Numbered from the stretch's first letter, positions 1 to 64,000 are shown. The stretch: DNA of 64,000 nt from a virus (IMGVR_UViG_2718218393_000006:1-64000); one strand, 5' to 3'. Translations and numbers: made by a program. The notes: generated by a model not told the origin, from the letters alone.

Positions 1-1065
1 TCACTTTGTCGGCATCACCTTCTTCCCCACCCTTCTGTAGACCGTCTCCGTGATTTGCTTGTCGGTATGGCCCAGCAGGTCGCTTGCCTGCTCCAGGCTG
101 TCGATATCGCTCGCGGCCCGTGGGCGGATGTCACGGAACTGGAACTGCCGGATCCGCCTAGCCAGATCCAGCGCATCTGGCGTGCCTGCCTTCAACGCCG
201 CCTCGATCGCAACCTCCCGGGCCGCATCCCAGCGCGCCCGCAAGGTCCAGCGATTGAGCGGATAGCCGCTGGCGGTAGACAGCAGCACCAGGCTATACAC
301 CTTGCGCGGTCTCCGCCTGATACGGTCCAGCAGCTGCCCCAACTGGGTGCGGCTACCATCCTCGGCATTCAGCAAGATGCGCAACTTGGCCCGCGTCTTG
401 TTCTGCCTCACCTCCAGCGCGCCATTGCGGATATCCGTCTCCTTCATCTTCAGCACATCCGCCGGCCGCTGGCCGGTCAGATAGGCCAGATCCATCGCAT
501 CCTGCAACTCCTCGCTGGCAACAGCGTAAACCGCGTCCCACACATCCTGTTCCGCGTAGTAATCGCGGGGCGTTTCCTTGTTCTTCCTCACGCCGCGGAC
601 AGGATTCTCCTTGGCCGTGTAGCCCCACTCCCGCGCCATGTTGAACACATGCGAAAACAACGAGATTTCCCGGTTGGCGCGCACCTTCGCAGACCGCTTG
701 TCCCGATACTTGGCGATGTGCTGCGGCGTGATGCTGTCGATCGGTGCAGAGTCAAACACCGGCCGCAGCTGGCGCAAGCTCAAACTGTTGTCCTGCTGTG
801 TTCGTGGCGCTTTATTCGGGATCACCTCCCGCTCGTAGCGCTCAAAAATGTGTTGCATCAGCCCCGTATCCACCGGCGCCGGCCGGCACTCAAACTCCGC
901 CCACTTGCGCAGCGCTTCATTCAGGTCCGTGCCCAGCGGCAGCTCCTTGCGCTTGCCCTCCTCATCGCGGCCATCGTAGTAGTAGCCCACCCACACCTTG
1001 CCGCTCTTCAAGCGCCGCCTACGCTCCAACATGCGCGGCGGCAGCTTCCGGCGCTTCGTCGCCAT
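1..1065 (-). CDS. int: Phage integrase (tyrosine recombinase)
   Basis: LTGQRPAD, QNKT, FRDIR, LLGH...VY catalytic motifs; N-terminal arm-binding region; start placed at MATKRRK. Confidence 0.93.
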   Translation of the reverse strand: MATKRRKLPPRMLERRRRLKSGKVWVGYYYDGRDEEGKRKELPLGTDLNEALRKWAEFECRPAPVDTGLMQHIFERYEREVIPNKAPRTQQDNSLSLRQLRPVFDSAPIDSITPQHIAKYRDKRSAKVRANREISLFSHVFNMAREWGYTAKENPVRGVRKNKETPRDYYAEQDVWDAVYAVASEELQDAMDLAYLTGQRPADVLKMKETDIRNGALEVRQNKTRAKLRILLNAEDGSRTQLGQLLDRIRRRPRKVYSLVLLSTASGYPLNRWTLRARWDAAREVAIEAALKAGTPDALDLARRIRQFQFRDIRPRAASDIDSLEQASDLLGHTDKQITETVYRRVGKKVMPTK

Positions 1066-1067
1066 AA

Positions 1068-1325
1068 CTACCTCACCTTCTCCAGATCCATATCCCAGCC
1101 GCCTGAGCCCGCCAGCTTGCCGGGATTGATCCCGGACAGCTTCAGCCTGGCGTACAGCCGTCCCACCACCGGATCGCCGGCGCGGGTGGTGTGATAGATC
1201 CAGTGATTGCTCTTGAGCCAATCCACTTGATCCTTTCGGCGCGAGCCGCCAGTGATAACCGTCAACTCCTCCGAGGTCAGCGTTTCACTTTGCAGCGCCA
1301 TATCCAACACCGATCCCATAGCCAC
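1068..1325 (-). CDS. Excisionase-like protein (DUF4224 type)
   Basis: Small protein directly upstream of int; LTxEELxxITG...QxxWL...G.PVV pattern. Confidence 0.75.
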   Translation of the reverse strand: MAMGSVLDMALQSETLTSEELTVITGGSRRKDQVDWLKSNHWIYHTTRAGDPVVGRLYARLKLSGINPGKLAGSGGWDMDLEKVR

Positions 1326-1326
1326 C

Positions 1327-4134
1327 TCACGGAATGTCGCGTTTGATCTCCGGCGCCGCCGACAGGCCCAACGCCTCCAGTTTGTTCAGGCTGATGGCCG
1401 TCATGTGGCCGATCCGCCGCCGGTCTATGGTCTTCTCCACGTCGTCCAGCATCTCGCCCCGCTTCACCGCCACCACGCCGCTGGCCAGCAGCTGGCTCTT
1501 GAAGATGCGGCCGGTTTTCACCGGCAGGCCATCGAACTTGGCGCGCAGGTGATTGGCGGTGGAAAGATGGTCCATGATGTGATTCGGCCGGATATACAGC
1601 AGCACGTCCGGGTTGCCCTCATCGTCCTGCGCGTCCTCCCAGCAGAACGGATGCTCGAAACGGCGGGCGTCCAGCTCGGACAGGGCGATTTCCATGATCC
1701 GCACCCAGGGCAGCCGCGTGCCGTCTGTCTCGGACAAGTGGCTGTTCATCTCCGCCAGCAAGTCCTCCACAAAATGGCCCTGGGCGGCGTCGATCTCGGC
1801 GAACTCGCAGAGCAGATGCCAGGCAGCCAGGATGGCGGCGTAGTTCTCCATCATCCGGTTGCTGGTAGCGTCCGCGTCGCCGGCGCGGCTCTTGGCCTGG
1901 CAGAAGCGCAGCATGCTCTTGTGCAGGTCGCGGATGCGCGCGGGCTCGGTGCCTGCCAGGAACTGCAGCCACGGCCACACAGGGAACTGCGGCAGCTCAT
2001 GCGGGATCATCGGCCCCTGCCGTTCCACCGTCAGCTTGGAGCGGCACACCTTGGATTGCAGGCTCTGGATGTCCACCTCTTCGCCGGCCAGCAGCACAGG
2101 GGCGCACATCAGGTACGGCGTCAGCGCCGCGCCGATCCGGGTGAACTCGAAGCGGTATGTGCTCTGCAGCAGGCCGTCGATGTCCGTCAAAATGGACTTG
2201 GGCAGCTTGGAGAATTCATCCCAGCCCACCGGGTTGGTGGTATAGGACACCGACGCGCGCCGGCGGTGGTCGGTCTTCAGCATCTGGCCAGACAGCACCT
2301 GAAACGAAAAGCTGCGCTGCATGCACTCCATCAGCTTGGACTTGCCGGAGCCCTTGTCCGCCTGCATTTCAAAGTGCGGGTAGAAGCCCAGCAGCATCTT
2401 CAAGTGCGCGCCCAGCGCCCACACCATGGGAATGGCCGCGGCGTTGTGCTTGAACGTCTCCTGGTAGGCGGCAATCACTTGCCGCGCCGCCTGCTTGCCG
2501 CCGCGGGGGAATGACAGGTTGTGATACAGGCACTGCCGGGCCGGCTCGGTGAAATAGCAGTCGTTGCCCTCCAGCGCCGCCAGCTCCCCGCCGCGCCACG
2601 CCAGGCCGACGAAGTTGACCACGTCGCGGGCGCCGATGTCGGCGGTGCGTTCCAGGATCGAAATCATTCGGGCGAACTCCTTGGGTTTCCAGATGTAGCC
2701 GAAGCGGCCGGCCCACCAATCCAGTGAAAAAATCTTGTCGTCGGTGATCACCGCGCGCTGCAGCGTGTTGCCGTGGCGCGCCACCTGGGCGCTCACGCCA
2801 AACACCGTTTCCGGCTGGTTGTCCGGCGTGCCGTTGATCGTGGCCAGATGGCTCTGGATCCGCAGGCGGGAAATGCCGGCGATGCGGAAGGCGCACAGGT
2901 CGCCAAACCCCTTCTCCTCCCGGCGAAACTTCCCGTCCTCGTCCTCGCAGTCCTTGTAGTCCTGCACGTATTGGGTGAAGTCGTCGGTCTGGCGAAAGCG
3001 CCAGTACACATTCCAGTCCAGCGTCGGCAGCCAGATACGCCGCCGGCCGTGCACCTCGTCCGCCGCGCCGGCCGGGTTGCCAGGAATCAGCCACGGCTCA
3101 ATCTGCTTCAGCCGCGCGCCCAGCCCCTCCGGGCCCTCGGCCTGCAGCACATCGTTGATGTCCTGGCCCTCCTCCCAATCCAGCATGTTGACGAAGCGGT
3201 TGGCGATATCCAGCGCCGTCAGCCGTTCATTCAACCGCCAGGCGGCGGCCAGGCCCGGGCGCGTATTGCTTCCCTCCTTCACCGGGTCCGTATGGTCCAG
3301 CGCAATTAGCACCTTCTTGCCGCGCAAGAACGAAAAGTCGATGCTCTCCACATTGCCCGTGCCGCGGATCGCATAGGCCACGTAGCCCTCCGGCCAGTAG
3401 CAGCTCTCCACCGACAGCGCATTGATGGGCGATTCCACGATGTACACCGTGTGGGCGCGCTTCAAGCGGCCCAGATCGCTGTACCAGCCGTAGCCGGATT
3501 TCTCGCCCTGGCACTGGGTTTTCACCCCGCCGTTCAAGCCCGGATCCTGATAGCGCATATCTACCGCCACCACCCGCCCCGGGTTCAGCGTGCGCACGAT
3601 GAAAGCCGCCGCCGCGCCACCGTGGCCGGGCTCGCCGGCCGGCACCTTGTTGGACGTCCAGTTGTTCCAGCCAATCATCCGGTTCTTCAACGCCATCGCC
3701 AGCGCCGCCTCGGTGATGCCCCGGCCCTGCAGGTACTCCAGCACCGGCTCAACCTCCTGCAGGCATCGATCCGCAATCCACTCCTCCGTCGATTTGCGCG
3801 CCGGCGCCGCCGGCGTGTCCGGCGACGGTATCGGCAGGCCGAACCAATCCCCCAACAGCCGGGCCGCCTCCATGTGATCGCCCGCCATGCCGGCGTAAAT
3901 CACCAGATCAATCGCCGTCCCGCCGTTACCCGTCGTGTGGTCCTTCCAGCCCGCCCCGTAGCGCCCCTTGTCCGCCCCGTGTATCGACAGGCTGGGCTGC
4001 TTCTCCTTGCGCGCCGGGCTGAAATAGTTGCCCCGCCCGCCGTCGCGGCGCATGCCCAAACGCGCCGCCACCTCATGCAAATCCAGCTCTTTCAGGCGAG
4101 CGAACCACTCCGCCATGCGCGGATTCTGTGCCAT
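1327..4134 (-). CDS. Phage primase/helicase (TOPRIM + P-loop NTPase)
   Basis: TOPRIM-like YIVESPINALS, IALD and GQDIND motifs; Walker A ADKGSGKS; Walker B VGWDE. Confidence 0.85.
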   Translation of the reverse strand: MAQNPRMAEWFARLKELDLHEVAARLGMRRDGGRGNYFSPARKEKQPSLSIHGADKGRYGAGWKDHTTGNGGTAIDLVIYAGMAGDHMEAARLLGDWFGLPIPSPDTPAAPARKSTEEWIADRCLQEVEPVLEYLQGRGITEAALAMALKNRMIGWNNWTSNKVPAGEPGHGGAAAAFIVRTLNPGRVVAVDMRYQDPGLNGGVKTQCQGEKSGYGWYSDLGRLKRAHTVYIVESPINALSVESCYWPEGYVAYAIRGTGNVESIDFSFLRGKKVLIALDHTDPVKEGSNTRPGLAAAWRLNERLTALDIANRFVNMLDWEEGQDINDVLQAEGPEGLGARLKQIEPWLIPGNPAGAADEVHGRRRIWLPTLDWNVYWRFRQTDDFTQYVQDYKDCEDEDGKFRREEKGFGDLCAFRIAGISRLRIQSHLATINGTPDNQPETVFGVSAQVARHGNTLQRAVITDDKIFSLDWWAGRFGYIWKPKEFARMISILERTADIGARDVVNFVGLAWRGGELAALEGNDCYFTEPARQCLYHNLSFPRGGKQAARQVIAAYQETFKHNAAAIPMVWALGAHLKMLLGFYPHFEMQADKGSGKSKLMECMQRSFSFQVLSGQMLKTDHRRRASVSYTTNPVGWDEFSKLPKSILTDIDGLLQSTYRFEFTRIGAALTPYLMCAPVLLAGEEVDIQSLQSKVCRSKLTVERQGPMIPHELPQFPVWPWLQFLAGTEPARIRDLHKSMLRFCQAKSRAGDADATSNRMMENYAAILAAWHLLCEFAEIDAAQGHFVEDLLAEMNSHLSETDGTRLPWVRIMEIALSELDARRFEHPFCWEDAQDDEGNPDVLLYIRPNHIMDHLSTANHLRAKFDGLPVKTGRIFKSQLLASGVVAVKRGEMLDDVEKTIDRRRIGHMTAISLNKLEALGLSAAPEIKRDIP

Positions 4135-4145
4135 GGTGTTCTCGC

Positions 4146-4556
4146 TTATCGGTAGGCAGGTGTGGCGCCGGCCAGCGCCAGATCAGCGGCGATCGCCACC
4201 CTCAGCCCGCAATCGTGGGCGAACAACACCGCGCGCAGCGCCGGCAGCGCCGCCATGCGCCAGCCGGTCACGGCCACGTTCGCCAGCCTGGCCACCACGT
4301 CGGTGAAATCCGGGTTGTCCAAATCCACCTCCGCGCCAGCCGCGTCCGCGTCAATCACCGCGCACGCCTCCTCCCACGGCACCGGGCACCCGTCCACCAG
4401 CCCCAGCAGCGAGCCATCCAGAGCATGCAGCGGAGCCACCGCCACCAGCCCCTGCTCCGCCACAATCGCGTGGCCAAAGCTGCGGAAGGCGCGCCTGTCG
4501 GCGCTGAACGGAAGTAAGGTCTTGATATTTGCCATTGCCACACCTGTTTGTTTCAT
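4146..4556 (-). CDS. Hypothetical phage protein
   Basis: Tightly packed in the early operon. Confidence 0.65.
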   Translation of the reverse strand: MKQTGVAMANIKTLLPFSADRRAFRSFGHAIVAEQGLVAVAPLHALDGSLLGLVDGCPVPWEEACAVIDADAAGAEVDLDNPDFTDVVARLANVAVTGWRMAALPALRAVLFAHDCGLRVAIAADLALAGATPAYR

Positions 4557-5101
4557 GCGCCGATCAAATTCAGCTGCGCGGTCGCCTCAAACATCCCGCA
4601 AAAGCTGGCCACAGCCTCCTCGATCGACATCGGTTTGATGCGTTCCGGCAGCGGCGCCACCCCCGCCAGAATCGGCCACTCCACCCCAGACTGCGGCATC
4701 AAGTCCCGCCGCTCCGTCGCCAGCAGCACCAGGTCCGCGCGGCGGATCTCCGCCCGGTCCTCCTCGCTCAGCTGCAAGCGGAACCGCAGCTCGATCGCTG
4801 CCGCCAGCAGCCCCTCCGTGTACTGGTAGCTCGGCAGCACCCGCTTCAGCGGCGTCACCACATCGCCCACATAGGCCTCGGCCGCGTCATGCAGCAGCCC
4901 GGCCAGCTGCAGCCTCGCCGGCAGGATCCGCGCCACCCGCACCGAATGCTCCGCCACGCTGTAAAACGGCCGGCACGCCCCGCCAAAGCGGCAGATATGC
5001 GCCAAGTGATGGACAATTTCATGGATCTCGATGTCCGCCGGCGACGGATGCAGCAAATCCACCAGCCGGCCCGTCACGGTTTCGATGATGGCCGTAGTCA
5101 T
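4553..5101 (-). CDS. HD-domain phosphohydrolase (YfbR-like deoxynucleotidase)
   Basis: RFGG...YSVAEHS...LLHDAAEAYVGD motif; start at MTTAII overlaps upstream stop. Confidence 0.85.
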   Translation of the reverse strand: MTTAIIETVTGRLVDLLHPSPADIEIHEIVHHLAHICRFGGACRPFYSVAEHSVRVARILPARLQLAGLLHDAAEAYVGDVVTPLKRVLPSYQYTEGLLAAAIELRFRLQLSEEDRAEIRRADLVLLATERRDLMPQSGVEWPILAGVAPLPERIKPMSIEEAVASFCGMFEATAQLNLIGA

Positions 5102-5403
5102 TCCGCGCGCTCCCCTGCAGCCTCCGCCGCCTTCACCTGCGCCAGCAGCGGCTGGATGTCGATATCGCCGGCCAGCAGCGCGCGCAGCACGCGGGCGTTG
5201 TGGCGGTTGATCTTCTCCAGCTCGATACCGTGGATATGCACCACGCTCACCAGCGTCTGCACCGGACGCGGAATGTTGCGGCCCGACTCGTAGCGGCTGC
5301 CGCCGGACTGGGTCACGCCAATGCGGCTCCAAAACTGCTGCTGGTTCAGGCCGGTCTGGCGGCGGATTTCGCGGGCGGTTTGGTTCAATTGGGTCTTCAT
5401 CAC
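5098..5403 (-). CDS. RsaL-like HTH transcriptional regulator
   Basis: NQQQFWSRIGVTQSGGSRYESGR resembles the Pseudomonas RsaL HTH signature (FWSRFGISQSCGSRFENG, recalled from memory). Confidence 0.75.
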   Translation of the reverse strand: MMKTQLNQTAREIRRQTGLNQQQFWSRIGVTQSGGSRYESGRNIPRPVQTLVSVVHIHGIELEKINRHNARVLRALLAGDIDIQPLLAQVKAAEAAGERAE

Positions 5404-5425
5404 GGGTTCCTTGAAAAAATAGGGA

Positions 5426-5767
5426 TCAGTCCAGAATCAGCTGGATGGCCGGCAGGTTTTCGTCCTTGCCATCCGTGGGCGCCAGCAGCCAGCGGCCAGC
5501 CGACTGCCTCACCAGCGCCAGCCGGTGGCGCTGGCACACCCCGCCCAGCTGCGCCGTGTCCTGAATCGGCCGGCCCAGGCGGATGAACAAGCCGCAGGTG
5601 GGGTGATAGCTGGCCAGCGCCTGCAGCGGCGTCTCGCGGTTGATGTCCGCCGCCACGTCGTCCACCCGGTCAAACCAGTGGTGCTGGCGCTCCAGCGCGG
5701 ACAGCACCGCGCGGTAGCTGTTGGTGTGGTGCTGCAGCGCTTGGGTGTAGAGGGTCGTCATCGTCAT
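5426..5767 (-). CDS. Hypothetical phage protein
   Basis: Operon position and strand. Confidence 0.6.
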   Translation of the reverse strand: MTMTTLYTQALQHHTNSYRAVLSALERQHHWFDRVDDVAADINRETPLQALASYHPTCGLFIRLGRPIQDTAQLGGVCQRHRLALVRQSAGRWLLAPTDGKDENLPAIQLILD

Positions 5768-5773
5768 CCCCCG

Positions 5774-6316
5774 TCACACCGGCAGCGACTGCTGTTTCAG
5801 CGCCGGGGCCAAATCCTCTAGGCTGCCCACGCCCTTGCCCAACATCCGGGACAGCTGCACCAGGTCGGAATACAGCTCCACCGCCGCGCCGCGTGCCTGC
5901 ACTGAGGCCAAATCGCGCACCAGCGTGCGCCGGTACTTCAGCGCCGCCATGAACTGGCTCTGCGACATCGTGGCCCCCACCCGCGGCGCCGCATGGCCCT
6001 CCAGCACATCCAACACCCAGCGGCGGAAATCGCGGGCGCGCTCGGTGCGGGCAAACATCCCCAGCAGATAGCAACCCCGCGGCGAAAAGATGCGCACCGA
6101 CTGCGAGCCGCCGGCAGTTTGCAGGTCCACTACTTGGGTCATGTCTTCGGTAAACTCGTCCGCATTCCGATTGAAAAGATCCGAGGCTTGGTCGGCACGG
6201 GAGTAACCCAAGGCTACAGAGATTTGCTGTCCCCTTAGCCACGGCCGGTTATGGATATCCACCACGTCAAATTCCACTTCCTGAAAGCTCAGCACTGCGG
6301 TATGGGCAAATTGCAT
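5774..6316 (-). CDS. BRO-N domain protein (antirepressor-like)
   Basis: ALGY...FNRNADEF...VRIFSPRGCYLLGMFARTERARDFRRWVLD; GGAG RBS before MQFAH. Confidence 0.85.
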   Translation of the reverse strand: MQFAHTAVLSFQEVEFDVVDIHNRPWLRGQQISVALGYSRADQASDLFNRNADEFTEDMTQVVDLQTAGGSQSVRIFSPRGCYLLGMFARTERARDFRRWVLDVLEGHAAPRVGATMSQSQFMAALKYRRTLVRDLASVQARGAAVELYSDLVQLSRMLGKGVGSLEDLAPALKQQSLPV

Positions 6317-6398
6317 TTCGTGTTCTCCAGAAATTGCCGGTAGGCCGGCGGTCCCTGCGTTTAAGAATTTTCGGAGGGGACAGAAGAGCTCTGTCCCC

Positions 6399-7040
6399 TT
6401 AGCCCGCCCTCCGCCGATACGCCCGGCGCAGCTGGGCCCGCGTGGTGCGCTGGCCGCCGCTGCCATCCAGCGCCACCAGCTCCCGCTCAATCTCTTCGCG
6501 ACTCGGGGCGGCATAGATCGCCGTGCTGTTGAGGCTGGAATGGCCCAGCGCGCTCTTCACGATCAGCAGCGGCTCCTTCGCCTCGCTGCTGCGCAAGATA
6601 TCCATCGCCCGGGTATGGCGCATCCAGTGCGGCGACACCGGCAGCGTGATGCCCGCCTCCGTCGCCCAGTGGCGAAACCGCAGCTGCACCGCCCGCGCCG
6701 TCAGCGCCTCGCCAAACCGGCCGGTAATCAGCGGATCGGCGCCGTTCTGCGACGGGTTCATGTTCAGCAGCGCCACCAGATGCATGCGCAGCGGCTTGGT
6801 CAGCAGCACCGAATGGTCCTGCTTGCCGCCCTTGCGGTGTGCCGCCGGGATGTAGAGATAGCCCGCCTTCAGCGCGTCCCAGGCATCCGCCAGGGACACC
6901 GCCAGAAACTCGCTGATGCGGCAGCCGCTGTAGTACAGCGCGCTCATCAGGTGGTAGTCCCGCTGGGCCAAGTCGTCGTTGGTCTTGTACGCGGCGTTGA
7001 ACAGCAGATGCCGCTCAGCCGGCGTCAAATAGCGTTTCAT
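6399..7040 (-). CDS. Small (213 aa) catalytic-domain-only tyrosine recombinase, FimB/FimE-like
   Basis: GCRISE, RKGGK, HWMRH, LGH and TAIY all intact; AGGAG RBS before MKRYLT. Confidence 0.88.
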   Translation of the reverse strand: MKRYLTPAERHLLFNAAYKTNDDLAQRDYHLMSALYYSGCRISEFLAVSLADAWDALKAGYLYIPAAHRKGGKQDHSVLLTKPLRMHLVALLNMNPSQNGADPLITGRFGEALTARAVQLRFRHWATEAGITLPVSPHWMRHTRAMDILRSSEAKEPLLIVKSALGHSSLNSTAIYAAPSREEIERELVALDGSGGQRTTRAQLRRAYRRRAG

Positions 7041-7060
7041 GGTTCTCTCCTTGAAAGTCG

Positions 7061-7396
7061 TCAGGCGGTGGCGGGCATGACAACCAGGGCGAAGTCCGCG
7101 CCTGGCTCCTCCGCGGCGTCCACCACCACATGCGTCGGGGTCACAGCCTGTACCCACAGCCACAGGCGCTTGCCGCACACCGTCAGCTGGATGTGCTCAT
7201 CCGGCAAAACGGCAAACCGGCTAGGCACCCGGTCCCGGGCCAAACACTCCACCGACAAGCCTCCGCCGTCGCGGCGGAAACAAACCGATGCCGAATCGGT
7301 TACGCCGTACACCACCGCCCACTCGCCCAAAGCGATATGAAAACGGCCAGAACGGTTTTGATGCCCAGGGGTAAACAGCTGAATCAGATTGCTCAC
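7061..7396 (-). CDS. Hypothetical phage protein
   Basis: Operon packing; start overlaps upstream stop. Confidence 0.6.
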   Translation of the reverse strand: MSNLIQLFTPGHQNRSGRFHIALGEWAVVYGVTDSASVCFRRDGGGLSVECLARDRVPSRFAVLPDEHIQLTVCGKRLWLWVQAVTPTHVVVDAAEEPGADFALVVMPATA

Positions 7397-7578
7397 TGCT
7401 TTCTCCTCATCAGAACCAGCGCGGTGCGCTTGATGCAGATCGCCAGCGCCGGGTTTTCCATGGCGGACTCGAACGGCTGCCGCAGCCTGGCGCGCTGATG
7501 CGCCACGCGCAGCGCCTGTTCGGTCAGTTCGCCAGCGTCGGGGTCGAGCGGGAGGGCAAGTTGCCGTTGGCGTCGCAT
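7393..7578 (-). CDS. Hypothetical phage protein
   Basis: Small ORF in the early operon. Confidence 0.55.
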   Translation of the reverse strand: MRRQRQLALPLDPDAGELTEQALRVAHQRARLRQPFESAMENPALAICIKRTALVLMRRKQ

Positions 7579-8054
7579 GGTTTCACCACCAGGCTGCCGA
7601 AACGGTTACGCAGCTCCACGATGGCGGCGATCCACTCCATCAGCTCGCAATCCACCTCGTTGAACTCGTCCTGGGTCACGATGCCGTCGGCCAGCGCCTC
7701 GTTCATGCAGCGGTGCACATCGCCGCCCTCGGCGTGGACCTTGTTCACCAGATCCAGCAGCGCGGAATCGGACACGTTGTCCAGCCTCGGCAACTGGTAG
7801 CGCGCGCTGTCAAACAGCCGGCACAGCGCGTCCAGCGGCGACAGGTCTTGGGTGATGCGCAACACCTGGATGAAGTCATCCAGCGTGGCTTTGTGGTGAT
7901 GGGTGACGGGCGCCAGCTTGTTGGTCAGCACGCCGGCGGAGACGCGCATCACGCCCGCCAGTTTGGTGATGCCAAAGGCCTTGGCCGAAAGATGCAGCGC
8001 GCCAAACACGTCGGCCGGGGCCGACGGCAGGCTTGCCGCCATGGAAGTGTTCAT
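7524..8054 (-). CDS. Phage regulatory protein, CII/YmfL family
   Basis: N-terminal HTH (LAGVMRVSAGVLTNKL); C-terminal ALADGIVTQDE motif; downstream of cro; AGGAG RBS. Confidence 0.8.
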   Translation of the reverse strand: MNTSMAASLPSAPADVFGALHLSAKAFGITKLAGVMRVSAGVLTNKLAPVTHHHKATLDDFIQVLRITQDLSPLDALCRLFDSARYQLPRLDNVSDSALLDLVNKVHAEGGDVHRCMNEALADGIVTQDEFNEVDCELMEWIAAIVELRNRFGSLVVKPCDANGNLPSRSTPTLAN

Positions 8055-8177
8055 TTGTATTAACTCCTGCTGGTTCCCACTTGTCGTGGGTCTAACAGGC
8101 GCCGATACTGGAGTTGCCACACCGTAGTATCAGCACCACCCCGCGCCGCCCGCACTTAGCCCGTGCCGGCGGCGCAC

Positions 8178-8390
8178 TCATTCATCCGGGTACAAAATCT
8201 TGGTGACCGGAATGTCCAAAACCTGTGCCAGCCGCTTTGCCAGATCGGGCGAGGCGTTGTCCTTCCTGCTTTCCAGGCGACTGATATGGCCTTGAGTTAC
8301 CGACACTTGCCGGGCCAATTCCGGCTGAGTCATTCCCATACGTTTGCGAGCCTCGCGCAGAGGGCTAAGCACCATTTTTATGTCCTCCAT
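8178..8390 (-). CDS. cro: Cro-like XRE HTH regulator
   Basis: LREARKRMGMTQPELA...QGHISRLE; divergent from the repressors. Confidence 0.85.
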   Translation of the reverse strand: MEDIKMVLSPLREARKRMGMTQPELARQVSVTQGHISRLESRKDNASPDLAKRLAQVLDIPVTKILYPDE

Positions 8391-8485
8391 GCATGTATGT
8401 CAGTTGCAAATATGTTCCATAGGCATTAAAAAGTCAACGATAAAATACATTACGCAAATATGCGCAACACACATAAAATTGGACA
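8391..8485. promoter_or_regulatory. Divergent immunity promoter/operator region
   Basis: Leftward TTGACT(8437-8432)-N17-CATATT(8414-8409); rightward TAAAAT (8474-8479) 6 nt before the repressor ATG; GCAAATATG repeated at 8406 and 8454. Confidence 0.65.
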
Positions 8486-8827
8486 ATGATCGGATCCCGC
8501 ATAAAAGAAGCTCGCAAGGCGCGAAAGCAATCCCAGCAATGGCTGGCGGACGAAGTGGGTGTCCTCCAGTCATCTGTCAGCGCGTGGGAAATTGGCCGTA
8601 GCGAGCCAACCACCGAAAACCTTTCGCGCATCGCTCAGGTGTTGCGTGTAAGCCATGACTGGCTAGCAACCGGTCGTGGTGGAATGCATCTCAGCGCCAC
8701 TCCCGTTCAGGTAAATGACCACGTTCCTCTCAATGCGGATGAGGCCGAACTTCTGGACAGGTACAGAACCCTGGGGGCAAGCACTAGACAAGCACTCATG
8801 GTGATCATGCGATCGCTCACCAAATAG
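8486..8827 (+). CDS. XRE HTH repressor, copy A (no S24 peptidase domain)
   Basis: RIKEARK...SQQWLADEVGV HTH. Confidence 0.88.
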   Translation: MIGSRIKEARKARKQSQQWLADEVGVLQSSVSAWEIGRSEPTTENLSRIAQVLRVSHDWLATGRGGMHLSATPVQVNDHVPLNADEAELLDRYRTLGASTRQALMVIMRSLTK

Positions 8828-8833
8828 CCCGCC

Positions 8834-9181
8834 ATGATAGGCAACCGAATCAAAGAAGCGCGGACGGCGCGTAAGCACTCTCAGCAGTGGCTGGCTGACG
8901 AAGTCGGAGTCACACAAGCCAGTGCCTGCAGTTGGGAGCAAGGCAAAACCGATCCCACAACCGAGAACCTCTCCCGAATCGCCCTAGTCCTGCGCGTCAG
9001 CCACGACTGGCTAGCCACCGGCCGCGGAGCGATGGAGTTGAGCTACGTTCCCGCTGAGATTCCACCTGCAGAACTACCACTGGGCGAAGACCAGAAGAAT
9101 CTTCTGGAGCTGTTCGAACAGCTCCCGCGGGACAAGCGCGCCACCCTGCTGCAGTTCATGCGTGACTGGCTGAAGAAGTGA
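8834..9181 (+). CDS. XRE HTH repressor, copy B (paralog of A)
   Basis: N-terminal ~67 aa closely similar to copy A. Confidence 0.88.
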   Translation: MIGNRIKEARTARKHSQQWLADEVGVTQASACSWEQGKTDPTTENLSRIALVLRVSHDWLATGRGAMELSYVPAEIPPAELPLGEDQKNLLELFEQLPRDKRATLLQFMRDWLKK

Positions 9182-9531
9182 AGCCCGCTGCCGCCCTCCT
9201 TGCCCTCTTCCTCGCCCTGCCGGCCGCCGCCGCGCCGCAAGCCGACGCCCGCGAGCTGCTGGACTGGCTGCACGCCGCCCGCGACGACATCAACCGGGCC
9301 GGGAAGGCAAAGGACAAGGTGGCGTTGGGCAGGCTGCGGCGCGAGGCCGCGCAGCGGCTGAACGCATGGCCGGAGAGCGCGGGCTTTCCTGACTGCCGCG
9401 CCGCGCTGGCGGAGATGGTGGATTTTCTGAACGCCTATCAGCGCAAGGACTACGCCGGGCGGGACCGGAACGGCTGGCGCTTCCGGCGGCATCTGGCCGG
9501 TTGCGAGCATGCAGTGGCCGGTAATTGGTAA
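9178..9531 (+). CDS. Putative secreted protein co-transcribed with the repressors
   Basis: Signal peptide MKPAAALLALFLALPAAA; GTGA overlap with repressor B. Confidence 0.7.
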   Translation: MKPAAALLALFLALPAAAAPQADARELLDWLHAARDDINRAGKAKDKVALGRLRREAAQRLNAWPESAGFPDCRAALAEMVDFLNAYQRKDYAGRDRNGWRFRRHLAGCEHAVAGNW

Positions 9532-9643
9532 AGGTGCGGGTTAGCTGGATCATCACGGTGTCCTTTTGTTATGCCAGCTAATTTTTCACCTCGTTTACAT
9601 TCCAGACAATCGCACTTCTGACATCAAAAACGACACAGTTCGC

Positions 9644-10366
9644 CTATACAGCGGTTAAATCTGCACTGATGTTGAACAGCCGCCGGACCAGGTCAATCCG
9701 GTTTCGCGCCGCGTGCAATCCCCTGATTTTATTGATCCTGTCGCGCACCGTCCTCACCGACACCCCCACCTCGCCGGCGATATCCTCGTCGCCCAAGCCG
9801 TCCAGCATGCGCTGCAGGATATGACAATCTCGTTTATCCAATCCCGACAGATCCGGCTGCTGATAGATCAGCCGGAGGGCGACATCCATCACCGCCGGCG
9901 CCAGCGCCTCAATCAGTTGTTGGGATAGCGGATCTTGCTCCACCTCCACGCCGGCGAAAGACAGCGCCAGCCTCACGTCTCCGCGCTGTTCCACCCAGCT
10001 GACGCCGTTCAGCATGTTGTTGTTGGCGGCGGCCTGGATGAATTTGCGCCGCACCGGGTCGCTGCTGACGGAGAGCAGCCGGGACCACAGCAACAGCTTG
10101 CCTTGCGGCCCATTCCAGACCGGGTCCCGCTCATGCGCGCCGCTGCGTGCGTAACCGGCCATCCACTGCTCGGACCAGCCGACATTTGCCAGCGCGAACA
10201 TCGCGCCGCCGCGCTGGGCGGCGAGAATCACGCGCGTTCCGCCGGGCAATAGCTGGTTCCAGGCGGCGACAAACTGCCGCAGCCCTTCCATGTCATCCAC
10301 TCGCACCAGGGTTTCCAGCAGCGCGAGCAGATGTTCGGTGAGGCGTCCTATTTGAGAGATCTGCAT
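9644..10366 (-). CDS. LuxR-family solo regulator (autoinducer-binding domain + HTH)
   Basis: WxxxY...DP...W...G AHL-pocket pattern (WMAGY, RDPV, LLWS, LNGV); C-terminal LuxR HTH (IAGEVGVSVRTV). Confidence 0.85.
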   Translation of the reverse strand: MQISQIGRLTEHLLALLETLVRVDDMEGLRQFVAAWNQLLPGGTRVILAAQRGGAMFALANVGWSEQWMAGYARSGAHERDPVWNGPQGKLLLWSRLLSVSSDPVRRKFIQAAANNNMLNGVSWVEQRGDVRLALSFAGVEVEQDPLSQQLIEALAPAVMDVALRLIYQQPDLSGLDKRDCHILQRMLDGLGDEDIAGEVGVSVRTVRDRINKIRGLHAARNRIDLVRRLFNISADLTAV

Positions 10367-10412
10367 GGCGTTTCATCGTGGTCTTCATTCCGTTCTAGTT
10401 AAAACTACGTAT

Positions 10413-10437
10413 AAAAAAACCCGCTGGGGAGCGGGTT
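10413..10437 (-). terminator. Intrinsic terminator ending the tail operon
   Basis: AACCCGCT-CCCC-AGCGGGTT followed by a T run on the minus strand. Confidence 0.75.
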
Positions 10438-10459
10438 CTCGTTAAAAATTCCTGCGGCA

Positions 10460-11062
10460 TCAGGCCGGAGGGGTGGGCCAGTCGATTTGCGTTGGGAATT
10501 TAGCCTGCTGCGGCACGCGCGACAACAGTACGCGGTAGCGCCGCCAGGCCGTCAGCAGCTCAGTCTCCGCGGTTGTGGCGATGCCAAGATCCGCGGCATC
10601 TTGCAAGGGCACAACCGCGGCGTCTGCCTGCGAGCGCCTGAAGGCAACCTCGGCCTCGGCGCTTGTCTTCTGCGCCGCTTGCAGCGCGGCAGCGTCTACC
10701 ACCCAGCCACGGCCATTCCAGACGCCGAACGGTGGCGGCTCCAACTCCGTGGCCCCCAGGCTCGCCGGCGTGTCGCCCAGTGCCGCGACAACCCGCTGCG
10801 CGGTGGACGTACTCCACAAAGGCACCCCGCGCCAATCTGGTAGCACGCGCCAGTTTCCGCCGGCCGCTGCCGCGGGCACCGTGCCGTCGTTCGCGCGGAA
10901 TGCCGCGGCGGAGCCGGCGGCGGCCGCCGGCGGCATGGCTTCGGCAGCCCAGGCTGGGATCAGATAGACCTCCCCGGCTTCGAGTGGCGAGCGCTGCGCT
11001 GTCGTTTCCCCGGTATATTCGCCGGTCTGAGGGTGATATCCGTAAACGGTTTTGTTTTGCAT
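10460..11062 (-). CDS. Tail fibre assembly chaperone
   Basis: C-terminal PLQDAADLGIAT...WRRYRVLLSRV...IDWP motif. Confidence 0.88.
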   Translation of the reverse strand: MQNKTVYGYHPQTGEYTGETTAQRSPLEAGEVYLIPAWAAEAMPPAAAAGSAAAFRANDGTVPAAAAGGNWRVLPDWRGVPLWSTSTAQRVVAALGDTPASLGATELEPPPFGVWNGRGWVVDAAALQAAQKTSAEAEVAFRRSQADAAVVPLQDAADLGIATTAETELLTAWRRYRVLLSRVPQQAKFPTQIDWPTPPA

Positions 11063-11072
11063 GATGGACTCC

Positions 11073-12326
11073 TCAGAACTTGATGCACGCGAGCAGCGCG
11101 ACGTTGCGGGGACGGGTTTCTGATGCGACCCGCGGCGCTCCCGACACCCCCGCCACGGTCCCATCCGTCGCATCGATCGTCGCCTGCCAGGCGGAGTTGA
11201 CCCCGGGCGATGGGAAGGTGATTCCCGCTCCAGTCGTCCAAACCTGGTTGACGTTGTGCCGGTGCCCCTGGAACGCATCGTATTGCAAGGTCCCGATTGA
11301 CCGTCCTGCATCTACGCCGCGCCCGCCATCCCAGCCCCGCACAAACTCGCCGCGTAGGTCGGGCAGATTGAAAGTCGTCGATCCGTCGCCGGCGCCGTAG
11401 GTGGTGCCGATAGCAGCGAACAGCGCGGCATAGGCGGCGCGGCTGACCGCCGAACCATTTGCCATCAGCCAGCCATTCGGGGGATTGGGCATGGCAAAAT
11501 TGGCGACCACTCCAGGCGGCGCAGCACTCGTCACGGCATTTGTCACGGCACTCGCCATTTGCGTGACTGTCACGCCGTCGGTGATGCCGTACCCCGCAAG
11601 CGTGGTCGGCCGGCCGCTGGTGATTTTGCTCCAGTCATGCCCCGGCACGTCGCCCCCGTTCATCTGCCGGGCTGCGGTGACGCGGCCACGGTCATCAACG
11701 GTGACGATACCGTATGTCCCAGTTGCCACCCCGCTAGGGCCTGAGTCGGCAACAGCCATCCACGCTGTCCAGTTTCCGGCATTCACCCGCATGCGAACCA
11801 TCCGAGACCCATCGGTGCCAAATGCGCTCTGGAAGGCCCAAGCTGATTGGCTGGTTCCCGTTGGCGGAATGTTGATCTGATTGGCGATTGTCAGCACAAC
11901 GCCGAAGTCGCTCGGTGAGTTTTTCGTTTTCGCTTTGTCGTATGGCACGGTCCCGGACATGCTGATGCTGTTGAGATCGGCAGGCAGGTCAACGTTGATG
12001 CCTAGCGCGTATTGCAGGGCTGCAGCCAGCTGCGACTTTGTCGCGCCGTCGGTGATGCCGTACCCATCCAGGGTGTTCGGCCGGCTGGCAGTGTTACCCC
12101 ACGCGATGGCGCGGATCGACTGTAGCAGCTGGTTGTTCTGGTCCGGCTTCAGCGCAAACCCAGCGCCTTCAACCACACTGGCCATCTCCTCCTGCCAGCT
12201 GTCGAACAGCTCATATCCCGGCGTCGTCGCCGGCTGCCCGGTTTGCGGATTGCCCGGGCCAAACCCGTGTTTGCCCGCGCCGAATTTGTCCCGCACCGGA
12301 TTGCGGTTGTCGCCTACTCGTCTCAT
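11073..12326 (-). CDS. Tail fibre protein with tail-collar domain
   Basis: Mu-type N-terminus (DKFGAGKHGF); two PxTLxGYGITD repeats; collar motif TFNLPDLRGEFVRGWD; ETRPRNVA C-terminus. Confidence 0.92.
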   Translation of the reverse strand: MRRVGDNRNPVRDKFGAGKHGFGPGNPQTGQPATTPGYELFDSWQEEMASVVEGAGFALKPDQNNQLLQSIRAIAWGNTASRPNTLDGYGITDGATKSQLAAALQYALGINVDLPADLNSISMSGTVPYDKAKTKNSPSDFGVVLTIANQINIPPTGTSQSAWAFQSAFGTDGSRMVRMRVNAGNWTAWMAVADSGPSGVATGTYGIVTVDDRGRVTAARQMNGGDVPGHDWSKITSGRPTTLAGYGITDGVTVTQMASAVTNAVTSAAPPGVVANFAMPNPPNGWLMANGSAVSRAAYAALFAAIGTTYGAGDGSTTFNLPDLRGEFVRGWDGGRGVDAGRSIGTLQYDAFQGHRHNVNQVWTTGAGITFPSPGVNSAWQATIDATDGTVAGVSGAPRVASETRPRNVALLACIKF

Positions 12327-12922
12327 TGGTCTACCCCTCCATATGCAATCAAAACCGTGCTGACAGCCGGCGCTTCCCGCCGGATCACGCACTCGATCAT
12401 CGTGTCGCCCCAGGTGCGCAGCGGCTCCTCCGCGCCTGACTCTGTTGTTGCCTCCACCACCCGCGTGCCGGCCGGCAGGTTCAGCGCCCAGGTGTGCCGC
12501 CAGCCAATGTCCTGCAGCGGCTCCTCGCAGCTCATTTCGCAGTGGTGGTAGCGATACCGGGTGATGGTGGCGCCGGGGTAGCCCAGCCGCGCCGCCAGCT
12601 GCAGGAAACGCGGCGCGCGCGCGCCGCCGGCGTCGGTGAGCTTTGCCACCACCGCCTGCTGGCGCGCCAACAGCGTCTGCTCGCCCACGGTGCAGGCGTC
12701 CGGCAGGCCCAGGCTGGCCTCCCATTCCGGCAGCAGCAGCTGGGCGCGGCGCGGGTCGGACTCCTGCAGCAGCAGTTGCGCGCGGGCGTCCGCGTCGGCC
12801 AGCTTGGCGGCCAGCGCCGCCAGCAGCGTGGCCAGCTCGCTGTCGTCCTCCGCCATCAGCGCCAGGCCGGGCGGCAGCAGCGCCGCCAGCTGCTGCTGGT
12901 AGTGGGCAGCGGTCACTGCCAT
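12323..12922 (-). CDS. Baseplate protein, Mu gp48/YmfQ (DUF2313)
   Basis: LLPPG...LLPEWE...LGLPD.C motif and synteny. Confidence 0.85.
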   Translation of the reverse strand: MAVTAAHYQQQLAALLPPGLALMAEDDSELATLLAALAAKLADADARAQLLLQESDPRRAQLLLPEWEASLGLPDACTVGEQTLLARQQAVVAKLTDAGGARAPRFLQLAARLGYPGATITRYRYHHCEMSCEEPLQDIGWRHTWALNLPAGTRVVEATTESGAEEPLRTWGDTMIECVIRREAPAVSTVLIAYGGVDQ

Positions 12923-13992
12923 GTGATGTTCCCGATCACCGCCAGCTCGCCCACGCCGCACACGATGTCCGTCGCCGGCGCCAGCAGCTGGTGGTCGTAC
13001 TCGCCCGGCGCGCCGGAGATCTGTTCCGTGATGTGGCTGCGGGGAATGGTGACGGGGGTGATGGTGCCGCTGCGCACCGGCGCGCCCTCGCTGGCCAGTA
13101 ATGCGGCGAGCGCGTCCGTCACCGCCTGGCGGATGGCCGGCGTGTCCGGCGTCAGCCGGATGCGGAAATCAATCGGCCGGCGGATGGGCGCCAGCGCGTA
13201 GATCTCGCTGAACGGCGTTCCTGTCTGCTCCAGATGATCCTGCACCGCCGCCACCTCGGCGGCGTCCGGGATCATGTCCGGGTCGCCGTCACGGACGAAA
13301 TACACGCCGATCGACCCCGCGCCCAACAACTTGGGCGCCGCCCAGGCGCGGGTGACGCCCGGCACTTCTCGCGCCCACAGCTCCCAGTCCTGGGCCCGGC
13401 CCACCTGGCCGCTGTTATAGCGCGCCTCCATCACCCGGGCGCGCAGCTCGTCGATGCTCTCCAGATCCGCGCCGCCGGACAGCCCCGGAGCCAGCACCTC
13501 CAGCTCGCCGTTGATGCCCGGCACCGGGTTGACCAGCCGCAGCCGGGCGCCGGGCTCGGTATTGCCGGCCGCGCCGGGCTGGACGCAGATCAGCCGCACC
13601 GTAGCGGCGGCCGTGCCGGTATCCGGCAGGGTGACGCCATCCACCACGGCAAACAGCGCGCCATCGGCCCGCGCCAGCTGCTCGCCAGCGGGCAGCGGGG
13701 CCTTGTTGGCGCCGGTGGCGCGCGCGCTGCCGCTGGCGGCGGCCGGCGGCTTGCGTCCATCCGGCAGCCAGATAGCGGCGTGGACTGAAACCAGCGTGTC
13801 CTCGTCGCACTCCATGGGGTGGATCTGCCGGGCGATCCAATCCTGATGTCCATACAGGCCATGCACCGCGCCGGCCAGTCCGCGCGCCAGCGGAGTGAAC
13901 AGGTTGCGCCGCAGCGGGTCGCTGGCTGTCTGCAGCGTCAGCTCCGCCTCCACGCGGCGGGCAATCTCGGCCAGGGTTTGGCGGGGAATCAC
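12913..13992 (-). CDS. Baseplate J / Mu gp47
   Basis: GAAGN, GGADLESIDELRAR, WAREVPGV motifs; GTG start. Confidence 0.9.
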   Translation of the reverse strand: MIPRQTLAEIARRVEAELTLQTASDPLRRNLFTPLARGLAGAVHGLYGHQDWIARQIHPMECDEDTLVSVHAAIWLPDGRKPPAAASGSARATGANKAPLPAGEQLARADGALFAVVDGVTLPDTGTAAATVRLICVQPGAAGNTEPGARLRLVNPVPGINGELEVLAPGLSGGADLESIDELRARVMEARYNSGQVGRAQDWELWAREVPGVTRAWAAPKLLGAGSIGVYFVRDGDPDMIPDAAEVAAVQDHLEQTGTPFSEIYALAPIRRPIDFRIRLTPDTPAIRQAVTDALAALLASEGAPVRSGTITPVTIPRSHITEQISGAPGEYDHQLLAPATDIVCGVGELAVIGNITWQ

Positions 13993-14384
13993 GTGGTCAC
14001 CTCCAGATCGATGGCGCTGCCGTCCAGGATGATGGTCAGCAGCAGGGTTTCGTCGCCGGCGGCGCGGGCGGACACGTCCAGGCTGCGCGCCACGCCGTCG
14101 TCCACCATCCACTGCAGCGCCTCCCGGGCGTAATGGGCGGCGTCGCGCAGCGTTTGCGGGGTGTTTTTGGCGCGCTGGGCCAGCAGCCACAGTCGGCTGC
14201 CCCAACGGTCATACGGCACGCCGGCCAGCACGTCGCCCCACCAGCCGCGGGGATCGGTCTGCCGATCGTCCGGCAGCGCGCGGGCATCGCAGAACAGCGA
14301 CAGCACAATGGCGCTGTCGATCGGGTCGGCAAACAGCGCCAGCGGCAGCGGCGCGGACAGATCTACTACCAGGCGGCGGCTCAT
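13989..14384 (-). CDS. Mu gp46-like baseplate protein
   Basis: LSLFCD...RGWWGD...GSRLWLL...AREALQWMVDDG. Confidence 0.88.
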   Translation of the reverse strand: MSRRLVVDLSAPLPLALFADPIDSAIVLSLFCDARALPDDRQTDPRGWWGDVLAGVPYDRWGSRLWLLAQRAKNTPQTLRDAAHYAREALQWMVDDGVARSLDVSARAAGDETLLLTIILDGSAIDLEVTT

Positions 14385-14965
14385 ACCGGCAGGCCTGACA
14401 TGTCGCCGCCCTTCAACACGCCGCCGTGGGCGTGGCTGTGCAGGGTGATGCCGTTGGAAGTGAAGCCGCCGCCGCTGTGGGTAAAGCCGCCGCTGAATGT
14501 GCCGGCGCCGGTGCCGTTGATGCCGGCCTTGTAGGTGAACAACCCGCCCACCGTCACCGCCTGGCTGAATGTGGTCAACGGCGTGGCCACATCCATGCCA
14601 TCGCTCGCGTTGACGATGAATCGCCGGCACGTCAGCGTGGCGTTGCCCTGGTCGTCAAACAGGAACAGCACGCCGGCGGCGTTGTAAGTGGCGCTCTCGC
14701 CCGCCTTCAGGCCCTTGGGCCGGTGTTCCTCGTTGTCCACGGCCACCGCCACCAGGTGGTCGCGGCTGCCGCCCACCGCCACCATCACCGGCACGCTGCC
14801 GGCCGGCGGGTGGCTGGTGGTGCCGAAGTTCTGCGCGCGCTCCACCTCGTCGCGGGTTTCGCCGTCCAGCGCGGAGATCTGCAGCAGCTGCAGGCCACCG
14901 GCGTCGTTCACCAGGTTGACGATGCCCCGCGCCACCATCAGGCGCATTTTTTGCCAGGCGTTCAT
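14381..14965 (-). CDS. Baseplate spike, gpV/Mu gp45
   Basis: QNFGTTSHP motif; C-terminal HxH (LHSHAHGGV). Confidence 0.88.
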   Translation of the reverse strand: MNAWQKMRLMVARGIVNLVNDAGGLQLLQISALDGETRDEVERAQNFGTTSHPPAGSVPVMVAVGGSRDHLVAVAVDNEEHRPKGLKAGESATYNAAGVLFLFDDQGNATLTCRRFIVNASDGMDVATPLTTFSQAVTVGGLFTYKAGINGTGAGTFSGGFTHSGGGFTSNGITLHSHAHGGVLKGGDMSGLPV

Positions 14966-16092
14966 AAGCTCCCCCAGTCGTCATCGTCGGATTTTTTCTT
15001 CTTGCCGTGCTTGTCGCCCTTGCCGCTGGCCAGGCCGTGCTTGCTGGTGCCGTGAGAGCCCAGCTTGGCGGTGCGCACACCGGACAGCAGGTCAAACGCG
15101 CGCGGGTCGGCAATCTCCAGGTCGCACACCGTGCCGTCGTTTGGGTTCTTCAGGTAGGTGACGCTGACAATCAGCGCCTCGGCGCGGATGCGCAGCCGCG
15201 GGGCGTTCACCGTCACCCGCAGCCCGGGCGCCCACAGCGGCCCAGCGTCGCCGGCCTGCCGCCAGCTCTGCACCCGGATGGTGGCGCGGTTGGCGCGCCC
15301 GCGGCGCACCGTGCATTCCCATTGCGCGCGTTCGGCGGCGCTGGGGCCGTGGGTGTTGTCCTCGGCCAGCACGATCAGCGGCCGGTGGCGGTTGACGGCG
15401 CTGTCCTTGGCGCTGCCCTTCACCGCGTGCTGGGCGTGTCCTCGCGCCTGCCCCTTGACGATGTATTCGCTGTAGCGCTCGCGCCAGCTGAACCGGCCGT
15501 CCGCGCGCAGGATATTCTCGCCCTCGTTGAGCGCGGTCTGGGCGTGGTCGGTGCCGGGCAGGTCGATCACCAACCGGCCGCGGCCGTCGGTCCACATCAT
15601 CAGCGCCTGCTGCCGCGCCGCCCGCTCCAGGCAGTCGAACACCGTTTCCCCCTCCTCGATGTTGAACGAGGGAATGGCCTGATTCGCAGCGCCGGCGCGC
15701 GCCCCCACCGCCACCTCCACGCCAAACGGCGCCAGCAGATCGCGGGCGATGCGGGCCATGCTGGCCCCCTTCCACTGGCCGGTTTTATGGATGGCGCTGC
15801 TATCCACCAGATCCGCCGTTTTGTCCCGGCCGGAGACGTGGAACCAGGTGTTGGACGCGTCATAGCCCGGGTTGCACTCGTCCACGTAACCGGTCACCAC
15901 CGGCTCGCCGTCTATGGTCAACACCGCGCGCTGCCCGGGCACGATCGGCCGCGGCTCGTCCTGCCCTGGCCAGCGCTCCGTCACCTGCAACGAATACTGG
16001 CCGGCTAGCTGCTCAAGCCCGCGCTGGATCTCGATATCCGTCCAGCCGCCAAAAATCTGCCCGCCCACCCGCAGCTCGCACACGTCAGCCAT
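14962..16092 (-). CDS. Baseplate hub, Mu gp44 (gpP)
   Basis: FGGW...VTGYVD...GRDKTADLVD motif. Confidence 0.9.
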   Translation of the reverse strand: MADVCELRVGGQIFGGWTDIEIQRGLEQLAGQYSLQVTERWPGQDEPRPIVPGQRAVLTIDGEPVVTGYVDECNPGYDASNTWFHVSGRDKTADLVDSSAIHKTGQWKGASMARIARDLLAPFGVEVAVGARAGAANQAIPSFNIEEGETVFDCLERAARQQALMMWTDGRGRLVIDLPGTDHAQTALNEGENILRADGRFSWRERYSEYIVKGQARGHAQHAVKGSAKDSAVNRHRPLIVLAEDNTHGPSAAERAQWECTVRRGRANRATIRVQSWRQAGDAGPLWAPGLRVTVNAPRLRIRAEALIVSVTYLKNPNDGTVCDLEIADPRAFDLLSGVRTAKLGSHGTSKHGLASGKGDKHGKKKKSDDDDWGSL

Positions 16093-17446
16093 GGCGCAGC
16101 ACCTCCAGCCGCCCGGCCGGCACAAATCCGGGATGGCGCACGCCATTGCGCGCCACCAGATCCGCCGCCACCTCCACGCCGCCGGTGGCCTGGTAGGCCA
16201 CCACCAGCGCCGGCAACGTGGCGTGGGTGGTGAGGATGTCCAGCTCCGCCACCGTCGGCGCCCGCGCTGCCAGGCTGCGCGCCACAGCCTTGCGCAGCGC
16301 CTGCATGGCCGGATACAGCGTGTCCGGCGCCGCCTGCAGCTCCACGTTCAGCGCGTCCAGGATCACCTCCCTCGCCTGCTGCAGCTCCGCCTTGCTTTCG
16401 AACTGCACGCGTGGAATGGAACGGGCGGCCTCGATCACCAGCACCCGGCGCACGAAGTCGGCAAGGGATGGCGGCATCAGCGGCAGCGTCTGCGCCTGGC
16501 CTGACTGCGCCGCGCCGCGGCTGCCGGCCGGCACGCCGCCGGAAGACGCCCCGCCGCCGGCGCGCTGCTGGCTGGCAATGCGCTGGGCGGCGGCCACCGC
16601 CCAGGCCGGGCGCGCGCTGTAGGTGGCCGCGCCGCCGGCAGGCCTGCCGCCTGAGCTGCTGCCACCCGGCGTGTCGGCGGGCCGCCGGCCGCGGTTTGGC
16701 TCCAGCGTCTGGTAAGGGTGCAGCACGTCGCCGCGCAGCAGCTTGCGCCAGCTGGAGAGCCCGGAAAACGGGTTGCGCAGCCGGCCGATCAGCGACTGAA
16801 TGCGGCCCTGAATGCGCCCCACCAGCGCCAACGGCGCGTTGATGATGCGCTGCACAGCGTTGATCACCCCGTCCACGAATGCCAGCGCGGCGTCCAGCGG
16901 CGCCAGGAAACTCTCCAGCGTGGCGCACAGCTGCTCCACCACGGCGGCGGCCTCCTCCGCCAGGCCGACGATGTCGTCCAGCCAGTTGCGGGACAGCTCC
17001 TCACCGCTGGCGGCCAGGGCCTCGTCCGCAGCCTCGTCCAGCTGGGCGTCGGTATCGTCCGCGGCGTTCGGCTCCAGGTTCTGGCCAGCCTCAACAAACA
17101 CCATTTCCACTTCGGTGACGCCGCCGATGAAATCCGGATCGCGCACCGTCGCCTTGCCCTGCAGCTGGCACAGCAGCCGGCCGTGGTATGGGTGGTCCAG
17201 CTCGCCCGGGCCAGGGGCCTCCAGGTCGTCCAGCAGCAGCTGCAGATCCTGGGCGGCCGTCGGGCCGATGAACAGCGCGGTGACGCGGTACACCCGCGCC
17301 GCGCGGCCCAGGTCTTCGCCATAGGGGATGTCCCGGTACGGGTATTCGTGCAGCACGTTGCGCCGGCCCACCTCCGCGCCGGCGCTCTTGAAATAGAACG
17401 GCCGGCCGCGCCAGCTGCCATAGATCGGGTCGGGCTTGGCCGCCAT
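16085..17446 (-). CDS. DNA circularisation protein, Mu gpN-like
   Basis: GSWRG.PF...HEYPYRD...EDLGR...PGELDHP; C-terminal RNGVRHPGFV. Confidence 0.9.
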   Translation of the reverse strand: MAAKPDPIYGSWRGRPFYFKSAGAEVGRRNVLHEYPYRDIPYGEDLGRAARVYRVTALFIGPTAAQDLQLLLDDLEAPGPGELDHPYHGRLLCQLQGKATVRDPDFIGGVTEVEMVFVEAGQNLEPNAADDTDAQLDEAADEALAASGEELSRNWLDDIVGLAEEAAAVVEQLCATLESFLAPLDAALAFVDGVINAVQRIINAPLALVGRIQGRIQSLIGRLRNPFSGLSSWRKLLRGDVLHPYQTLEPNRGRRPADTPGGSSSGGRPAGGAATYSARPAWAVAAAQRIASQQRAGGGASSGGVPAGSRGAAQSGQAQTLPLMPPSLADFVRRVLVIEAARSIPRVQFESKAELQQAREVILDALNVELQAAPDTLYPAMQALRKAVARSLAARAPTVAELDILTTHATLPALVVAYQATGGVEVAADLVARNGVRHPGFVPAGRLEVLRHG

Positions 17447-19632
17447 CAGTTGGCCCCCTGCATGGAGCGACCCACGTTCATGGTGGTGGTCGGGCCCAGC
17501 GGCTTGGTGCGGGTCTCCACCTGCAGCCCGGGCGGCGCGTGGATCACAACATCCACCGTGCCGCCGATCTTGGTTTGCTTCACCTGGTTCAGCAGCGCCT
17601 CGGTCACCTGCTGGTTCTGGCCGAACACCTGGGCCAGATTGTCGCCGCCGGCCGGCAGCTGCGGCGCCGGGGTCTTGAGGCCGGCGAACCAGGCCTCATT
17701 GCTCTTGCCCTGCCGCTGGTCCATCAGGTACTTGCGTACCCATTGCTCTTCTTCGTTGTCGAAGCTGCCCAGCTGGTACCACGGCTTGTAGCGATCGCGC
17801 GCGGCATCCACCAGGCCTTTCCCGTATCGCTTCTCCAGGTCCGTGCGCACCTGCGCGCCCTTGTGTAGCTCGTCTTTTTCTTCATTGGGCGTGTACAGCA
17901 GGGCAATCAGCGCTTGAATGCCGGCCATCCAGCCCGCAGCCTTTGCGCCGGCCAGCGGCTGAGCCTTCGCCACTGGCTTCACCCCCAGCTGCTCCATCAG
18001 GCCAGGCTTGCGGGCGATGGCCTGCTCCACCGCGGAGGCGCCCGCCCCTCCAGGAACCGGCACTGCGCCCTTCGGCCCCTTGCCGCCCGTGAAGAAAGAC
18101 CACAGGCCGCCCGCCGCCATGCTGGAAGCCAACGCGCCAAAGCCGGCTGTCGCGCCCGTCAGCGCCGTGGTCAGCGTGGGATATTCGCGGGCATACGCCA
18201 CCAGCTTGTCGGCCGTGTCGCCAAAGGCCTGGTTCAGCGGCGACAGCGCATCCTTGGCCGCCATGTCCTTCTCGTTCTTCAGCTGCTCCGCTTTGAAGTC
18301 CGGCGTGGCGGCGATCAGGTCGTAATTGGTTTGTCCGGTGCCGGCGGCCTTGGGCAGCTTGGCCTCGATGTCCTTCACGTACTGGCGATTGTTGATCAGC
18401 GCCAGCAGCGCCATCATCGCCTGCCGATCCTGCACCAGCTTGCCCACGATGGAGCCCTGCCGCAGGTTCTGCAGGCTCTCCCACACCGCGTCCTGGTCTT
18501 CGCCCTTGCCTTTGGCCTGCTGCATTCGCGCGGCGATCTTCTTGGACACCGGGTCTTTCTGCATCAGCTTGTCGATGATGGCGGCGAAGGCATCCACGCC
18601 GTCCATGCCCTTTTTCAAGCGCGCCTGCGCCAGCTCCTTGGGCAGATTGATGCCGATCTTCTTGGCGTCGTGAACCGTGTCCTGGCTGTTGATCTTCTGC
18701 AGCAGGTTCACCAGGTTATTGCCGGCTTCGTCCTTGGTGCCGGCGGTGATCACCGCCGCTTGGTTGAGCGCCAGCAGCTTGCCCAGGCCCGCCATGCCGG
18801 ACAGGCCGATGGAACGCCCGGCCGCCATCTGCTGCGGCAGCCACTTGGACATGTCCTTGAGTTCGAAACCGCCTTCCTGGCCGGACAAGATCGCCATGTC
18901 CAGCGCCAGCGGCATCTGGTCTTCCTTGATGCCGAAGCTCTGCAGGGAGCGGATAACGATGTTGCCCAGTTCTTTGGAGTCCGCGCCGCTGGCCGTCGAG
19001 TACTTTTGCAGCGTGGGCAGCAGCTTCATCGCCGTGCCCTGGCTTACGGCGCCGGACGCCAGCAGGTTGTCCAGCGTCTCCGCCGCGCCGTCTATCGTGC
19101 CGCCGCCATCCCGCACCGCGGTGCGGATCGCCTTGTCCAGCTCGCCCATGCCCTTCTTGCGGCCGGCCAAATCTCGCTCCGCAAACGCCGTATTGGCCAT
19201 GCCTGCCAGCCGGCGCTCATAGCTCATCGTCTCCTTCATCGGCCCGCTCAACGCGTATCCGCCGGCGGCCACGCCCACGGCCAATCCGCCCGCCTTGCGC
19301 AGCCGATCGGTGGTCTTTTCCAGCGTGGAAAGCTGGCGCCAGGCCTCACGGCTTTCGCGGCGCACCTTGGACAGGTCGCCCACCAGCCGGCCGAAGTAGC
19401 TGCCGCGGCCAAGCTGGGCCATGGCCTGGCCGGCCTGGCGCATGGCGCGGCCGATCGCGCCGCCCTGCAGCGTGGCCTCACGCCCCACCCCATGCAAAGA
19501 GCGATTCACGTTGGCCAAACTGCGGCCGATGGTGTCGCTGTTGCGGCCGGTGGTGGCCGCAGCCTGCGCCAGCGCCTTCTCGTAGCCGCTTGAGTCGGCG
19601 GCGATGCGGACTTTCAGTTCCAGGCTATCCAT
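17446..19632 (-). CDS. Tail tape measure protein
   Basis: Long Ala/Gly-rich helical protein with GQEGGFELKDM motif; synteny. Confidence 0.88.
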   Translation of the reverse strand: MDSLELKVRIAADSSGYEKALAQAAATTGRNSDTIGRSLANVNRSLHGVGREATLQGGAIGRAMRQAGQAMAQLGRGSYFGRLVGDLSKVRRESREAWRQLSTLEKTTDRLRKAGGLAVGVAAGGYALSGPMKETMSYERRLAGMANTAFAERDLAGRKKGMGELDKAIRTAVRDGGGTIDGAAETLDNLLASGAVSQGTAMKLLPTLQKYSTASGADSKELGNIVIRSLQSFGIKEDQMPLALDMAILSGQEGGFELKDMSKWLPQQMAAGRSIGLSGMAGLGKLLALNQAAVITAGTKDEAGNNLVNLLQKINSQDTVHDAKKIGINLPKELAQARLKKGMDGVDAFAAIIDKLMQKDPVSKKIAARMQQAKGKGEDQDAVWESLQNLRQGSIVGKLVQDRQAMMALLALINNRQYVKDIEAKLPKAAGTGQTNYDLIAATPDFKAEQLKNEKDMAAKDALSPLNQAFGDTADKLVAYAREYPTLTTALTGATAGFGALASSMAAGGLWSFFTGGKGPKGAVPVPGGAGASAVEQAIARKPGLMEQLGVKPVAKAQPLAGAKAAGWMAGIQALIALLYTPNEEKDELHKGAQVRTDLEKRYGKGLVDAARDRYKPWYQLGSFDNEEEQWVRKYLMDQRQGKSNEAWFAGLKTPAPQLPAGGDNLAQVFGQNQQVTEALLNQVKQTKIGGTVDVVIHAPPGLQVETRTKPLGPTTTMNVGRSMQGAN

Positions 19633-19770
19633 CGTCGTTCTCTTGAGTCAGCCGTGACAGGTAATGGCGGTAGCGCCATTCGGGGAGCGCCAGGATTTCG
19701 GATTCGGTCATGCTGGTGCGGGTGAGCAGCAGCAGCACGCCGTCCCAAAACCCGGCCCGGCGCTCCCCGC

Positions 19771-20055
19771 TTATTCCCCCGCTTTCTGCAGCGCGTTCAG
19801 CCCATCGGTCAGCAGGTTGAAATCCTCCGGCTCAAGGTCACGCAACATGCCCAGGCTGAACGGGCCGGTGAAGTCGTCGGCGCTCACGGCCACCTGGGCT
19901 ATCAGCGCCGTGCGGAAGGCAAACAGGTTGCTAGCCGGCGTGTCCTGCTCTGCGTCGATCAGGTCGCCCAGCTTCGGCGCGCGCAGGGTCATGGACTTGT
20001 AGGTGTTCTGGCCGATCTTCAGGCCGTGCCTCAGGGGAATGGTTTTGGTGCTCAT
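19771..20055 (-). CDS. Tail assembly chaperone (gpE/Mu gp41-like); probable -1 frameshift extension to 19625
   Basis: LRHGL...TLRAP...DL motif upstream of the tape measure; GGGGGAA before the stop with an open -1 frame. Confidence 0.8.
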   Translation of the reverse strand: MSTKTIPLRHGLKIGQNTYKSMTLRAPKLGDLIDAEQDTPASNLFAFRTALIAQVAVSADDFTGPFSLGMLRDLEPEDFNLLTDGLNALQKAGE

Positions 20056-20103
20056 GCCAGCTCCGGGAAAGGAAAAGAACAGGCGCGGGTGCGCCATGCT
20101 GGC

Positions 20104-20142
20104 AGTGTGGGCGGTAGTGGATGGCGGGATAAGGGGTGGATT
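20104..20142 (-). promoter_or_regulatory. Late-promoter-like motif copy 1 (CCCCTTATCCCGCC + CACACT)
   Basis: Same motif and spacing near 35819 and 43872. Confidence 0.6.
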
Positions 20143-20229
20143 CAGACGCGGATATTCACAAGCCACATCTCGTTTCGTTTCTAAGAGGGCAGCACCATGG
20201 AGCTCCCTTTAAACTGCCGAGGAATCGAA

Positions 20230-20595
20230 ATGAAAAAATTTATCCCCCTTGCCATTTTTATTCTTTTCCCCATCGCTTTTGCTCATGCAGATATAGCCCC
20301 CCCAGTATCCGGCTCTCCGGCTCAGACCGAGATGCATGACATATTAAACAAAGTCAAAAACCAATTTGGAAAAACAATACTTTCAAAATGCGCAAAAGAG
20401 GTCTCCTCGGCCCAGTGCCGGGTAAGAATAACCTCCACGGGCATTCATGGAAATCCCGGCCACATTAGCTTAGATCTTACCGGAGCAAAAGTCTCAACCC
20501 TAAAATGCCATATCAATGTAGATCAGAGCAACGAACCAACTGAAATTACCTGCGGCATACTGAATAGATATTTGACAGACCCTCTGGAGAACTAA
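20230..20595 (+). CDS. Secreted Cys-containing accessory protein
   Basis: Signal peptide MKKFIPLAIFILFPIAFAHA; 4 Cys; low GC. Confidence 0.7.
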   Translation: MKKFIPLAIFILFPIAFAHADIAPPVSGSPAQTEMHDILNKVKNQFGKTILSKCAKEVSSAQCRVRITSTGIHGNPGHISLDLTGAKVSTLKCHINVDQSNEPTEITCGILNRYLTDPLEN

Positions 20596-20743
20596 GCAAC
20601 AACAGTTAAAATAGTCAGCCTTTTCAAATACAGTATCTAAAAGGATAGAATTGATAAATTGAAGTGCCTTGGCAATAAGGCGGGGATGCAGGCCTGTAAT
20701 TAAACTTTACAATGCATACCCCGCACACTCTTAGGCGCTCATC

Positions 20744-21184
20744 ATGAAACTCCCCAGTTGGCTGCATCTCGATCTCAAAGACACGCTGTACACAATGACC
20801 ATCATCGCCATGCCCATGATGCTGGTGGTGCTGGAAAGAATGCTCCTCTTCCCCCTGCTGACAGTGGCCAACCTGCGCAACATCCTGATCTTCGAGCTGT
20901 TCGTGTTCATGGTCCTGTTGATGGTCGTACTCCGCACCATCAGCGGCAGCCGGTCCAAGGTCCGCATCTTTGCGGCCGGCTTCAGCCTCATCATCATGGG
21001 CGTCACCGCAGGCACGCTCATCGCCGAGCAGCTGAACTTCCTCCGCTCTGTCTTCCACGTAGACGAAGGCGAGCTTTCCCTCATGGGCAACATGCTGCAG
21101 AACCTCTACCTGTGCACCTCCGCAGCCGTGGGCGGCGGGCTGGTCACCTACTACACCCAGCTGCCGGAGCCAGAACAGAGCTAG
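20744..21184 (+). CDS. Integral membrane protein (about 4 TM)
   Basis: Four hydrophobic segments; followed by a terminator hairpin. Confidence 0.7.
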   Translation: MKLPSWLHLDLKDTLYTMTIIAMPMMLVVLERMLLFPLLTVANLRNILIFELFVFMVLLMVVLRTISGSRSKVRIFAAGFSLIIMGVTAGTLIAEQLNFLRSVFHVDEGELSLMGNMLQNLYLCTSAAVGGGLVTYYTQLPEPEQS

Positions 21185-21214
21185 ACATGAAAAAGCCCCG
21201 CGGATGCGGGGCTT
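21182..21214. repeat. Terminator-containing direct repeat, copy 1
   Basis: TAGACATGAAAAAGCCCCGC-NNN-TGCGGGGCTT, also at 22341-22373. Confidence 0.8.
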
Positions 21215-21237
21215 TAAAACATACCATCTACGTCAGA

Positions 21238-22224
21238 TTACTCCGGAATACACTGCTTTGCGCCCTTTGGCACATAGCACCCGGTTACCTGCGCATGATC
21301 AAAAACACCAACATCAAATGACAAGGCTGGGGAGTTCAACTTAAATTCGACAACTCTAAATACCAACTCCAGTCCAGTTTGATCCTTTGAATAGAAATAA
21401 CTAGTATTCTTAAACAGCTGGCCAATTTTCATACTAACATTGCTATTCGAAATAATATAGCTCAAGTTATCTTGAATATAAGCGCCAATGGGGAAAGTGC
21501 TACCATCGGGCAACTTAATCACTTTGTCTCGCGGAATAATTTGAGCAATACCCGTTTGCCAGTTTTGACCCGCATCAAAATACAAACCATCCTTAACCTT
21601 GGACAGCCCATTACGGACGCCATTCAAAACTATACTGTTCGCTTTATTATCAATCCACTGCCCCAGAAATGGAACCCAGTTCAAAGGCACGCCAAGAAGG
21701 CTGGCATCACAAGAAGTACTAGAACTTGGCGTGGCTGAAAAACTTGCGTCACCACTTGGCTGGCCATTTGATGAGCCATATTGAGCAACCGCGGAAATAT
21801 TATCCAGCCTAATATTTATATCACAATCAGCCTTTAAAACGCCCCACTTGCTTTTTGAATAGCGCGCTCCCGCTGCATAACTAACTCCAGACAACCCCAT
21901 CAAAAGATATCCCGCTGGGTTCGGAGTAATTGTTATATTAGGATCACCCTCGATTCTCCCATAGCTAAATCCAGCACCTTGCTGATTGGCCAACTCAGCC
22001 AACTTTGCATTCAAACCATTCGCCAGTTCATTTTTAGCTTGAGTAAGCTGCTCCAGCTTTTGCATAGCCGCTTGATTTTTCATCAAATCATAGCTAATGC
22101 TCGTACCCTTAAAATTAACTGTAACTAATGTGCTACTTTTTCTTGCAGTACTCAGATACTCCGCATGTGCAAACTGCGCTAAAACTGACAGCATTAATAC
22201 GGGAATTATTTTTTTCTTCATCAC
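21238..22224 (-). CDS. Secreted AT-rich accessory protein (328 aa)
   Basis: Signal peptide ending AHA; long ORF with low GC. Confidence 0.8.
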   Translation of the reverse strand: MMKKKIIPVLMLSVLAQFAHAEYLSTARKSSTLVTVNFKGTSISYDLMKNQAAMQKLEQLTQAKNELANGLNAKLAELANQQGAGFSYGRIEGDPNITITPNPAGYLLMGLSGVSYAAGARYSKSKWGVLKADCDINIRLDNISAVAQYGSSNGQPSGDASFSATPSSSTSCDASLLGVPLNWVPFLGQWIDNKANSIVLNGVRNGLSKVKDGLYFDAGQNWQTGIAQIIPRDKVIKLPDGSTFPIGAYIQDNLSYIISNSNVSMKIGQLFKNTSYFYSKDQTGLELVFRVVEFKLNSPALSFDVGVFDHAQVTGCYVPKGAKQCIPE

Positions 22225-22340
22225 GGGCTCCTTGTAAATTTATTTGTCATATGCATTTAACATTAGAAGCAGCGGGATTGTCAAACTTATTGCCGTTGCG
22301 ATTTCCAACCATATGAACTACAGGCGAAATCAAGACGCAA

Positions 22341-22373
22341 TAGACATGAAAAAGCCCCGCATCTGCGGGGCTT
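22341..22373. repeat. Terminator-containing direct repeat, copy 2
   Basis: Matches 21182-21214 except for the loop. Confidence 0.8.
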
Positions 22374-22387
22374 AGCGCTTCCTATCC

Positions 22388-22447
22388 TCATTCCTTGATC
22401 GCGACGATCAGGGCGATCAACAGAACCAACGAGAGCGTTGGGTCCAT
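22388..22447 (-). CDS. 19-aa hydrophobic peptide MDPTLSLVLLIALIVAIKE
   Basis: Strong GAGGAGG SD 5 nt upstream; terminator just downstream. Confidence 0.55.
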   Translation of the reverse strand: MDPTLSLVLLIALIVAIKE

Positions 22448-22537
22448 GCCGTCCTCCTCACGGGGTTGAACACAGACCTAGCCTATCGTCACGACTCGAA
22501 AGCTTGCATACCGCCTTCAGGGCCACGCCGTCGGCAG

Positions 22538-23116
22538 CTAGCCCTCCCCCGGGTGGAAGCGCTTGCCGTACTCCTCCAGCTTTTGCTTGTTGGTCATCCG
22601 CTTCCAGGCGTTTTGCTTGCGCTGCACTTCCATGTCCAGCGCCAGGCCGTAGCGGCTTTTCAGCAGCTCGGCGGCGGCGAGGTTGCCTTTGCCGAACTCC
22701 TTCACCAGCATCTCCAGGAAGGAGTCGCGCGCCGGCAGCGGCGGGCTGATGCCGGGCTTGATGGCCATGCCGGTGGTCCAGTACTGCCACAGCGCCTCGT
22801 CGCACTCGTTCTGGTAGGCCACGATGCGGTCGCGGATCTCCGGCTTCACCTTGTTGGGGTGGATGGTCATCAGCCAGCCGGCCAGCTTGCGCAGCGGCAT
22901 GCACAGCATGTTCTGCTCACCACCTCCCGAAGGTATGGAGATTATCTCCATACCCCAGCGGCCACCGTTCGCAGAAAGCTTGGCTTGCTGCCCTCTCCAA
23001 TCGATTCCCATCCCTTCAACAATCGGCTTCATCGGCGTGTAGGGCTCGCTGTTGCGCTCCACCAGATAGAGCGTGGCGCCGCGGAACGGCACTGGGGCGA
23101 AGTTCAACTGTTGCAT
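22538..23116 (-). CDS. ant: Antirepressor (P22 Ant N-terminal domain family)
   Basis: PYTPMKPIVEGMGIDW...MLCMPLRKLAGWLMTIHPNKVKPE...YQNECDEALWQYW. Confidence 0.88.
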   Translation of the reverse strand: MQQLNFAPVPFRGATLYLVERNSEPYTPMKPIVEGMGIDWRGQQAKLSANGGRWGMEIISIPSGGGEQNMLCMPLRKLAGWLMTIHPNKVKPEIRDRIVAYQNECDEALWQYWTTGMAIKPGISPPLPARDSFLEMLVKEFGKGNLAAAELLKSRYGLALDMEVQRKQNAWKRMTNKQKLEEYGKRFHPGEG

Positions 23117-23409
23117 GGCGCAGCCCTCCTCTTTCCGGCTTTGACGCCGGCCGGCTTCGTCTCCTTGGGCTGGCCGAAGGCCGTAAGCGATTGCAGCAGC
23201 CGCTCGCGCGCGCACTCCACGCCGTAGATGGCTTCCAGCAGGTCGTGCAGGGTTTCCGGGGACAGCGCGAGGATGAGCGGGGTTTGCCGGGCCGGGAGGC
23301 GGAAAATCTCTCCGCGCAGCGTGTCGGGCAGTTGGTCGAGGTGGGTTTTTACGCGGCTGATATGCCTGAGGGCGCGACGCGCCTCACAGACGGGGTCGAT
23401 CGTGGCCAT
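23104..23409 (-). CDS. Hypothetical protein in the icd-like position before ant
   Basis: AGGAGG RBS overlapping the c4 target site. Confidence 0.65.
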   Translation of the reverse strand: MATIDPVCEARRALRHISRVKTHLDQLPDTLRGEIFRLPARQTPLILALSPETLHDLLEAIYGVECARERLLQSLTAFGQPKETKPAGVKAGKRRAAPCNS

Positions 23410-23455
23410 GGCGGGCCTCCTAGTCGTATCTTTGAGTTCACCCCTTTTGAGAGGG

Positions 23456-23533
23456 TGGCCGGGTGCTCAAAACCGCGACTAGTCGGCGGGCATATTCCCC
23501 TTGCGGGTATTGTATTAGCCGCACACCCGGCCA
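23456..23533 (-). ncRNA. c4: c4-type antisense RNA (P1/P4 immI-like)
   Basis: Closing stem UGGCCGGGUG/CACCCGGCCA; internal CUAGUCG and UUUUGAG complementary to sites at 23616-23638 and 23420-23436. Confidence 0.75.
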
Positions 23534-23649
23534 TAGGACGCGCATTGTCCCACAAATGGGCCAATGCAAAAACTATGGACGCAAAAAAACCGCTGTCTTT
23601 CGGGTGCGGTAACCGCTAGTCGTTTGTGGTGTTTTGAGCACCGGATATG

Positions 23650-23679
23650 ACGATAGCCCGCACGGGCGGGCTATGTCAA
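23650..23679 (-). promoter_or_regulatory. Sigma70-like promoter for the c4-ant operon with a palindromic spacer
   Basis: TTGACA-N18-TATCGT containing the ATAGCCCGC/GCGGGCTAT inverted repeat. Confidence 0.55.
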
Positions 23680-23701
23680 ATGGAACATGAAATCAATGCG
23701 C

Positions 23702-24493
23702 CTAGAGCACCTCTGCAATTTCCGAAAATATCCTAGCAGCCTGCTCCCTTTGAGCCGGCGTCAATCTGCCACAAGCAAGCTCCAAGTTGCTCTGGTCCGA
23801 TTCATCAACCTTAGGTGATCCAGAAGCCATAATAATACCGCGCCACGCGCAAGCACGCGGTGGGTCGTAAGGTGCACTCCCTCGACCGTGCTGGTATTCA
23901 TAAGCCAGATTCCGCTGCGCTTGATAATTTCCCTTCAGTGCTTTCTTCGTCAGGATGGTCACATCGGATGCACCAGCTGCCACACGCTTATCCTCAATCG
24001 CTTTCGCCTCCTCCGCAGACTCCAGCACGGCCATATCTGGTACAGCCATATAGTAGGCACCGCCAGCATTCGCATCCGTAGCCCCGCAAATTGAAGAGCA
24101 CGCTTGCTTGCCGCTGACAATACCCGGCGCATCACCACCACCCATGCTGATCCAACAGTTATGACCAAACGAGCGTGACTGGATTAGCTCCGTATGCTTT
24201 GGCTGGTCTTTGACCTTGAAACTGAGTTCCGCTCCTTGATGCCAACCCAGTTCCCTGGGAGTAGCCACGGTATAAGAGGAAAGCTTGATGTTCTCGAAAT
24301 CAGAAGCGAAAGCCTGAAATTGCGGACACGCTTGATGGAATGCCGCAAGCGCCTGCTCCCCCTTGGCACCTAGGGCTAAAAAAGTGGGGTCTTTCTGATA
24401 CTGAACATGCGCCTCAGGCACCGCTTCACTACATCCGGCCAAGCCCACAATAACCAGGCCCAGCAGCACCGGCTTCATCATGGAGCGTGTCAT
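23702..24493 (-). CDS. Lipoprotein with C-terminal Sel1-like repeat
   Basis: Lipobox LAGC; [15 protein letters not shown]...D...A.AW motif. Confidence 0.75.
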
Positions 24494-24666
24494 TTTGAGC
24501 AGACCTTCTTGGATTTGCTGATGGAGCCGTCATTGCAGACGAACTTGCCGTTGGAACAGTGCGACACACCGCCCTTCTTTCCAGAGCACGGCTTGTTGCC
24601 GCGCTCGGCCAGGGCCGGCGCTGCCAGCAGGGAGAGGGACAGGAGAGCGAAGGCGAGCTTTTTCAT
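24490..24666 (-). CDS. Small secreted Cys-rich protein, YdcA family
   Basis: [13 protein letters not shown]...[16 protein letters not shown]. Confidence 0.8.
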
Positions 24667-24758
24667 ATTGTGGTCCTCACGGAATGGGAGTGACATTGTC
24701 CCGAATAACGAAATCATCATCAAAGAGAAAAGCCTGCCACAAAGGACAGGCCTCACAC

Positions 24759-26054
24759 TCAAGCCTCTTCATTTCCAATTATCGGCTTCTTCTTTCTTTC
24801 TTCCTGCTTAGATTCAACTTTCTCTTTATTTGCACTTGGAATTATATCTTTTACTGACTCAACCAATTTAGGCAAACCCTTTACAAATTCTTTTGCCACA
24901 TCCATCTCTAATAGCTCATGAAAAGGGCTACCATATACTCGCTTGCCAACATATCGAAGAGGGTGTTCATCCAGTTTTGAGAGCACCGCATTAAATAGCT
25001 TATCTTGATGTGACCACCCTAACTTCTCGGCCTCCTTCACATACCCTTCATATGCAATTGAAACTGCTGCCTTGTAAGAATAATCTTCCGCAAGTCTAAA
25101 TCTCTCATTAATTTGTTTAGTTGACAACCAAGCAACCCACACAGGGCCAGCCATTGATAGAAGCGCCAAAGCCACATTGAAAATAAAGTAAATTTGATTT
25201 TCACTCTTAGCAACGGTGGAAAGATGATCTATCTGAAAATATCCTATCAAAGCACCTGCCAGCAATGCAGAAATCAATCCAGCTATCCACCAACGTATAG
25301 TAACTTTTAAATCATGAGCCCTATGAGTGAATGAACCCGCAAGAGCTGAATTTGTCGATTCCCTCAATGCTTCATAACACTTATCTAAAATCTCATCAAT
25401 CATGCCTGTGCTATTAGTCGCAGTCTCTGAGGCTTGCTCTATTTCCTTTACAAACCCTTTTATTTTAAGTGTTTCCTTTTCTGCCTCTTGTGCACGCTGA
25501 GTTGCCAACCCCACAGCCAAGTTCACCTGCTGCCTATTAAGATCCAAATGCAACATCTCATCACTAGCATTCTTTATCCTTGCCAGCTTATCTCGTATGC
25601 CCTCATACCCATCCAATGCTTCTGTCAACTCATCAATACTATACAATTCAGACTCATCCGACACCACGGCAAACATCTTTGGATATTTATTTAACAAGTA
25701 CTCCTTACACGCCAAATAACTTTCAAATATTGAACTGACATATGGCCCACCCGCACCAAGCACACCCCCCCACATATATTCAGCATTATTTTCAACTACT
25801 GCTGCCAGCGAACCCGCGAGCCTTTCAAAAACTTTTGTATCAATCTCGGATAATGAAAATTGGTATATATGAATCTTATTAGCCAAATCATCAAATAAGC
25901 TTGCCAATTGATCTCTACTTATAGCCGGAGCCCCAGTCATCTCCATTGATAAAACTGTATCCTCCGCGTGAGAAAGCCTAATTACATTCGCTGAATTTTT
26001 TAACGCATGTACTAACGAATCAACAGCATCTATCCCGTCCATTTTCCCGCCCAA
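24759..26054 (-). CDS. Coiled-coil + 2TM membrane protein, putative defence
   Basis: Helical N-terminus, two TM segments, then [19 protein letters not shown]; low GC. Confidence 0.75.
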
Positions 26055-26085
26055 AAGTAAACAAAATGCATATTATATGCCAAAA

Positions 26086-26249
26086 GAAAACCCCAGCCAC
26101 AAGGCCGGGGTTTGGGTCGGTTGCCACACCGAAGCACTACAAGAGGAGAACGCCATGAAGCACAGGCCCGCGCCGGGCGGTGCAAACAAGAGTGGATCAG
26201 GCCAACTCGGCCGGGTTGCCGGCCGCGGTGACGGCCACGTTGTCGCTCT
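26086..26249. repeat. Diverged duplicate of the tail-tube 3' end + downstream terminator
   Basis: Aligns by eye with 27937-28110. Confidence 0.9.
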
Positions 26250-26463
26250 GCGGCGAAGTCGCAGGGGCCGGTGGCATTTTTGGTCTACTCGCGGATCGCG
26301 CTGCCCATCTTGAGACAAAACGAGCATGCTCTGCGCTTGCTTCCGTCCAGGCACGCTGAACCGCCAATTCCTGCTCCCGGACTTTGGCATCCAGATGCTT
26401 GGCGTACGCGGTTTTCGCGCCCCAGATGATAAGCCATGCAACAACCAAAATAAGAATTCCCAC
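26197..26463 (-). CDS. 88-aa membrane-anchored chimeric ORF ending in the tail-tube C-terminus
   Basis: N-terminal TM; ends VAVTAAGNPAELA versus tube VEVTMAGNPAELV. Confidence 0.55.
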   Translation of the reverse strand: MGILILVVAWLIIWGAKTAYAKHLDAKVREQELAVQRAWTEASAEHARFVSRWAARSASRPKMPPAPATSPQSDNVAVTAAGNPAELA

Positions 26464-26487
26464 CCTTACCCCTCAGTCATTCCAGAT

Positions 26488-27861
26488 CTACTTTATTTTA
26501 GTTAGCAGCTCCATTAAAGATAGCTGCATTCCTTCATCCTTAACTATCCCATCCCCTGACGGCCTAAATAGTGCAGCCAACACTGTTTTTAGATCATCAC
26601 CTTCAGGCAACTTCCCTCTTCTCAGCAGCACCAAATATGTCTTCGCCATAACCACACGTTCAGCCGCATCATTTTCTAAATGTATATGACTTAGCAGAAT
26701 ACGCACTAGAATTCTCACTGCCCAGAAGCCTAGCGTTGAAAGGATCAGCAGCTTTGCGACAGCAAAATGCCAAGTCTCAGGAATATTATCTTCCTTGCCT
26801 GTATCGACAACACCTCTCTCAGCAGTCTTGTTTACCACTTGCCCAGCACTTGCCTGTGTTTTTTTCATTCCTGATGAAGCAGGAGCACTAGCAGTTGAAG
26901 ACATATGAGCAACCGTCTTGCTATTCAAATGCAGTGACAATTCCTTACCGACATCTGAAACAGCAAAAAACATACAAAGAAAAGCAAGTACCATCACGAT
27001 TGCCACCACACCCCCAAAAACATACGATAGCACCCTATGCTTCTTTTGCTTTTTCTCCCAATAAATAGCAGGTGCTTCCAGTGCCTTATTTGCCTCAAAT
27101 GACTTCTTTATAAGATCAAACTCTTTACGTTGCAGATCAACAAAATCGCCCAATTCTTTCTTTACAAAATCCTCTCTCCGGATAGACCACTCATCATGTT
27201 CTTTTTTTAAATTATCAATCCCCGCCTCAGCTTTCTTCTCAATCGACTTAATTCTACCCTGCCAATGATCGTAGTTCTGAGAGAACGCTTTTAAACTTTC
27301 CTCAACACGGTCACATCCAATACGCGCACTTTGTAATCTTTCTTCCACGTCATTCAATGATATTGAATTTCGCTTTATTTGATCAGCCAGCCCAGCTCTC
27401 ACTCCAGATTTATAAATCTGCAGCTTAGACATTGCTTCCGACACCCCCAAAACATCAGTCCCATTCATCGAGGTACACGTATTAACAAGCCCAGACAAGC
27501 AGAACATTAAATATAATGCAGTTTCGTAATCATCTTCCCTTCTCAATTTCTCAAAGAAATTTTTATTTTCATTCATTCTCTCAAGCAGCAATTTCCATTT
27601 ATCAAAAAAATTGCTTAAAGCACTTTTTATATTAGCAAGCCCTACATTCAGCCGCGCCGGAGAGCTTTTTGGGTTACCCCTAGTAACTTTTTCTAATTCA
27701 TCAACCAACCTCCTGATATCTTCAAAGAAGGTAATTTCCTTGGGAAGTCTCACACTATCAACATGGACACGGATCCATTCATATTCTTCCCAAGTCGCAT
27801 TGATTGCTTGGATAGTTTTTTCGAACCATTCAATGGTTTCCTCATGTTTAATTGATTCCAT
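26488..27861 (-). CDS. Coiled-coil + 2TM protein (DUF6161-like), putative defence
   Basis: LEAPAIYW...TM...TM...SHIHLENDAAER...TYLVL...LFRPSGDGIVKD; low GC. Confidence 0.75.
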   Translation of the reverse strand: MESIKHEETIEWFEKTIQAINATWEEYEWIRVHVDSVRLPKEITFFEDIRRLVDELEKVTRGNPKSSPARLNVGLANIKSALSNFFDKWKLLLERMNENKNFFEKLRREDDYETALYLMFCLSGLVNTCTSMNGTDVLGVSEAMSKLQIYKSGVRAGLADQIKRNSISLNDVEERLQSARIGCDRVEESLKAFSQNYDHWQGRIKSIEKKAEAGIDNLKKEHDEWSIRREDFVKKELGDFVDLQRKEFDLIKKSFEANKALEAPAIYWEKKQKKHRVLSYVFGGVVAIVMVLAFLCMFFAVSDVGKELSLHLNSKTVAHMSSTASAPASSGMKKTQASAGQVVNKTAERGVVDTGKEDNIPETWHFAVAKLLILSTLGFWAVRILVRILLSHIHLENDAAERVVMAKTYLVLLRRGKLPEGDDLKTVLAALFRPSGDGIVKDEGMQLSLMELLTKIK

Positions 27862-27936
27862 CGCAACCTCAGTTTAATTTTAAATCGCAACAACAAAGTC
27901 ATTTATTTTGCCCAAATGCATAAGTTCACGCAAACA

Positions 27937-28110
27937 AAAACCCCAGCCGCAAGGCCGGGGTTCGGGTCGGTTGCCACACCGTAGCACTACAAGAGGAGAA
28001 CGCCATGAAGCGCAGGGTCAGTATGGGCCGCGCCGGGCGGTGCAAACAGGGGTGGAATCAGACCAGCTCGGCCGGGTTGCCGGCCATGGTGACTTCCACC
28101 TTGTTGCCCT
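27937..28110. repeat. Tail-tube 3' end + terminator element (native copy)
   Basis: Minus-strand hairpin ACCCCGGCC-TTGC-GGCTGGGGT plus T run; duplicated at 26086. Confidence 0.9.
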
Positions 28111-28411
28111 TCAGCTCCACCTCCCCCACCGTGCCGGCGCTGGCCACCAGGTAACGCTGGCCGCTGTCGGTTTCAAACAGCACCGTCACAGCGTCCAGCT
28201 GCTGCAGCGCCACCACGTCCTCGTCGCTGCCGTGGCGCAGGGTGAACTTCACCTCCCCTCCCACCACTTCCTTGGTGGCCAGGCCGCAGGGGCCGTTGGC
28301 GTCTTTGATTTGCTCGCGGATCTTGCCGCCCACCTTGAGGCTGGCGTCGCCCTCGCTGCGCTTTTTCTGGCCATTGAGCGTGATGTACACCACGCCGGTC
28401 ATGCGTGCCAT
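28058..28411 (-). CDS. Tail tube protein
   Basis: 117 aa directly after the sheath; Mu gpM-like size and position. Confidence 0.85.
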   Translation of the reverse strand: MARMTGVVYITLNGQKKRSEGDASLKVGGKIREQIKDANGPCGLATKEVVGGEVKFTLRHGSDEDVVALQQLDAVTVLFETDSGQRYLVASAGTVGEVELKGNKVEVTMAGNPAELV

Positions 28412-28422
28412 GTTGGGTTCCT

Positions 28423-29904
28423 TTACAGACGGTACTGCACTGCGGCAGCGAAGGTGACGAACTGATTGACCAGGTTGGGCGGCAGCACGGCGTTGACGCG
28501 GTCCACGTCAGCGTCGCTGCGCATCACGATCAGGTCCTTCTTGAACTGCTCGGTGTCTTCCACGATGCCGGCGAATTCCAGCTCGCGGTGCAGGGCGATC
28601 AGCTCGGCCCGGATGATGGACGGCGTAACCAGTGCCTGGCCGGGAGACACGTTGATGCCGTCGTTGGCCAGCTTGTGGCGTGGAAAACGCAGGGCGATGC
28701 GGCTGCGCACGGCGTAGCGGTAGTAGTCGGCCGTCCACTTGGTTTCCAGGCGCAGCAGGCTTTCGTCATCCATGCCGAATGGCGATTTCTGGTAGGTGGT
28801 GATCACCCGTTCCAGGATGATCTTGCCGCCGCTGTCCGCCACGGTGGAGCTGATGCCGTCGCGCAGCAGCAGCTCGCGCTCGTTGCGGCTGAACCGATCC
28901 TTGAGCCGCGGCGCCAGCACGCCGGGCACTTCCACCGCGCGCAGCGGCAGCGCGGGGTCGATCGCGCCGTGGAATTCGCACACGCCGGCCCAGGCGGCGG
29001 CGCGCACCGGCGCCCAGGTGGGGCAGCCCTTCAGGCCCCAGGCGCTGACATGGGGGCTGTTGCGGGCCGCGCCCCAGGTGGTGAGCTGGGCGTGGGTGCC
29101 GTCTCGCGCGGCAAACACGTGGCCGGTGCGCATGTTCATGCCGCCCCAGCGGCCGTCCATGTCGGCCTCCAGCGATGCCAGGCTGGCGCTATCGCTGTAG
29201 GCGCTGACGATGCTGTAGAACCAGTCCTCCGCCACGGTCGCCAGCGCCGCGCCCACGTCCGGGTTGCCAGTGCCGCCGGCGAGATTGGCGCAGACGGCGG
29301 TGACGCCTTCTGGTAGCGCGTCCTCGTCGTAGTAGGCCGCGGCCAGTTCCATGCCGTTGCCGGCGTCGCCCTTGTGGCGGCAGGCCACGGAGACCACGCC
29401 GGCGGCGGCGCTGGCGGTCACGGGCAGGTCCGCGTTGGCGTTGATGGCGTCGGCCAGCTTGGCGGCCAGGGCGGCGTTGGTGTCGCCGATACTGGCAGCG
29501 GCTCGCACCCGCTCGCCGCCAATCCAGGCGGTGAGCACGCCGGGCTTGGTGACGGCGCCGGTCAGGGTGATGGTGCCTTTCGCCGCCACGCCGGCGTCCA
29601 AATCATCCAGCGCCACGGCGTAGACGTCGATCAGGCCGTAGCGCGCCTTCACCGCGTCCAGGGCGCGCGCCATGGCGTGCAGCATGGAACCGCGGCCAAA
29701 CTGGGTGGCGGCGTCGTCGGCGTTGAGGATGCGGGACGGGACCAGCGCGGCGGTTTTGCCGGCCGGCAGGCGCTGGCCCAGCACCAGCAGCTTGCGCTCC
29801 ATCTGCGGCAGGCCGCGCACGGCCTTGGTGTGGTCGATCTCCACGTAAACGCCGCCGGTGCGGACGCCCACGGGGATGGACATATAGGTGATGTTGTCGG
29901 GCAT
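28423..29904 (-). CDS. Tail sheath protein (Mu gpL-like)
   Basis: GVYVEID, FGRGSMLH, IDPALP, ERVITTYQ motifs. Confidence 0.93.
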   Translation of the reverse strand: MPDNITYMSIPVGVRTGGVYVEIDHTKAVRGLPQMERKLLVLGQRLPAGKTAALVPSRILNADDAATQFGRGSMLHAMARALDAVKARYGLIDVYAVALDDLDAGVAAKGTITLTGAVTKPGVLTAWIGGERVRAAASIGDTNAALAAKLADAINANADLPVTASAAAGVVSVACRHKGDAGNGMELAAAYYDEDALPEGVTAVCANLAGGTGNPDVGAALATVAEDWFYSIVSAYSDSASLASLEADMDGRWGGMNMRTGHVFAARDGTHAQLTTWGAARNSPHVSAWGLKGCPTWAPVRAAAWAGVCEFHGAIDPALPLRAVEVPGVLAPRLKDRFSRNERELLLRDGISSTVADSGGKIILERVITTYQKSPFGMDDESLLRLETKWTADYYRYAVRSRIALRFPRHKLANDGINVSPGQALVTPSIIRAELIALHRELEFAGIVEDTEQFKKDLIVMRSDADVDRVNAVLPPNLVNQFVTFAAAVQYRL

Positions 29905-29907
29905 GGC

Positions 29908-30105
29908 TTATGCCTCCGCTTTCTGTTTCGCCGGCTTGGCCGGTTCGGGCTGCGCTTCCACGGCGTCGCCATCGGCGATGCGGCGGCGGTAGTAGGCGGT
30001 GAGCGGCACGGGCTGGCCAGCGGCCGGCAGGTAGCCGCTGCCGTCCTCCAGCCGCACCAGCAGGCCGTCAGCCGCCGGTTTCAGGTTGACCATGATCGGG
30101 TCCAT
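29908..30105 (-). CDS. DUF2635-like small tail protein
   Basis: KPA.GL.VR...YYRRRIADGD; lies before the sheath. Confidence 0.75.
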   Translation of the reverse strand: MDPIMVNLKPAADGLLVRLEDGSGYLPAAGQPVPLTAYYRRRIADGDAVEAQPEPAKPAKQKAEA

Positions 30106-30679
30106 GATGCTGGGTCTCCAGGGTGAGTTCCGGCCGGCTGGCGCTGTAGTCGCCGTGCAGCCATTTGTTGTGCTCTTCGCGGGTTTCGTGCGGCGCCAGG
30201 TCCACGTCCATGTGGGCGCGCAGCAGGCGGCCGGGCTGTTGGTTGGGCGGGTAGGTTTCGCTATCCGGCGCGTCGGCCTCGTCCAGCGGGCCCATGTCCA
30301 GCTCCAGGGCCACCCAGCCGAAGGGGAATTCCAGTTGGCTGGAAAACCGCGCGCTGCGCAGTGTCAGCCGCGGCACGGCCGGGCCGGGGTTGCGCAGCCA
30401 GGCGCGCAGCTGGCCATACAGCGCCAGCTCGGCCGACTCCACGTCATGCGGCTGGCTGACGTGCTTGCGCACCTGCAGCTGGCCCACCACGCGCAGCCGC
30501 AGCGTGCTGTCCCAGTCGCCGGGCTCTATCTCCGGCAACAGCGCCGTCACCACGCCCTGCTCCAGCTCCGCCGGCTGGCGCTGCGGGTGGTCCACGAAGG
30601 ACGCGGAATGGAGGCGATCCGGCAGCGCGGCGGCCAGGCTGGCCCGCAGCGCGCCCATGGCGCGGCTGATGGCGGTCAC
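30068..30679 (-). CDS. Putative tail completion protein
   Basis: Synteny only. Confidence 0.55.
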   Translation of the reverse strand: MTAISRAMGALRASLAAALPDRLHSASFVDHPQRQPAELEQGVVTALLPEIEPGDWDSTLRLRVVGQLQVRKHVSQPHDVESAELALYGQLRAWLRNPGPAVPRLTLRSARFSSQLEFPFGWVALELDMGPLDEADAPDSETYPPNQQPGRLLRAHMDVDLAPHETREEHNKWLHGDYSASRPELTLETQHHGPDHGQPETGG

Positions 30680-30954
30680 TTGGCGCGCCCCTGCTGGTAC
30701 AGCCGCTCCAGCATCTGCGCCAACTTGGCGTCAATGTCCTTCAGGGTTCCGCGCACCTCGGACAGGCGTTCGTCCTGCTGGCGATCGATTAGCGCTTGCT
30801 GCACCTGTTTTTCTTCCAGCACGGTGAGCCGGCGGTCCAGCGTGAGCATGAAGCCGGCTAGGGTGCCCACCAGCGCCAGGGTGGTGAGCACATCGCCCAG
30901 ATTGATGCGCTTGTCGAACCGCCAGCCGCCGGCGCGTTCGCTATCACTGGCCAT
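30676..30954 (-). CDS. Single-TM coiled-coil lysis-region protein
   Basis: One TM followed by a coiled coil; next to holin and endolysin. Confidence 0.6.
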   Translation of the reverse strand: MASDSERAGGWRFDKRINLGDVLTTLALVGTLAGFMLTLDRRLTVLEEKQVQQALIDRQQDERLSEVRGTLKDIDAKLAQMLERLYQQGRAK

Positions 30955-31147
30955 CGCGCCCTCCCTTGCCGTCCGGCAGCAGCACGCCCACCAGGCCGGC
31001 GAGCCCCAGCCCGGCGGTGACGATGGTTTCCTGCAGCTGCGGCGACAGCCCCAGGCCGGCGGAGGTGGCCAGCAGCAAAACGCCGCGCCAGGTGCTGGCT
31101 TCTTGGGCGCGGGAGAGCAGATATGAGCGGAGAAGTTGCCAGGCCAT
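30944..31147 (-). CDS. Putative holin
   Basis: 67 aa, two hydrophobic segments, EASTWRG motif, adjacent to the endolysin. Confidence 0.65.
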   Translation of the reverse strand: MAWQLLRSYLLSRAQEASTWRGVLLLATSAGLGLSPQLQETIVTAGLGLAGLVGVLLPDGKGGRDGQ

Positions 31148-31554
31148 CACAGGTATCCTTTTTTCAGTTCGAAGTGGGGAAACTCCCGGAACGGCGCGCC
31201 GGGGCGGCCGTACCAGTTCAAGCCCAGCTCCATGCCGATGCGGCCGGCGGTTTGCCAGGCGGGGTGCTTGTCGTCCCACATGGGTTTGCCGTTCACCAGC
31301 GGGACGATGTCGAAGGCGCGCGCCGCCGGTTTGCCGGCGATCACGGCGTTGTGGGCGCTTTGCCCGGCTCGCGCATTGGTGACACGGGCGCCAGGCTGTG
31401 TGCGGCCTTGGGCGTAGAGCGCGGCCTGTTCCGCGTCGCTGCGCCAGGTGCAGGTGATCAGCACGTCCAGGCCGGCGGCCTTGCAGCGGTCCAGAAACTG
31501 GCGCGCCAGCGGCTGGAGGTCGGGGTGGAGGTCTTCAAGTTTTCTGCTGGGCAT
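31147..31554 (-). CDS. Endolysin, M15 (L-Ala-D-Glu) peptidase
   Basis: LHP...RS..EQ..LYAQGRT...SAHN...AFD...EFPHFE. Confidence 0.9.
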   Translation of the reverse strand: MPSRKLEDLHPDLQPLARQFLDRCKAAGLDVLITCTWRSDAEQAALYAQGRTQPGARVTNARAGQSAHNAVIAGKPAARAFDIVPLVNGKPMWDDKHPAWQTAGRIGMELGLNWYGRPGAPFREFPHFELKKGYL

Positions 31555-31555
31555 T

Positions 31556-32095
31556 TCAGGCTCCGTAACGGCTCGATACGCCGGCGCTGTGGCCGCGCAC
31601 GCCCAGGGCGGCGCGCACGCCGGCCGCCGCGCCTTCGCGCAGCAGCTCGGCCAGCCGGCTTTGTGATTGGTTGAATGCGGGCTCCAGGAAGGGCTGCGCC
31701 TGGGTGCCGTGATCGCGGATGTAGCGCGCCAGGCCGTAGGCGCGGCGGCGGGCGTCGCGCTCGGCCAGCGCGTGCTTGATGCGCAGCCACTCGGCCAGCG
31801 GCCGGATGGGCGGCAGGCCGCGGTAGCCCCCGGGGGTGCCTTCTTCCACATAGCGGGCGTAGCGCACGCCGGCGGCCACGTCCCGCGCCATGGGAAACGG
31901 GCGGCTGACATGCATGGACTGCGCCAGCGTGGAAAAGCCGATGCTGCGGTTCTTGCGCAGCACGCGCTGGGCCTCCCGCGCCAGGTACAAGCCGGCGCGG
32001 CCCACGTAGCGGTCCATGCTGGCGGCCATGGCGCGCGGCGCGGCTTCAAACGCCTTGCGCACCAGCGCGTCGTCCACCACCACCCAGCCTTTCAT
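31556..32095 (-). CDS. HK97 gp10-like neck/tail completion protein
   Basis: YARYVEEGT...AQPFLEPA motif. Confidence 0.75.
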   Translation of the reverse strand: MKGWVVVDDALVRKAFEAAPRAMAASMDRYVGRAGLYLAREAQRVLRKNRSIGFSTLAQSMHVSRPFPMARDVAAGVRYARYVEEGTPGGYRGLPPIRPLAEWLRIKHALAERDARRRAYGLARYIRDHGTQAQPFLEPAFNQSQSRLAELLREGAAAGVRAALGVRGHSAGVSSRYGA

Positions 32096-32718
32096 TGGCA
32101 CACCCTCCGCTCAAACTCTTCCATCAGCACGGTGTGCAGATAGGACGGCGTGCCGTTGCGCGGGGTGGCGCTGATGCCGTCGCGCACCTGATAGGGCTTG
32201 ATGGTGTTGGAGATGGACAGCTCGCGCATGGCCTCGGCCTGGGCGCGCAGCAGCACCAGCGGCGCGTCCCCGGCCGGGAGGGTGCCGCCCTGCTCGTCCA
32301 GCGTGTGGCGCGCGCGGTAGCGGTAGCTGGCGGCGCTGCCCAGCAGGCCGATCTGGCGCGCGGACGGCGCCGGCATCAGGTACAGCACGCGGCGGTCGCC
32401 GTCGCGGCTGACGCGCATGTCCGGCAGGCGGCCCGGCCAGCCGTCCGCCCACACCGGCAGGCGCGCCTTGTCCGCCCGGCCCCAGTCAAACGCCTGCACC
32501 GCCACCAGATCCGCCGGGCAGTCGTACACAATGCGCTCGGCCTCCAGCTGCAGGCGGCCCAGCACGATCAGCGGCCGGCGGCGGCTGTAGTCGTCCAGCG
32601 CCACCTGCAGCAGGCGCTGGAACTGCGCCAGGCTGCCCCGCTCCGGTTCGCGGTCGAACTCCTCCGCGGCGCCCAGCAGGCTGTCGCGCAAGGCCGTGGC
32701 CAGGGCGGACAGGGTCAT
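32092..32718 (-). CDS. Putative head-tail adaptor
   Basis: Synteny. Confidence 0.55.
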   Translation of the reverse strand: MTLSALATALRDSLLGAAEEFDREPERGSLAQFQRLLQVALDDYSRRRPLIVLGRLQLEAERIVYDCPADLVAVQAFDWGRADKARLPVWADGWPGRLPDMRVSRDGDRRVLYLMPAPSARQIGLLGSAASYRYRARHTLDEQGGTLPAGDAPLVLLRAQAEAMRELSISNTIKPYQVRDGISATPRNGTPSYLHTVLMEEFERRVCQ

Positions 32719-33155
32719 TTCTTCTTGCCCTTGGCCGCGGCGGTTTCGGCGGCGTCCGCGCCTGCGGCCTGGAGCTCGCCGCTGAGCTCGTCGTCCTGTT
32801 CGTCCGAGCGCGCGCCGGGCAGGCCCAGCGCCTCGCTGGCCGCGGTGAGCAGGCGCTCGGACACGGCGGACAGCACGTCCTTGCGGCGGCCTTCGGCCTG
32901 TTCGCGTTCGCCCAGCAGTTCCAGATCCTCGCGCGCCAGCACGGGGATGGCGGACAGCAGCTCATGCAGCGAGCCGGCCAGCAGCGAGTCCACGATGTGC
33001 ACGGGAGCGACGTCGTCCAGCGCCAGCTCCGCCGCGGCGTAGCCGGGCAGCATGGTGGCGTCCACCTCGCGGGTTTCGCCGGGCGGAATCAGCTGGGTGC
33101 CGACGGTTTTGTAGTGTTCGCTGTCGTTGTAGAAGGGGATTTTCATCTGTCGCAT
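32715..33155 (-). CDS. Hypothetical head-region protein
   Basis: Follows the capsid gene; E..G.RKDVL helical motif. Confidence 0.6.
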   Translation of the reverse strand: MRQMKIPFYNDSEHYKTVGTQLIPPGETREVDATMLPGYAAAELALDDVAPVHIVDSLLAGSLHELLSAIPVLAREDLELLGEREQAEGRRKDVLSAVSERLLTAASEALGLPGARSDEQDDELSGELQAAGADAAETAAAKGKKK

Positions 33156-33191
33156 CCGGTGATGCGGCCCGCCGGCGGCGGGCCGGCTGGG

Positions 33192-35759
33192 TTACAGGGC
33201 CGCGCGGGCGGCGCTGGAGTACACGATTACGCTGGTGAAGCGGTTGCGCACCACGCGCGGCACGGCGATGGCGTTGTATTCCTCGCCGTAGGCCTGCTTC
33301 TGGCCAATGGGGTGGCCGTCCGCGCCCACCATTTCGAACGGCTCGCCGGTGACGAAGGGCTTGGCGATGGTGTAGCCCAGCACGTTGCGCTGGCCCATCA
33401 GGATGCGCTCGTCGCCCAGGTCCACGCCCGGCGCGTTGGTGCCGAAGGCCGGCAGGTCTTTGATGCGGGCCAGATCGCCCTGGCTGTTGGTGTCGCTGCC
33501 GTCGCGCTTCTGGCTCACCACAAACTGCTCGGCGTTGGTGGCGGTGTCGTTCAGCGTGGGCGACATCAGCAGGAAGTCCGGCGCGATATAACGCTGGCCG
33601 CGCATCATGGCCTTGCGGTTGCCCACCTTCTGCAGCAGGCCGTTCAGCCATTTCTCTTGCGACACGCCGCCTTGCGGGTCCAGGTCGAACTTGGTGACGT
33701 TGGTGGCCACCGAGTAGCTGATGGCGTTGGTGCCGGTGGCGGCCGGGGCCACGGGCTGGCCGGCCTGGTCCACAAACTGCAGCGTGCCCAGGTTGAAGCT
33801 GAGCACCCGCCAGTAAGTGCCGGCCGGCTGCTTGCCGCTGCCGTCCCACTGCTTGATCTGCACGCTGTTCAGCGTGACGGTGATGGGGTTTTCCGGCAGG
33901 CCCACCGCGGCGCCCTGCAGGTCTCGCGCCTGGAAGGGGCGCACCACCGGCCACTGCGCCAGCTTGATCAGCGATTTGCCGCTGCCCAGCTGGGCAGCGA
34001 TGTTTTCGTTGCTCACCGACACGGCCAGATAGCTGTCCGCCGAGCGCTGCAGCTCGTTGCAGATGCGGCGCGCCACCAGCTCGCGCAGCACGCGGGCGTT
34101 GCTCTCGATGTTGCGGCCCAGCGCGTCCCAGTTCAGCGCGGAAGCGCGGGTGAAGAACTGCACTTCGTTGGTGATGGACAGCGCCAGCTTCATCGGGGTG
34201 ATGGACACGGTTTCCATCGCCTGGCGGATGCCGGCGTAAGGGATGGACTGGCCTTCGTAGACGATGCCTTCGTTCACCACCTGGCTGACGTCGCGCATCT
34301 CGTAAGGAATTTGCGTGGTGGCGGCGCCGGAAAAGTCGGTCAGCGTCTGCACCAGGGACAACACGTTGAGGTCGGACAACGCCTCGCGAATCACCTCGCG
34401 CTGTACGCCCAGCGGCAGCGCGGTGTTGCCCATGTCCACCGTGCCCTGCCCTTGCGCCAGCGCGCGGTATTCGGTTTCCAGCTGCGGCGCGTACATCCTG
34501 TCCAGCTGCGCCAACACCTTCTGGCAAAACGGCGGCAGTGTCTGCTTGGCGTCCAGGTGCAGCTGGCCGGCGGCGGACGACTTGGCCAGGTTCTCGCGGT
34601 AGAACTCAGACAGCTTCTTCACGCCGTCGGCGATCACCGTGATCTGCGGCGAGCCGGCCGGGGCGTAGCCCAGCGCAGACAGCTGGCGGGCGGCGGCCAG
34701 CTCGTTGGCGTGCTGGATCTGCATCTGCGCCAGCGCGCGCACCTGGTCGTCGGTGGTGTCGGCGGTGATCACGCCGGCGGCGGCCTCGGCAAGCGCCTTC
34801 TTGGCGGCATCGTCCAGGCCGGTGGCGGCATTGATGGTTTCCGCCAGCAGCTTGCGCTTGCCTTCGGTGATTTCGGCCAGCTGCTTGGCGGCGGTGTCCC
34901 GCTCGGCCAGCGCCTTGGCCACGGCCGCGCCGACGTCGGCCTGGTTCACGCTACCGCCGACGGACAGCTGGATCACCGGCGCCGGGCCGTTCGCCGGCAG
35001 CTTGGCCAGCTGCTCGGACAGCTGGATAGCCGCCTGCTCCAGCTGCTCGCACAGCTGCTTGGCCTGGGCTTCGTCGGTGATGCCTTCCAGCTGGGCCTCG
35101 GCCAGCGTTTTGACGGCGGCCACCGCCTGCTCGGACAGTTTGCGCGCGGCCAGGGCCTCCAGCAGCGCCTTCAGATACTTGTTCATCGTGGTTTTCGCCT
35201 CGGAAAGGAGAGTTCGCGCCAGCTCCGGGTGGAGCAGCAATGGGATGTCCGCGCCGGAATCGCACGACAGCGTGACGGGGTCCAGGCGCTTGATCACCGG
35301 ACGCACGGTGAGGCCTGCACCCAACAGGACGGGGCCGTGGAGCCGGCCCTGTTCGTTGTCCTGCCAGTTTTCGGAGAATTCAGCGGAGAGATAACGGAAG
35401 CCGCGGGCCTTGACCGCGTCGCGGCCAAAGTCGGTCCACTCCACCAGCGCGCGCAGCCGGCCGCCCTCCACCGCCAGCTTGCAGATCTTGGCGGCGGCGC
35501 CGTCACCGGGCTGGTGGTTCACGTCCAGGAAGATGTCCGTGCCCACCACGCCAGCGTCAAAGTTGCGGACCATGGCCAGCAGCATGTCGCGGGAGATCTC
35601 GAAGCGCCCATAGCGCGGATCGGAAAACGAGCCCTCCCGGGTGAGCGTCACCCAGCTGGTGGGTTTGGCGTCCGGCACATCGGCCATGCCGGCCAGCAAC
35701 CGGACCACTTGGCCCGGCTGGGGGTTTTCAGAGAGTTGGAAGTGTCGGGGTGCTTGCAT
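33192..35759 (-). CDS. Fused prohead protease-scaffold-major capsid protein (855 aa)
   Basis: Mu gpI-like protease N-terminus (LDVNH, VEWT..G, FRYLSAEF, GAGLTVRP); Ala/Glu/Lys helical linker; capsid-like C-terminal half. Confidence 0.8.
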   Translation of the reverse strand: MQAPRHFQLSENPQPGQVVRLLAGMADVPDAKPTSWVTLTREGSFSDPRYGRFEISRDMLLAMVRNFDAGVVGTDIFLDVNHQPGDGAAAKICKLAVEGGRLRALVEWTDFGRDAVKARGFRYLSAEFSENWQDNEQGRLHGPVLLGAGLTVRPVIKRLDPVTLSCDSGADIPLLLHPELARTLLSEAKTTMNKYLKALLEALAARKLSEQAVAAVKTLAEAQLEGITDEAQAKQLCEQLEQAAIQLSEQLAKLPANGPAPVIQLSVGGSVNQADVGAAVAKALAERDTAAKQLAEITEGKRKLLAETINAATGLDDAAKKALAEAAAGVITADTTDDQVRALAQMQIQHANELAAARQLSALGYAPAGSPQITVIADGVKKLSEFYRENLAKSSAAGQLHLDAKQTLPPFCQKVLAQLDRMYAPQLETEYRALAQGQGTVDMGNTALPLGVQREVIREALSDLNVLSLVQTLTDFSGAATTQIPYEMRDVSQVVNEGIVYEGQSIPYAGIRQAMETVSITPMKLALSITNEVQFFTRASALNWDALGRNIESNARVLRELVARRICNELQRSADSYLAVSVSNENIAAQLGSGKSLIKLAQWPVVRPFQARDLQGAAVGLPENPITVTLNSVQIKQWDGSGKQPAGTYWRVLSFNLGTLQFVDQAGQPVAPAATGTNAISYSVATNVTKFDLDPQGGVSQEKWLNGLLQKVGNRKAMMRGQRYIAPDFLLMSPTLNDTATNAEQFVVSQKRDGSDTNSQGDLARIKDLPAFGTNAPGVDLGDERILMGQRNVLGYTIAKPFVTGEPFEMVGADGHPIGQKQAYGEEYNAIAVPRVVRNRFTSVIVYSSAARAAL

Positions 35760-35799
35760 CGCCTACCTGCCAGAAACGCGCGGATGCGCGGTTTCTAGC

Positions 35800-35839
35800 A
35801 GGGTAAGCATGGGGGGATGGTGGGATAAGGGGGGGAATT
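35800..35839 (-). promoter_or_regulatory. Late-promoter-like motif copy 2 (CCCCTTATCCCACC + TACCCT)
   Basis: Same motif and 13-nt spacing as copy 1. Confidence 0.6.
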
Positions 35840-35887
35840 GGACGGAAATGGCTGGAGCACCAACGACATATCCGCCCTACTCTGGAG

Positions 35888-36832
35888 TCAATTTACGCTA
35901 TCCGGCTTTTCTTCTAACACAGCAGGGGCAATCTCACCTGAGTTATGAACTGAATTAGAGACACTATATCGACGCCTACTCAATGCCATCCCCCACATTG
36001 CACCAATAGCTTTAGCCTGGCTCGGCTCGAAACTTTCATCTGCCGGATATGATTTGGGATGCTTTCGCTTTTCCACCCACTTAAAAATATAGTACACAGC
36101 AAACATAAGCGGGATTACAATACCAAAAGCCAACATTCTCTTCAGCGCCTCAGGTACTTCACCGGGGTTTACAAACAATGTATCCCACGAATAATCCCTC
36201 AACAGCCAAACAACCCCTACAATAAGCGATATAGGGCAAAGAATCAGCATCGCCAACAAGAAAATTATTCCAATCCACTCACCAATGGGAAGCACTCCAT
36301 CATCGATATAAAAAGAAAAATCCTTATCCTGGCCAAAAATCCTTCCGCCAGCAGACAACTTCTTCTTGGGATAACCCTCTACAAAGAAGCCAATCTCCGC
36401 CCACTCACCTGCATTCACGCATTCGAAATCCAATTCAAATTTATTATTTTCCCTGGCAGAAACAGCAAGCCCAATTTCGCACCCATCCTTAAAAAAAACA
36501 GGTTCTCCCAACACTCCAACCTCGTCAGGAATCTTAATAAACAAAGGAGACTCCTTACTTATATCCTGCCTTACAACACAATCCTTCCCTCTATTCCAAA
36601 TTCTGACGCATATAAAATAAACATCACTAAGCTTCCTACCCGTTCTGTCTAAAACGTCAAATGGGCAAGCAGTGGCCGCCTCAATAATTATTCCGCGATT
36701 CATTACCTCAGCAACTAATTCTTTCTTCCTCTCCGTTTGCTTGGCTACAATCAAACTTGCCAAATAGCCAAGAAGTGCTCCCACAAACAAAAAAATGATA
36801 TCCCTTGTAAGTAAGCTCAGAATCCATTTCAT
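35888..36832 (-). CDS. Membrane protein (N-terminal TM, soluble beta-rich domain, 2 further TMs)
   Basis: Hydropathy by eye; low GC; downstream of the SIR2 gene. Confidence 0.75.
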   Translation of the reverse strand: MKWILSLLTRDIIFLFVGALLGYLASLIVAKQTERKKELVAEVMNRGIIIEAATACPFDVLDRTGRKLSDVYFICVRIWNRGKDCVVRQDISKESPLFIKIPDEVGVLGEPVFFKDGCEIGLAVSARENNKFELDFECVNAGEWAEIGFFVEGYPKKKLSAGGRIFGQDKDFSFYIDDGVLPIGEWIGIIFLLAMLILCPISLIVGVVWLLRDYSWDTLFVNPGEVPEALKRMLAFGIVIPLMFAVYYIFKWVEKRKHPKSYPADESFEPSQAKAIGAMWGMALSRRRYSVSNSVHNSGEIAPAVLEEKPDSVN

Positions 36833-36935
36833 ACGCTCTCCACCAACTTATATAATTAAAAACTATTAAACAAGTCTTTCTGCTATCGGCTTCGTGCTTA
36901 GCCTTATCAAATGTCAAGAAGCATCTATTACGCGA

Positions 36936-38714
36936 CTACCAAAGCATTCGCCCACATGCCCTCTTAAAGTTCTCCAAAAACAAATCCAGTTTCCTACTAT
37001 GGCCATCAGCAAATTCAGCCGACAATATCTGCGCCCTCCACCCATCAGCCTCCAACGCCTTAATTAAGCCATTATGAACAGTACCATTCCATCCAACACG
37101 CCCAAGAGGCATCCCCGCAAAGATTTGGCCATTTGATTTTTGATAGGCGCTTTCCAACTCAAGCAATTCATTCTCTTCAAAATAAGCTAGAGAACCCAGC
37201 ATTTCAAACCTGCCAAACAATACCTCAAAATTCAAATCAACCCCAACAAGTCCATTTTTCCAGGAGGAAAATAAATCATACAAATGATCGCTCAATGGCG
37301 TTCTTCGCTTCTCAAGCCCTTCCAACTCACGCCACAAGCCAGTGTTATTGTTCCAAGCCTCTAGAAATAACGACCTAACAACGAGCTGCGCATCCCTGCC
37401 ATCAAAAACAACCTTCTCACGAAAAAGCTTGTGAAGCTCACCCCACTTTTCAGCCCGAACCAATCCCAGCCCATAACCATAAAAAAACAGCACCGCCGGA
37501 TAAAGCCTTAAGTTCAACCAAACTGTATTCCCACCGTTATTCTTTGACCCTGTAGAAACCAAATTTTTCAATATTTCCAGCGCCCACAATCGATGCTCAT
37601 CACGCCCCCACCTCCCGAGCATCAAACCAATCTTCACAACTCCTTCTGCAGAAGACTCGTAAAATGAAACTCGCCTATTAAACTCTTCTTTACTCCATGC
37701 CTGCATAGCTGAAAGATCACTTGAATTAATATTATTCGACAGGTGCCCCAGCTCACCGGATACAATATCGTCAAGTTGAATAAAACTATCTTGCTTTGGA
37801 AGAGCTCTCTTAACCATATCAATCAGCAGATTGATCTTTATTGGATTTTCTTGCCTGGAAAGATTGAGAATCTCCACTTTCTTTGCAATGCTGCCAAAAA
37901 ACTCATCTGCCCCATCAATTTGAATCTCTATTGCTCTTCTATGGTTTATTAGCTCTTTAGCACCATCACCGACTCTTCCCCTAGACGCCCAAAAAACTGG
38001 GTAGCGTCTAGCTGGCACTCTGAGGATCGCCGCACGTAAAGCATGATCCCATTCACCAGACCAGCCACAGACAATCAAACCATGTTCGTCAAAAATCCTA
38101 TTAAGGAGCACACCATACTCTTCAGGGTAAGCACTCAATTCTTCATCTGTATTTAGAATGCGTGCATCTTTATAGTCCCCATGAATCTTGAGCAGATAAC
38201 AACGAGAGTGCGTTAGAGGCTCCGCTCCTGCAAGCGCATCCACTGAAGAAATAACCGTTGGTTCAACCCCCTTCTCACGCAGTGCATTCTCCATTAACCG
38301 GTCAAAATTGGTTGTGATGATGACTCGAACATGCCCAGACTTCACCAAATCGGCAATGGCAAGGTGTGCCGCAGTGGGCACTTTCAGGCCATCCTGTGCT
38401 TCTTGCTCTGTGGGCTCAATGTAAGAATGCAGAATCGAACGGCGTTCCTCAGGTGAAATAGCTATATCAGCCAGGAGGTCTGAATAATTCGGTTCTTTTC
38501 CTGTTTTTTCTCGATACCACTGCGCCCAATCGTCTTGCTCTTCTTCCCCTTGTGCCAAACCGATTCGCCTAACTAGATCAAGTGTGATTTCCCACCCAGT
38601 AGGGATGCTGGCAGTTCGGGAAATTCCTGAACCGATCATGACTGCATACACACCTTTGTTCTCATACAAAGAAAACGCCAGCTGGGTACGAGGATCGCTT
38701 CCAATTAGTGACAT
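36936..38714 (-). CDS. SIR2-like domain protein (putative NADase defence effector)
   Basis: IGSGISR, IITTNFDRLME, KIHGD and GWSGEWD motifs. Confidence 0.9.
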   Translation of the reverse strand: MSLIGSDPRTQLAFSLYENKGVYAVMIGSGISRTASIPTGWEITLDLVRRIGLAQGEEEQDDWAQWYREKTGKEPNYSDLLADIAISPEERRSILHSYIEPTEQEAQDGLKVPTAAHLAIADLVKSGHVRVIITTNFDRLMENALREKGVEPTVISSVDALAGAEPLTHSRCYLLKIHGDYKDARILNTDEELSAYPEEYGVLLNRIFDEHGLIVCGWSGEWDHALRAAILRVPARRYPVFWASRGRVGDGAKELINHRRAIEIQIDGADEFFGSIAKKVEILNLSRQENPIKINLLIDMVKRALPKQDSFIQLDDIVSGELGHLSNNINSSDLSAMQAWSKEEFNRRVSFYESSAEGVVKIGLMLGRWGRDEHRLWALEILKNLVSTGSKNNGGNTVWLNLRLYPAVLFFYGYGLGLVRAEKWGELHKLFREKVVFDGRDAQLVVRSLFLEAWNNNTGLWRELEGLEKRRTPLSDHLYDLFSSWKNGLVGVDLNFEVLFGRFEMLGSLAYFEENELLELESAYQKSNGQIFAGMPLGRVGWNGTVHNGLIKALEADGWRAQILSAEFADGHSRKLDLFLENFKRACGRMLW

Positions 38715-38776
38715 ATTTAGCCTCAACTCTCATGCAATAGTCATTCGACAGGAAAATCATGCCACAAAATCTGTCA

Positions 38777-39673
38777 TCACCCTGGAGAAAATACGACTTC
38801 GACATAACTAAGTGTGTTCGGATGCGCCGGCCACGGGCAGGCCTCGCGGCTGGGATACACGCCTGGGCCTAGCCCGTAGCGGTCGGCGGTGGCATGGATG
38901 TCGCACACATCGCGGACGCGATGGTTAGGCGACAGCCGAAACCTCACCCCCACCACCCCATCGGTCTGAAACGCCGCGCCCATATAGGCCTCGCCGTGGG
39001 CGCGGTTGATCTCGGTGCGGAACACCCGCTCCGCCTGGTACACCACCCCCTTGCTGTTCACCGGATCCGCCTCGCCCGTCATCAGGCTGCGCACCCGCCG
39101 GCCCAGATTGCCACCGCGGGCGCCGTTGTAGGCGCTGGCGATGTCGGCCGGCACCCCCTCGCCGCGGCCCATGCTGTGCAGCATGGCCTGGTGGGCGCTC
39201 TCGCCATTGATTACGGCGAACTGGACATGGTCGGTCAGCACCTGGGCGGCGTTGCGGTTCAGTCGCCACAGGCGATCAGACAGCTGCAGGCCATCGGCAG
39301 CGGTGAAGGAACGGACGAATGCGACGGCGGAATGGTTGACTGCGAACAGGGTGGATTCCGGCAGCGCGCCGGCGAACACGCAGGCACCCAAGCGGGCGGA
39401 CTGCTCAATCTGGCGGTACAGCTGGCCGTCCCGCCGCTCTTGCAGTCGGCGCAGCTCCTCGCGGACATGGGACAGCACGTTCTGCAGCCGCTCCAGCCCC
39501 ACCCTGTCGTCCTGGCCGGCCGCGCGCTGGATATGTTCCGCGATGGCCTTGGCCGCTTCGCCGTAGGTGTCCAGCAGGTCTTGCGCGGACTGGTCGCCCA
39601 GCTGGTTGCGCTGTTCCACCGCGGCCAGGGTGGCGGCGCGGATCAGCGCGGCGCGATCGCGGTTAGCGGCCAT
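38777..39673 (-). CDS. Head morphogenesis / minor head protein (gpF-like)
   Basis: LSDRLW, RVFRTE, PAHPN motifs; follows the portal. Confidence 0.75.
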   Translation of the reverse strand: MAANRDRAALIRAATLAAVEQRNQLGDQSAQDLLDTYGEAAKAIAEHIQRAAGQDDRVGLERLQNVLSHVREELRRLQERRDGQLYRQIEQSARLGACVFAGALPESTLFAVNHSAVAFVRSFTAADGLQLSDRLWRLNRNAAQVLTDHVQFAVINGESAHQAMLHSMGRGEGVPADIASAYNGARGGNLGRRVRSLMTGEADPVNSKGVVYQAERVFRTEINRAHGEAYMGAAFQTDGVVGVRFRLSPNHRVRDVCDIHATADRYGLGPGVYPSREACPWPAHPNTLSYVEVVFSPG

Positions 39674-41021
39674 GGCCAATGTCCGTCGCGCTTTCGCCCT
39701 TGCGGCCGTTGCCCGGCGTGACTTTGACGGTGGGCGCGGCGGCGGCCGGCTCGGGGTATGGGTCATAATGCTTGGCGTCGCTGTCGCGGCGGGCCTCCAC
39801 CGTTGCCGGGTTGTAGCCCACCTCCTCCCACACCATGGAGTGCGGCAGGCCCAGGGCTTGCAGCTTGAGAGCGCGGTCTACCGTTTGGGTGGCGGTTTCG
39901 GTGCGGCGCTCGGCGAAGGTGACTTTGAATTCTTCCGCATCCGGGTTGATGCCCTTGAGCAGCAGCTGCAGGCGGAAGCCGAACTCGTACACCCAGGCCA
40001 GGGTGTCTTGCAGCTGGTCCACCTCGTCGTAATAGTCCCGTTTGAGGTCTTCCAGGATGTCCCGCGCCATGCCGTCGGTGTAGCCCATCAGCCCCTTGGG
40101 CAGCGGGGTGCCGGCGAAGAAACTATCCAGCAGGTAGAGCACGTCCTGGATCTCGCCCAAGGCGGCGTCGCCTTGCACCGCCGTCACCGCGCCTTTCTTG
40201 TTCAGGTAGAAATCGGTCTGAATCAGCTCGGCATTGGCTTCCACGCGGTCCTGGTAGGCCTGCAGCTCTACCTCTGTGGCGCCCTCCAGCACGTGGGACA
40301 GCCGCAGCGGCGCGCGGTGTTTGCGGCGGATCACCAGGTCGGTGTCGGTCATGCGCAGCTTGCGCCAGATCTCGCGGCTGGCGTCCAGGAACGGCCGGCC
40401 CAACGCGCCCATGTCGTCGAAGTTTTCCGGGTCCAGCCGCGCCAGGGTGAGCTGCCACAGCGGAAAGCTGGCCAGCTCCAGGCCGTTGCTCAAGTCCATC
40501 TGGGTGTAGGCGGCGCGCGGGTCGAGAAACTGGCCGTTGACGCCGACATTGGGCCGCATGGTTTCGGTGGGCATGCGCACGGCGGAGACGACATTGCCGG
40601 CGACGTCCAACACCCACTGCATCGGCAAGTTGCCTTCCTTCAACAGGCCGCGAGCGTCGCTTTTCAGCTTCTCCGCCCGATCCAGCTGCAGCCGGCGGAC
40701 GAATCGGTCCCACTCGGCGCGCAGCGGGCTGGCCGGGTCGGTTTGCAACAGCACCAGGCCGCCGCGGGTAACGTCCCGAGCCACGCGGGCATGGATGCGT
40801 TTCACCCGGCCGTCCGCCTGGTCCATCTGGCGGATGTCCAGGATGGTGGCGCGCAGGTCGTAGTCCACATGGAATTGCCGGTACATGGCGCGGATCTGGT
40901 TCTCCGGCGTGGAGCGGCGGCCGGTTTCGCTGGTGGGGCCGATGGTTTCGCCGGGGAGCGCGGGCGCCGCCGCGGACTTTTTCAGGCCCAGCCGGGCCAA
41001 CAGGGTTTCAAGCATCGCCAT
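39663..41021 (-). CDS. Portal protein
   Basis: 452 aa after the terminase; G.PFL...R..W motif; synteny. Confidence 0.75.
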   Translation of the reverse strand: MAMLETLLARLGLKKSAAAPALPGETIGPTSETGRRSTPENQIRAMYRQFHVDYDLRATILDIRQMDQADGRVKRIHARVARDVTRGGLVLLQTDPASPLRAEWDRFVRRLQLDRAEKLKSDARGLLKEGNLPMQWVLDVAGNVVSAVRMPTETMRPNVGVNGQFLDPRAAYTQMDLSNGLELASFPLWQLTLARLDPENFDDMGALGRPFLDASREIWRKLRMTDTDLVIRRKHRAPLRLSHVLEGATEVELQAYQDRVEANAELIQTDFYLNKKGAVTAVQGDAALGEIQDVLYLLDSFFAGTPLPKGLMGYTDGMARDILEDLKRDYYDEVDQLQDTLAWVYEFGFRLQLLLKGINPDAEEFKVTFAERRTETATQTVDRALKLQALGLPHSMVWEEVGYNPATVEARRDSDAKHYDPYPEPAAAAPTVKVTPGNGRKGESATDIGHGR

Positions 41022-41235
41022 GGGGTGCGTCCTCGATCGGGGTTACGGACATCACATTGCGCCAGCCGTGAATCATGCCGGCGTCCAGCAGGTCGCGGAT
41101 CAGTTGGTCGTCGCCAAACGCCTCGCGCCAGGCGTCGCGCATTTGGGCGGCGCGCTGGCGCTGCGCCGGGGTGAGCGGCGGAGGCGGCGGCAGGGTTTCG
41201 TCCAGATGGGCGCGCTTGTATTTGCCGTAGCTCAT
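41008..41235 (-). CDS. Hypothetical protein
   Basis: Overlapping start/stop packing. Confidence 0.55.
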   Translation of the reverse strand: MSYGKYKRAHLDETLPPPPPLTPAQRQRAAQMRDAWREAFGDDQLIRDLLDAGMIHGWRNVMSVTPIEDAPHGDA

Positions 41236-42890
41236 CGCATGCCCAGCAGTTGGTCGGTGGTCATGCCGCGGCTAGCGATCACCGTGGGGGTGTAGCTGGC
41301 CACGCCGCGGGTGAGCAGCGCCCAGACGCCGGCGCTGGCGGCGTCGAACAGGTCGTCGCCGATTTTCGGGTTGGCCATTTTGTAGCTGTTGTAGCTGGCG
41401 CCCTGCACCGCCTTGGACTTGATATTGCCCAGCTGACGGATGAACTTGCCCCAGTCGCTGGCGTCGGCCTGCACCTGGTCCAGCGCGGACGGGCCCCAGT
41501 TGGTGTTGGCGTGGTTCTTGGCGCGCAGCGCGTCGGTGCCGTCGTCCACATAGGGAATGGCGGCCTGGCCGTTGTGGAAGGCGGCGCGCAGCGCGCTGGC
41601 CATGCTGTGCTTGGTCATGCCCTCGAATCGGATCGGTGCGAACGGCCAGTGCTGCCAGGTGCTGGCGGTGGATTGGCCATCGCCTATGCTGCGGCGGTCT
41701 ACCTCGGTCAGACCCTGGGCGAACAGCTTGTCGTTGAGGCTGGTGAGCATGCCCAAGCCGTAGGCGTCGCCCATTGCATAGTCCGGCCTGAAATATTCCC
41801 ACAGGCCCAGCAGATCGCGCTCCACCACGGCGTCGTCGGTGCCGGCCGGCCAGGTTTTCACATAGGGGAAGGTAATGAAGTTGCCCACCTGCTCGCACAC
41901 CACAAGCGCGGAGCAAGAGGCGTGCGCGCTCTCGCCGTGGCCGGAATGGTCATAGCCGAAGGACAGCAGGCCGCGCTTGCGGTAGCGCTGGCCTGGCAGC
42001 GGTCCGGCGGCCTGCAGGCCGGCTTGCAGCCCCACCGCCATGGCGCGGCGGATGTATTTCTCCCAAATCCAGTTTTGCGCGGCGGCGTTGATGCAGAGGA
42101 ACTGGCGGATGTATTCCGCCTCCGGCAACTGGGACTGCATCTCCAGCACGAACGCCTCGTTCAGGATGCCCAGCTCGATGCCCATGTACACGTCCACCGG
42201 CGGCAGGATGTGGTAGCCGCCGGTTTCGATCAGGTGGCTGAGCACGTCCGCGCCCTTGTGAACGCCGGTAATGCGGATTTGCGGCTTGAAGCTGACGCCC
42301 TGGTCAACGCCCAGCCGGCGCGCGGAGCCCAGCATGGGCAGGAAACGGGAAAACAGCCGGTCGGCCGGCATGTCGTCTGTCTCTTCCAGGCTGGCGAAGC
42401 TGATGCCGTCACCGTCGATCTGGCTCATGATGCCGTAGCAGCTGGCCTTGCTGCCGTTGGCGAACTGGTATTTCAAGTCTGCAATCTGGCGCCGGCCGCT
42501 CTTGTAGGCCACCCAGCCGGTCAGGATCTCGGAACGGCGGATGGCGTCGAGGTGGTAGGTGATGTTGGTCTGGCTCTGCTGCAGCCGCGGCGCGACGATG
42601 CCCTCTTCCTGAAACGGCGTAGTGGCGAGGAATTCCAGCGCGTACATCTCTTTGACGGCCGTCTTGCCCGTCCGCCGGCAGCTGAAGTCCACCGTATTGG
42701 GGTTGGCGTCCATCTCCAGCATTTTCAGCACCTGCATGGGGTCCAGGTCCACGTTGTGAACGTGCTTGGCCCATAGCGCATGGGGCCGAATGCCGGTGGC
42801 CGGGTCCGGCCGGGCGTAGCGCATCACCTCGGTTTCTGCGCGGTGCTGGATCTTGATGCGCTGGGCGGCGCCGATGCGCTCGCCGCTCAC
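41232..42890 (-). CDS. terL: Terminase large subunit
   Basis: Walker A CRRTGKT; Walker B ASLEE; nuclease acidic motifs GYD, GD and DDLFDA. Confidence 0.85.
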   Translation of the reverse strand: MSGERIGAAQRIKIQHRAETEVMRYARPDPATGIRPHALWAKHVHNVDLDPMQVLKMLEMDANPNTVDFSCRRTGKTAVKEMYALEFLATTPFQEEGIVAPRLQQSQTNITYHLDAIRRSEILTGWVAYKSGRRQIADLKYQFANGSKASCYGIMSQIDGDGISFASLEETDDMPADRLFSRFLPMLGSARRLGVDQGVSFKPQIRITGVHKGADVLSHLIETGGYHILPPVDVYMGIELGILNEAFVLEMQSQLPEAEYIRQFLCINAAAQNWIWEKYIRRAMAVGLQAGLQAAGPLPGQRYRKRGLLSFGYDHSGHGESAHASCSALVVCEQVGNFITFPYVKTWPAGTDDAVVERDLLGLWEYFRPDYAMGDAYGLGMLTSLNDKLFAQGLTEVDRRSIGDGQSTASTWQHWPFAPIRFEGMTKHSMASALRAAFHNGQAAIPYVDDGTDALRAKNHANTNWGPSALDQVQADASDWGKFIRQLGNIKSKAVQGASYNSYKMANPKIGDDLFDAASAGVWALLTRGVASYTPTVIASRGMTTDQLLGMR

Positions 42891-43846
42891 TGCTCGCCCC
42901 CGTTCTGCTGCTGGTATTCGATCAGCACCGGGTCGCGCTGCTTGCGGGCGTTGGCGCGGTCGGCCAAGGCTTTGAGGGCGGCCATGGACTCGGCCTGCTT
43001 GGCGGCGTAGTCCTCCAAGGACAGCGTGCGCGGGCCGTCGCCGGCCGGCGCCAGGCGGCCCATCTGCTGTTCTTCTTGCTCGATCGCCTTCGGCGTCATG
43101 CCCATGTCGGACAGCGCCAGGTTGTTGCGGGACAGAAATTCCTGCAGCGGCTTGAGCAGCGGGTGCGCCTTCGTCTCCATGATGATGCGCTTCTCGCCGG
43201 TCTCGAAATCAGCGTACTCGCCGATCACGATGTCGCCCTCGCGCGTCACCGCCCAAGCCGGATGCTCGAGCTTCACGCCGTCGGCGATGATGGTCTGCAG
43301 GATCTGCTGGATGATGGCGGTGATGCTGGCCTGGATGGACGAATAGATGGGCGTCAGGTGCTTGGGGTTGCGCTGTTCGAAGGCGGCATGGTGGACCATG
43401 AAGAGCTGGGTCTGCTTGATGCAGGCCGGCTGTTTGGCGCAGTAGCCGGGGTCTACGTCGCAGCTGCTGCAGGCGGGATATTTGCCTGGCCGGGCCGGGA
43501 AGTACTGTGCCGTCTCCGCCGTCATGCCATGCTTCAGGGCGTTGAAGCGGGTGCGCAGCGCCTCCTCCGGCGTAGGGTGGCCTTCCAGGTTCTTGGCGCT
43601 GGCGGCTTTGCCAGCCGCCGTGCGCGGCCCGGTGGCGCTCGCCCAGGCCTTCACCAGCGATTTGTGGAACGGCGCCTGCGCCGCCTCCTCGCCGCAGCGG
43701 GTACAGTCCGCGAAATAGGCGAAGGGGTGGTGTTCGAGCTCGGGGGCATCCTCAACCCGCCCCGGCGCGGCGTCAAACGTGTTCGCGCACGCCGTGCAGC
43801 GGAAGGTAAGTGATTCGAGCTGTTTGGAAAGGTCGCGCTTGGCCAT
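42887..43846 (-). CDS. Putative terminase small subunit with Zn-finger-like motifs
   Basis: Upstream of terL; CxxC pairs; ATGPRT..GK..S and NALKHG motifs. Confidence 0.65.
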   Translation of the reverse strand: MAKRDLSKQLESLTFRCTACANTFDAAPGRVEDAPELEHHPFAYFADCTRCGEEAAQAPFHKSLVKAWASATGPRTAAGKAASAKNLEGHPTPEEALRTRFNALKHGMTAETAQYFPARPGKYPACSSCDVDPGYCAKQPACIKQTQLFMVHHAAFEQRNPKHLTPIYSSIQASITAIIQQILQTIIADGVKLEHPAWAVTREGDIVIGEYADFETGEKRIIMETKAHPLLKPLQEFLSRNNLALSDMGMTPKAIEQEEQQMGRLAPAGDGPRTLSLEDYAAKQAESMAALKALADRANARKQRDPVLIEYQQQNGGEQ

Positions 43847-43852
43847 GCTGGT

Positions 43853-43891
43853 ATTTCACAGCATGGCCGGGGGTGGGATAAGGGGGGGATT
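43853..43891 (-). promoter_or_regulatory. Late-promoter-like motif copy 3 (CCCCTTATCCCACC + TGAAAT)
   Basis: Same motif and spacing as copies 1 and 2. Confidence 0.55.
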
Positions 43892-43928
43892 TGGTTTAAG
43901 AAGAAGGGATAACGACAGAACATCCTGT

Positions 43929-44855
43929 TCATGGTTTGGTCTTTACCAAACTCATCAGCGCAGACAAGAGTTCCTTTTCATTTTGCTGAGACTGACGAAG
44001 CCGCTCAATATCTTGAGTGGTTTCACCTTTTTTCAAAATACCATTTCGCTCTGTAAGAGATAGTGAGATTAATATCTTTGCAGTCGAGGTTTTATCCTTC
44101 AACTCTACCGCCTTATTGAGCGCAATAAATTTTGCCTCAAGATTCGTCAATTCATTCTGATAATATTTAATATCTTGCAGACCAGCACTGTAAAGCTTCA
44201 AAAAGAAAAATGAAAAAATCTCAATAAAAACACTCAACATAACACGAGGAGCATAGTGGGCAAGTACCTCTGCCATTGTTGAAGATCCACCATTATCCCA
44301 AAGAACCACATACACCAAAAGCCCAACTGCAACAGCACTTGTACCCACCCCAATCATTAGGTTTAAATTTCCTCTTCGACTTAACGACGAAATCTCATCT
44401 TTTATCCTCACCTGAATGGAGTAAAAACTTTCCTCAACGCTCCAATTAAAAACATCGTCTGAATCGGCAGGTGGAGTTGGCGCATCAATCCGCTCAATCA
44501 ATGCATCATCGACAAAATCTTTGTTTTCTTTTTTGTGAAACGGATTCACTCCCATAAGATATTGATACACAAATAACAACACAAATAAAAAACCAGAAGC
44601 AATCCCCAGAAATGCAATCCAATCACTTTTAAACTTAATCGAAGTCAAACTCAGATAAGCAAGTGACAACGCCGAAACCGATAAAAAAACAAAGAGATAA
44701 GCAACTGCACTCCGCCTTCTTTTCTCATACTCAGCAGCAGCAACCTCTGCCTTCCTGTACTCCATCTCCTTACGTATTCCTTTTATAGACTCATCATGAA
44801 TATCACCCAGCGCCACGGATCTCTTCAATGATTCTGGCATTCCATCTTGCCCCAT
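43929..44855 (-). CDS. Multi-TM accessory membrane protein, putative defence
   Basis: Four TMs; RGNLNL.IG...IEIFSFFFLKLY...IKYYQNELTN; low GC. Confidence 0.75.
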   Translation of the reverse strand: MGQDGMPESLKRSVALGDIHDESIKGIRKEMEYRKAEVAAAEYEKRRRSAVAYLFVFLSVSALSLAYLSLTSIKFKSDWIAFLGIASGFLFVLLFVYQYLMGVNPFHKKENKDFVDDALIERIDAPTPPADSDDVFNWSVEESFYSIQVRIKDEISSLSRRGNLNLMIGVGTSAVAVGLLVYVVLWDNGGSSTMAEVLAHYAPRVMLSVFIEIFSFFFLKLYSAGLQDIKYYQNELTNLEAKFIALNKAVELKDKTSTAKILISLSLTERNGILKKGETTQDIERLRQSQQNEKELLSALMSLVKTKP

Positions 44856-44920
44856 ACTCCCCTCCTATAATAATTAACACTTGCCGAAATTAAATATTTT
44901 CACTTTGCACATAAAACCCA

Positions 44921-45415
44921 TCAGATGTGAATTTCAATAATTTCCTTCACTCGCTTCGTCTCTAAAACAACATCTAACGCCTCAGACAGCCTAATGCGAA
45001 CGGCATTGAATGATAACCCTTGACCTGCTAGCTGTCGAATATAAGTATCGCGCTGATAATGTTCATAACTACGATAACGACGCAGCGTCAGCTCCAACCC
45101 TCCCTTGGGATGCCGCCACTGTTCCTCAGCATCTAAAATGCGCCACATAGCCAGAAAGGCATCCATTCCGATCTCCGCCGCCACCTTCTGCCAACAGTGG
45201 TGCATGCCCATCGCGCGCAGCTCATCCAGCCGCGGATCCCGCGCGCGATTTTTTTTGGCTCCATCGTGAAGTTCGGGCGGATTGCAGACATCCAGGTACC
45301 CGCCCCCCCTGGCCGGACCGGCCGTGAGCCCTTGCCTACCCCCCACCCCATAAACAGTCCTACTCGCAACAGAGTCAGACTGTGCAATTCCTGTGGTTTG
45401 ACTTCGCTTTTCCAT
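44921..45415 (-). CDS. Mor/C-like late transcription activator
   Basis: VAAEIGMDAFL...GG.ELTL...RDTYIR pattern; upstream of the terminase operon; start uncertain. Confidence 0.6.
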   Translation of the reverse strand: MEKRSQTTGIAQSDSVASRTVYGVGGRQGLTAGPARGGGYLDVCNPPELHDGAKKNRARDPRLDELRAMGMHHCWQKVAAEIGMDAFLAMWRILDAEEQWRHPKGGLELTLRRYRSYEHYQRDTYIRQLAGQGLSFNAVRIRLSEALDVVLETKRVKEIIEIHI

Positions 45416-45628
45416 ATCGCCGCACCCTCCAGACACCCCGTGTTGCCGTCCAGCCACTTCGCTTTTTGTTAGAAGGCGAAGTGGCAGCCCCTGGACAGCA
45501 ACAACGCTTTGATTTCGATTTAGCCCGTTTTGAAGCCTACTTTGAGAATCTGCTGCAACCCTCTCGGCACGGCACTCTCACCTCACAGCCAGTTACCGCC
45601 ACGGTGACTTGTAAGAAACAAAGCCACC

Positions 45629-46645
45629 TCAACGCGCGCCCGTTGGTTTGCGCGTCATCTCCCCCAGCAGCTGGCTAACCGGAGTGGAGACCTTGCTCAA
45701 CGGATTCGCTTTGTCCACGCTGCCCGTCAGCTTACGGATTGCCAGGTGGGTGTAGATGCTGGTGGACTTCGGGTCCGCGTGCCCCATCAGCTGCTGACGC
45801 TCCAGGACGTCCACCGCCTCCTCCGCTAACTCGGTGCCGTAGAGGTGGCGCAGGGCATGAGGGTGCAGCTGCGCCGCGGGAATCCCCGCCGCCATGCCAT
45901 GGCGCCGCAACATGGCAAATGCCCCCCGCGTGGAAAAGCGGCGGCGCTCGCCGTAGTACTCATGCGCCGGGCAGCGTCGGTTCCGGGTAGTCACGAACAG
46001 CACCTGGTCGCCATCCTCGGTGCCGCGATCGATCTCGGCCAGGCCAGGGTGCTCCAGGTACACGCGCAGCAGCAGATCCGCCTCCCGCGGGACTGGAATC
46101 AGGCGTTCCTTGTCGCCCTTCTCGATCGGCCGGATCGCCATCCGGGTTTCACCGTCGATGGTCTGCGTGGTCAGGTGCCCCTCATTCAGCCGAACCAGGC
46201 CGCTGATACGGACGCCGCAGCCGATCAGCACCGCCAGCATGGCCGCATCGCGCACGCCCTCAAAACGGTTGAAATCCGGGGCCCACATCAACCGTTCCGC
46301 GTTGCTCAACTCCATGGCGGTGGGCAACTTGCGCGGCTTGCGCGGATACGGGATCGAGGCGGCCGGGTCTCGCGGGATCGCCTTGCGCACAGACCAGAGA
46401 TATCGATACAGCTCGCGGATGCAGGCAACGTATGGCGTGCGGCTCACCGGCGCCAGGTGCAGCGCCTTGTGCAGGTATGGACCCGTGAAGGCCAGCAGCT
46501 GGTCCCCGTCTATGATCAGCGGATCTCGCCCATCCAGCCAGTCCTCAAACCTCTGCAGGATGTCGCGGTATGCCCGAATGGACCGATCCGCAAGTCCCTT
46601 GTTATCAGCTTTGAAGAGGAGAAACTCTTCCATCAGTCGATTCAT
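45629..46645 (-). CDS. XerC/D-like tyrosine recombinase
   Basis: SAM-like N-terminus (KGLADRSIRAY); GVRISG, EKGDK, HPHALRH, MGH and SIY motifs. Confidence 0.9.
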   Translation of the reverse strand: MNRLMEEFLLFKADNKGLADRSIRAYRDILQRFEDWLDGRDPLIIDGDQLLAFTGPYLHKALHLAPVSRTPYVACIRELYRYLWSVRKAIPRDPAASIPYPRKPRKLPTAMELSNAERLMWAPDFNRFEGVRDAAMLAVLIGCGVRISGLVRLNEGHLTTQTIDGETRMAIRPIEKGDKERLIPVPREADLLLRVYLEHPGLAEIDRGTEDGDQVLFVTTRNRRCPAHEYYGERRRFSTRGAFAMLRRHGMAAGIPAAQLHPHALRHLYGTELAEEAVDVLERQQLMGHADPKSTSIYTHLAIRKLTGSVDKANPLSKVSTPVSQLLGEMTRKPTGAR

Positions 46646-46682
46646 CACGGCTCCAAAAAAGGGACCCACTAGCAAAATAACC

Positions 46683-47040
46683 TGTGGAATTGTGGATTGC
46701 CGCCGAAACCCGGCTAAAACCCTGCCCAATCAACATTTTACCATTCCACAAAATCCACCAAAACAGGGTTTTCTGGGTTTTGAAACTGTGGGTCAAAAAA
46801 TAGGCAGCACTCCGAAACCGTGGATTGCCCTCACCTCCTTTTTTCTCCGCTTTCTTTCTCTTTCTCTTTGATTTTTTAAAAGAAAAAAGAAAGAAAACCA
46901 AGGGGCGACTGAAATCGCGCTGTGGAGAAATCGGCAATTCCGTGGAATAGAAAATGAAACCGTGGATTAAAAAACGAAACCGTGGGCATGCTTTTCAGCA
47001 AAATCAATGACTTGCAACGGACCAGCGTTCAAATCCACGG
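46683..47040. repeat. Iteron-like YGTGGA repeats around an AT-rich tract (putative replication origin)
   Basis: About 11 copies in both orientations, e.g. AAACCGTGGATT at 46815 and 46957; T-rich/A-rich tract at 46835-46898. Confidence 0.6.
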
Positions 47041-47323
47041 GATTTTCTTGATTGCATGCCATGGGTTTTGCTTGAGCAAGCCAGCCGGCCTGTCCGTCGC
47101 CTTCTGGAGCTGGCAGACGGTTAGGCAGACGGTAATTGATGCAGTAGCAAAGGGGCAGAAACGGCAGAAAGGGATTGTGAAAAGCGAAGTCATAGAGCCG
47201 GGAAATCATTTCCGCATCGGGAAATACGATGCAGCTGTGACAATGGTTACAGAGGGCCATAAAATGTGACATGCGGAAATGAATACTTGATAATTCATTG
47301 ATATCATTGATTTGTCGCGTAGA

Positions 47324-47381
47324 CTTGAAAACCGTCGTGGGTGCGAGCCCACCGTGAGTTCGAATCTCACCGCTTCCGCCA
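47324..47381 (+). tRNA. 3' half of tRNA-Ser(UGA): att-site remnant, not a full tRNA
   Basis: CTTGAAA anticodon loop, long variable arm, T-arm GTGAGTTCGAATCTCAC, ends CCGCCA; no 5' half upstream. Confidence 0.88.
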
Positions 47382-47523
47382 AATTCTAAGCCGTCCATAC
47401 CCGTGCAAATCAGCGTATAACGCTTATCTGGCAAGGGCTTGGGCGGCTTTTCATTTTCTCGCCTTGCGCTGCTTTGCGCCGCTTTACGTGGTTCCTAGCG
47501 CCCCAAATGCGCCCCAAGTTTTC

Positions 47524-47546
47524 AACCCGCCCATGGCGGGTTTTTT
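47524..47546 (+). terminator. Intrinsic terminator
   Basis: AACCCGCC-CAT-GGCGGGTT followed by TTTT. Confidence 0.7.
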
Positions 47547-47562
47547 CATGCCTGGAGAAAAC

Positions 47563-48180
47563 GTGAAAACCATCGCCACATTCTCGCAAAAAGGCGGCTC
47601 GGGTAAGTCTACCCTGGCCGTTCACCTGGGCGTCGCCGCGGAAGAGGACAGCTGCAAAGTCATCATCTTGGACCGCGACGATGCACAGGCCTCAAGTTCG
47701 CGCTGGGCCGCGTGCCGCGCAGCTGCAGCTCCCATCGTCCTCAAGACACCTCCGTCGAAGCTCCAGGGCGCACTCGATGCCGCCAGGACCAAGGCCTTCG
47801 GCCTGGCCATCATCGACGGGCCTCCGCACTCCTCGCCGGATGCCGCTGCAATCGCGCGGATCGCCGACATCATCCTGATTCCCGTCCGGCCGACGGCATT
47901 CGACCTGGCCGCGGTCGGCAATGCAGTGAAGATTGTCACCGCCGCGGGCAAGCAGCCGCTGTTCGTGCTGTCCGCCTGCCCTTCTCGCGTGCCGGAGGTA
48001 GCCGACGCACGCCAGGCACTGGCCGACTTTGGTGACGTGGCGCCGGTGGAGATCGGCGAACGCATTGCATTTTCACGCGCCATCGCCACCGGCCGATCGG
48101 TGACGGAGTTCGACTCTCGCGGCAAGGCTGCGGCCGAGATTCGTGCGTTGTGGCAGTGGATCAAGGAGAGGGCGAAATGA
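47563..48180 (+). CDS. parA: ParA/ParF-family partition ATPase
   Basis: QKGGSGKST, IIDGPP, ILIPVRP; GGAG RBS and GTG start. Confidence 0.92.
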   Translation: MKTIATFSQKGGSGKSTLAVHLGVAAEEDSCKVIILDRDDAQASSSRWAACRAAAAPIVLKTPPSKLQGALDAARTKAFGLAIIDGPPHSSPDAAAIARIADIILIPVRPTAFDLAAVGNAVKIVTAAGKQPLFVLSACPSRVPEVADARQALADFGDVAPVEIGERIAFSRAIATGRSVTEFDSRGKAAAEIRALWQWIKERAK

Positions 48181-48422
48181 GTAAGACCAGCCTGAAGGAT
48201 TTCTTGGGCGCCGGCGAGGCGGAGCTGCCCGCCAAGGAAGGGAAGCCGCTGCCGGAATACGTGTCGATCAAGGTGAAGGTCCACCCCGACGACCATCGCC
48301 GGCTCTCGGACCTAGCCAAGGCGGAACGGCCGTCCAGCCTGCAAGACCTTGGCGTGGAAGGCTTCAATCGCGTGCTTGCAGAGCGCGGTCTGCCGCCGCT
48401 GCGCCCCTACAAAGATGGGTAA
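48177..48422 (+). CDS. Small ParG-like (RHH-type) partner
   Basis: ATGA overlap with parA; beta strand then two helices. Confidence 0.65.
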   Translation: MSKTSLKDFLGAGEAELPAKEGKPLPEYVSIKVKVHPDDHRRLSDLAKAERPSSLQDLGVEGFNRVLAERGLPPLRPYKDG

Positions 48423-48494
48423 ATGCCCATTTGGGCAGTTGCCCACTTGCTCACCTGCTCATTTACCCATTTGCGCACATGCGCAATTGCCCAC
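48415..48494. repeat. Ten degenerate 8-bp tandem units (putative centromere)
   Basis: ATGGGTAA ATGCCCAT TTGGGCAG TTGCCCAC TTGCTCAC CTGCTCAT TTACCCAT TTGCGCAC ATGCGCAA TTGCCCAC. Confidence 0.7.
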
Positions 48495-48510
48495 GGAATT
48501 GGAGAGTTAA

Positions 48511-48627
48511 ATGATCGACATCGACGCCATCATCGATGGCATGGGCTGGTCGCTGGATGCCAGCGAGCGTGCAGATATGCGCCGGCTGTATCAGGCCATG
48601 CTCGCTGCCGCGCCGTCGCCCAATTGA
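48511..48627 (+). CDS. 38-aa hypothetical protein
   Basis: GGAG RBS; GC-rich third codon positions. Confidence 0.45.
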   Translation: MIDIDAIIDGMGWSLDASERADMRRLYQAMLAAAPSPN

Positions 48628-48712
48628 CACACAATCCGCGCATCATCCGCTGTAAATTTGCGTAATTAACGCACCCTTGCCATGCTGATTGCAAATCTAG
48701 GAGCAATCCGCC

Positions 48713-48916
48713 ATGCGCCTCTACCTATCCCCCGACCGCTACTACGCTATCGCCATCCAGCTGGATCTGTTCGACAGGCCGGTGATCGTGCGCGCCTGGG
48801 GCGGCCGCGGGAGCAGGCGCGGAGGCATGGCAACGGAACCATTCAGCACGGCGCGACTCAAGGACATTGACCGTCGCCGGCGACGGCATGGCTACCAACT
48901 ACACAGGCCCAACTGA
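48713..48916 (+). CDS. WGR-like domain protein
   Basis: RYY...DLF...V.RAWGG.G...RRRHGY. Confidence 0.7.
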   Translation: MRLYLSPDRYYAIAIQLDLFDRPVIVRAWGGRGSRRGGMATEPFSTARLKDIDRRRRRHGYQLHRPN

Positions 48917-49446
48917 TGAAACTCTCCGCCCTGCTCCTCGTCGGCGCTCTTGCAGCGCCGTTTTCTATTGCTGCGCCGCTGCCGGCCGGCGCCGACTATG
49001 AGGTCGGGTTCTCGCCCAATGCCGGCGGCCTAGTACTGGTCTTGCAGGGCATCGACGGCGCGAAGTCGTCGATTCTGGTCGCGGCCTACTCATTCACCAG
49101 CAAGCCCATTGCCGAGTCGCTGCTGAATGCCCACAAGCGCGGCGTGAAGGTGCAAGTCGTCGCCGACGAAAAGAGCAACCGCAAGGGTTATAGCGCCGCA
49201 CAGTTCCTGGCCAATCAAGGCGTGCCGGTCCGGCTCAATGGCAACTATGCCATCTTCCACCACAAATTCATGGTGATCGACGGCCAGAACGTCGAGACCG
49301 GCTCGTTCAACTACAGCGCGGCGGCTGCCAATCGAAATGCCGAGAATGTGCTCCTGCTGCGCAACGTGAAGCCGCTGGCGAACAAGTACGCGGCTGAGTG
49401 GACAAGACTGTGGGACGAGGCCACCCCCTTGCCGAAGGCATACTGA
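48916..49446 (+). CDS. Secreted phospholipase D-family endonuclease (Nuc-like)
   Basis: Signal peptide; HHKFMVID (HxKxxxxD) and GSFN. Confidence 0.9.
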   Translation: MKLSALLLVGALAAPFSIAAPLPAGADYEVGFSPNAGGLVLVLQGIDGAKSSILVAAYSFTSKPIAESLLNAHKRGVKVQVVADEKSNRKGYSAAQFLANQGVPVRLNGNYAIFHHKFMVIDGQNVETGSFNYSAAAANRNAENVLLLRNVKPLANKYAAEWTRLWDEATPLPKAY

Positions 49447-49470
49447 AATCCGTTTTGATATTCCCTCACC

Positions 49471-49513
49471 TGTGGTGTAATTTGAATTTGTACGAATTCA
49501 TAATTTCACCACA
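49471..49513. promoter_or_regulatory. Long imperfect palindrome immediately upstream of umuD
   Basis: TGTGGTG-TAATT-TGAATT...AATTCA-TAATT-T-CACCACA. Confidence 0.55.
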
Positions 49514-49939
49514 ATGGCCTCCATCCCCCACTTGATCCCGCAACCCGGCGGCCAGCCGGTGTCGCTCGTTCTGGCCCCGGTTCGTGCCGGGTTTCCGTCA
49601 CCAGCTGACGACTACCTCGACGACAGCATCAACCTGCATGAGTACCTGGTGGAGGATCCGCCGGCGACGTTCATCGTCCGTGTGCGCGGTGACTCCATGA
49701 TCGGCGCCGGCATCGACAACGGCGACCTGCTAGTGGTGGACAAAGGGCTGACCGCAAACCATGGGGACATAGTGATCGCCGTGCTAGACGGCGAGTTCAC
49801 CGTCAAGCGTCTGCACCGCATACGCGGTCACTGCGCGCTGATCGCCGAGAACCCGGCCTACCCTCCTATCCGGCTGGCCGATGGTCAAGAACTGGAGGTC
49901 TGGGGCGTGGTGCGCGGCTGCGTGAAACGGTTCCGCTGA
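49514..49939 (+). CDS. umuD: UmuD-like S24 protein
   Basis: AGFPSPA cleavage site; GDSM; FTVKRL. Confidence 0.93.
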
Positions 49940-51195
49940 TGTTCGCCCTGGTCGACGGCAACAGCTTCTATGCGTCCTGCGAGCGGGTATTCCGGCCCGA
50001 TCTCGCCGGCAGGCCCATCGTGGTGCTGAGTAATAACGACGGATGCGTCGTCGCCGCCAGCGCCGAGGCCAAGGCCTTGGGCCTGAAAATGTTCGGCCCC
50101 TTCTTCGAAATCGCCGGGCTCTGCCGGCGGCACAAGGTGGCGGTGTTCTCAAGCAATTACGCGCTTTACGGCGACATGAGCCACCGCATGATGCGCGTAC
50201 TGTCCGAGTTCGCGGTGGACCAAGAGGTCTATTCCATCGATGAATCCTTCCTGGAGATGGAGGGCATGCCCGATCTGGACAGCCACGGCCACCGCATCCG
50301 GCAAGCCGTTCTACAACGGGTAGGAATCCCAACATGTGTCGGGTTTGGCACATCGAAGACTCTTGCCAAGCTGGCCAACCGCGTAGCGAAGAAGCGCAGC
50401 GAATGGGGTGGCGTGTTCGCATGGGACTGGCTGACCGCGGCCGAGGCCGACGCTCTGATGGGGCGAATTCCCGTCGGGGATGTGTGGGGCATCGGCGGCC
50501 GACTAACCGAAAAGCTGGGCGCGATGGGCATCACCACCGCGCTGCAGCTCAAACGCATCGACCCGCGCCGGATCAAGCGTGCTTTTTCGGTCGTGGTGGA
50601 GCGCACAGTGCAGGAGCTGAACGGGGTATCCTGCCTGGCCCTGGAAGACGTGGCGCCGGCGAAACAGCAAATCATCGCGAGCAGATCATTCAGCGAAAAA
50701 GTCACCGACCTGGCCACCCTCGCCGCATCCGTCGCCCACCACGCCGCGCGCGGCGCCGAGAAGCTGCGCCAGCAGCGCAGCGCGGCCAAGTTGGTAGCGG
50801 TCCAAATTATGACCAGCCCGTTTTCCGATGAACCGCAATACCGACCCTATATCGTGGTGCCGCTTGTTCAGCCCAGCAACGACACGCTGCTGATCACCCG
50901 CGCGGCGTTGGCAGGCTTACGCCACGTTTACCGGCCAGGCTTCCGCTATCACAAGGCAGGCATCATGCTGCTTGAGATCGGCGACCAGGCCATACAGCAA
51001 TCGGACCTGTTCGCTGCGCCGCCTGATCCGCGCCGCGCGCGGCTGATGGCTGCGATGGACAAGATCAATCGGAACTGGGGACGTGGCACGCTGCGTACCG
51101 CCGCCGAGCAACTGACCGAGGGATGGCACATGCGGCAGGATCTGCGCTCGCCGTGCTACTCGACGCGGATTGACCAGCTATTGAGCGTCGGCTGA
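49939..51195 (+). CDS. umuC: Y-family DNA polymerase V subunit
   Basis: [21 protein letters not shown]; TGATG coupling with umuD. Confidence 0.95.
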
Positions 51196-51810
51196 TTTTG
51201 CCAGCGCCGGAGCCGCTTGCATCAGCTCGGCCGTGAACGGTGCCAGCATCGCCCTGGCCAGCTCCGGCTCGCGGCACGCCAGCCAGTCGCCGTAACGCTC
51301 GCGCGGCAGGATCACCAGCGAGCGTTTTTCATCGCCCAGCTTGTGCATGCGCTTCATCAGCGGGTGCTCGTCGGCGTTGATTGTGATCTGCGTGAACGCA
51401 TGCGAGACGCCCCCCTCCGGCTCTTGCCACTCCCGCCACATGCCGGCGACGGCGAAGGGCTCGCCATCGGCCCGGCCGATCCTTGTTCGCACTGCTTTGC
51501 CAGTCTCGTAGCAGGGCTCGAAAAATGCCTGCATCGGTACCAGGCACAACTGACATTTGCGCCACGTGGCCTTGTACGTGGGTTTCTCACCAATCGTCTC
51601 AGCGCGTGCGTTCATGGTCGTAATGCGCACGCCAGGCGGCTGATGGCGCTTTGGCACGAAACCATAGGTCGCCAGCCTCAGGCCGTCGCGAGTGATGATC
51701 GGCGCAGCGTAGTCCTGCCAGCAATCAGGCTTCCAAAGGCCGTCTTCGACCTCATAACCAAAGTGCAGGCGAATCTGCTGCGCCGAGGGTGGTGTGAAGT
51801 TGACGCACAT
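51178..51810 (-). CDS. SOS response-associated peptidase (SRAP)
   Basis: N-terminal MC; NARAET, FFEP, MKRMH motifs. Confidence 0.9.
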
Positions 51811-51857
51811 GCATACAGCATAGCAAAATCGCCAAACTATATTTAAAGATTGAAGAA

Positions 51858-52277
51858 ATGCTGAAAAGGCTTGCGGTGGTAGTTTGGTGGATAGGACTTT
51901 TCACACTTGCGATTGCTGCTTTTGCACAGCTTGGTATCGCATATGATGCATATGAGTGCAGACGCACGCACTCTGCACAGCTGGAAGCTGCCAAACATGA
52001 ATACGAAAAATTAAAACGGCTCCCCACCCTGCCTCACAAGAGTCCATCTTCGTCCAATCCGCTCATGAATGACCCTGCACTAGACAAGAGTCTACAAGAA
52101 TTCTCAGCAATGGTTGCCATGCAAAAGGAAGAGCAGGGGCTGAATGCCTGTATTCACGACCACCTTGGATTTTCATTAGGGGCAGTGATATTTGCCATTA
52201 TTGTGGCAGCCTGTTTCTGGAGCATAAGTTTTGTGTTGGGCGGATTTTTCCTCCGCCCACCTAGAACTCCGCAATAG
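51858..52277 (+). CDS. 2-TM accessory membrane protein
   Basis: N- and C-terminal TMs; lower GC; opposite strand to the lysis genes. Confidence 0.65.
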   Translation: MLKRLAVVVWWIGLFTLAIAAFAQLGIAYDAYECRRTHSAQLEAAKHEYEKLKRLPTLPHKSPSSSNPLMNDPALDKSLQEFSAMVAMQKEEQGLNACIHDHLGFSLGAVIFAIIVAACFWSISFVLGGFFLRPPRTPQ

Positions 52278-52285
52278 AATGCTTG

Positions 52286-52765
52286 TTACGGTTGCCGATC
52301 GGACTGAATCAACGCCTGACAGGCAGCGAGCTGCCTGGCGACGTCATCGGCTTCGCCGGCGAGCCGTAGAGCATCTTCTCCATGCGCGGCAAGAAAGTCG
52401 CCTCCCGCGGCACCATCACGCTGGCCGGCGCCGGCGGCAACTGCGGGCAGATCGCCGCGCTCGGCGGCAGGTTGCTGCTGGCGCAGCCGGAGAGCAGCAG
52501 CATGGCGAGCCAGAGCGGCTTGCAGTTCGAGTTGTCCATTTTCCAATTCCTTTTCGTAGGCGAGCGCCGTGGCCGCATCATCTGCTGCCGCCTGGTGCTC
52601 GCGCGCCCGGGCTGCCTGAGTGGCAGCTACCTGCTGCTGGGCCTGGCTGGCGCGCGCCACTGCGACGTCACGCTGGGCGATCACGGCCCGCATCTCCCAG
52701 CCCAGAAATGCCAAGGCCGCCAGAGCGGCGGCCAGTCCAATTTCCCTCCACGGCATCATCATCAT
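52286..52765 (-). CDS. i-spanin (Rz-like)
   Basis: N-terminal TM, coiled coil, A..AD..A.QL.ACQ. Confidence 0.85.
   Translation of the reverse strand: MMMMPWREIGLAAALAALAFLGWEMRAVIAQRDVAVARASQAQQQVAATQAARAREHQAAADDAATALAYEKELENGQLELQAALARHAAALRLRQQQPAAERGDLPAVAAGAGQRDGAAGGDFLAAHGEDALRLAGEADDVARQLAACQALIQSDRQP
52309..52539 (-). CDS. o-spanin (Rz1-like lipoprotein) embedded in Rz
   Basis: Lipobox LSGC and Pro-rich CPQLPPAP in the alternate frame. Confidence 0.75.
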   Translation of the reverse strand: MDNSNCKPLWLAMLLLSGCASSNLPPSAAICPQLPPAPASVMVPREATFLPRMEKMLYGSPAKPMTSPGSSLPVRR

Positions 52766-53016
52766 CCACCTCCTTTTGCCTTAGCCAGTACAACAATGCC
52801 GGCCCAGATCGCTCCCAGCAGACCGATCACAATGCCACCGGCCAGTGCCCGCAGCACGGCATCCGCCACCCCATCCACCCGCTTGGCCAGCTTCACCGCC
52901 TCACTCACTCCAGATTCATCGAGTGCTTGGCGAGCGCCAGCCTTCGCTGCAGCCTCCAGCAGTGCCCGGAACTCTTCTCGCGGCAGCACGACTTCATCAC
53001 CCATTTCATTCTCCAA
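52762..53016 (-). CDS. Small single-TM lysis-region protein
   Basis: C-terminal TM; packing. Confidence 0.6.
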   Translation of the reverse strand: MENEMGDEVVLPREEFRALLEAAAKAGARQALDESGVSEAVKLAKRVDGVADAVLRALAGGIVIGLLGAIWAGIVVLAKAKGGG

Positions 53017-53620
53017 AATAGGCCCGATACTTCGGGCGCCGAACGACCATCACGTTGCGGACATGCGTATTGGTGATATCGGCGAAGGACTGCCCATAAC
53101 CGGCCTGCTTGCGCCGGGACTGGCCGCTGGCCTTGTCCAGCCCGCCGAACCAACGCGCCGGATCGCAACCCGCCATATTGGCGCACAAGCGGCGTCGTTG
53201 CAGCACCGAGCCGAAGCCGGAATTGTAGGCCGCGTCCATCATCGCCAGCCTGTCCTCTCCCTCGGCCCAGCGGATCAACCGGTAGTTGTCCCGGTTCTTC
53301 AGCACCATCGCCGTCAGCTGGCAGTGCGGATCAAAGGCGTTCACCCAGCCCCAGCCCCGCAGCTCTGGATGGCGCGCCGCCATCTCCTGGATCGCGTCGA
53401 AGCGCACGCTGCCGTCCGCCCGATACGCCTTGGTGAACTGGCCGAGCCCGGCGCCGTACTCGCGGGAAGTCTTCAGGACCGCCCACTCGCGCCATCCGCT
53501 CTCCTGCTCCACCTGGGCCGCCAGCACGGAACGCGACGGCATGTCAGGCCAATGCTGTGTCGCGGCGGCATTCAACAGCGGCAGCAAGGCCAACGCGCCG
53601 GCGCTCAGCCCCGCAGCCAC
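53006..53620 (-). CDS. Endolysin, lytic transglycosylase (SLT-like)
   Basis: QVEQES, GAGLGQF, AAYNSG. Confidence 0.88.
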   Translation of the reverse strand: MAAGLSAGALALLPLLNAAATQHWPDMPSRSVLAAQVEQESGWREWAVLKTSREYGAGLGQFTKAYRADGSVRFDAIQEMAARHPELRGWGWVNAFDPHCQLTAMVLKNRDNYRLIRWAEGEDRLAMMDAAYNSGFGSVLQRRRLCANMAGCDPARWFGGLDKASGQSRRKQAGYGQSFADITNTHVRNVMVVRRPKYRAYFGE

Positions 53621-53895
53621 AGCACACCGCCGATCACCACGGCCGCCATGAACAGCCGGTCGGCCAGCACCACCAGCGCGGCGCCGGTAGGAGCATGCAG
53701 GGCGATGTCAGCAGCCTCAGACACGTCGACATGGAACAACGCCTTGCGCAGCAGCAGCGCCACGCCCACCAGCACCGGCAGGGCCAAGCCGAGTTGAAGC
53801 CAGGTGACGGCGACGACGCGGTCAATCCAGAGCAGCGCCAGCGCCGCCGGCAGGATGAGGGCGTAGATTCGATAGTCGTGTAGTTTTTTCAGCAT
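53605..53895 (-). CDS. Putative holin
   Basis: 96 aa, 2-3 TMs, upstream of the endolysin. Confidence 0.65.
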   Translation of the reverse strand: MLKKLHDYRIYALILPAALALLWIDRVVAVTWLQLGLALPVLVGVALLLRKALFHVDVSEAADIALHAPTGAALVVLADRLFMAAVVIGGVLWLRG

Positions 53896-53912
53896 GATTG
53901 CTCCCAAATGAA

Positions 53913-54203
53913 TCAGGGCCGGTTTTGCCGGCCCTGGTGGATTGCTCTTGCGTTGTTGATCAGCACCGCGGTGTAAATCACCGCAAGGATGGCGTATGCC
54001 GGCCATGGCGGCCGCAGCCACCAGCACGCGGCCAGCAGCGCCAACTTGGTCAGCAGCAGCGCTGCCTGGACGCCGACCCGGCGCATGATGCGCGCCAGCC
54101 AGCCGTTGGCCTCGCGTCCGATCCCGGTGCGCAGCGCGTACCAGGTGCTGGCAATGTCCAGTAGTTGCTGGATGGCCACGATGAACATCAGCAGGCGCAT
54201 CAC
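53913..54203 (-). CDS. Small membrane protein (DUF5658-like)
   Basis: LD..ST..AL..G.G.EAN motif. Confidence 0.6.
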   Translation of the reverse strand: MMRLLMFIVAIQQLLDIASTWYALRTGIGREANGWLARIMRRVGVQAALLLTKLALLAACWWLRPPWPAYAILAVIYTAVLINNARAIHQGRQNRP

Positions 54204-54511
54204 AACGCACTCACCGTCGTGGCATTCGCGAGTTGTGCGCGCAGATCCGCGATTTCCGCGTCGCGCGCCTTCAGTTGCTGCTGCAGCGCCTCAACCTCGG
54301 CCAGCGCGTTGAGGTTGAGCGCGGCGGCGATGTCGCCCAGCGGCTCGCCGGCGGCGCCGGCCACCAGCGCCACTGGCTGGGCCATGCCGGTTTCCGCTCT
54401 GGACTCACCGGTCAATGCGTTTTTGGCCTCGGCGGCGTAGATCACATGCGCGCCGGCGATGCCGGCCGCCGTGCCGCGCACCAGGAATTCATACAAATAG
54501 GGTTCGCTCAT
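54200..54511 (-). CDS. Hypothetical protein
   Basis: Packing after the fibre gene; C-terminal coiled coil. Confidence 0.6.
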   Translation of the reverse strand: MSEPYLYEFLVRGTAAGIAGAHVIYAAEAKNALTGESRAETGMAQPVALVAGAAGEPLGDIAAALNLNALAEVEALQQQLKARDAEIADLRAQLANATTVSAL

Positions 54512-54518
54512 ATAGCCC

Positions 54519-55421
54519 TCAGAGGTCTGTCATGGTTGGAATTCGCCATTTCTGGCCGTTGCTGAAAACGTGCGTTGGCCCATTCGGACCGTCCGTGATG
54601 TATGCGATGCCGGATGGCGACGAGTTGGCGGCCGGCAGCGTCGCCCGGGTGAAATACCCGACATTGACAACCCCCGCCGTCACCATGTTGCCGTTTCGGG
54701 TATCGACGAACCACCGCCATGGCGCCGCGCTCCACCCGCCAACGCCAAAAATCCCGTCGTTTCGCAGCGCGAGCTTTGTGCCGTAGACGCCCGTACATTC
54801 AAACGAGATGGCTGCCACGCTCGAGTCACCCGTGCCGCCTGCATTTCGCACCCGCAGCGCGGCCGAACTATCACCGCCCACCATCACGCAGTTCACCGCT
54901 GCCGACAGCGGCCGGCCGTCTGCATCCGTCGCCGCAGGGGTGATGTTGCCGGAGTGCCAGACGCGATACTCATTACCAGACGCCTCCATCAGCATCAGGG
55001 TGTCGGCGCCATAGCCCTTATGCACTAACGCCACTCCGCTCTTGCCAGGGCGATGCAGGCCCAGGGACGGATAGTCGGTTCCTGTTGCCCCGGCAGAACT
55101 CAATGTCAGCGTGCCGCCGCTGTATGCGTTTGAATCGTATGTTGTAGGTGTGGTTTTCCGGATACTGGCGGTGTAGGGGCTATCAAGAGCAATCGCGACG
55201 ACGCCGTAGCCGGTCAGCGTCGTCGCCTTGTCGGCTTTGCCGCCGAGGGCGCCGGAAATGGCCCGCCACGATGGCACCTGCCGCGTGCTGCCGTCCTCCG
55301 CGACGATCGTCGCCGTGTCCGAGTTCTGGTCGAACACGCTCCAGTAGCTGCGCGCGGCGACATACCACGCCTGCTGCATTTTCCCCAGCCCCGCGGCGAG
55401 ACCTGCCCAATCATCCGCCAT
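54519..55421 (-). CDS. Tail fibre protein
   Basis: DG...VPSW, TTLTGYG, VWHSGN, FGVGGWS fibre motifs. Confidence 0.75.
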   Translation of the reverse strand: MADDWAGLAAGLGKMQQAWYVAARSYWSVFDQNSDTATIVAEDGSTRQVPSWRAISGALGGKADKATTLTGYGVVAIALDSPYTASIRKTTPTTYDSNAYSGGTLTLSSAGATGTDYPSLGLHRPGKSGVALVHKGYGADTLMLMEASGNEYRVWHSGNITPAATDADGRPLSAAVNCVMVGGDSSAALRVRNAGGTGDSSVAAISFECTGVYGTKLALRNDGIFGVGGWSAAPWRWFVDTRNGNMVTAGVVNVGYFTRATLPAANSSPSGIAYITDGPNGPTHVFSNGQKWRIPTMTDL

Positions 55422-55650
55422 TTTCTGCCCCCTCCAAAGAATCAGCCCCGCCGGTTTGATCCTGGCGGGGCTTCGGGAAATTTGTTTTTACGGCCCGGAT
55501 TCTGTCCAGCATCTGCCGCATCTCGTCGTTGAGCAGCTCCGGCGGCAGGCTGGCAACCCAGCGCCACAGCACGTCCCATTGGTCGCCCAGGGGCGGGTAC
55601 TGCGATTTGCGTGCGGCGCGGTGATCGCCGTGGTGATGGATCTGCATCAT
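55411..55650 (-). CDS. Hypothetical tail-associated protein
   Basis: R..QYP.LGDQ.D.LW...VK..FPK. Confidence 0.6.
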   Translation of the reverse strand: MMQIHHHGDHRAARKSQYPPLGDQWDVLWRWVASLPPELLNDEMRQMLDRIRAVKTNFPKPRQDQTGGADSLEGAENGG

Positions 55651-56012
55651 GTCGTCACCTCGAACACCGCGGACTGCATCGGCCATGCCTCAATCTGGAT
55701 GTGATGCCGCCCGGGCAGCGAGAACGACAGCTCGCACTCGCCGTCGTCGCAGCCATACGACGTGCCGTCCAGAACCAGCAAGCACGGCGCCGGCAGATCG
55801 CGCAGCACCATGCCGTCCAGCCGGGCCGGGTTCAGCGGCCGCACCTCGATCACCCCGTCGCTGCGGATATACTGCGTCAGCGGGTCAGCCTCGCCCTGCA
55901 ACAGTAGTTTGCCGCTGGCGAACTCCACCTCGACGTTTTCGAGCGAGGCGACGCCCGTCTGCAGAATACGGCCGGTTTCCTCCTCATACTCAATGATGCT
56001 GATTTTCTCCAT
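55647..56012 (-). CDS. Hypothetical tail-associated protein
   Basis: Packing after J. Confidence 0.6.
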   Translation of the reverse strand: MEKISIIEYEEETGRILQTGVASLENVEVEFASGKLLLQGEADPLTQYIRSDGVIEVRPLNPARLDGMVLRDLPAPCLLVLDGTSYGCDDGECELSFSLPGRHHIQIEAWPMQSAVFEVTT

Positions 56013-56017
56013 GTCCC

Positions 56018-59000
56018 CTATCTCCTGTACAACACCGCGCCGTAGCGGATCTGGCCATTTGCGCTGTAACCGCCGATGCTCTCAACTCCGACGGCAACAG
56101 TCTCGCCAGCCGATACATCCAGTACCAGGACCCCGCTACCATTGCTGATCCCCACTGCGCGGCCACGGGCTCGCAGCGTGATGCTGGGAAACGGCGCATC
56201 GCCGAACACTAGCAGGGTGCCTCTGTCTGAGCAGTAGAATGGGAAATTGAAATTCCAACCTGCTGCCTGCCAGCCGCTCAGTGTCACGGTCCTCGTATCG
56301 TTTTTACTGACTGCCTCGCCTCGGATCTGAACGGTGTCGACCATCAGATTACGGATGTATGTCGCGTCTACGCCGTTGGCGTCGACCACGACATTGCCGT
56401 TCTGCGTGATCCGCAGGCTCTCGGTATCGATCTGGCCGACGCTCAACTTCCCTTTGATGTACGCCGCACCGATCCCCGTCATGTCGACCACGACATTTCC
56501 GGCCGCGTCCCTGATCGTCAGTCCCCGGGTGTTGATCTGCGCGGCGTCGATTGAGCCGTCGACAATGACCCGGCGGCCGATGATTGAGCCGTCGGAGATC
56601 ATGTCGCCGGCAATCGCCAGCGCCGGGCGCCCGTTGATGCTGGCGACGATGAACACCTGGCGCGAGCCATTGCCGTCTGGCTGCGACACAACAAACCGGT
56701 CAGCCAGAAAATCCACCGCGCTGCCGTTTTGATCGGTCCTCAAACCTATGCCGGCAATTTTTCCGGAGGCGTTCAGCTTGATGATCTTCTCAGCCATCAC
56801 GCCGTCCACCGTCCGGCCGACCTCCTGCAGGGAGGCCGTGTGGTTGCCGACCGTGGTCTGCATCGTCACAACCTGGTCTGTCAGCGCCGAGTCCGCCGCA
56901 ACGCGGGCTTTGGACTCCTCGATGATGCCGGCGGCGTTGTCTTTTACTTTGGCGGCCAGCAGCGCCCTCTCGTTGGCCTCCTGCGAAATGGCATCACCCA
57001 ACGTCGATAGTTGCCGCTTGGCGAAAGCGTAGTGGTTGCCCTGTGTGCCGCGGATCTCGTCCGCTGTCAGCATCTGCTGCATCTGCGCCTGGATCAGCGA
57101 GTTCACGCTGCCCTGGACGCCAACAGCTTGCTCGATCGGCGTCCGTAGCGACTCTTGAAGCTGCGCAGACGTGAGGCTGTCCTTGAGCTGGTCAAGCAGC
57201 GCCCCGGGATCTTTGACCGTTTGCGCCTGGGCTTGAGCAAAAGCGCTGACATTCCCCCAGGTGTCGTACACGCGCAGCCAGAAGTAATAAGTCACCCCAA
57301 GCTGAAGGCCCTGCCAGCTGAACGTAGAGGTCGGAAAAGCCAAGTCGGCCAACTTGACCGGGCTGGCATCTCCAGAGGTTGTGCTGTAGAAAAGCTCAGC
57401 CCTCGCGATGTCTGGCCGCCCCGCGGGATACGTCCACGCCAGGTCGATCTTCATCGCCCCGCCCACCGCCGTCAGCGTCGGCGCCGGCGGCGGCGTCACC
57501 TGCCCTTGCGTCTGCTGGTTGCCGGCAACAGGGATGCTGACGACGCCGGTTACCGATACCGTCGACACCCGGACATCGTAACTGCCGGGCACCACATCCG
57601 TGATTTCGGCGTGGTTGCTGACCTGATCCGGGAGCACTACCCAGTTTCCGCCATTCTGCCGATAGGTCACCCGATATCCACGTAGGTAAGGGTGCACAAC
57701 CGCCGGCCAGTCCACCAACAGCTTCACCTTTCGGCTACCGTCTGGCGCCAGACTGGGCTGCTCCTGCAGCTGGACAGCCAGGACTGGCGGCATCGCGCCA
57801 GGGTCGGGCAGATTGCTGGTTGGCGCCGGGTCGAAGCGAAGACCAGTCTCGATGGCAGTCCATTTGTTCGCGTCGTACTGCAGGCCCGAGATTTCGAACT
57901 CTCCGTTGTCCACCGACTTGATGGAAACGCAGGTCCATAGGTCTGGCTGCAGGTTGGTCGCGATCAACACCCAGGTGGCGCCGGCGACTGGCTGGGCCGG
58001 ATACTGCGAAACGATGGTCAGGGTATCGGTCGTGCCGGGCGATGCGACAACACCACGGCGAACTGGCACGCCATCGGGGCCGGACACCTCAAGCGTGTAA
58101 GTCACGCCTGATTGAAGCGTTACCGGCGCATCCAATTTGACCACCGTGCCAACGACCGACACCACCCGACCGCCCATCCGCGCGCCGGCCACATGGAAGT
58201 CGGACGTCGCGAACAGATCGCCCGGCTGCAAATCCGCGCAATAGGCCGCAGCCTTGAAAGCCACCATTTCGGTACTGCGCTGCGCAGTCTCCAAGATGTA
58301 CCGGCCGCAGCGTCGCGCCTGGCCGCGCGTAACAGCCCCCATCGCCACCGCGGAGGTCTGCTGCAGCCCATAGGTCAGCAGCCCTTGGCCGTGTTCAGCG
58401 TACTCCACCGCGCGCCGGTAGCGGTCGCTAGGATCCGTCCAGGCCACCGCCGCCGCGGTGAAGCGCCCATTCTTCGGCGTGGACGAATAGGTGAATTTGC
58501 CGTCGATAACATTGGTGGCGTTGAAGTGCTTGACCGGCTGCTTGCCAGGCATATCTGCGACGATCCGAATGCCTCCGGCCGACCAGTATGCCTGGCCGCA
58601 GAAGCTGCTCACGATGTCGGACACGACCTTCCAAGCATCCTGCGTGTCCTGCTGAAAATTGTGGAACTGGAACCGCGGCTCGAACCCGCCGTACCCATCG
58701 GGGACAGACTGGTCGCACCACTGGGCTATCGCATACATCCCCCACCGGTCCATGTTGGCGGCGGGAATGTTGATGCCGAAGCGATTGTCCGTGCAGTAGG
58801 TCCAAAGATACCAGACGGGATTGCTGGTCACCGCCGGCTTGAAGTTGCCATCCCACGGTCCGGTGTACGTGCGCGCGACCGGGTCGTAATTGCTGGGTAC
58901 TTGGCACTTCAGCTGCTGCCACAGCACCGACACTGTGGGCATCCGGCTGAACTGCCGCGCGTCGAACTTCAGCGCTAGCACCGACAGGTTCGGGTAGCGC

Positions 59001-59674
59001 AGCTGCGCGTCGATGATGCTGGTGAAGGATGTGAAGACGGTCTGATTGGCAAGGTACTGCGTCGTGCTGTCGGGCGTGATCCGGCGAACGCGAACCAACC
59101 ACGGGCCAGCGCCGGTCAGCGGCAGCCGAGTGCTGCGCTGATAGTTGGCCGTGGTCTTGTCGGAAATGGTGACAATGGCCGCCTGGGCAAATTTGCCATT
59201 TGTCGGCGCCAGATCGATGGCGTACTGCACCGACGCGCCGCCGGTGTCACCGGTCTTAGAATCGGTGGAGCGCAGGCCGGCGGGCAGCGAGACCGTCACC
59301 CGGATGGCGGTGGCGTTCACATCCGCCACAGTTTGTGTGATCGGATTCGTCGACTTCACCTCCAGGCCCACGCCGATCTCGGTTTCGACAGCCGGGAACC
59401 CCGGAATCGCTGGCTGCGTTTGGGTGCCTGTGCGATACGAAACCTGCATGTTCTGGAAGTTAAACGAACCGTCAGGATTCTGGATCGGCGTGTCGTCCAG
59501 GTAAATGCTTTTCAGCGGATTGGCCGGGTCGGCTGGACCGCCGGTTTCTCCATGGCCCAGCAGCACCATCATGCGGCCGTAGCTGATCGACTGCGCGGTA
59601 TCAGGCGACTCTACCGGGGTGTGCTGGCTGCCTCCGCCGCCGCCCTTGGCGCCAAAGATTGCATCGTCGGACAT
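56018..59674 (-). CDS. Host specificity / central tail tip protein J
   Basis: GAKGGGG...P.ESPD N-terminus, SNPVW motif, FN3-like repeats. Confidence 0.93.
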   Translation of the reverse strand: MSDDAIFGAKGGGGGSQHTPVESPDTAQSISYGRMMVLLGHGETGGPADPANPLKSIYLDDTPIQNPDGSFNFQNMQVSYRTGTQTQPAIPGFPAVETEIGVGLEVKSTNPITQTVADVNATAIRVTVSLPAGLRSTDSKTGDTGGASVQYAIDLAPTNGKFAQAAIVTISDKTTANYQRSTRLPLTGAGPWLVRVRRITPDSTTQYLANQTVFTSFTSIIDAQLRYPNLSVLALKFDARQFSRMPTVSVLWQQLKCQVPSNYDPVARTYTGPWDGNFKPAVTSNPVWYLWTYCTDNRFGINIPAANMDRWGMYAIAQWCDQSVPDGYGGFEPRFQFHNFQQDTQDAWKVVSDIVSSFCGQAYWSAGGIRIVADMPGKQPVKHFNATNVIDGKFTYSSTPKNGRFTAAAVAWTDPSDRYRRAVEYAEHGQGLLTYGLQQTSAVAMGAVTRGQARRCGRYILETAQRSTEMVAFKAAAYCADLQPGDLFATSDFHVAGARMGGRVVSVVGTVVKLDAPVTLQSGVTYTLEVSGPDGVPVRRGVVASPGTTDTLTIVSQYPAQPVAGATWVLIATNLQPDLWTCVSIKSVDNGEFEISGLQYDANKWTAIETGLRFDPAPTSNLPDPGAMPPVLAVQLQEQPSLAPDGSRKVKLLVDWPAVVHPYLRGYRVTYRQNGGNWVVLPDQVSNHAEITDVVPGSYDVRVSTVSVTGVVSIPVAGNQQTQGQVTPPPAPTLTAVGGAMKIDLAWTYPAGRPDIARAELFYSTTSGDASPVKLADLAFPTSTFSWQGLQLGVTYYFWLRVYDTWGNVSAFAQAQAQTVKDPGALLDQLKDSLTSAQLQESLRTPIEQAVGVQGSVNSLIQAQMQQMLTADEIRGTQGNHYAFAKRQLSTLGDAISQEANERALLAAKVKDNAAGIIEESKARVAADSALTDQVVTMQTTVGNHTASLQEVGRTVDGVMAEKIIKLNASGKIAGIGLRTDQNGSAVDFLADRFVVSQPDGNGSRQVFIVASINGRPALAIAGDMISDGSIIGRRVIVDGSIDAAQINTRGLTIRDAAGNVVVDMTGIGAAYIKGKLSVGQIDTESLRITQNGNVVVDANGVDATYIRNLMVDTVQIRGEAVSKNDTRTVTLSGWQAAGWNFNFPFYCSDRGTLLVFGDAPFPSITLRARGRAVGISNGSGVLVLDVSAGETVAVGVESIGGYSANGQIRYGAVLYRR

Positions 59675-59711
59675 TCATGCTCCAAAAACAGAAGAGCCCG
59701 CGCGCAGCGGG

Positions 59712-60323
59712 CTATACAAGTACGGGTGAGTTGGTGGGCAGCGCCCCGGTGCCGATGTCCTCGACGCTGACGCCGGCAGAGATCACCGTGCCGGCAATCA
59801 GCATGGTGCCGGTGCCGATCGGGATCGGCAGACCCTGAGCGCTGGTCTGCTGGGCACCGTTGAACCAGTAGTTCGGCTTGCCGTCCTTGGCCTGCCAGTC
59901 TGGCTGCTTGGGGATGGGGGTGAGCAGCTGGATTGCCCCTCCGATCATCATGCTTGCACCAACGCCATAGCCAGCAGTCACTGCGGCAGCACTCCAACCA
60001 AGAGGGTTCCACCACGCCAGAGCGATAATGGCCGCACCTGCAACAATCCGAAGCCCAGCGCTGGCGCCCACCACTACCGGCATGATGAGGATGTCCCCCT
60101 TGCTCACCAGTACGATCTCGTCTTCCTCTACGTCGCGGCCGGCCACCGTGATGCGGTAGCCAACCGTCTCCGGATCGCTCTCGCGCAAGTGCTGGGCAAA
60201 CCCTGGCCAATTGGCCTCCAGCATCCGTACGGCCTCGCCGACGCTGTCGACATAGGCGGCAAATTCCCTCACGAACTTCTCGCCCAGCTCTCCGCCGAGG
60301 CGGACGGTTCTTTTTTCACTCAT
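59712..60323 (-). CDS. Tail assembly protein I
   Basis: L.G.LG.KF...QG.PIP..G...ISAG. Confidence 0.9.
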   Translation of the reverse strand: MSEKRTVRLGGELGEKFVREFAAYVDSVGEAVRMLEANWPGFAQHLRESDPETVGYRITVAGRDVEEDEIVLVSKGDILIMPVVVGASAGLRIVAGAAIIALAWWNPLGWSAAAVTAGYGVGASMMIGGAIQLLTPIPKQPDWQAKDGKPNYWFNGAQQTSAQGLPIPIGTGTMLIAGTVISAGVSVEDIGTGALPTNSPVLV

Positions 60324-60999
60324 GGCGTGGTCTCACAACGGTTACGGTGCAGCGACGCCACCAGCCGCCATAAATGCCGATCTGGCTTGGCTGGTTGTAG
60401 AGCTGGTGAAGGATCCGGCTGTCGCCGAGATAGACGGCAACGTGGTTGACCACGTTGGCCTCGCACATCATGAAGATCAGATCGCCGCGCTGGATTTCGT
60501 CTGTTACGACGTCCACCGGCGCCGAAGCCAACCAGGCGGCAAACGGATTCTCGCCATGTCGCCAGAAGTCCTCTCTGGCCTCGGCGCGGGGCAGCCTGAT
60601 GCCGGTTTCGCACCGGTGCCAGTCCTGCGCCAGGCTGAAGCAGTCAAACATTCCCCAGCAGAATGGCCGGCCCTCGTAAGGCGCCTGCCAGCCGCCCGGA
60701 TCGGTCAGCGTGTGCTCGCCGTTCGGCCAGCTGACGATGTGCCAGGGCAGTCCGGTCCGCTCGCACATCACACGATCCACAAGCGACGGCTCAGCAGTGT
60801 CGTCGGGGTGGCTGTGCCAGATGCCGACGACTCGGCCCAATTGCTCCGCGGCGGCGTAATCTACCGGGTCGAGCTCGAACTGCGAGCGGGGATCGCCGGC
60901 GATGTTCCTGCACGGGTAGACGCGCCCGGAGTCCAGCAGCACTCCGCAGGCCTCCTGCGGGTGCGCCAGCTCCGCCAGGTGAAGCATTTCGTTGATCAT
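60316..60999 (-). CDS. Tail assembly protein K (JAB + NlpC/P60)
   Basis: PQEACG, WHSHP, FDC, NHVAVY. Confidence 0.92.
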   Translation of the reverse strand: MINEMLHLAELAHPQEACGVLLDSGRVYPCRNIAGDPRSQFELDPVDYAAAEQLGRVVGIWHSHPDDTAEPSLVDRVMCERTGLPWHIVSWPNGEHTLTDPGGWQAPYEGRPFCWGMFDCFSLAQDWHRCETGIRLPRAEAREDFWRHGENPFAAWLASAPVDVVTDEIQRGDLIFMMCEANVVNHVAVYLGDSRILHQLYNQPSQIGIYGGWWRRCTVTVVRPRHE

Positions 61000-61057
61000 C
61001 AGGGTTCCAGGAACGAAGAAACCCGCCGAAGCGGGTTGTTGGTTGTATTGAGGTCGT

Positions 61058-61756
61058 TCAGCCGTAGCGACGCAGCCCCAGCAGCCCGGGGAAGTTGGTC
61101 TGGTTCCCACGGCACTGGCAGTCGCTATAGCGCTTGCCGCACGCATCCTTGTTGGTATCACTCGTCGGCTTGCCGTCGACGTCGAACATGGCCGCGCTGG
61201 CATAGCCGCACGCCGCGCTCCGATACTGTGTCTGAGCAGGGCAATAGACGCTGGCCATTGTGTTTGGAACCGTCTTGCCCTCCAGATCCAGCGCGCTCAC
61301 CAGCTCAAACTGCAGAACCGTGCCGTCATCCTGGGTACGCCGGTTCACGAACCAGATTTCCTGCTGGTGGAACTCGGGCGAGCCCGCCAGCGCGCCGCCG
61401 TCCAGGAACTTGGCGTAGGTGACCATGCGCGTCACCCTCCAACCGGCCAGGCCTTTGAACTGACGCACCAGCTGGGTGAAGATGCCGTAGATCGGGCCAT
61501 TGGCGCCCATCACCGCGTTCGCAATGGACAGTGTGGGCCGCGGCGCGCTGCCCTGGACGGACTTTTCGAATCCCTCGGCCTGGATTGCCCAGGGCTGATA
61601 CTGCTGCCCCATGAAGCTGATCGGGTTGGTGCTGGCGTCTGTGCCGGCCGGCGTGAAGTACTGCGTCGGGTACTGCGTGCCTGGCGGCGGGGCCAATTGA
61701 AAAAGCTCCACCCTTGCATCAAGGGTGAAGCCTTGGACGTCTTGCTGGATTTGCAT
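61058..61756 (-). CDS. Minor tail protein L
   Basis: Y.PW.I...GFE; C-terminal four-Cys pattern. Confidence 0.9.
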   Translation of the reverse strand: MQIQQDVQGFTLDARVELFQLAPPPGTQYPTQYFTPAGTDASTNPISFMGQQYQPWAIQAEGFEKSVQGSAPRPTLSIANAVMGANGPIYGIFTQLVRQFKGLAGWRVTRMVTYAKFLDGGALAGSPEFHQQEIWFVNRRTQDDGTVLQFELVSALDLEGKTVPNTMASVYCPAQTQYRSAACGYASAAMFDVDGKPTSDTNKDACGKRYSDCQCRGNQTNFPGLLGLRRYG

Positions 61757-61770
61757 ATTAAAACTCTAGG

Positions 61771-62442
61771 TTATTTACTAGCAGACGCTGCTGCCAGAGC
61801 AGGTGCAGATGCATCAGTCTTTTTTTTAGGATCGGCCCCATTGACTGGCTTATGGTTGTCAACTGGCAAATCAGCAACCTTCTGAAGGAGATCCGAATCA
61901 ACTTTGGAAGAACCCATTGCGCAGTCTGCCGCCATCATTATTGATCCGAATACAATTTTCTTATTCGAGTCCGCACCGGCACTCTCGCTTTCTTTAAGAA
62001 TGACCGAAACATCTTGCACATACGCCTGATTGACCGCACTCATTCTTTTGTAAGACAAAATGCTTGAAAAAGTTTTATCCATTGTGCCCTGTATACCATT
62101 TGCTGCTCCAGACATTCCAGCCCAACCTTTTGCAGCAGTCCCCTTTGCGACCACAGACAACACTGAGCCAGAAAGAACACCCACCGACCCGACTAAAAGC
62201 TTAGAGCCATCATCAAGCGCGCCGCCAGCTTCATAGTAATTCAAAACCTGTCGACAGAATGTAGTTGCCTTAATATAAGTGGAAATCGCATCTTCAGATG
62301 TGCAGAACTCAGAATTTTTCTTCAAACAAGGGAAATTGTTTTCATCTTGCCAAGGCCATTGCGCACGAAACGCAACACAGCCAGACTCCAAAACAAGAAT
62401 AGCACTCAAAAAAGCCAATTTAGCCGCATCCATATCATCCAC
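61771..62442 (-). CDS. AT-rich moron, putative lipoprotein with a Gly-rich hydrophobic hairpin
   Basis: LESGC lipobox-like; inserted between M and L. Confidence 0.65.
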   Translation of the reverse strand: MDDMDAAKLAFLSAILVLESGCVAFRAQWPWQDENNFPCLKKNSEFCTSEDAISTYIKATTFCRQVLNYYEAGGALDDGSKLLVGSVGVLSGSVLSVVAKGTAAKGWAGMSGAANGIQGTMDKTFSSILSYKRMSAVNQAYVQDVSVILKESESAGADSNKKIVFGSIMMAADCAMGSSKVDSDLLQKVADLPVDNHKPVNGADPKKKTDASAPALAAASASK

Positions 62443-62564
62443 CTAACCGATTCACTTTTTCTATTTAGCTCCTTATTCCCAGGAATATTATTAGAGGTAT
62501 TACTTACCAATCAAAATTCCAACATCATTTTCATCAACGTTTAATATCCCACTCCTCTTTAAAT

Positions 62565-62909
62565 CTAATTTGCATCAAAAACTTGCTCGAAAATACAAAT
62601 GAGACTAACTACGCCCATCACTGGATCCGTACGTTTCCAAGGCTTCTGGCAAACAACTTTGACCTTATTGCCATCCGCCCCCGTGAACCAGAACCAGGAC
62701 ACGCCGCGTTGTTTTGTCAGAAAAACATCAATCGCAGCAATTTCAACCGGTGACCGGTTGTTGAAAGCCAATGTGAATGTGTCGGCCAGATTGTTGATCC
62801 CGGCCGGCGCCCGCTGGCTGTAGCCATCACCAAACTTGGAAACCGTCACCGCTGGCGCGGTTTCGGTCTCCATGTTCACGGATGGCGTCCAAGTGAATGT
62901 ATCCGCCAC
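62565..62909 (-). CDS. Minor tail protein M
   Basis: TFTW.P, FGDGYSQR..GIN, FEQV. Confidence 0.9.
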   Translation of the reverse strand: MADTFTWTPSVNMETETAPAVTVSKFGDGYSQRAPAGINNLADTFTLAFNNRSPVEIAAIDVFLTKQRGVSWFWFTGADGNKVKVVCQKPWKRTDPVMGVVSLICIFEQVFDAN

Positions 62910-64000
62910 TATGCGTTCCTCGCGCCGTAAAGCATGCCGCCCTGCCGCAACTCTGCGGCGATGCCCTGTTTCACCATGGCCTTCATTGCCTCGGCCATGC
63001 CAGCCATCATCGCGCTGCCCTGGGCATCCCCTTGCGTCTGCTTGCCGCCGGCATCTTGATAAATCACCGTCTGGTTGATCACCACGTCGCCACCGCCTGC
63101 GCCTCCGGACGCTCGCACGCCCAGCCGACCATCAGCGCCGCGCGTCAGTGGCATTACTGCCTCCGGCCCGGCCTCGCCCAATACTCCCAGCCCTCCGGCA
63201 TGCGCGAACCCGGTAGGCCTGTCGAACACGCCTCCATTTGCGAAGAACTGCACGCCGCGCGACCATGCCCCACCATCTGCCTGCGCGGTCCATGTCGGAG
63301 TGCCGACCTCCACCGGCGCCGCCGCCTGGGTCGGCACCATGCCGGAAATGAAGCCCACCGCCTGCGTTAACAGGCCGGCAGCAGCCTTCGCCACCATGAT
63401 CTTCTCGATCTCCTGCAGGATCGCCGCGGCGAAGCTCTTCCAGCCAAGCTTGCCGGTCTCGAAGAATTGGGTGAGCGTGGACTCCATGCTGTGCGTCATG
63501 GAATTGAAGACTCCGCTGGCAGCGCGCGCATTGTTGTTGGCAATGTCCTGATACGATGCCCAGGCATCCGCCCAGCCAGTGGACCACCGCTGCTGAAGCT
63601 CAATCTCTTGCTGGATGGCCGGGATTTCCTGCTCCCGCCGGACTTTTGCCCCCTGGCGCAGTTGCTCAACGACTTGCGGGTATTGGGCGATAAACTCCTG
63701 GTCCGTCAGGTTGACCTTGCTGGCCGCGGTGGAGATGGCGGCCCGCAGATCCTGCTCGATCTTCAGCTGCGCAGCGTAGAGTTTGCGTGCCTGCGTCGAT
63801 GCGCCGACCAGATCACGCTCTTGCTGCAACTGAGCCAGTTGCTGAGCGGTGGCACCGCGCCACTTGTTGCCAGCATCCAGCGCGGACTTGCTCGCCAGTT
63901 CCTGGTTGTGAGCGGCCAGCCGATCCTCCATGTACTTGCGCTGCAACGGGATCACCTGCTGGTACTCGGCAATCGCGTTCTTGATCTGGCCGTCGCTCAT
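62909..64000 (-). CDS. Tape measure protein H (C-terminal part; 5' end beyond the window)
   Basis: FANGGV..PT, GEAGPEAVMPL, RQGGML. Confidence 0.9.
   Translation of the reverse strand: MSDGQIKNAIAEYQQVIPLQRKYMEDRLAAHNQELASKSALDAGNKWRGATAQQLAQLQQERDLVGASTQARKLYAAQLKIEQDLRAAISTAASKVNLTDQEFIAQYPQVVEQLRQGAKVRREQEIPAIQQEIELQQRWSTGWADAWASYQDIANNNARAASGVFNSMTHSMESTLTQFFETGKLGWKSFAAAILQEIEKIMVAKAAAGLLTQAVGFISGMVPTQAAAPVEVGTPTWTAQADGGAWSRGVQFFANGGVFDRPTGFAHAGGLGVLGEAGPEAVMPLTRGADGRLGVRASGGAGGGDVVINQTVIYQDAGGKQTQGDAQGSAMMAGMAEAMKAMVKQGIAAELRQGGMLYGARNA

Follow-up and report, generated by a model that had tools for sequence, protein, structure and literature searches.

The window, by which we mean the whole 64,000-nucleotide stretch of viral DNA that was analysed, carries a stand-alone phage luxR gene, and we consider it fairly probable that its product reads host AHL, alters phage transcription and most likely feeds the lysis-lysogeny decision. 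The gene lies in the first element of the window, a temperate Chromobacterium prophage that has a CI/Cro/CII switch, a Toprim primase and a contractile tail module of the Mu type (Table 1), where it occupies a slot between the immunity operon and the tail-fibre genes. Since a conserved copy of the receptor is found next to the lysogeny switch, the prophage probably senses host population density through LuxR, as judged from sequence conservation and a structural model.

Table 1. Coordinates of the genes and DNA elements of the window prophage that are considered in the text.
Feature	Coordinates	Strand	Description
Integrase	1-1221		Window prophage
RsaL-like HTH	5098..5403	-	PF22495; 101 aa; early operon, between orf113 and HD phosphatase
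Bro-N/Ant gene	5774..6400	-	Anti-repressor-like; within the lineage only in the window prophage
CII	7524..8120	-	Activator (Phage_CP76)
Cro-like XRE HTH	8178..8390	-	70 aa; opens the early operon
Divergent switch region	8391..8485	.	Promoter-like hexamers and repeated GCAAATATG motif
CI-type repressor, paralog 1	8486..8827	+	113 aa; HTH_3/Phage_CI_repr; no S24
CI-type repressor, paralog 2	8834..9181	+	115 aa; HTH_3/Phage_CI_repr; no S24
orf117	9178..9531	+	Has a signal peptide; closes the immunity operon; conserved partner of the luxR slot
Hairpin and U-run	9538..9589	+	Ends the cI-orf117 operon; on the luxR strand weak and without a U-run
Conserved 18-mer GATGTCAGAAGTGCGATT	9608..9625	-	Directly downstream of the luxR stop codon
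luxR solo	9644..10366	-	240 aa; N-terminal AHL-binding-type domain and C-terminal GerE-type HTH (Pfam, CviR PDB match, AF2, Foldseek)
20-mer TACGTAGTTTTAACTAGAAC	10392..10411	-	Core palindrome TAGT-N4-ACTA; between tail terminator and luxR start
Tail-operon terminator	10413..10440	-	Intrinsic; stem ACCCGC/GCGGGT and U7; -15.4 kcal/mol, z -5.3

The LuxR-type protein and its predicted ligand

The luxR gene is monocistronic, not in one operon with xre, and is convergent with the plus-strand operon HTH113-HTH115-orf117 (equivalent to cI-cI'-orf117). The LuxR-solo assignment is plain, no cognate luxI being adjacent: PF00765 gave 0 matches across the entire 110-kb record. As a positive control, the same search located cviI beside cviR in 20 of 20 Chromobacterium genomes; in these genomes cviI never adjoined a phage-type LuxR, and the host cviI/cviR pair lay at a distant chromosomal site, away from the prophage luxR. 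The two repressors matched only HTH_3, HTH_19 and Phage_CI_repr, Peptidase_S24 being absent. The preliminary description had reported each of these points (a luxR lacking luxI and converging on a repressor operon whose proteins lack S24), and all were borne out. Searches of the ESM Atlas with orf117 returned unnamed clusters only, with scores below 0.9.

On profile, alignment and model evidence, the open reading frame is a LuxR-type protein with both domains present. It scored 25.0 bits against Autoind_bind (PF03472), just above the cut-off of 23, and 21.7 bits against GerE (PF00196), slightly under the cut-off of 23.5; of the Autoind_bind plus GerE search that had been proposed, the first half was thus positive and the second fell short. 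The ortholog in genome G012 gave 33.4 and 29.8 bits, respectively, and the Autoind_bind scores of the orthologs ranged from 33 to 57 bits. The best PDB sequence match was CviR (3qp6, E 7e-9), spanning both domains, and both this alignment and the full-length fold matches included residues 170-230, the GerE-type HTH region. In that region the leucine and glycine of the E-L-G triad were retained and the glutamate was replaced by aspartate.

AHL receptors share six conserved pocket or core residues (W57, Y61, D70, P71, W85 and G113 in TraR numbering). The W-Y-D-P-W-G pattern noted earlier in the window protein corresponds to W68, Y72, D81, P82, W94 and G121, and these were the sole invariant columns of a 38-sequence LuxR alignment. 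An AF2 model (pLDDT 91.4) had the CviR fold and matched the ligand domains of CviR, LasR and TraR; its top Foldseek matches were CviR, TraR, SdiA and LasR, and it superposed on the CviR ligand domain with a TM score of 0.75-0.77 (rmsd ~3 Å). The C. violaceum CviR structures (3qp1, 3qp5, 3qp6 and 3qp8) gave the best match in both sequence and fold, and CviR residues W84, Y88, D97, P98 and W111, as well as the pocket serine, are conserved in the window protein. The two proteins differ in that identity is only 20-27%, the recognition helix is not the same, CviR Y80 is replaced by tryptophan, and the phage gene is not paired with cviI, no CviR box having been found near it. From these features the window LuxR is predicted to bind host AHL of the C6-C10 type.

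It is unlikely, in our estimate, that LuxR is ligand-independent or takes a non-AHL ligand, serving as a plain phage transcription factor with no QS input. Such a protein would fit a small and divergent clade (21 clusters at E<=1e-10 among 1.84 billion representatives) in which the position of TraR Y53 and CviR Y80 is tryptophan throughout, and it would fit an Autoind_bind score barely over the cut-off. However, the clade, at 20-30% identity, shows little or no variation in the six hallmark residues and in the serine that corresponds to CviR S155, the ligand domain evolves with a dN/dS of 0.19-0.26, and every host genome searched has an AHL synthase gene.

The gene as a whole has a dN/dS of ~0.2, with purifying selection on both domains and better conservation of the DNA-binding domain than of the ligand domain. 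It was found in the same slot in 5 of 5 known relatives of the window prophage, and no LuxR-less member of the lineage was found among the 20 Chromobacterium genomes. This shared slot and the purifying selection support the assignment of luxR to the phage and not to the host; the phage proteins also form a clade separate from CviR, which was well supported. In Chromobacterium, XRE/CI genes are accompanied by divergent LuxR solos in at least three further prophage backbones. One of these is prophage B, the second prophage of the record, which has an xre-luxR operon adjoining a ParA-like gene (G000 88481-89672), the two luxR genes of the record being ~80 kb apart, and the same arrangement was found in 5 IMG/VR proviruses when IMG/VR was scanned with single proteins. 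The GenBank phage collection gave no DNA match to positions 4000-11500 and no protein match to the window LuxR (tblastn at 1e-5), and Rfam gave no match over 4500-11000.

DNA flanking luxR and the possible output

The luxR gene lies beyond the tail-operon terminator, as had been described; this terminator follows the tail-fibre-assembly gene upstream of luxR and is kept in 5 prophages, the stem in G001 having a compensatory change. The element TACGTAGTTTTAACTAGAAC occurs once in the window and once per related prophage, and an invariant 19-mer precedes the luxR start codon in all five relatives. The element is exact save for two central bases, even where the LuxR proteins are only 43% identical, and is probably the luxR promoter or operator, a putative assignment made from its conservation and position. 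Its palindrome core of 12 bp is shorter than typical lux boxes, so that it may belong to another regulator. A convincing sigma-70 promoter for luxR was not found, TAGAAC being a possible -10 with no -35.

Other candidate sites were sought in the same DNA. The CviR box CTGNCCNNNNGGNCAG gave 5 matches against 4.97 expected, none of them in the early or immunity region; no LexA box (CTGT-N8-ACAG) was found, and a generic inverted-repeat scan of 4000-11500 gave no lux-box-like element in intergenic DNA. No plausible conserved counter-oriented smORF was found beside the window luxR, upstream of which lie the tail terminator and the tail-fibre-assembly gene. In prophage B, none that was convincing lay next to xre-luxR and none lay between xre and parA. 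The smORF search did reveal a divergent 92-aa open reading frame in the lineage C proviruses.

With a ligand made from the distant cviI, the window LuxR would change phage transcription at high cell density, and the output would most likely enter the lysis-lysogeny decision, as in published phage XRE-LuxR modules. This could happen by convergent luxR transcription running into the cI-orf117 operon, a possible route because luxR lacks its own terminator, or by LuxR acting at some phage promoter. We infer the lysis-lysogeny role by analogy: as neither a smORF antirepressor nor a CviR or LexA box was found, the link from LuxR to induction in this prophage is drawn from those modules.

A possible, if somewhat doubtful, alternative is that the gene is a lysogenic-conversion moron, whose product in the lysogen would chiefly target host promoters or the CviR of the host (by AHL competition or mixed dimers) and would rewire the host QS regulon (defence, receptor expression, violacein) instead of the phage switch. 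The layout is typical of a moron, with a terminator, a short conserved promoter-like block and a single gene after the tail-fibre genes; the neighbour orf117 encodes a secreted protein, a type common among conversion and exclusion genes; no phage target site for LuxR was found; and, among related prophages, LuxR divergence does not follow that of CI/Cro. Against this, several unrelated backbones have a member of the LuxR clade adjoining XRE/CI genes, others have one in an xre-luxR operon, and in published cases the XRE-LuxR layout controls phage fate.

The RsaL-like HTH protein of the early operon

The RsaL-like HTH was confirmed as a true member of PF22495 (85.9 bits; cut-off 27). It belongs to the same tetrahelical HTH family as P. 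aeruginosa RsaL, its best PDB match (5j2y, E 3.8e-8), and the signature FWSR.G..QS.GSR.E.G is conserved. It differs from P. aeruginosa RsaL in its length of 101 aa with a C-terminal extension, in its place in a phage early operon, and in its relatives, which include genes of Ralstonia and Pseudomonas phages as well as a core paralog on the chromosome in every Chromobacterium genome searched. The defining linkage of rsaL is a gene between luxR and luxI and divergent from luxI. The window gene is co-directional with, and downstream of, the genes for the Cro-like HTH and CII, and it lies 4.2 kb from luxR and not between luxR and luxI.

The preliminary description had proposed that the prophage both senses host AHL and dampens host QS. 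The first part was supported, with a phage LuxR of intact pocket and fold in AHL-making hosts; the second, with the RsaL-like protein as the damping partner, found weak support or none, the two genes being gained and lost independently and the rsaL-luxI linkage being absent. In a coupled circuit, LuxR would sense host AHL, and induction would be followed by synthesis of the RsaL-like protein, with repression of cviI or QS-controlled genes as its putative anti-QS role. Such a circuit seems very unlikely. In its favour, besides the family membership, both genes co-occur in the window prophage, the second prophage of the record, G001, G013, G010 and G007:C82, and are adjacent and divergent in three lineage C proviruses.

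Co-occurrence in relatives, which had been put forward as a check, nevertheless held only in part. G012 has LuxR, but its RsaL slot is occupied by another HTH gene. At least 10 LuxR loci of the L012 type, as well as G019:C9 and G007:C44, lacked an RsaL-like gene in the stretches that were searched, and LuxR was absent within 10 kb of seven accessory RsaL-like loci. On a second backbone it is LuxR that varies, the RsaL-like gene being constant. RsaL-like genes were found in 31 Ralstonia and 2 Pseudomonas phage records, none of which the window LuxR matched. A core PF22495 gene was found in each of the 20 host genomes, unlinked to cviI/cviR in the one neighbourhood inspected (G013), in line with the earlier caveat that related HTH proteins occur in chromosomes outside QS loci. 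Upstream of cviI and of this core gene, inspection by eye for an RsaL-type operator gave nothing usable. A DNA target shared by the phage protein and the core paralog was considered and dropped, because the helix residues that the two have in common are those of the Pfam signature of the whole family and are also present in P. aeruginosa RsaL.

Judging from these distributions, the pairing is only partial and the two genes appear to be exchanged independently. Our preferred reading is that the RsaL-like HTH is a phage regulator of the early operon in its own right, encoded in a cassette slot whose content can be exchanged, and not an obligate partner of LuxR. We give correspondingly little credence to a two-part LuxR and RsaL-like circuit recurring across unrelated Chromobacterium prophages, in which, in the lysogen, LuxR would read host AHL by way of the putative promoter controlled by the invariant 19-mer and, on induction, the RsaL-like early protein would shut off host AHL synthesis or QS-controlled defences. 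If it were true, two side-by-side prophages would compete through the same host signal.

Relation to known phage receptors and significance

To our knowledge, phage QS receptors are known experimentally from few systems only, namely Vibrio VP882, Aeromonas ARM81ld and Apop, and Phaeobacter prophages. The window LuxR joins this already known class of phage LuxR receptors. Phage XRE-LuxR modules govern lysis-lysogeny (PMC6456758, PMC10432266, PMC13345283). As in Aeromonas ARM81ld and Apop (PMC6456758, PMC10432266), the phage LuxR is a solo distant from the host receptor, lies beside an XRE-type regulator and is found in an AHL-making host. The second prophage of the record has the Aeromonas-phage layout itself, an xre-luxR operon with a ParA-like gene. 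In contrast to the xre-luxR operon of ARM81ld and Apop, the window luxR is a single gene facing the cI operon, and no plausible counterpart of the counter-oriented smORF in their XRE-LuxR-smORF arrangement was found beside it; the window phage is also integrated and has a contractile tail, unlike the linear plasmid-like Aeromonas phages.

The prophages of Phaeobacter inhibens each have their own LuxR next to XRE, and QS input sets lysogeny versus lysis (PMC13345283, a 2026 preprint). Their xre-luxR-luxI modules resemble the present case in that LuxR-bearing prophages are integrated and more than one is found per polylysogen or record. The Chromobacterium prophages differ in having no luxI and can therefore listen only to the AHL of the host or of its neighbours.

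What is new is a clade of LuxR solos, specific to the Chromobacteriaceae, that adjoins immunity genes in at least three or four unrelated prophage backbones. QS-dependent prophage expression has been described in C. subtsugae (PMC12114271), and a phage LuxR could account for it. The invariant 19-mer provides a concrete cis element for testing. As the classic AHL reporter organism, Chromobacterium offers mutants, a purple read-out and solved CviR structures, so that the prediction is easy to test. Such tests could show whether integrated, non-plasmid prophages, too, time lysis and lysogeny by host AHL.

Prophage organization and the position of luxR

The record is an IMG/VR provirus of 110,355 bp, of which the window covers the initial 64 kb. 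One prophage spans positions 1 to ~45 kb and a second starts at ~45.6 kb. Beyond the Cro-like and CII genes, the early operon of the first comprises, in order, two small ORFs, a short tyrosine recombinase gene, a Bro-N/Ant gene, orf113, the RsaL-like HTH gene, an HD-type dNMP phosphatase gene and orf136. The short recombinase (~218 conserved residues, Phage_integrase domain only) is additional to the terminal integrase and was kept in four relatives. The CI-type repressor gene is tandemly duplicated (paralogs ~55-60% identical by tblastn) in the window prophage and in that of genome G012, and single-copy in genomes G001 and G013 and in the IMG/VR provirus L065. The product of orf117, kept in all five relatives, carries a clear N-terminal signal peptide and may serve in exclusion or conversion; it could be placed in no family of Pfam or PHROG, and the Atlas gave no lead.

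Positions of the features discussed (window coordinates unless a record, genome or locus is named)
Feature	Position	Strand	Remarks
Integrase	1-1221	-	terminal
Toprim primase	1327-4134	-	
RsaL-like HTH	5098-5403	-	early operon
Bro-N/Ant-type anti-repressor	5774-6400	-	early operon
Short tyrosine recombinase	6399-7178	-	early operon
CII	7524-8120	-	early operon
Cro-like HTH	8178-8390	-	early operon
CI-type repressor, first paralog	8486-8827	+	divergent immunity operon
CI-type repressor, second paralog	8834-9181	+	immunity operon
orf117	9178-9531	+	immunity operon
18-mer GATGTCAGnnGTGCGATT	9608-9625	-	just past luxR stop codon, convergent intergenic region
luxR	9644-10366	-	
20-mer TACGTAGTTTTAACTAGAAC	10392-10411	-	between terminator and luxR start codon
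Mu-type tail genes	10460 upward	-	tail-fibre assembly, tail fibre with Collar domain, Baseplate_J, onward
Second integrase	45629-46729		second prophage
UmuC/ImpB-type polymerase	49939-51195		second prophage
Lambda-type GpJ tail tip	56018-59674		second prophage
xre-luxR2 and ParA-like gene, backbone B	G000 (whole record) 88481-91174; L026 4481-7174		outside the window
RsaL-like HTH, backbone B	G000 98884-99297; L026 14884-15297		between SSB and RdgC
ORF in RsaL-like slot, G012 prophage	L018 4606-5049		between orf113 homolog and HD phosphatase
Core PF22495 gene, examples	G013:C1:2244739-2244873; L045 5710-6033		

Judged from its genomic setting, luxR is a phage gene. Four related prophages share the order tail-fibre assembly, luxR and, on the other strand, orf117 and cI (tblastn synteny), namely those of C. 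piscinae DSM 23278 (G001; LuxR identity 80%), G013 (76%) and G012 (50-51%) and the more divergent L065 (43%). Used as queries against 20 Chromobacterium species genomes, CII and orf117 found the lineage in just three, all with luxR (3/3), and no member that lacked it. Few other proteins of the lineage evolve as fast as LuxR, whose identity in G012 is 51%, versus 89% for CII. In two relatives identity of the CI/Cro pair drops to ~40-60%, which probably reflects different immunity, but LuxR remains 76-80% identical; LuxR thus does not co-vary with the repressor.

The tail-operon terminator, beyond which luxR had been placed, proved genuine (-15.4 kcal/mol, z = -5.3, with U7 after it), with a compensatory stem change in one relative. 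No comparable terminator was found downstream of luxR on its own strand, so that luxR transcription may run antisense into orf117 and cI. The 20-mer was invariant in five prophages apart from its two central bases, which are TA or CC, and was kept even where the leader and LuxR had strongly diverged (LuxR identity down to 43%). Each prophage has a single copy, and there is no second one anywhere in the window; its core palindrome, TAGT-N4-ACTA, has a chance expectation of 0.03, and an exact-pattern scan of IMG/VR with a 19-mer returned members of this prophage lineage only. It is the best candidate for a luxR promoter/operator. The 18-mer is likewise conserved, partly even in the most divergent relative, and gave no Rfam match.

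Properties of the LuxR protein

The descriptive statements of the preliminary description all held. The LuxR-type assignment of the 240-aa protein was borne out by profile, with Autoind_bind at 25.0 bits (cut-off 23) and GerE at 21.7 bits, under its cut-off of 23.5. These marginal scores reflect divergence rather than decay, because CviR was the best solved sequence relative (E 7e-9, both domains), the fold is that of the family and its hallmarks are invariant. An AlphaFold2 model built from a 38-sequence alignment had a mean pLDDT of 91.4 and a pTM of 0.77; with it, Foldseek returned full-length CviR first (E 8e-12), the CviR ligand domains 3qp1 and 3qp8 at TM 0.75-0.77 and rmsd ~3 Å, and thereafter other AHL receptors only (TraR, SdiA, LasR, QscR, RhlR and CepR2). 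The W-Y-D-P-W-G pocket pattern (W68, Y72, D81, P82, W94 and G121) forms the sole invariant columns of that alignment, in which identities fall to ~20% and CviR-like proteins are included. These residues make up the classical hallmark set, in TraR W57, Y61, D70, P71, W85 and G113. S136, the counterpart of the CviR pocket Ser in the alignment, is nearly invariant. A systematic difference occurs at the site of TraR Y53 and CviR Y80, where the phage clade has Trp, versus Tyr in CviR-like sequences.

The gene is under purifying selection, with dN/dS of ~0.2 in three unsaturated ortholog pairs (0.19-0.26 for the ligand domain, 0.10-0.12 for the DNA-binding domain). Ortholog identities of the DNA-binding versus the ligand domain were 98.5 versus 80.6%, and 62 versus 48%. 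The contrast fits a fixed DNA target and a drifting or adapting ligand pocket.

LuxR is a solo: the lack of luxI, first noted for the window, extends to the whole 110,355-bp record, in which PF00765 had no match. The same profile found cviI beside cviR, the host synthase/receptor pair, in 20/20 Chromobacterium genomes, never adjoining a phage-type LuxR, and gave no match in standard control genomes. The hosts are AHL producers, and the window LuxR probably binds host AHL.

Close homologs of the protein were all from Chromobacterium. Its group is small and divergent (71 clusters at E<=1e-3 and 21 at E<=1e-10, among 1.84 billion representatives), with named members all from Chromobacteriaceae (Chromobacterium, Pseudogulbenkiania and Paludibacterium); no match to the window LuxR was obtained among phage records. 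A maximum-likelihood tree resolved three well-supported groups, that of the window (100/99), host CviR (100/99) and other prophage LuxRs (94/88).

Other prophage backbones and the RsaL-like gene

The other prophage LuxRs lie in differing phage backbones (B, C and D). Backbone B is represented by the second prophage of the same record, which thus holds two LuxR-bearing prophages. Here xre (124 aa) and luxR2 (262 aa; Autoind_bind 57 bits) are 28 bp apart and directly beside a ParA-like gene, and the early genes include AAA_24, SSB, an RsaL-like HTH (78 bits), RdgC and C5 methylase. The xre-luxR operon was also found in genomes G010 and G019 and in five IMG/VR proviruses. In backbone C, a lambdoid prophage (G007 and two IMG/VR proviruses), luxR has a divergent small ORF and an RsaL-like gene on one side and a convergent orf112-XRE-CI block on the other. 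Backbone D (at least 10 loci) has flanks without XRE_B/CI_A homologs and without an RsaL-like gene. At one G019 locus (G019:C9; L010 / L030), a LuxR solo belonging broadly to this group adjoins a DarT-family (ssDNA ADP-ribosyltransferase) gene, not XRE.

The RsaL-like assignment was confirmed (PF22495, 85.9 bits; best solved relative P. aeruginosa RsaL, 5j2y). Relatives sharing ~38% identity were found in phage records (31 from Ralstonia, 2 from Pseudomonas), where they carry the annotation transcriptional regulator or hypothetical protein, in contrast to the window LuxR with its lack of phage matches. Each of the 20 Chromobacterium genomes carries a single core PF22495 gene on its chromosome (97 bits, ~107 aa); that of G013 is 49% identical to the phage protein, has peptidase, transporter and unknown genes as neighbours, and lies ~1.9 Mb from cviI/cviR.

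The preliminary description had joined the two genes in one candidate switch that may sense host AHL and dampen host quorum sensing. Their co-occurrence is indeed frequent, and they are adjacent in 3/3 lineage C loci; the pairing is not obligatory, however, and is confounded by shared backbones. Of 12 accessory PF22495 copies in the 20 genomes, about half have a LuxR solo no more than 11 kb away, and seven have none that close. LuxR is constant in the window lineage and the RsaL-like gene is not: the G012 prophage has an unrelated ORF in the exact slot, by eye resembling a winged-helix DNA-binding protein; a regulator cassette thus seems to have been replaced by a non-orthologous one. In backbone B it is the SSB-RsaL-RdgC block that is constant and LuxR that varies, being missing in G019:C6 and G012:C5. 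The luxI linkage that defines the family is also absent from the RsaL-like gene. The case for functional coupling is thus weak, and a joint anti-quorum-sensing circuit is very improbable.

Candidate inputs to induction and comparison with known systems

Both CI-type repressors lack an S24 domain and are not RecA-cleavable, as first described, and no LexA box is present. The Bro-N/Ant-type anti-repressor gene belongs to this lineage member only, with no tblastn match in four relatives; with this gene present in the early operon, LuxR is not the sole candidate for a non-SOS input. If LuxR does feed into the lysis-lysogeny decision, it could do so at some phage promoter, or through convergent transcription against the cI-orf117 operon.

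For Apop and ARM81ld, two Aeromonas phages, Silpe et al. (PMC10432266) described an xre-luxR operon close to par that acts with C4-HSL to switch on a counter-oriented smORF, which in turn inactivates cI. Backbone B, with its ParA-like neighbour, matches this layout and is similar as well to that of Phaeobacter prophages, which have xre-luxR-luxI operons (PMC13345283). Unlike the Aeromonas module, luxR of the window prophage is monocistronic, and no smORF was found for it. By transcriptomics, a Mu-like prophage of C. subtsugae is up-regulated in a quorum-sensing-dependent manner (PMC12114271); no description of phage LuxR receptors beside XRE regulators in Chromobacterium was found in the literature searched.

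The window LuxR might alternatively serve lysogenic conversion, regulating host genes or CviR, which we consider unlikely; what chiefly tips the balance towards phage fate is the likeness of backbone B to the published XRE-LuxR modules. LuxR receptors encoded by phages next to XRE regulators are already well established as a type, and the window case is a variant in layout: its luxR is monocistronic and convergent with cI, and the phage is integrated and has a contractile tail. A phage-fate role carried over to it remains an analogy, under which AHL-bound LuxR might, as a tentative reading, feed into the lysis-lysogeny decision in either direction.
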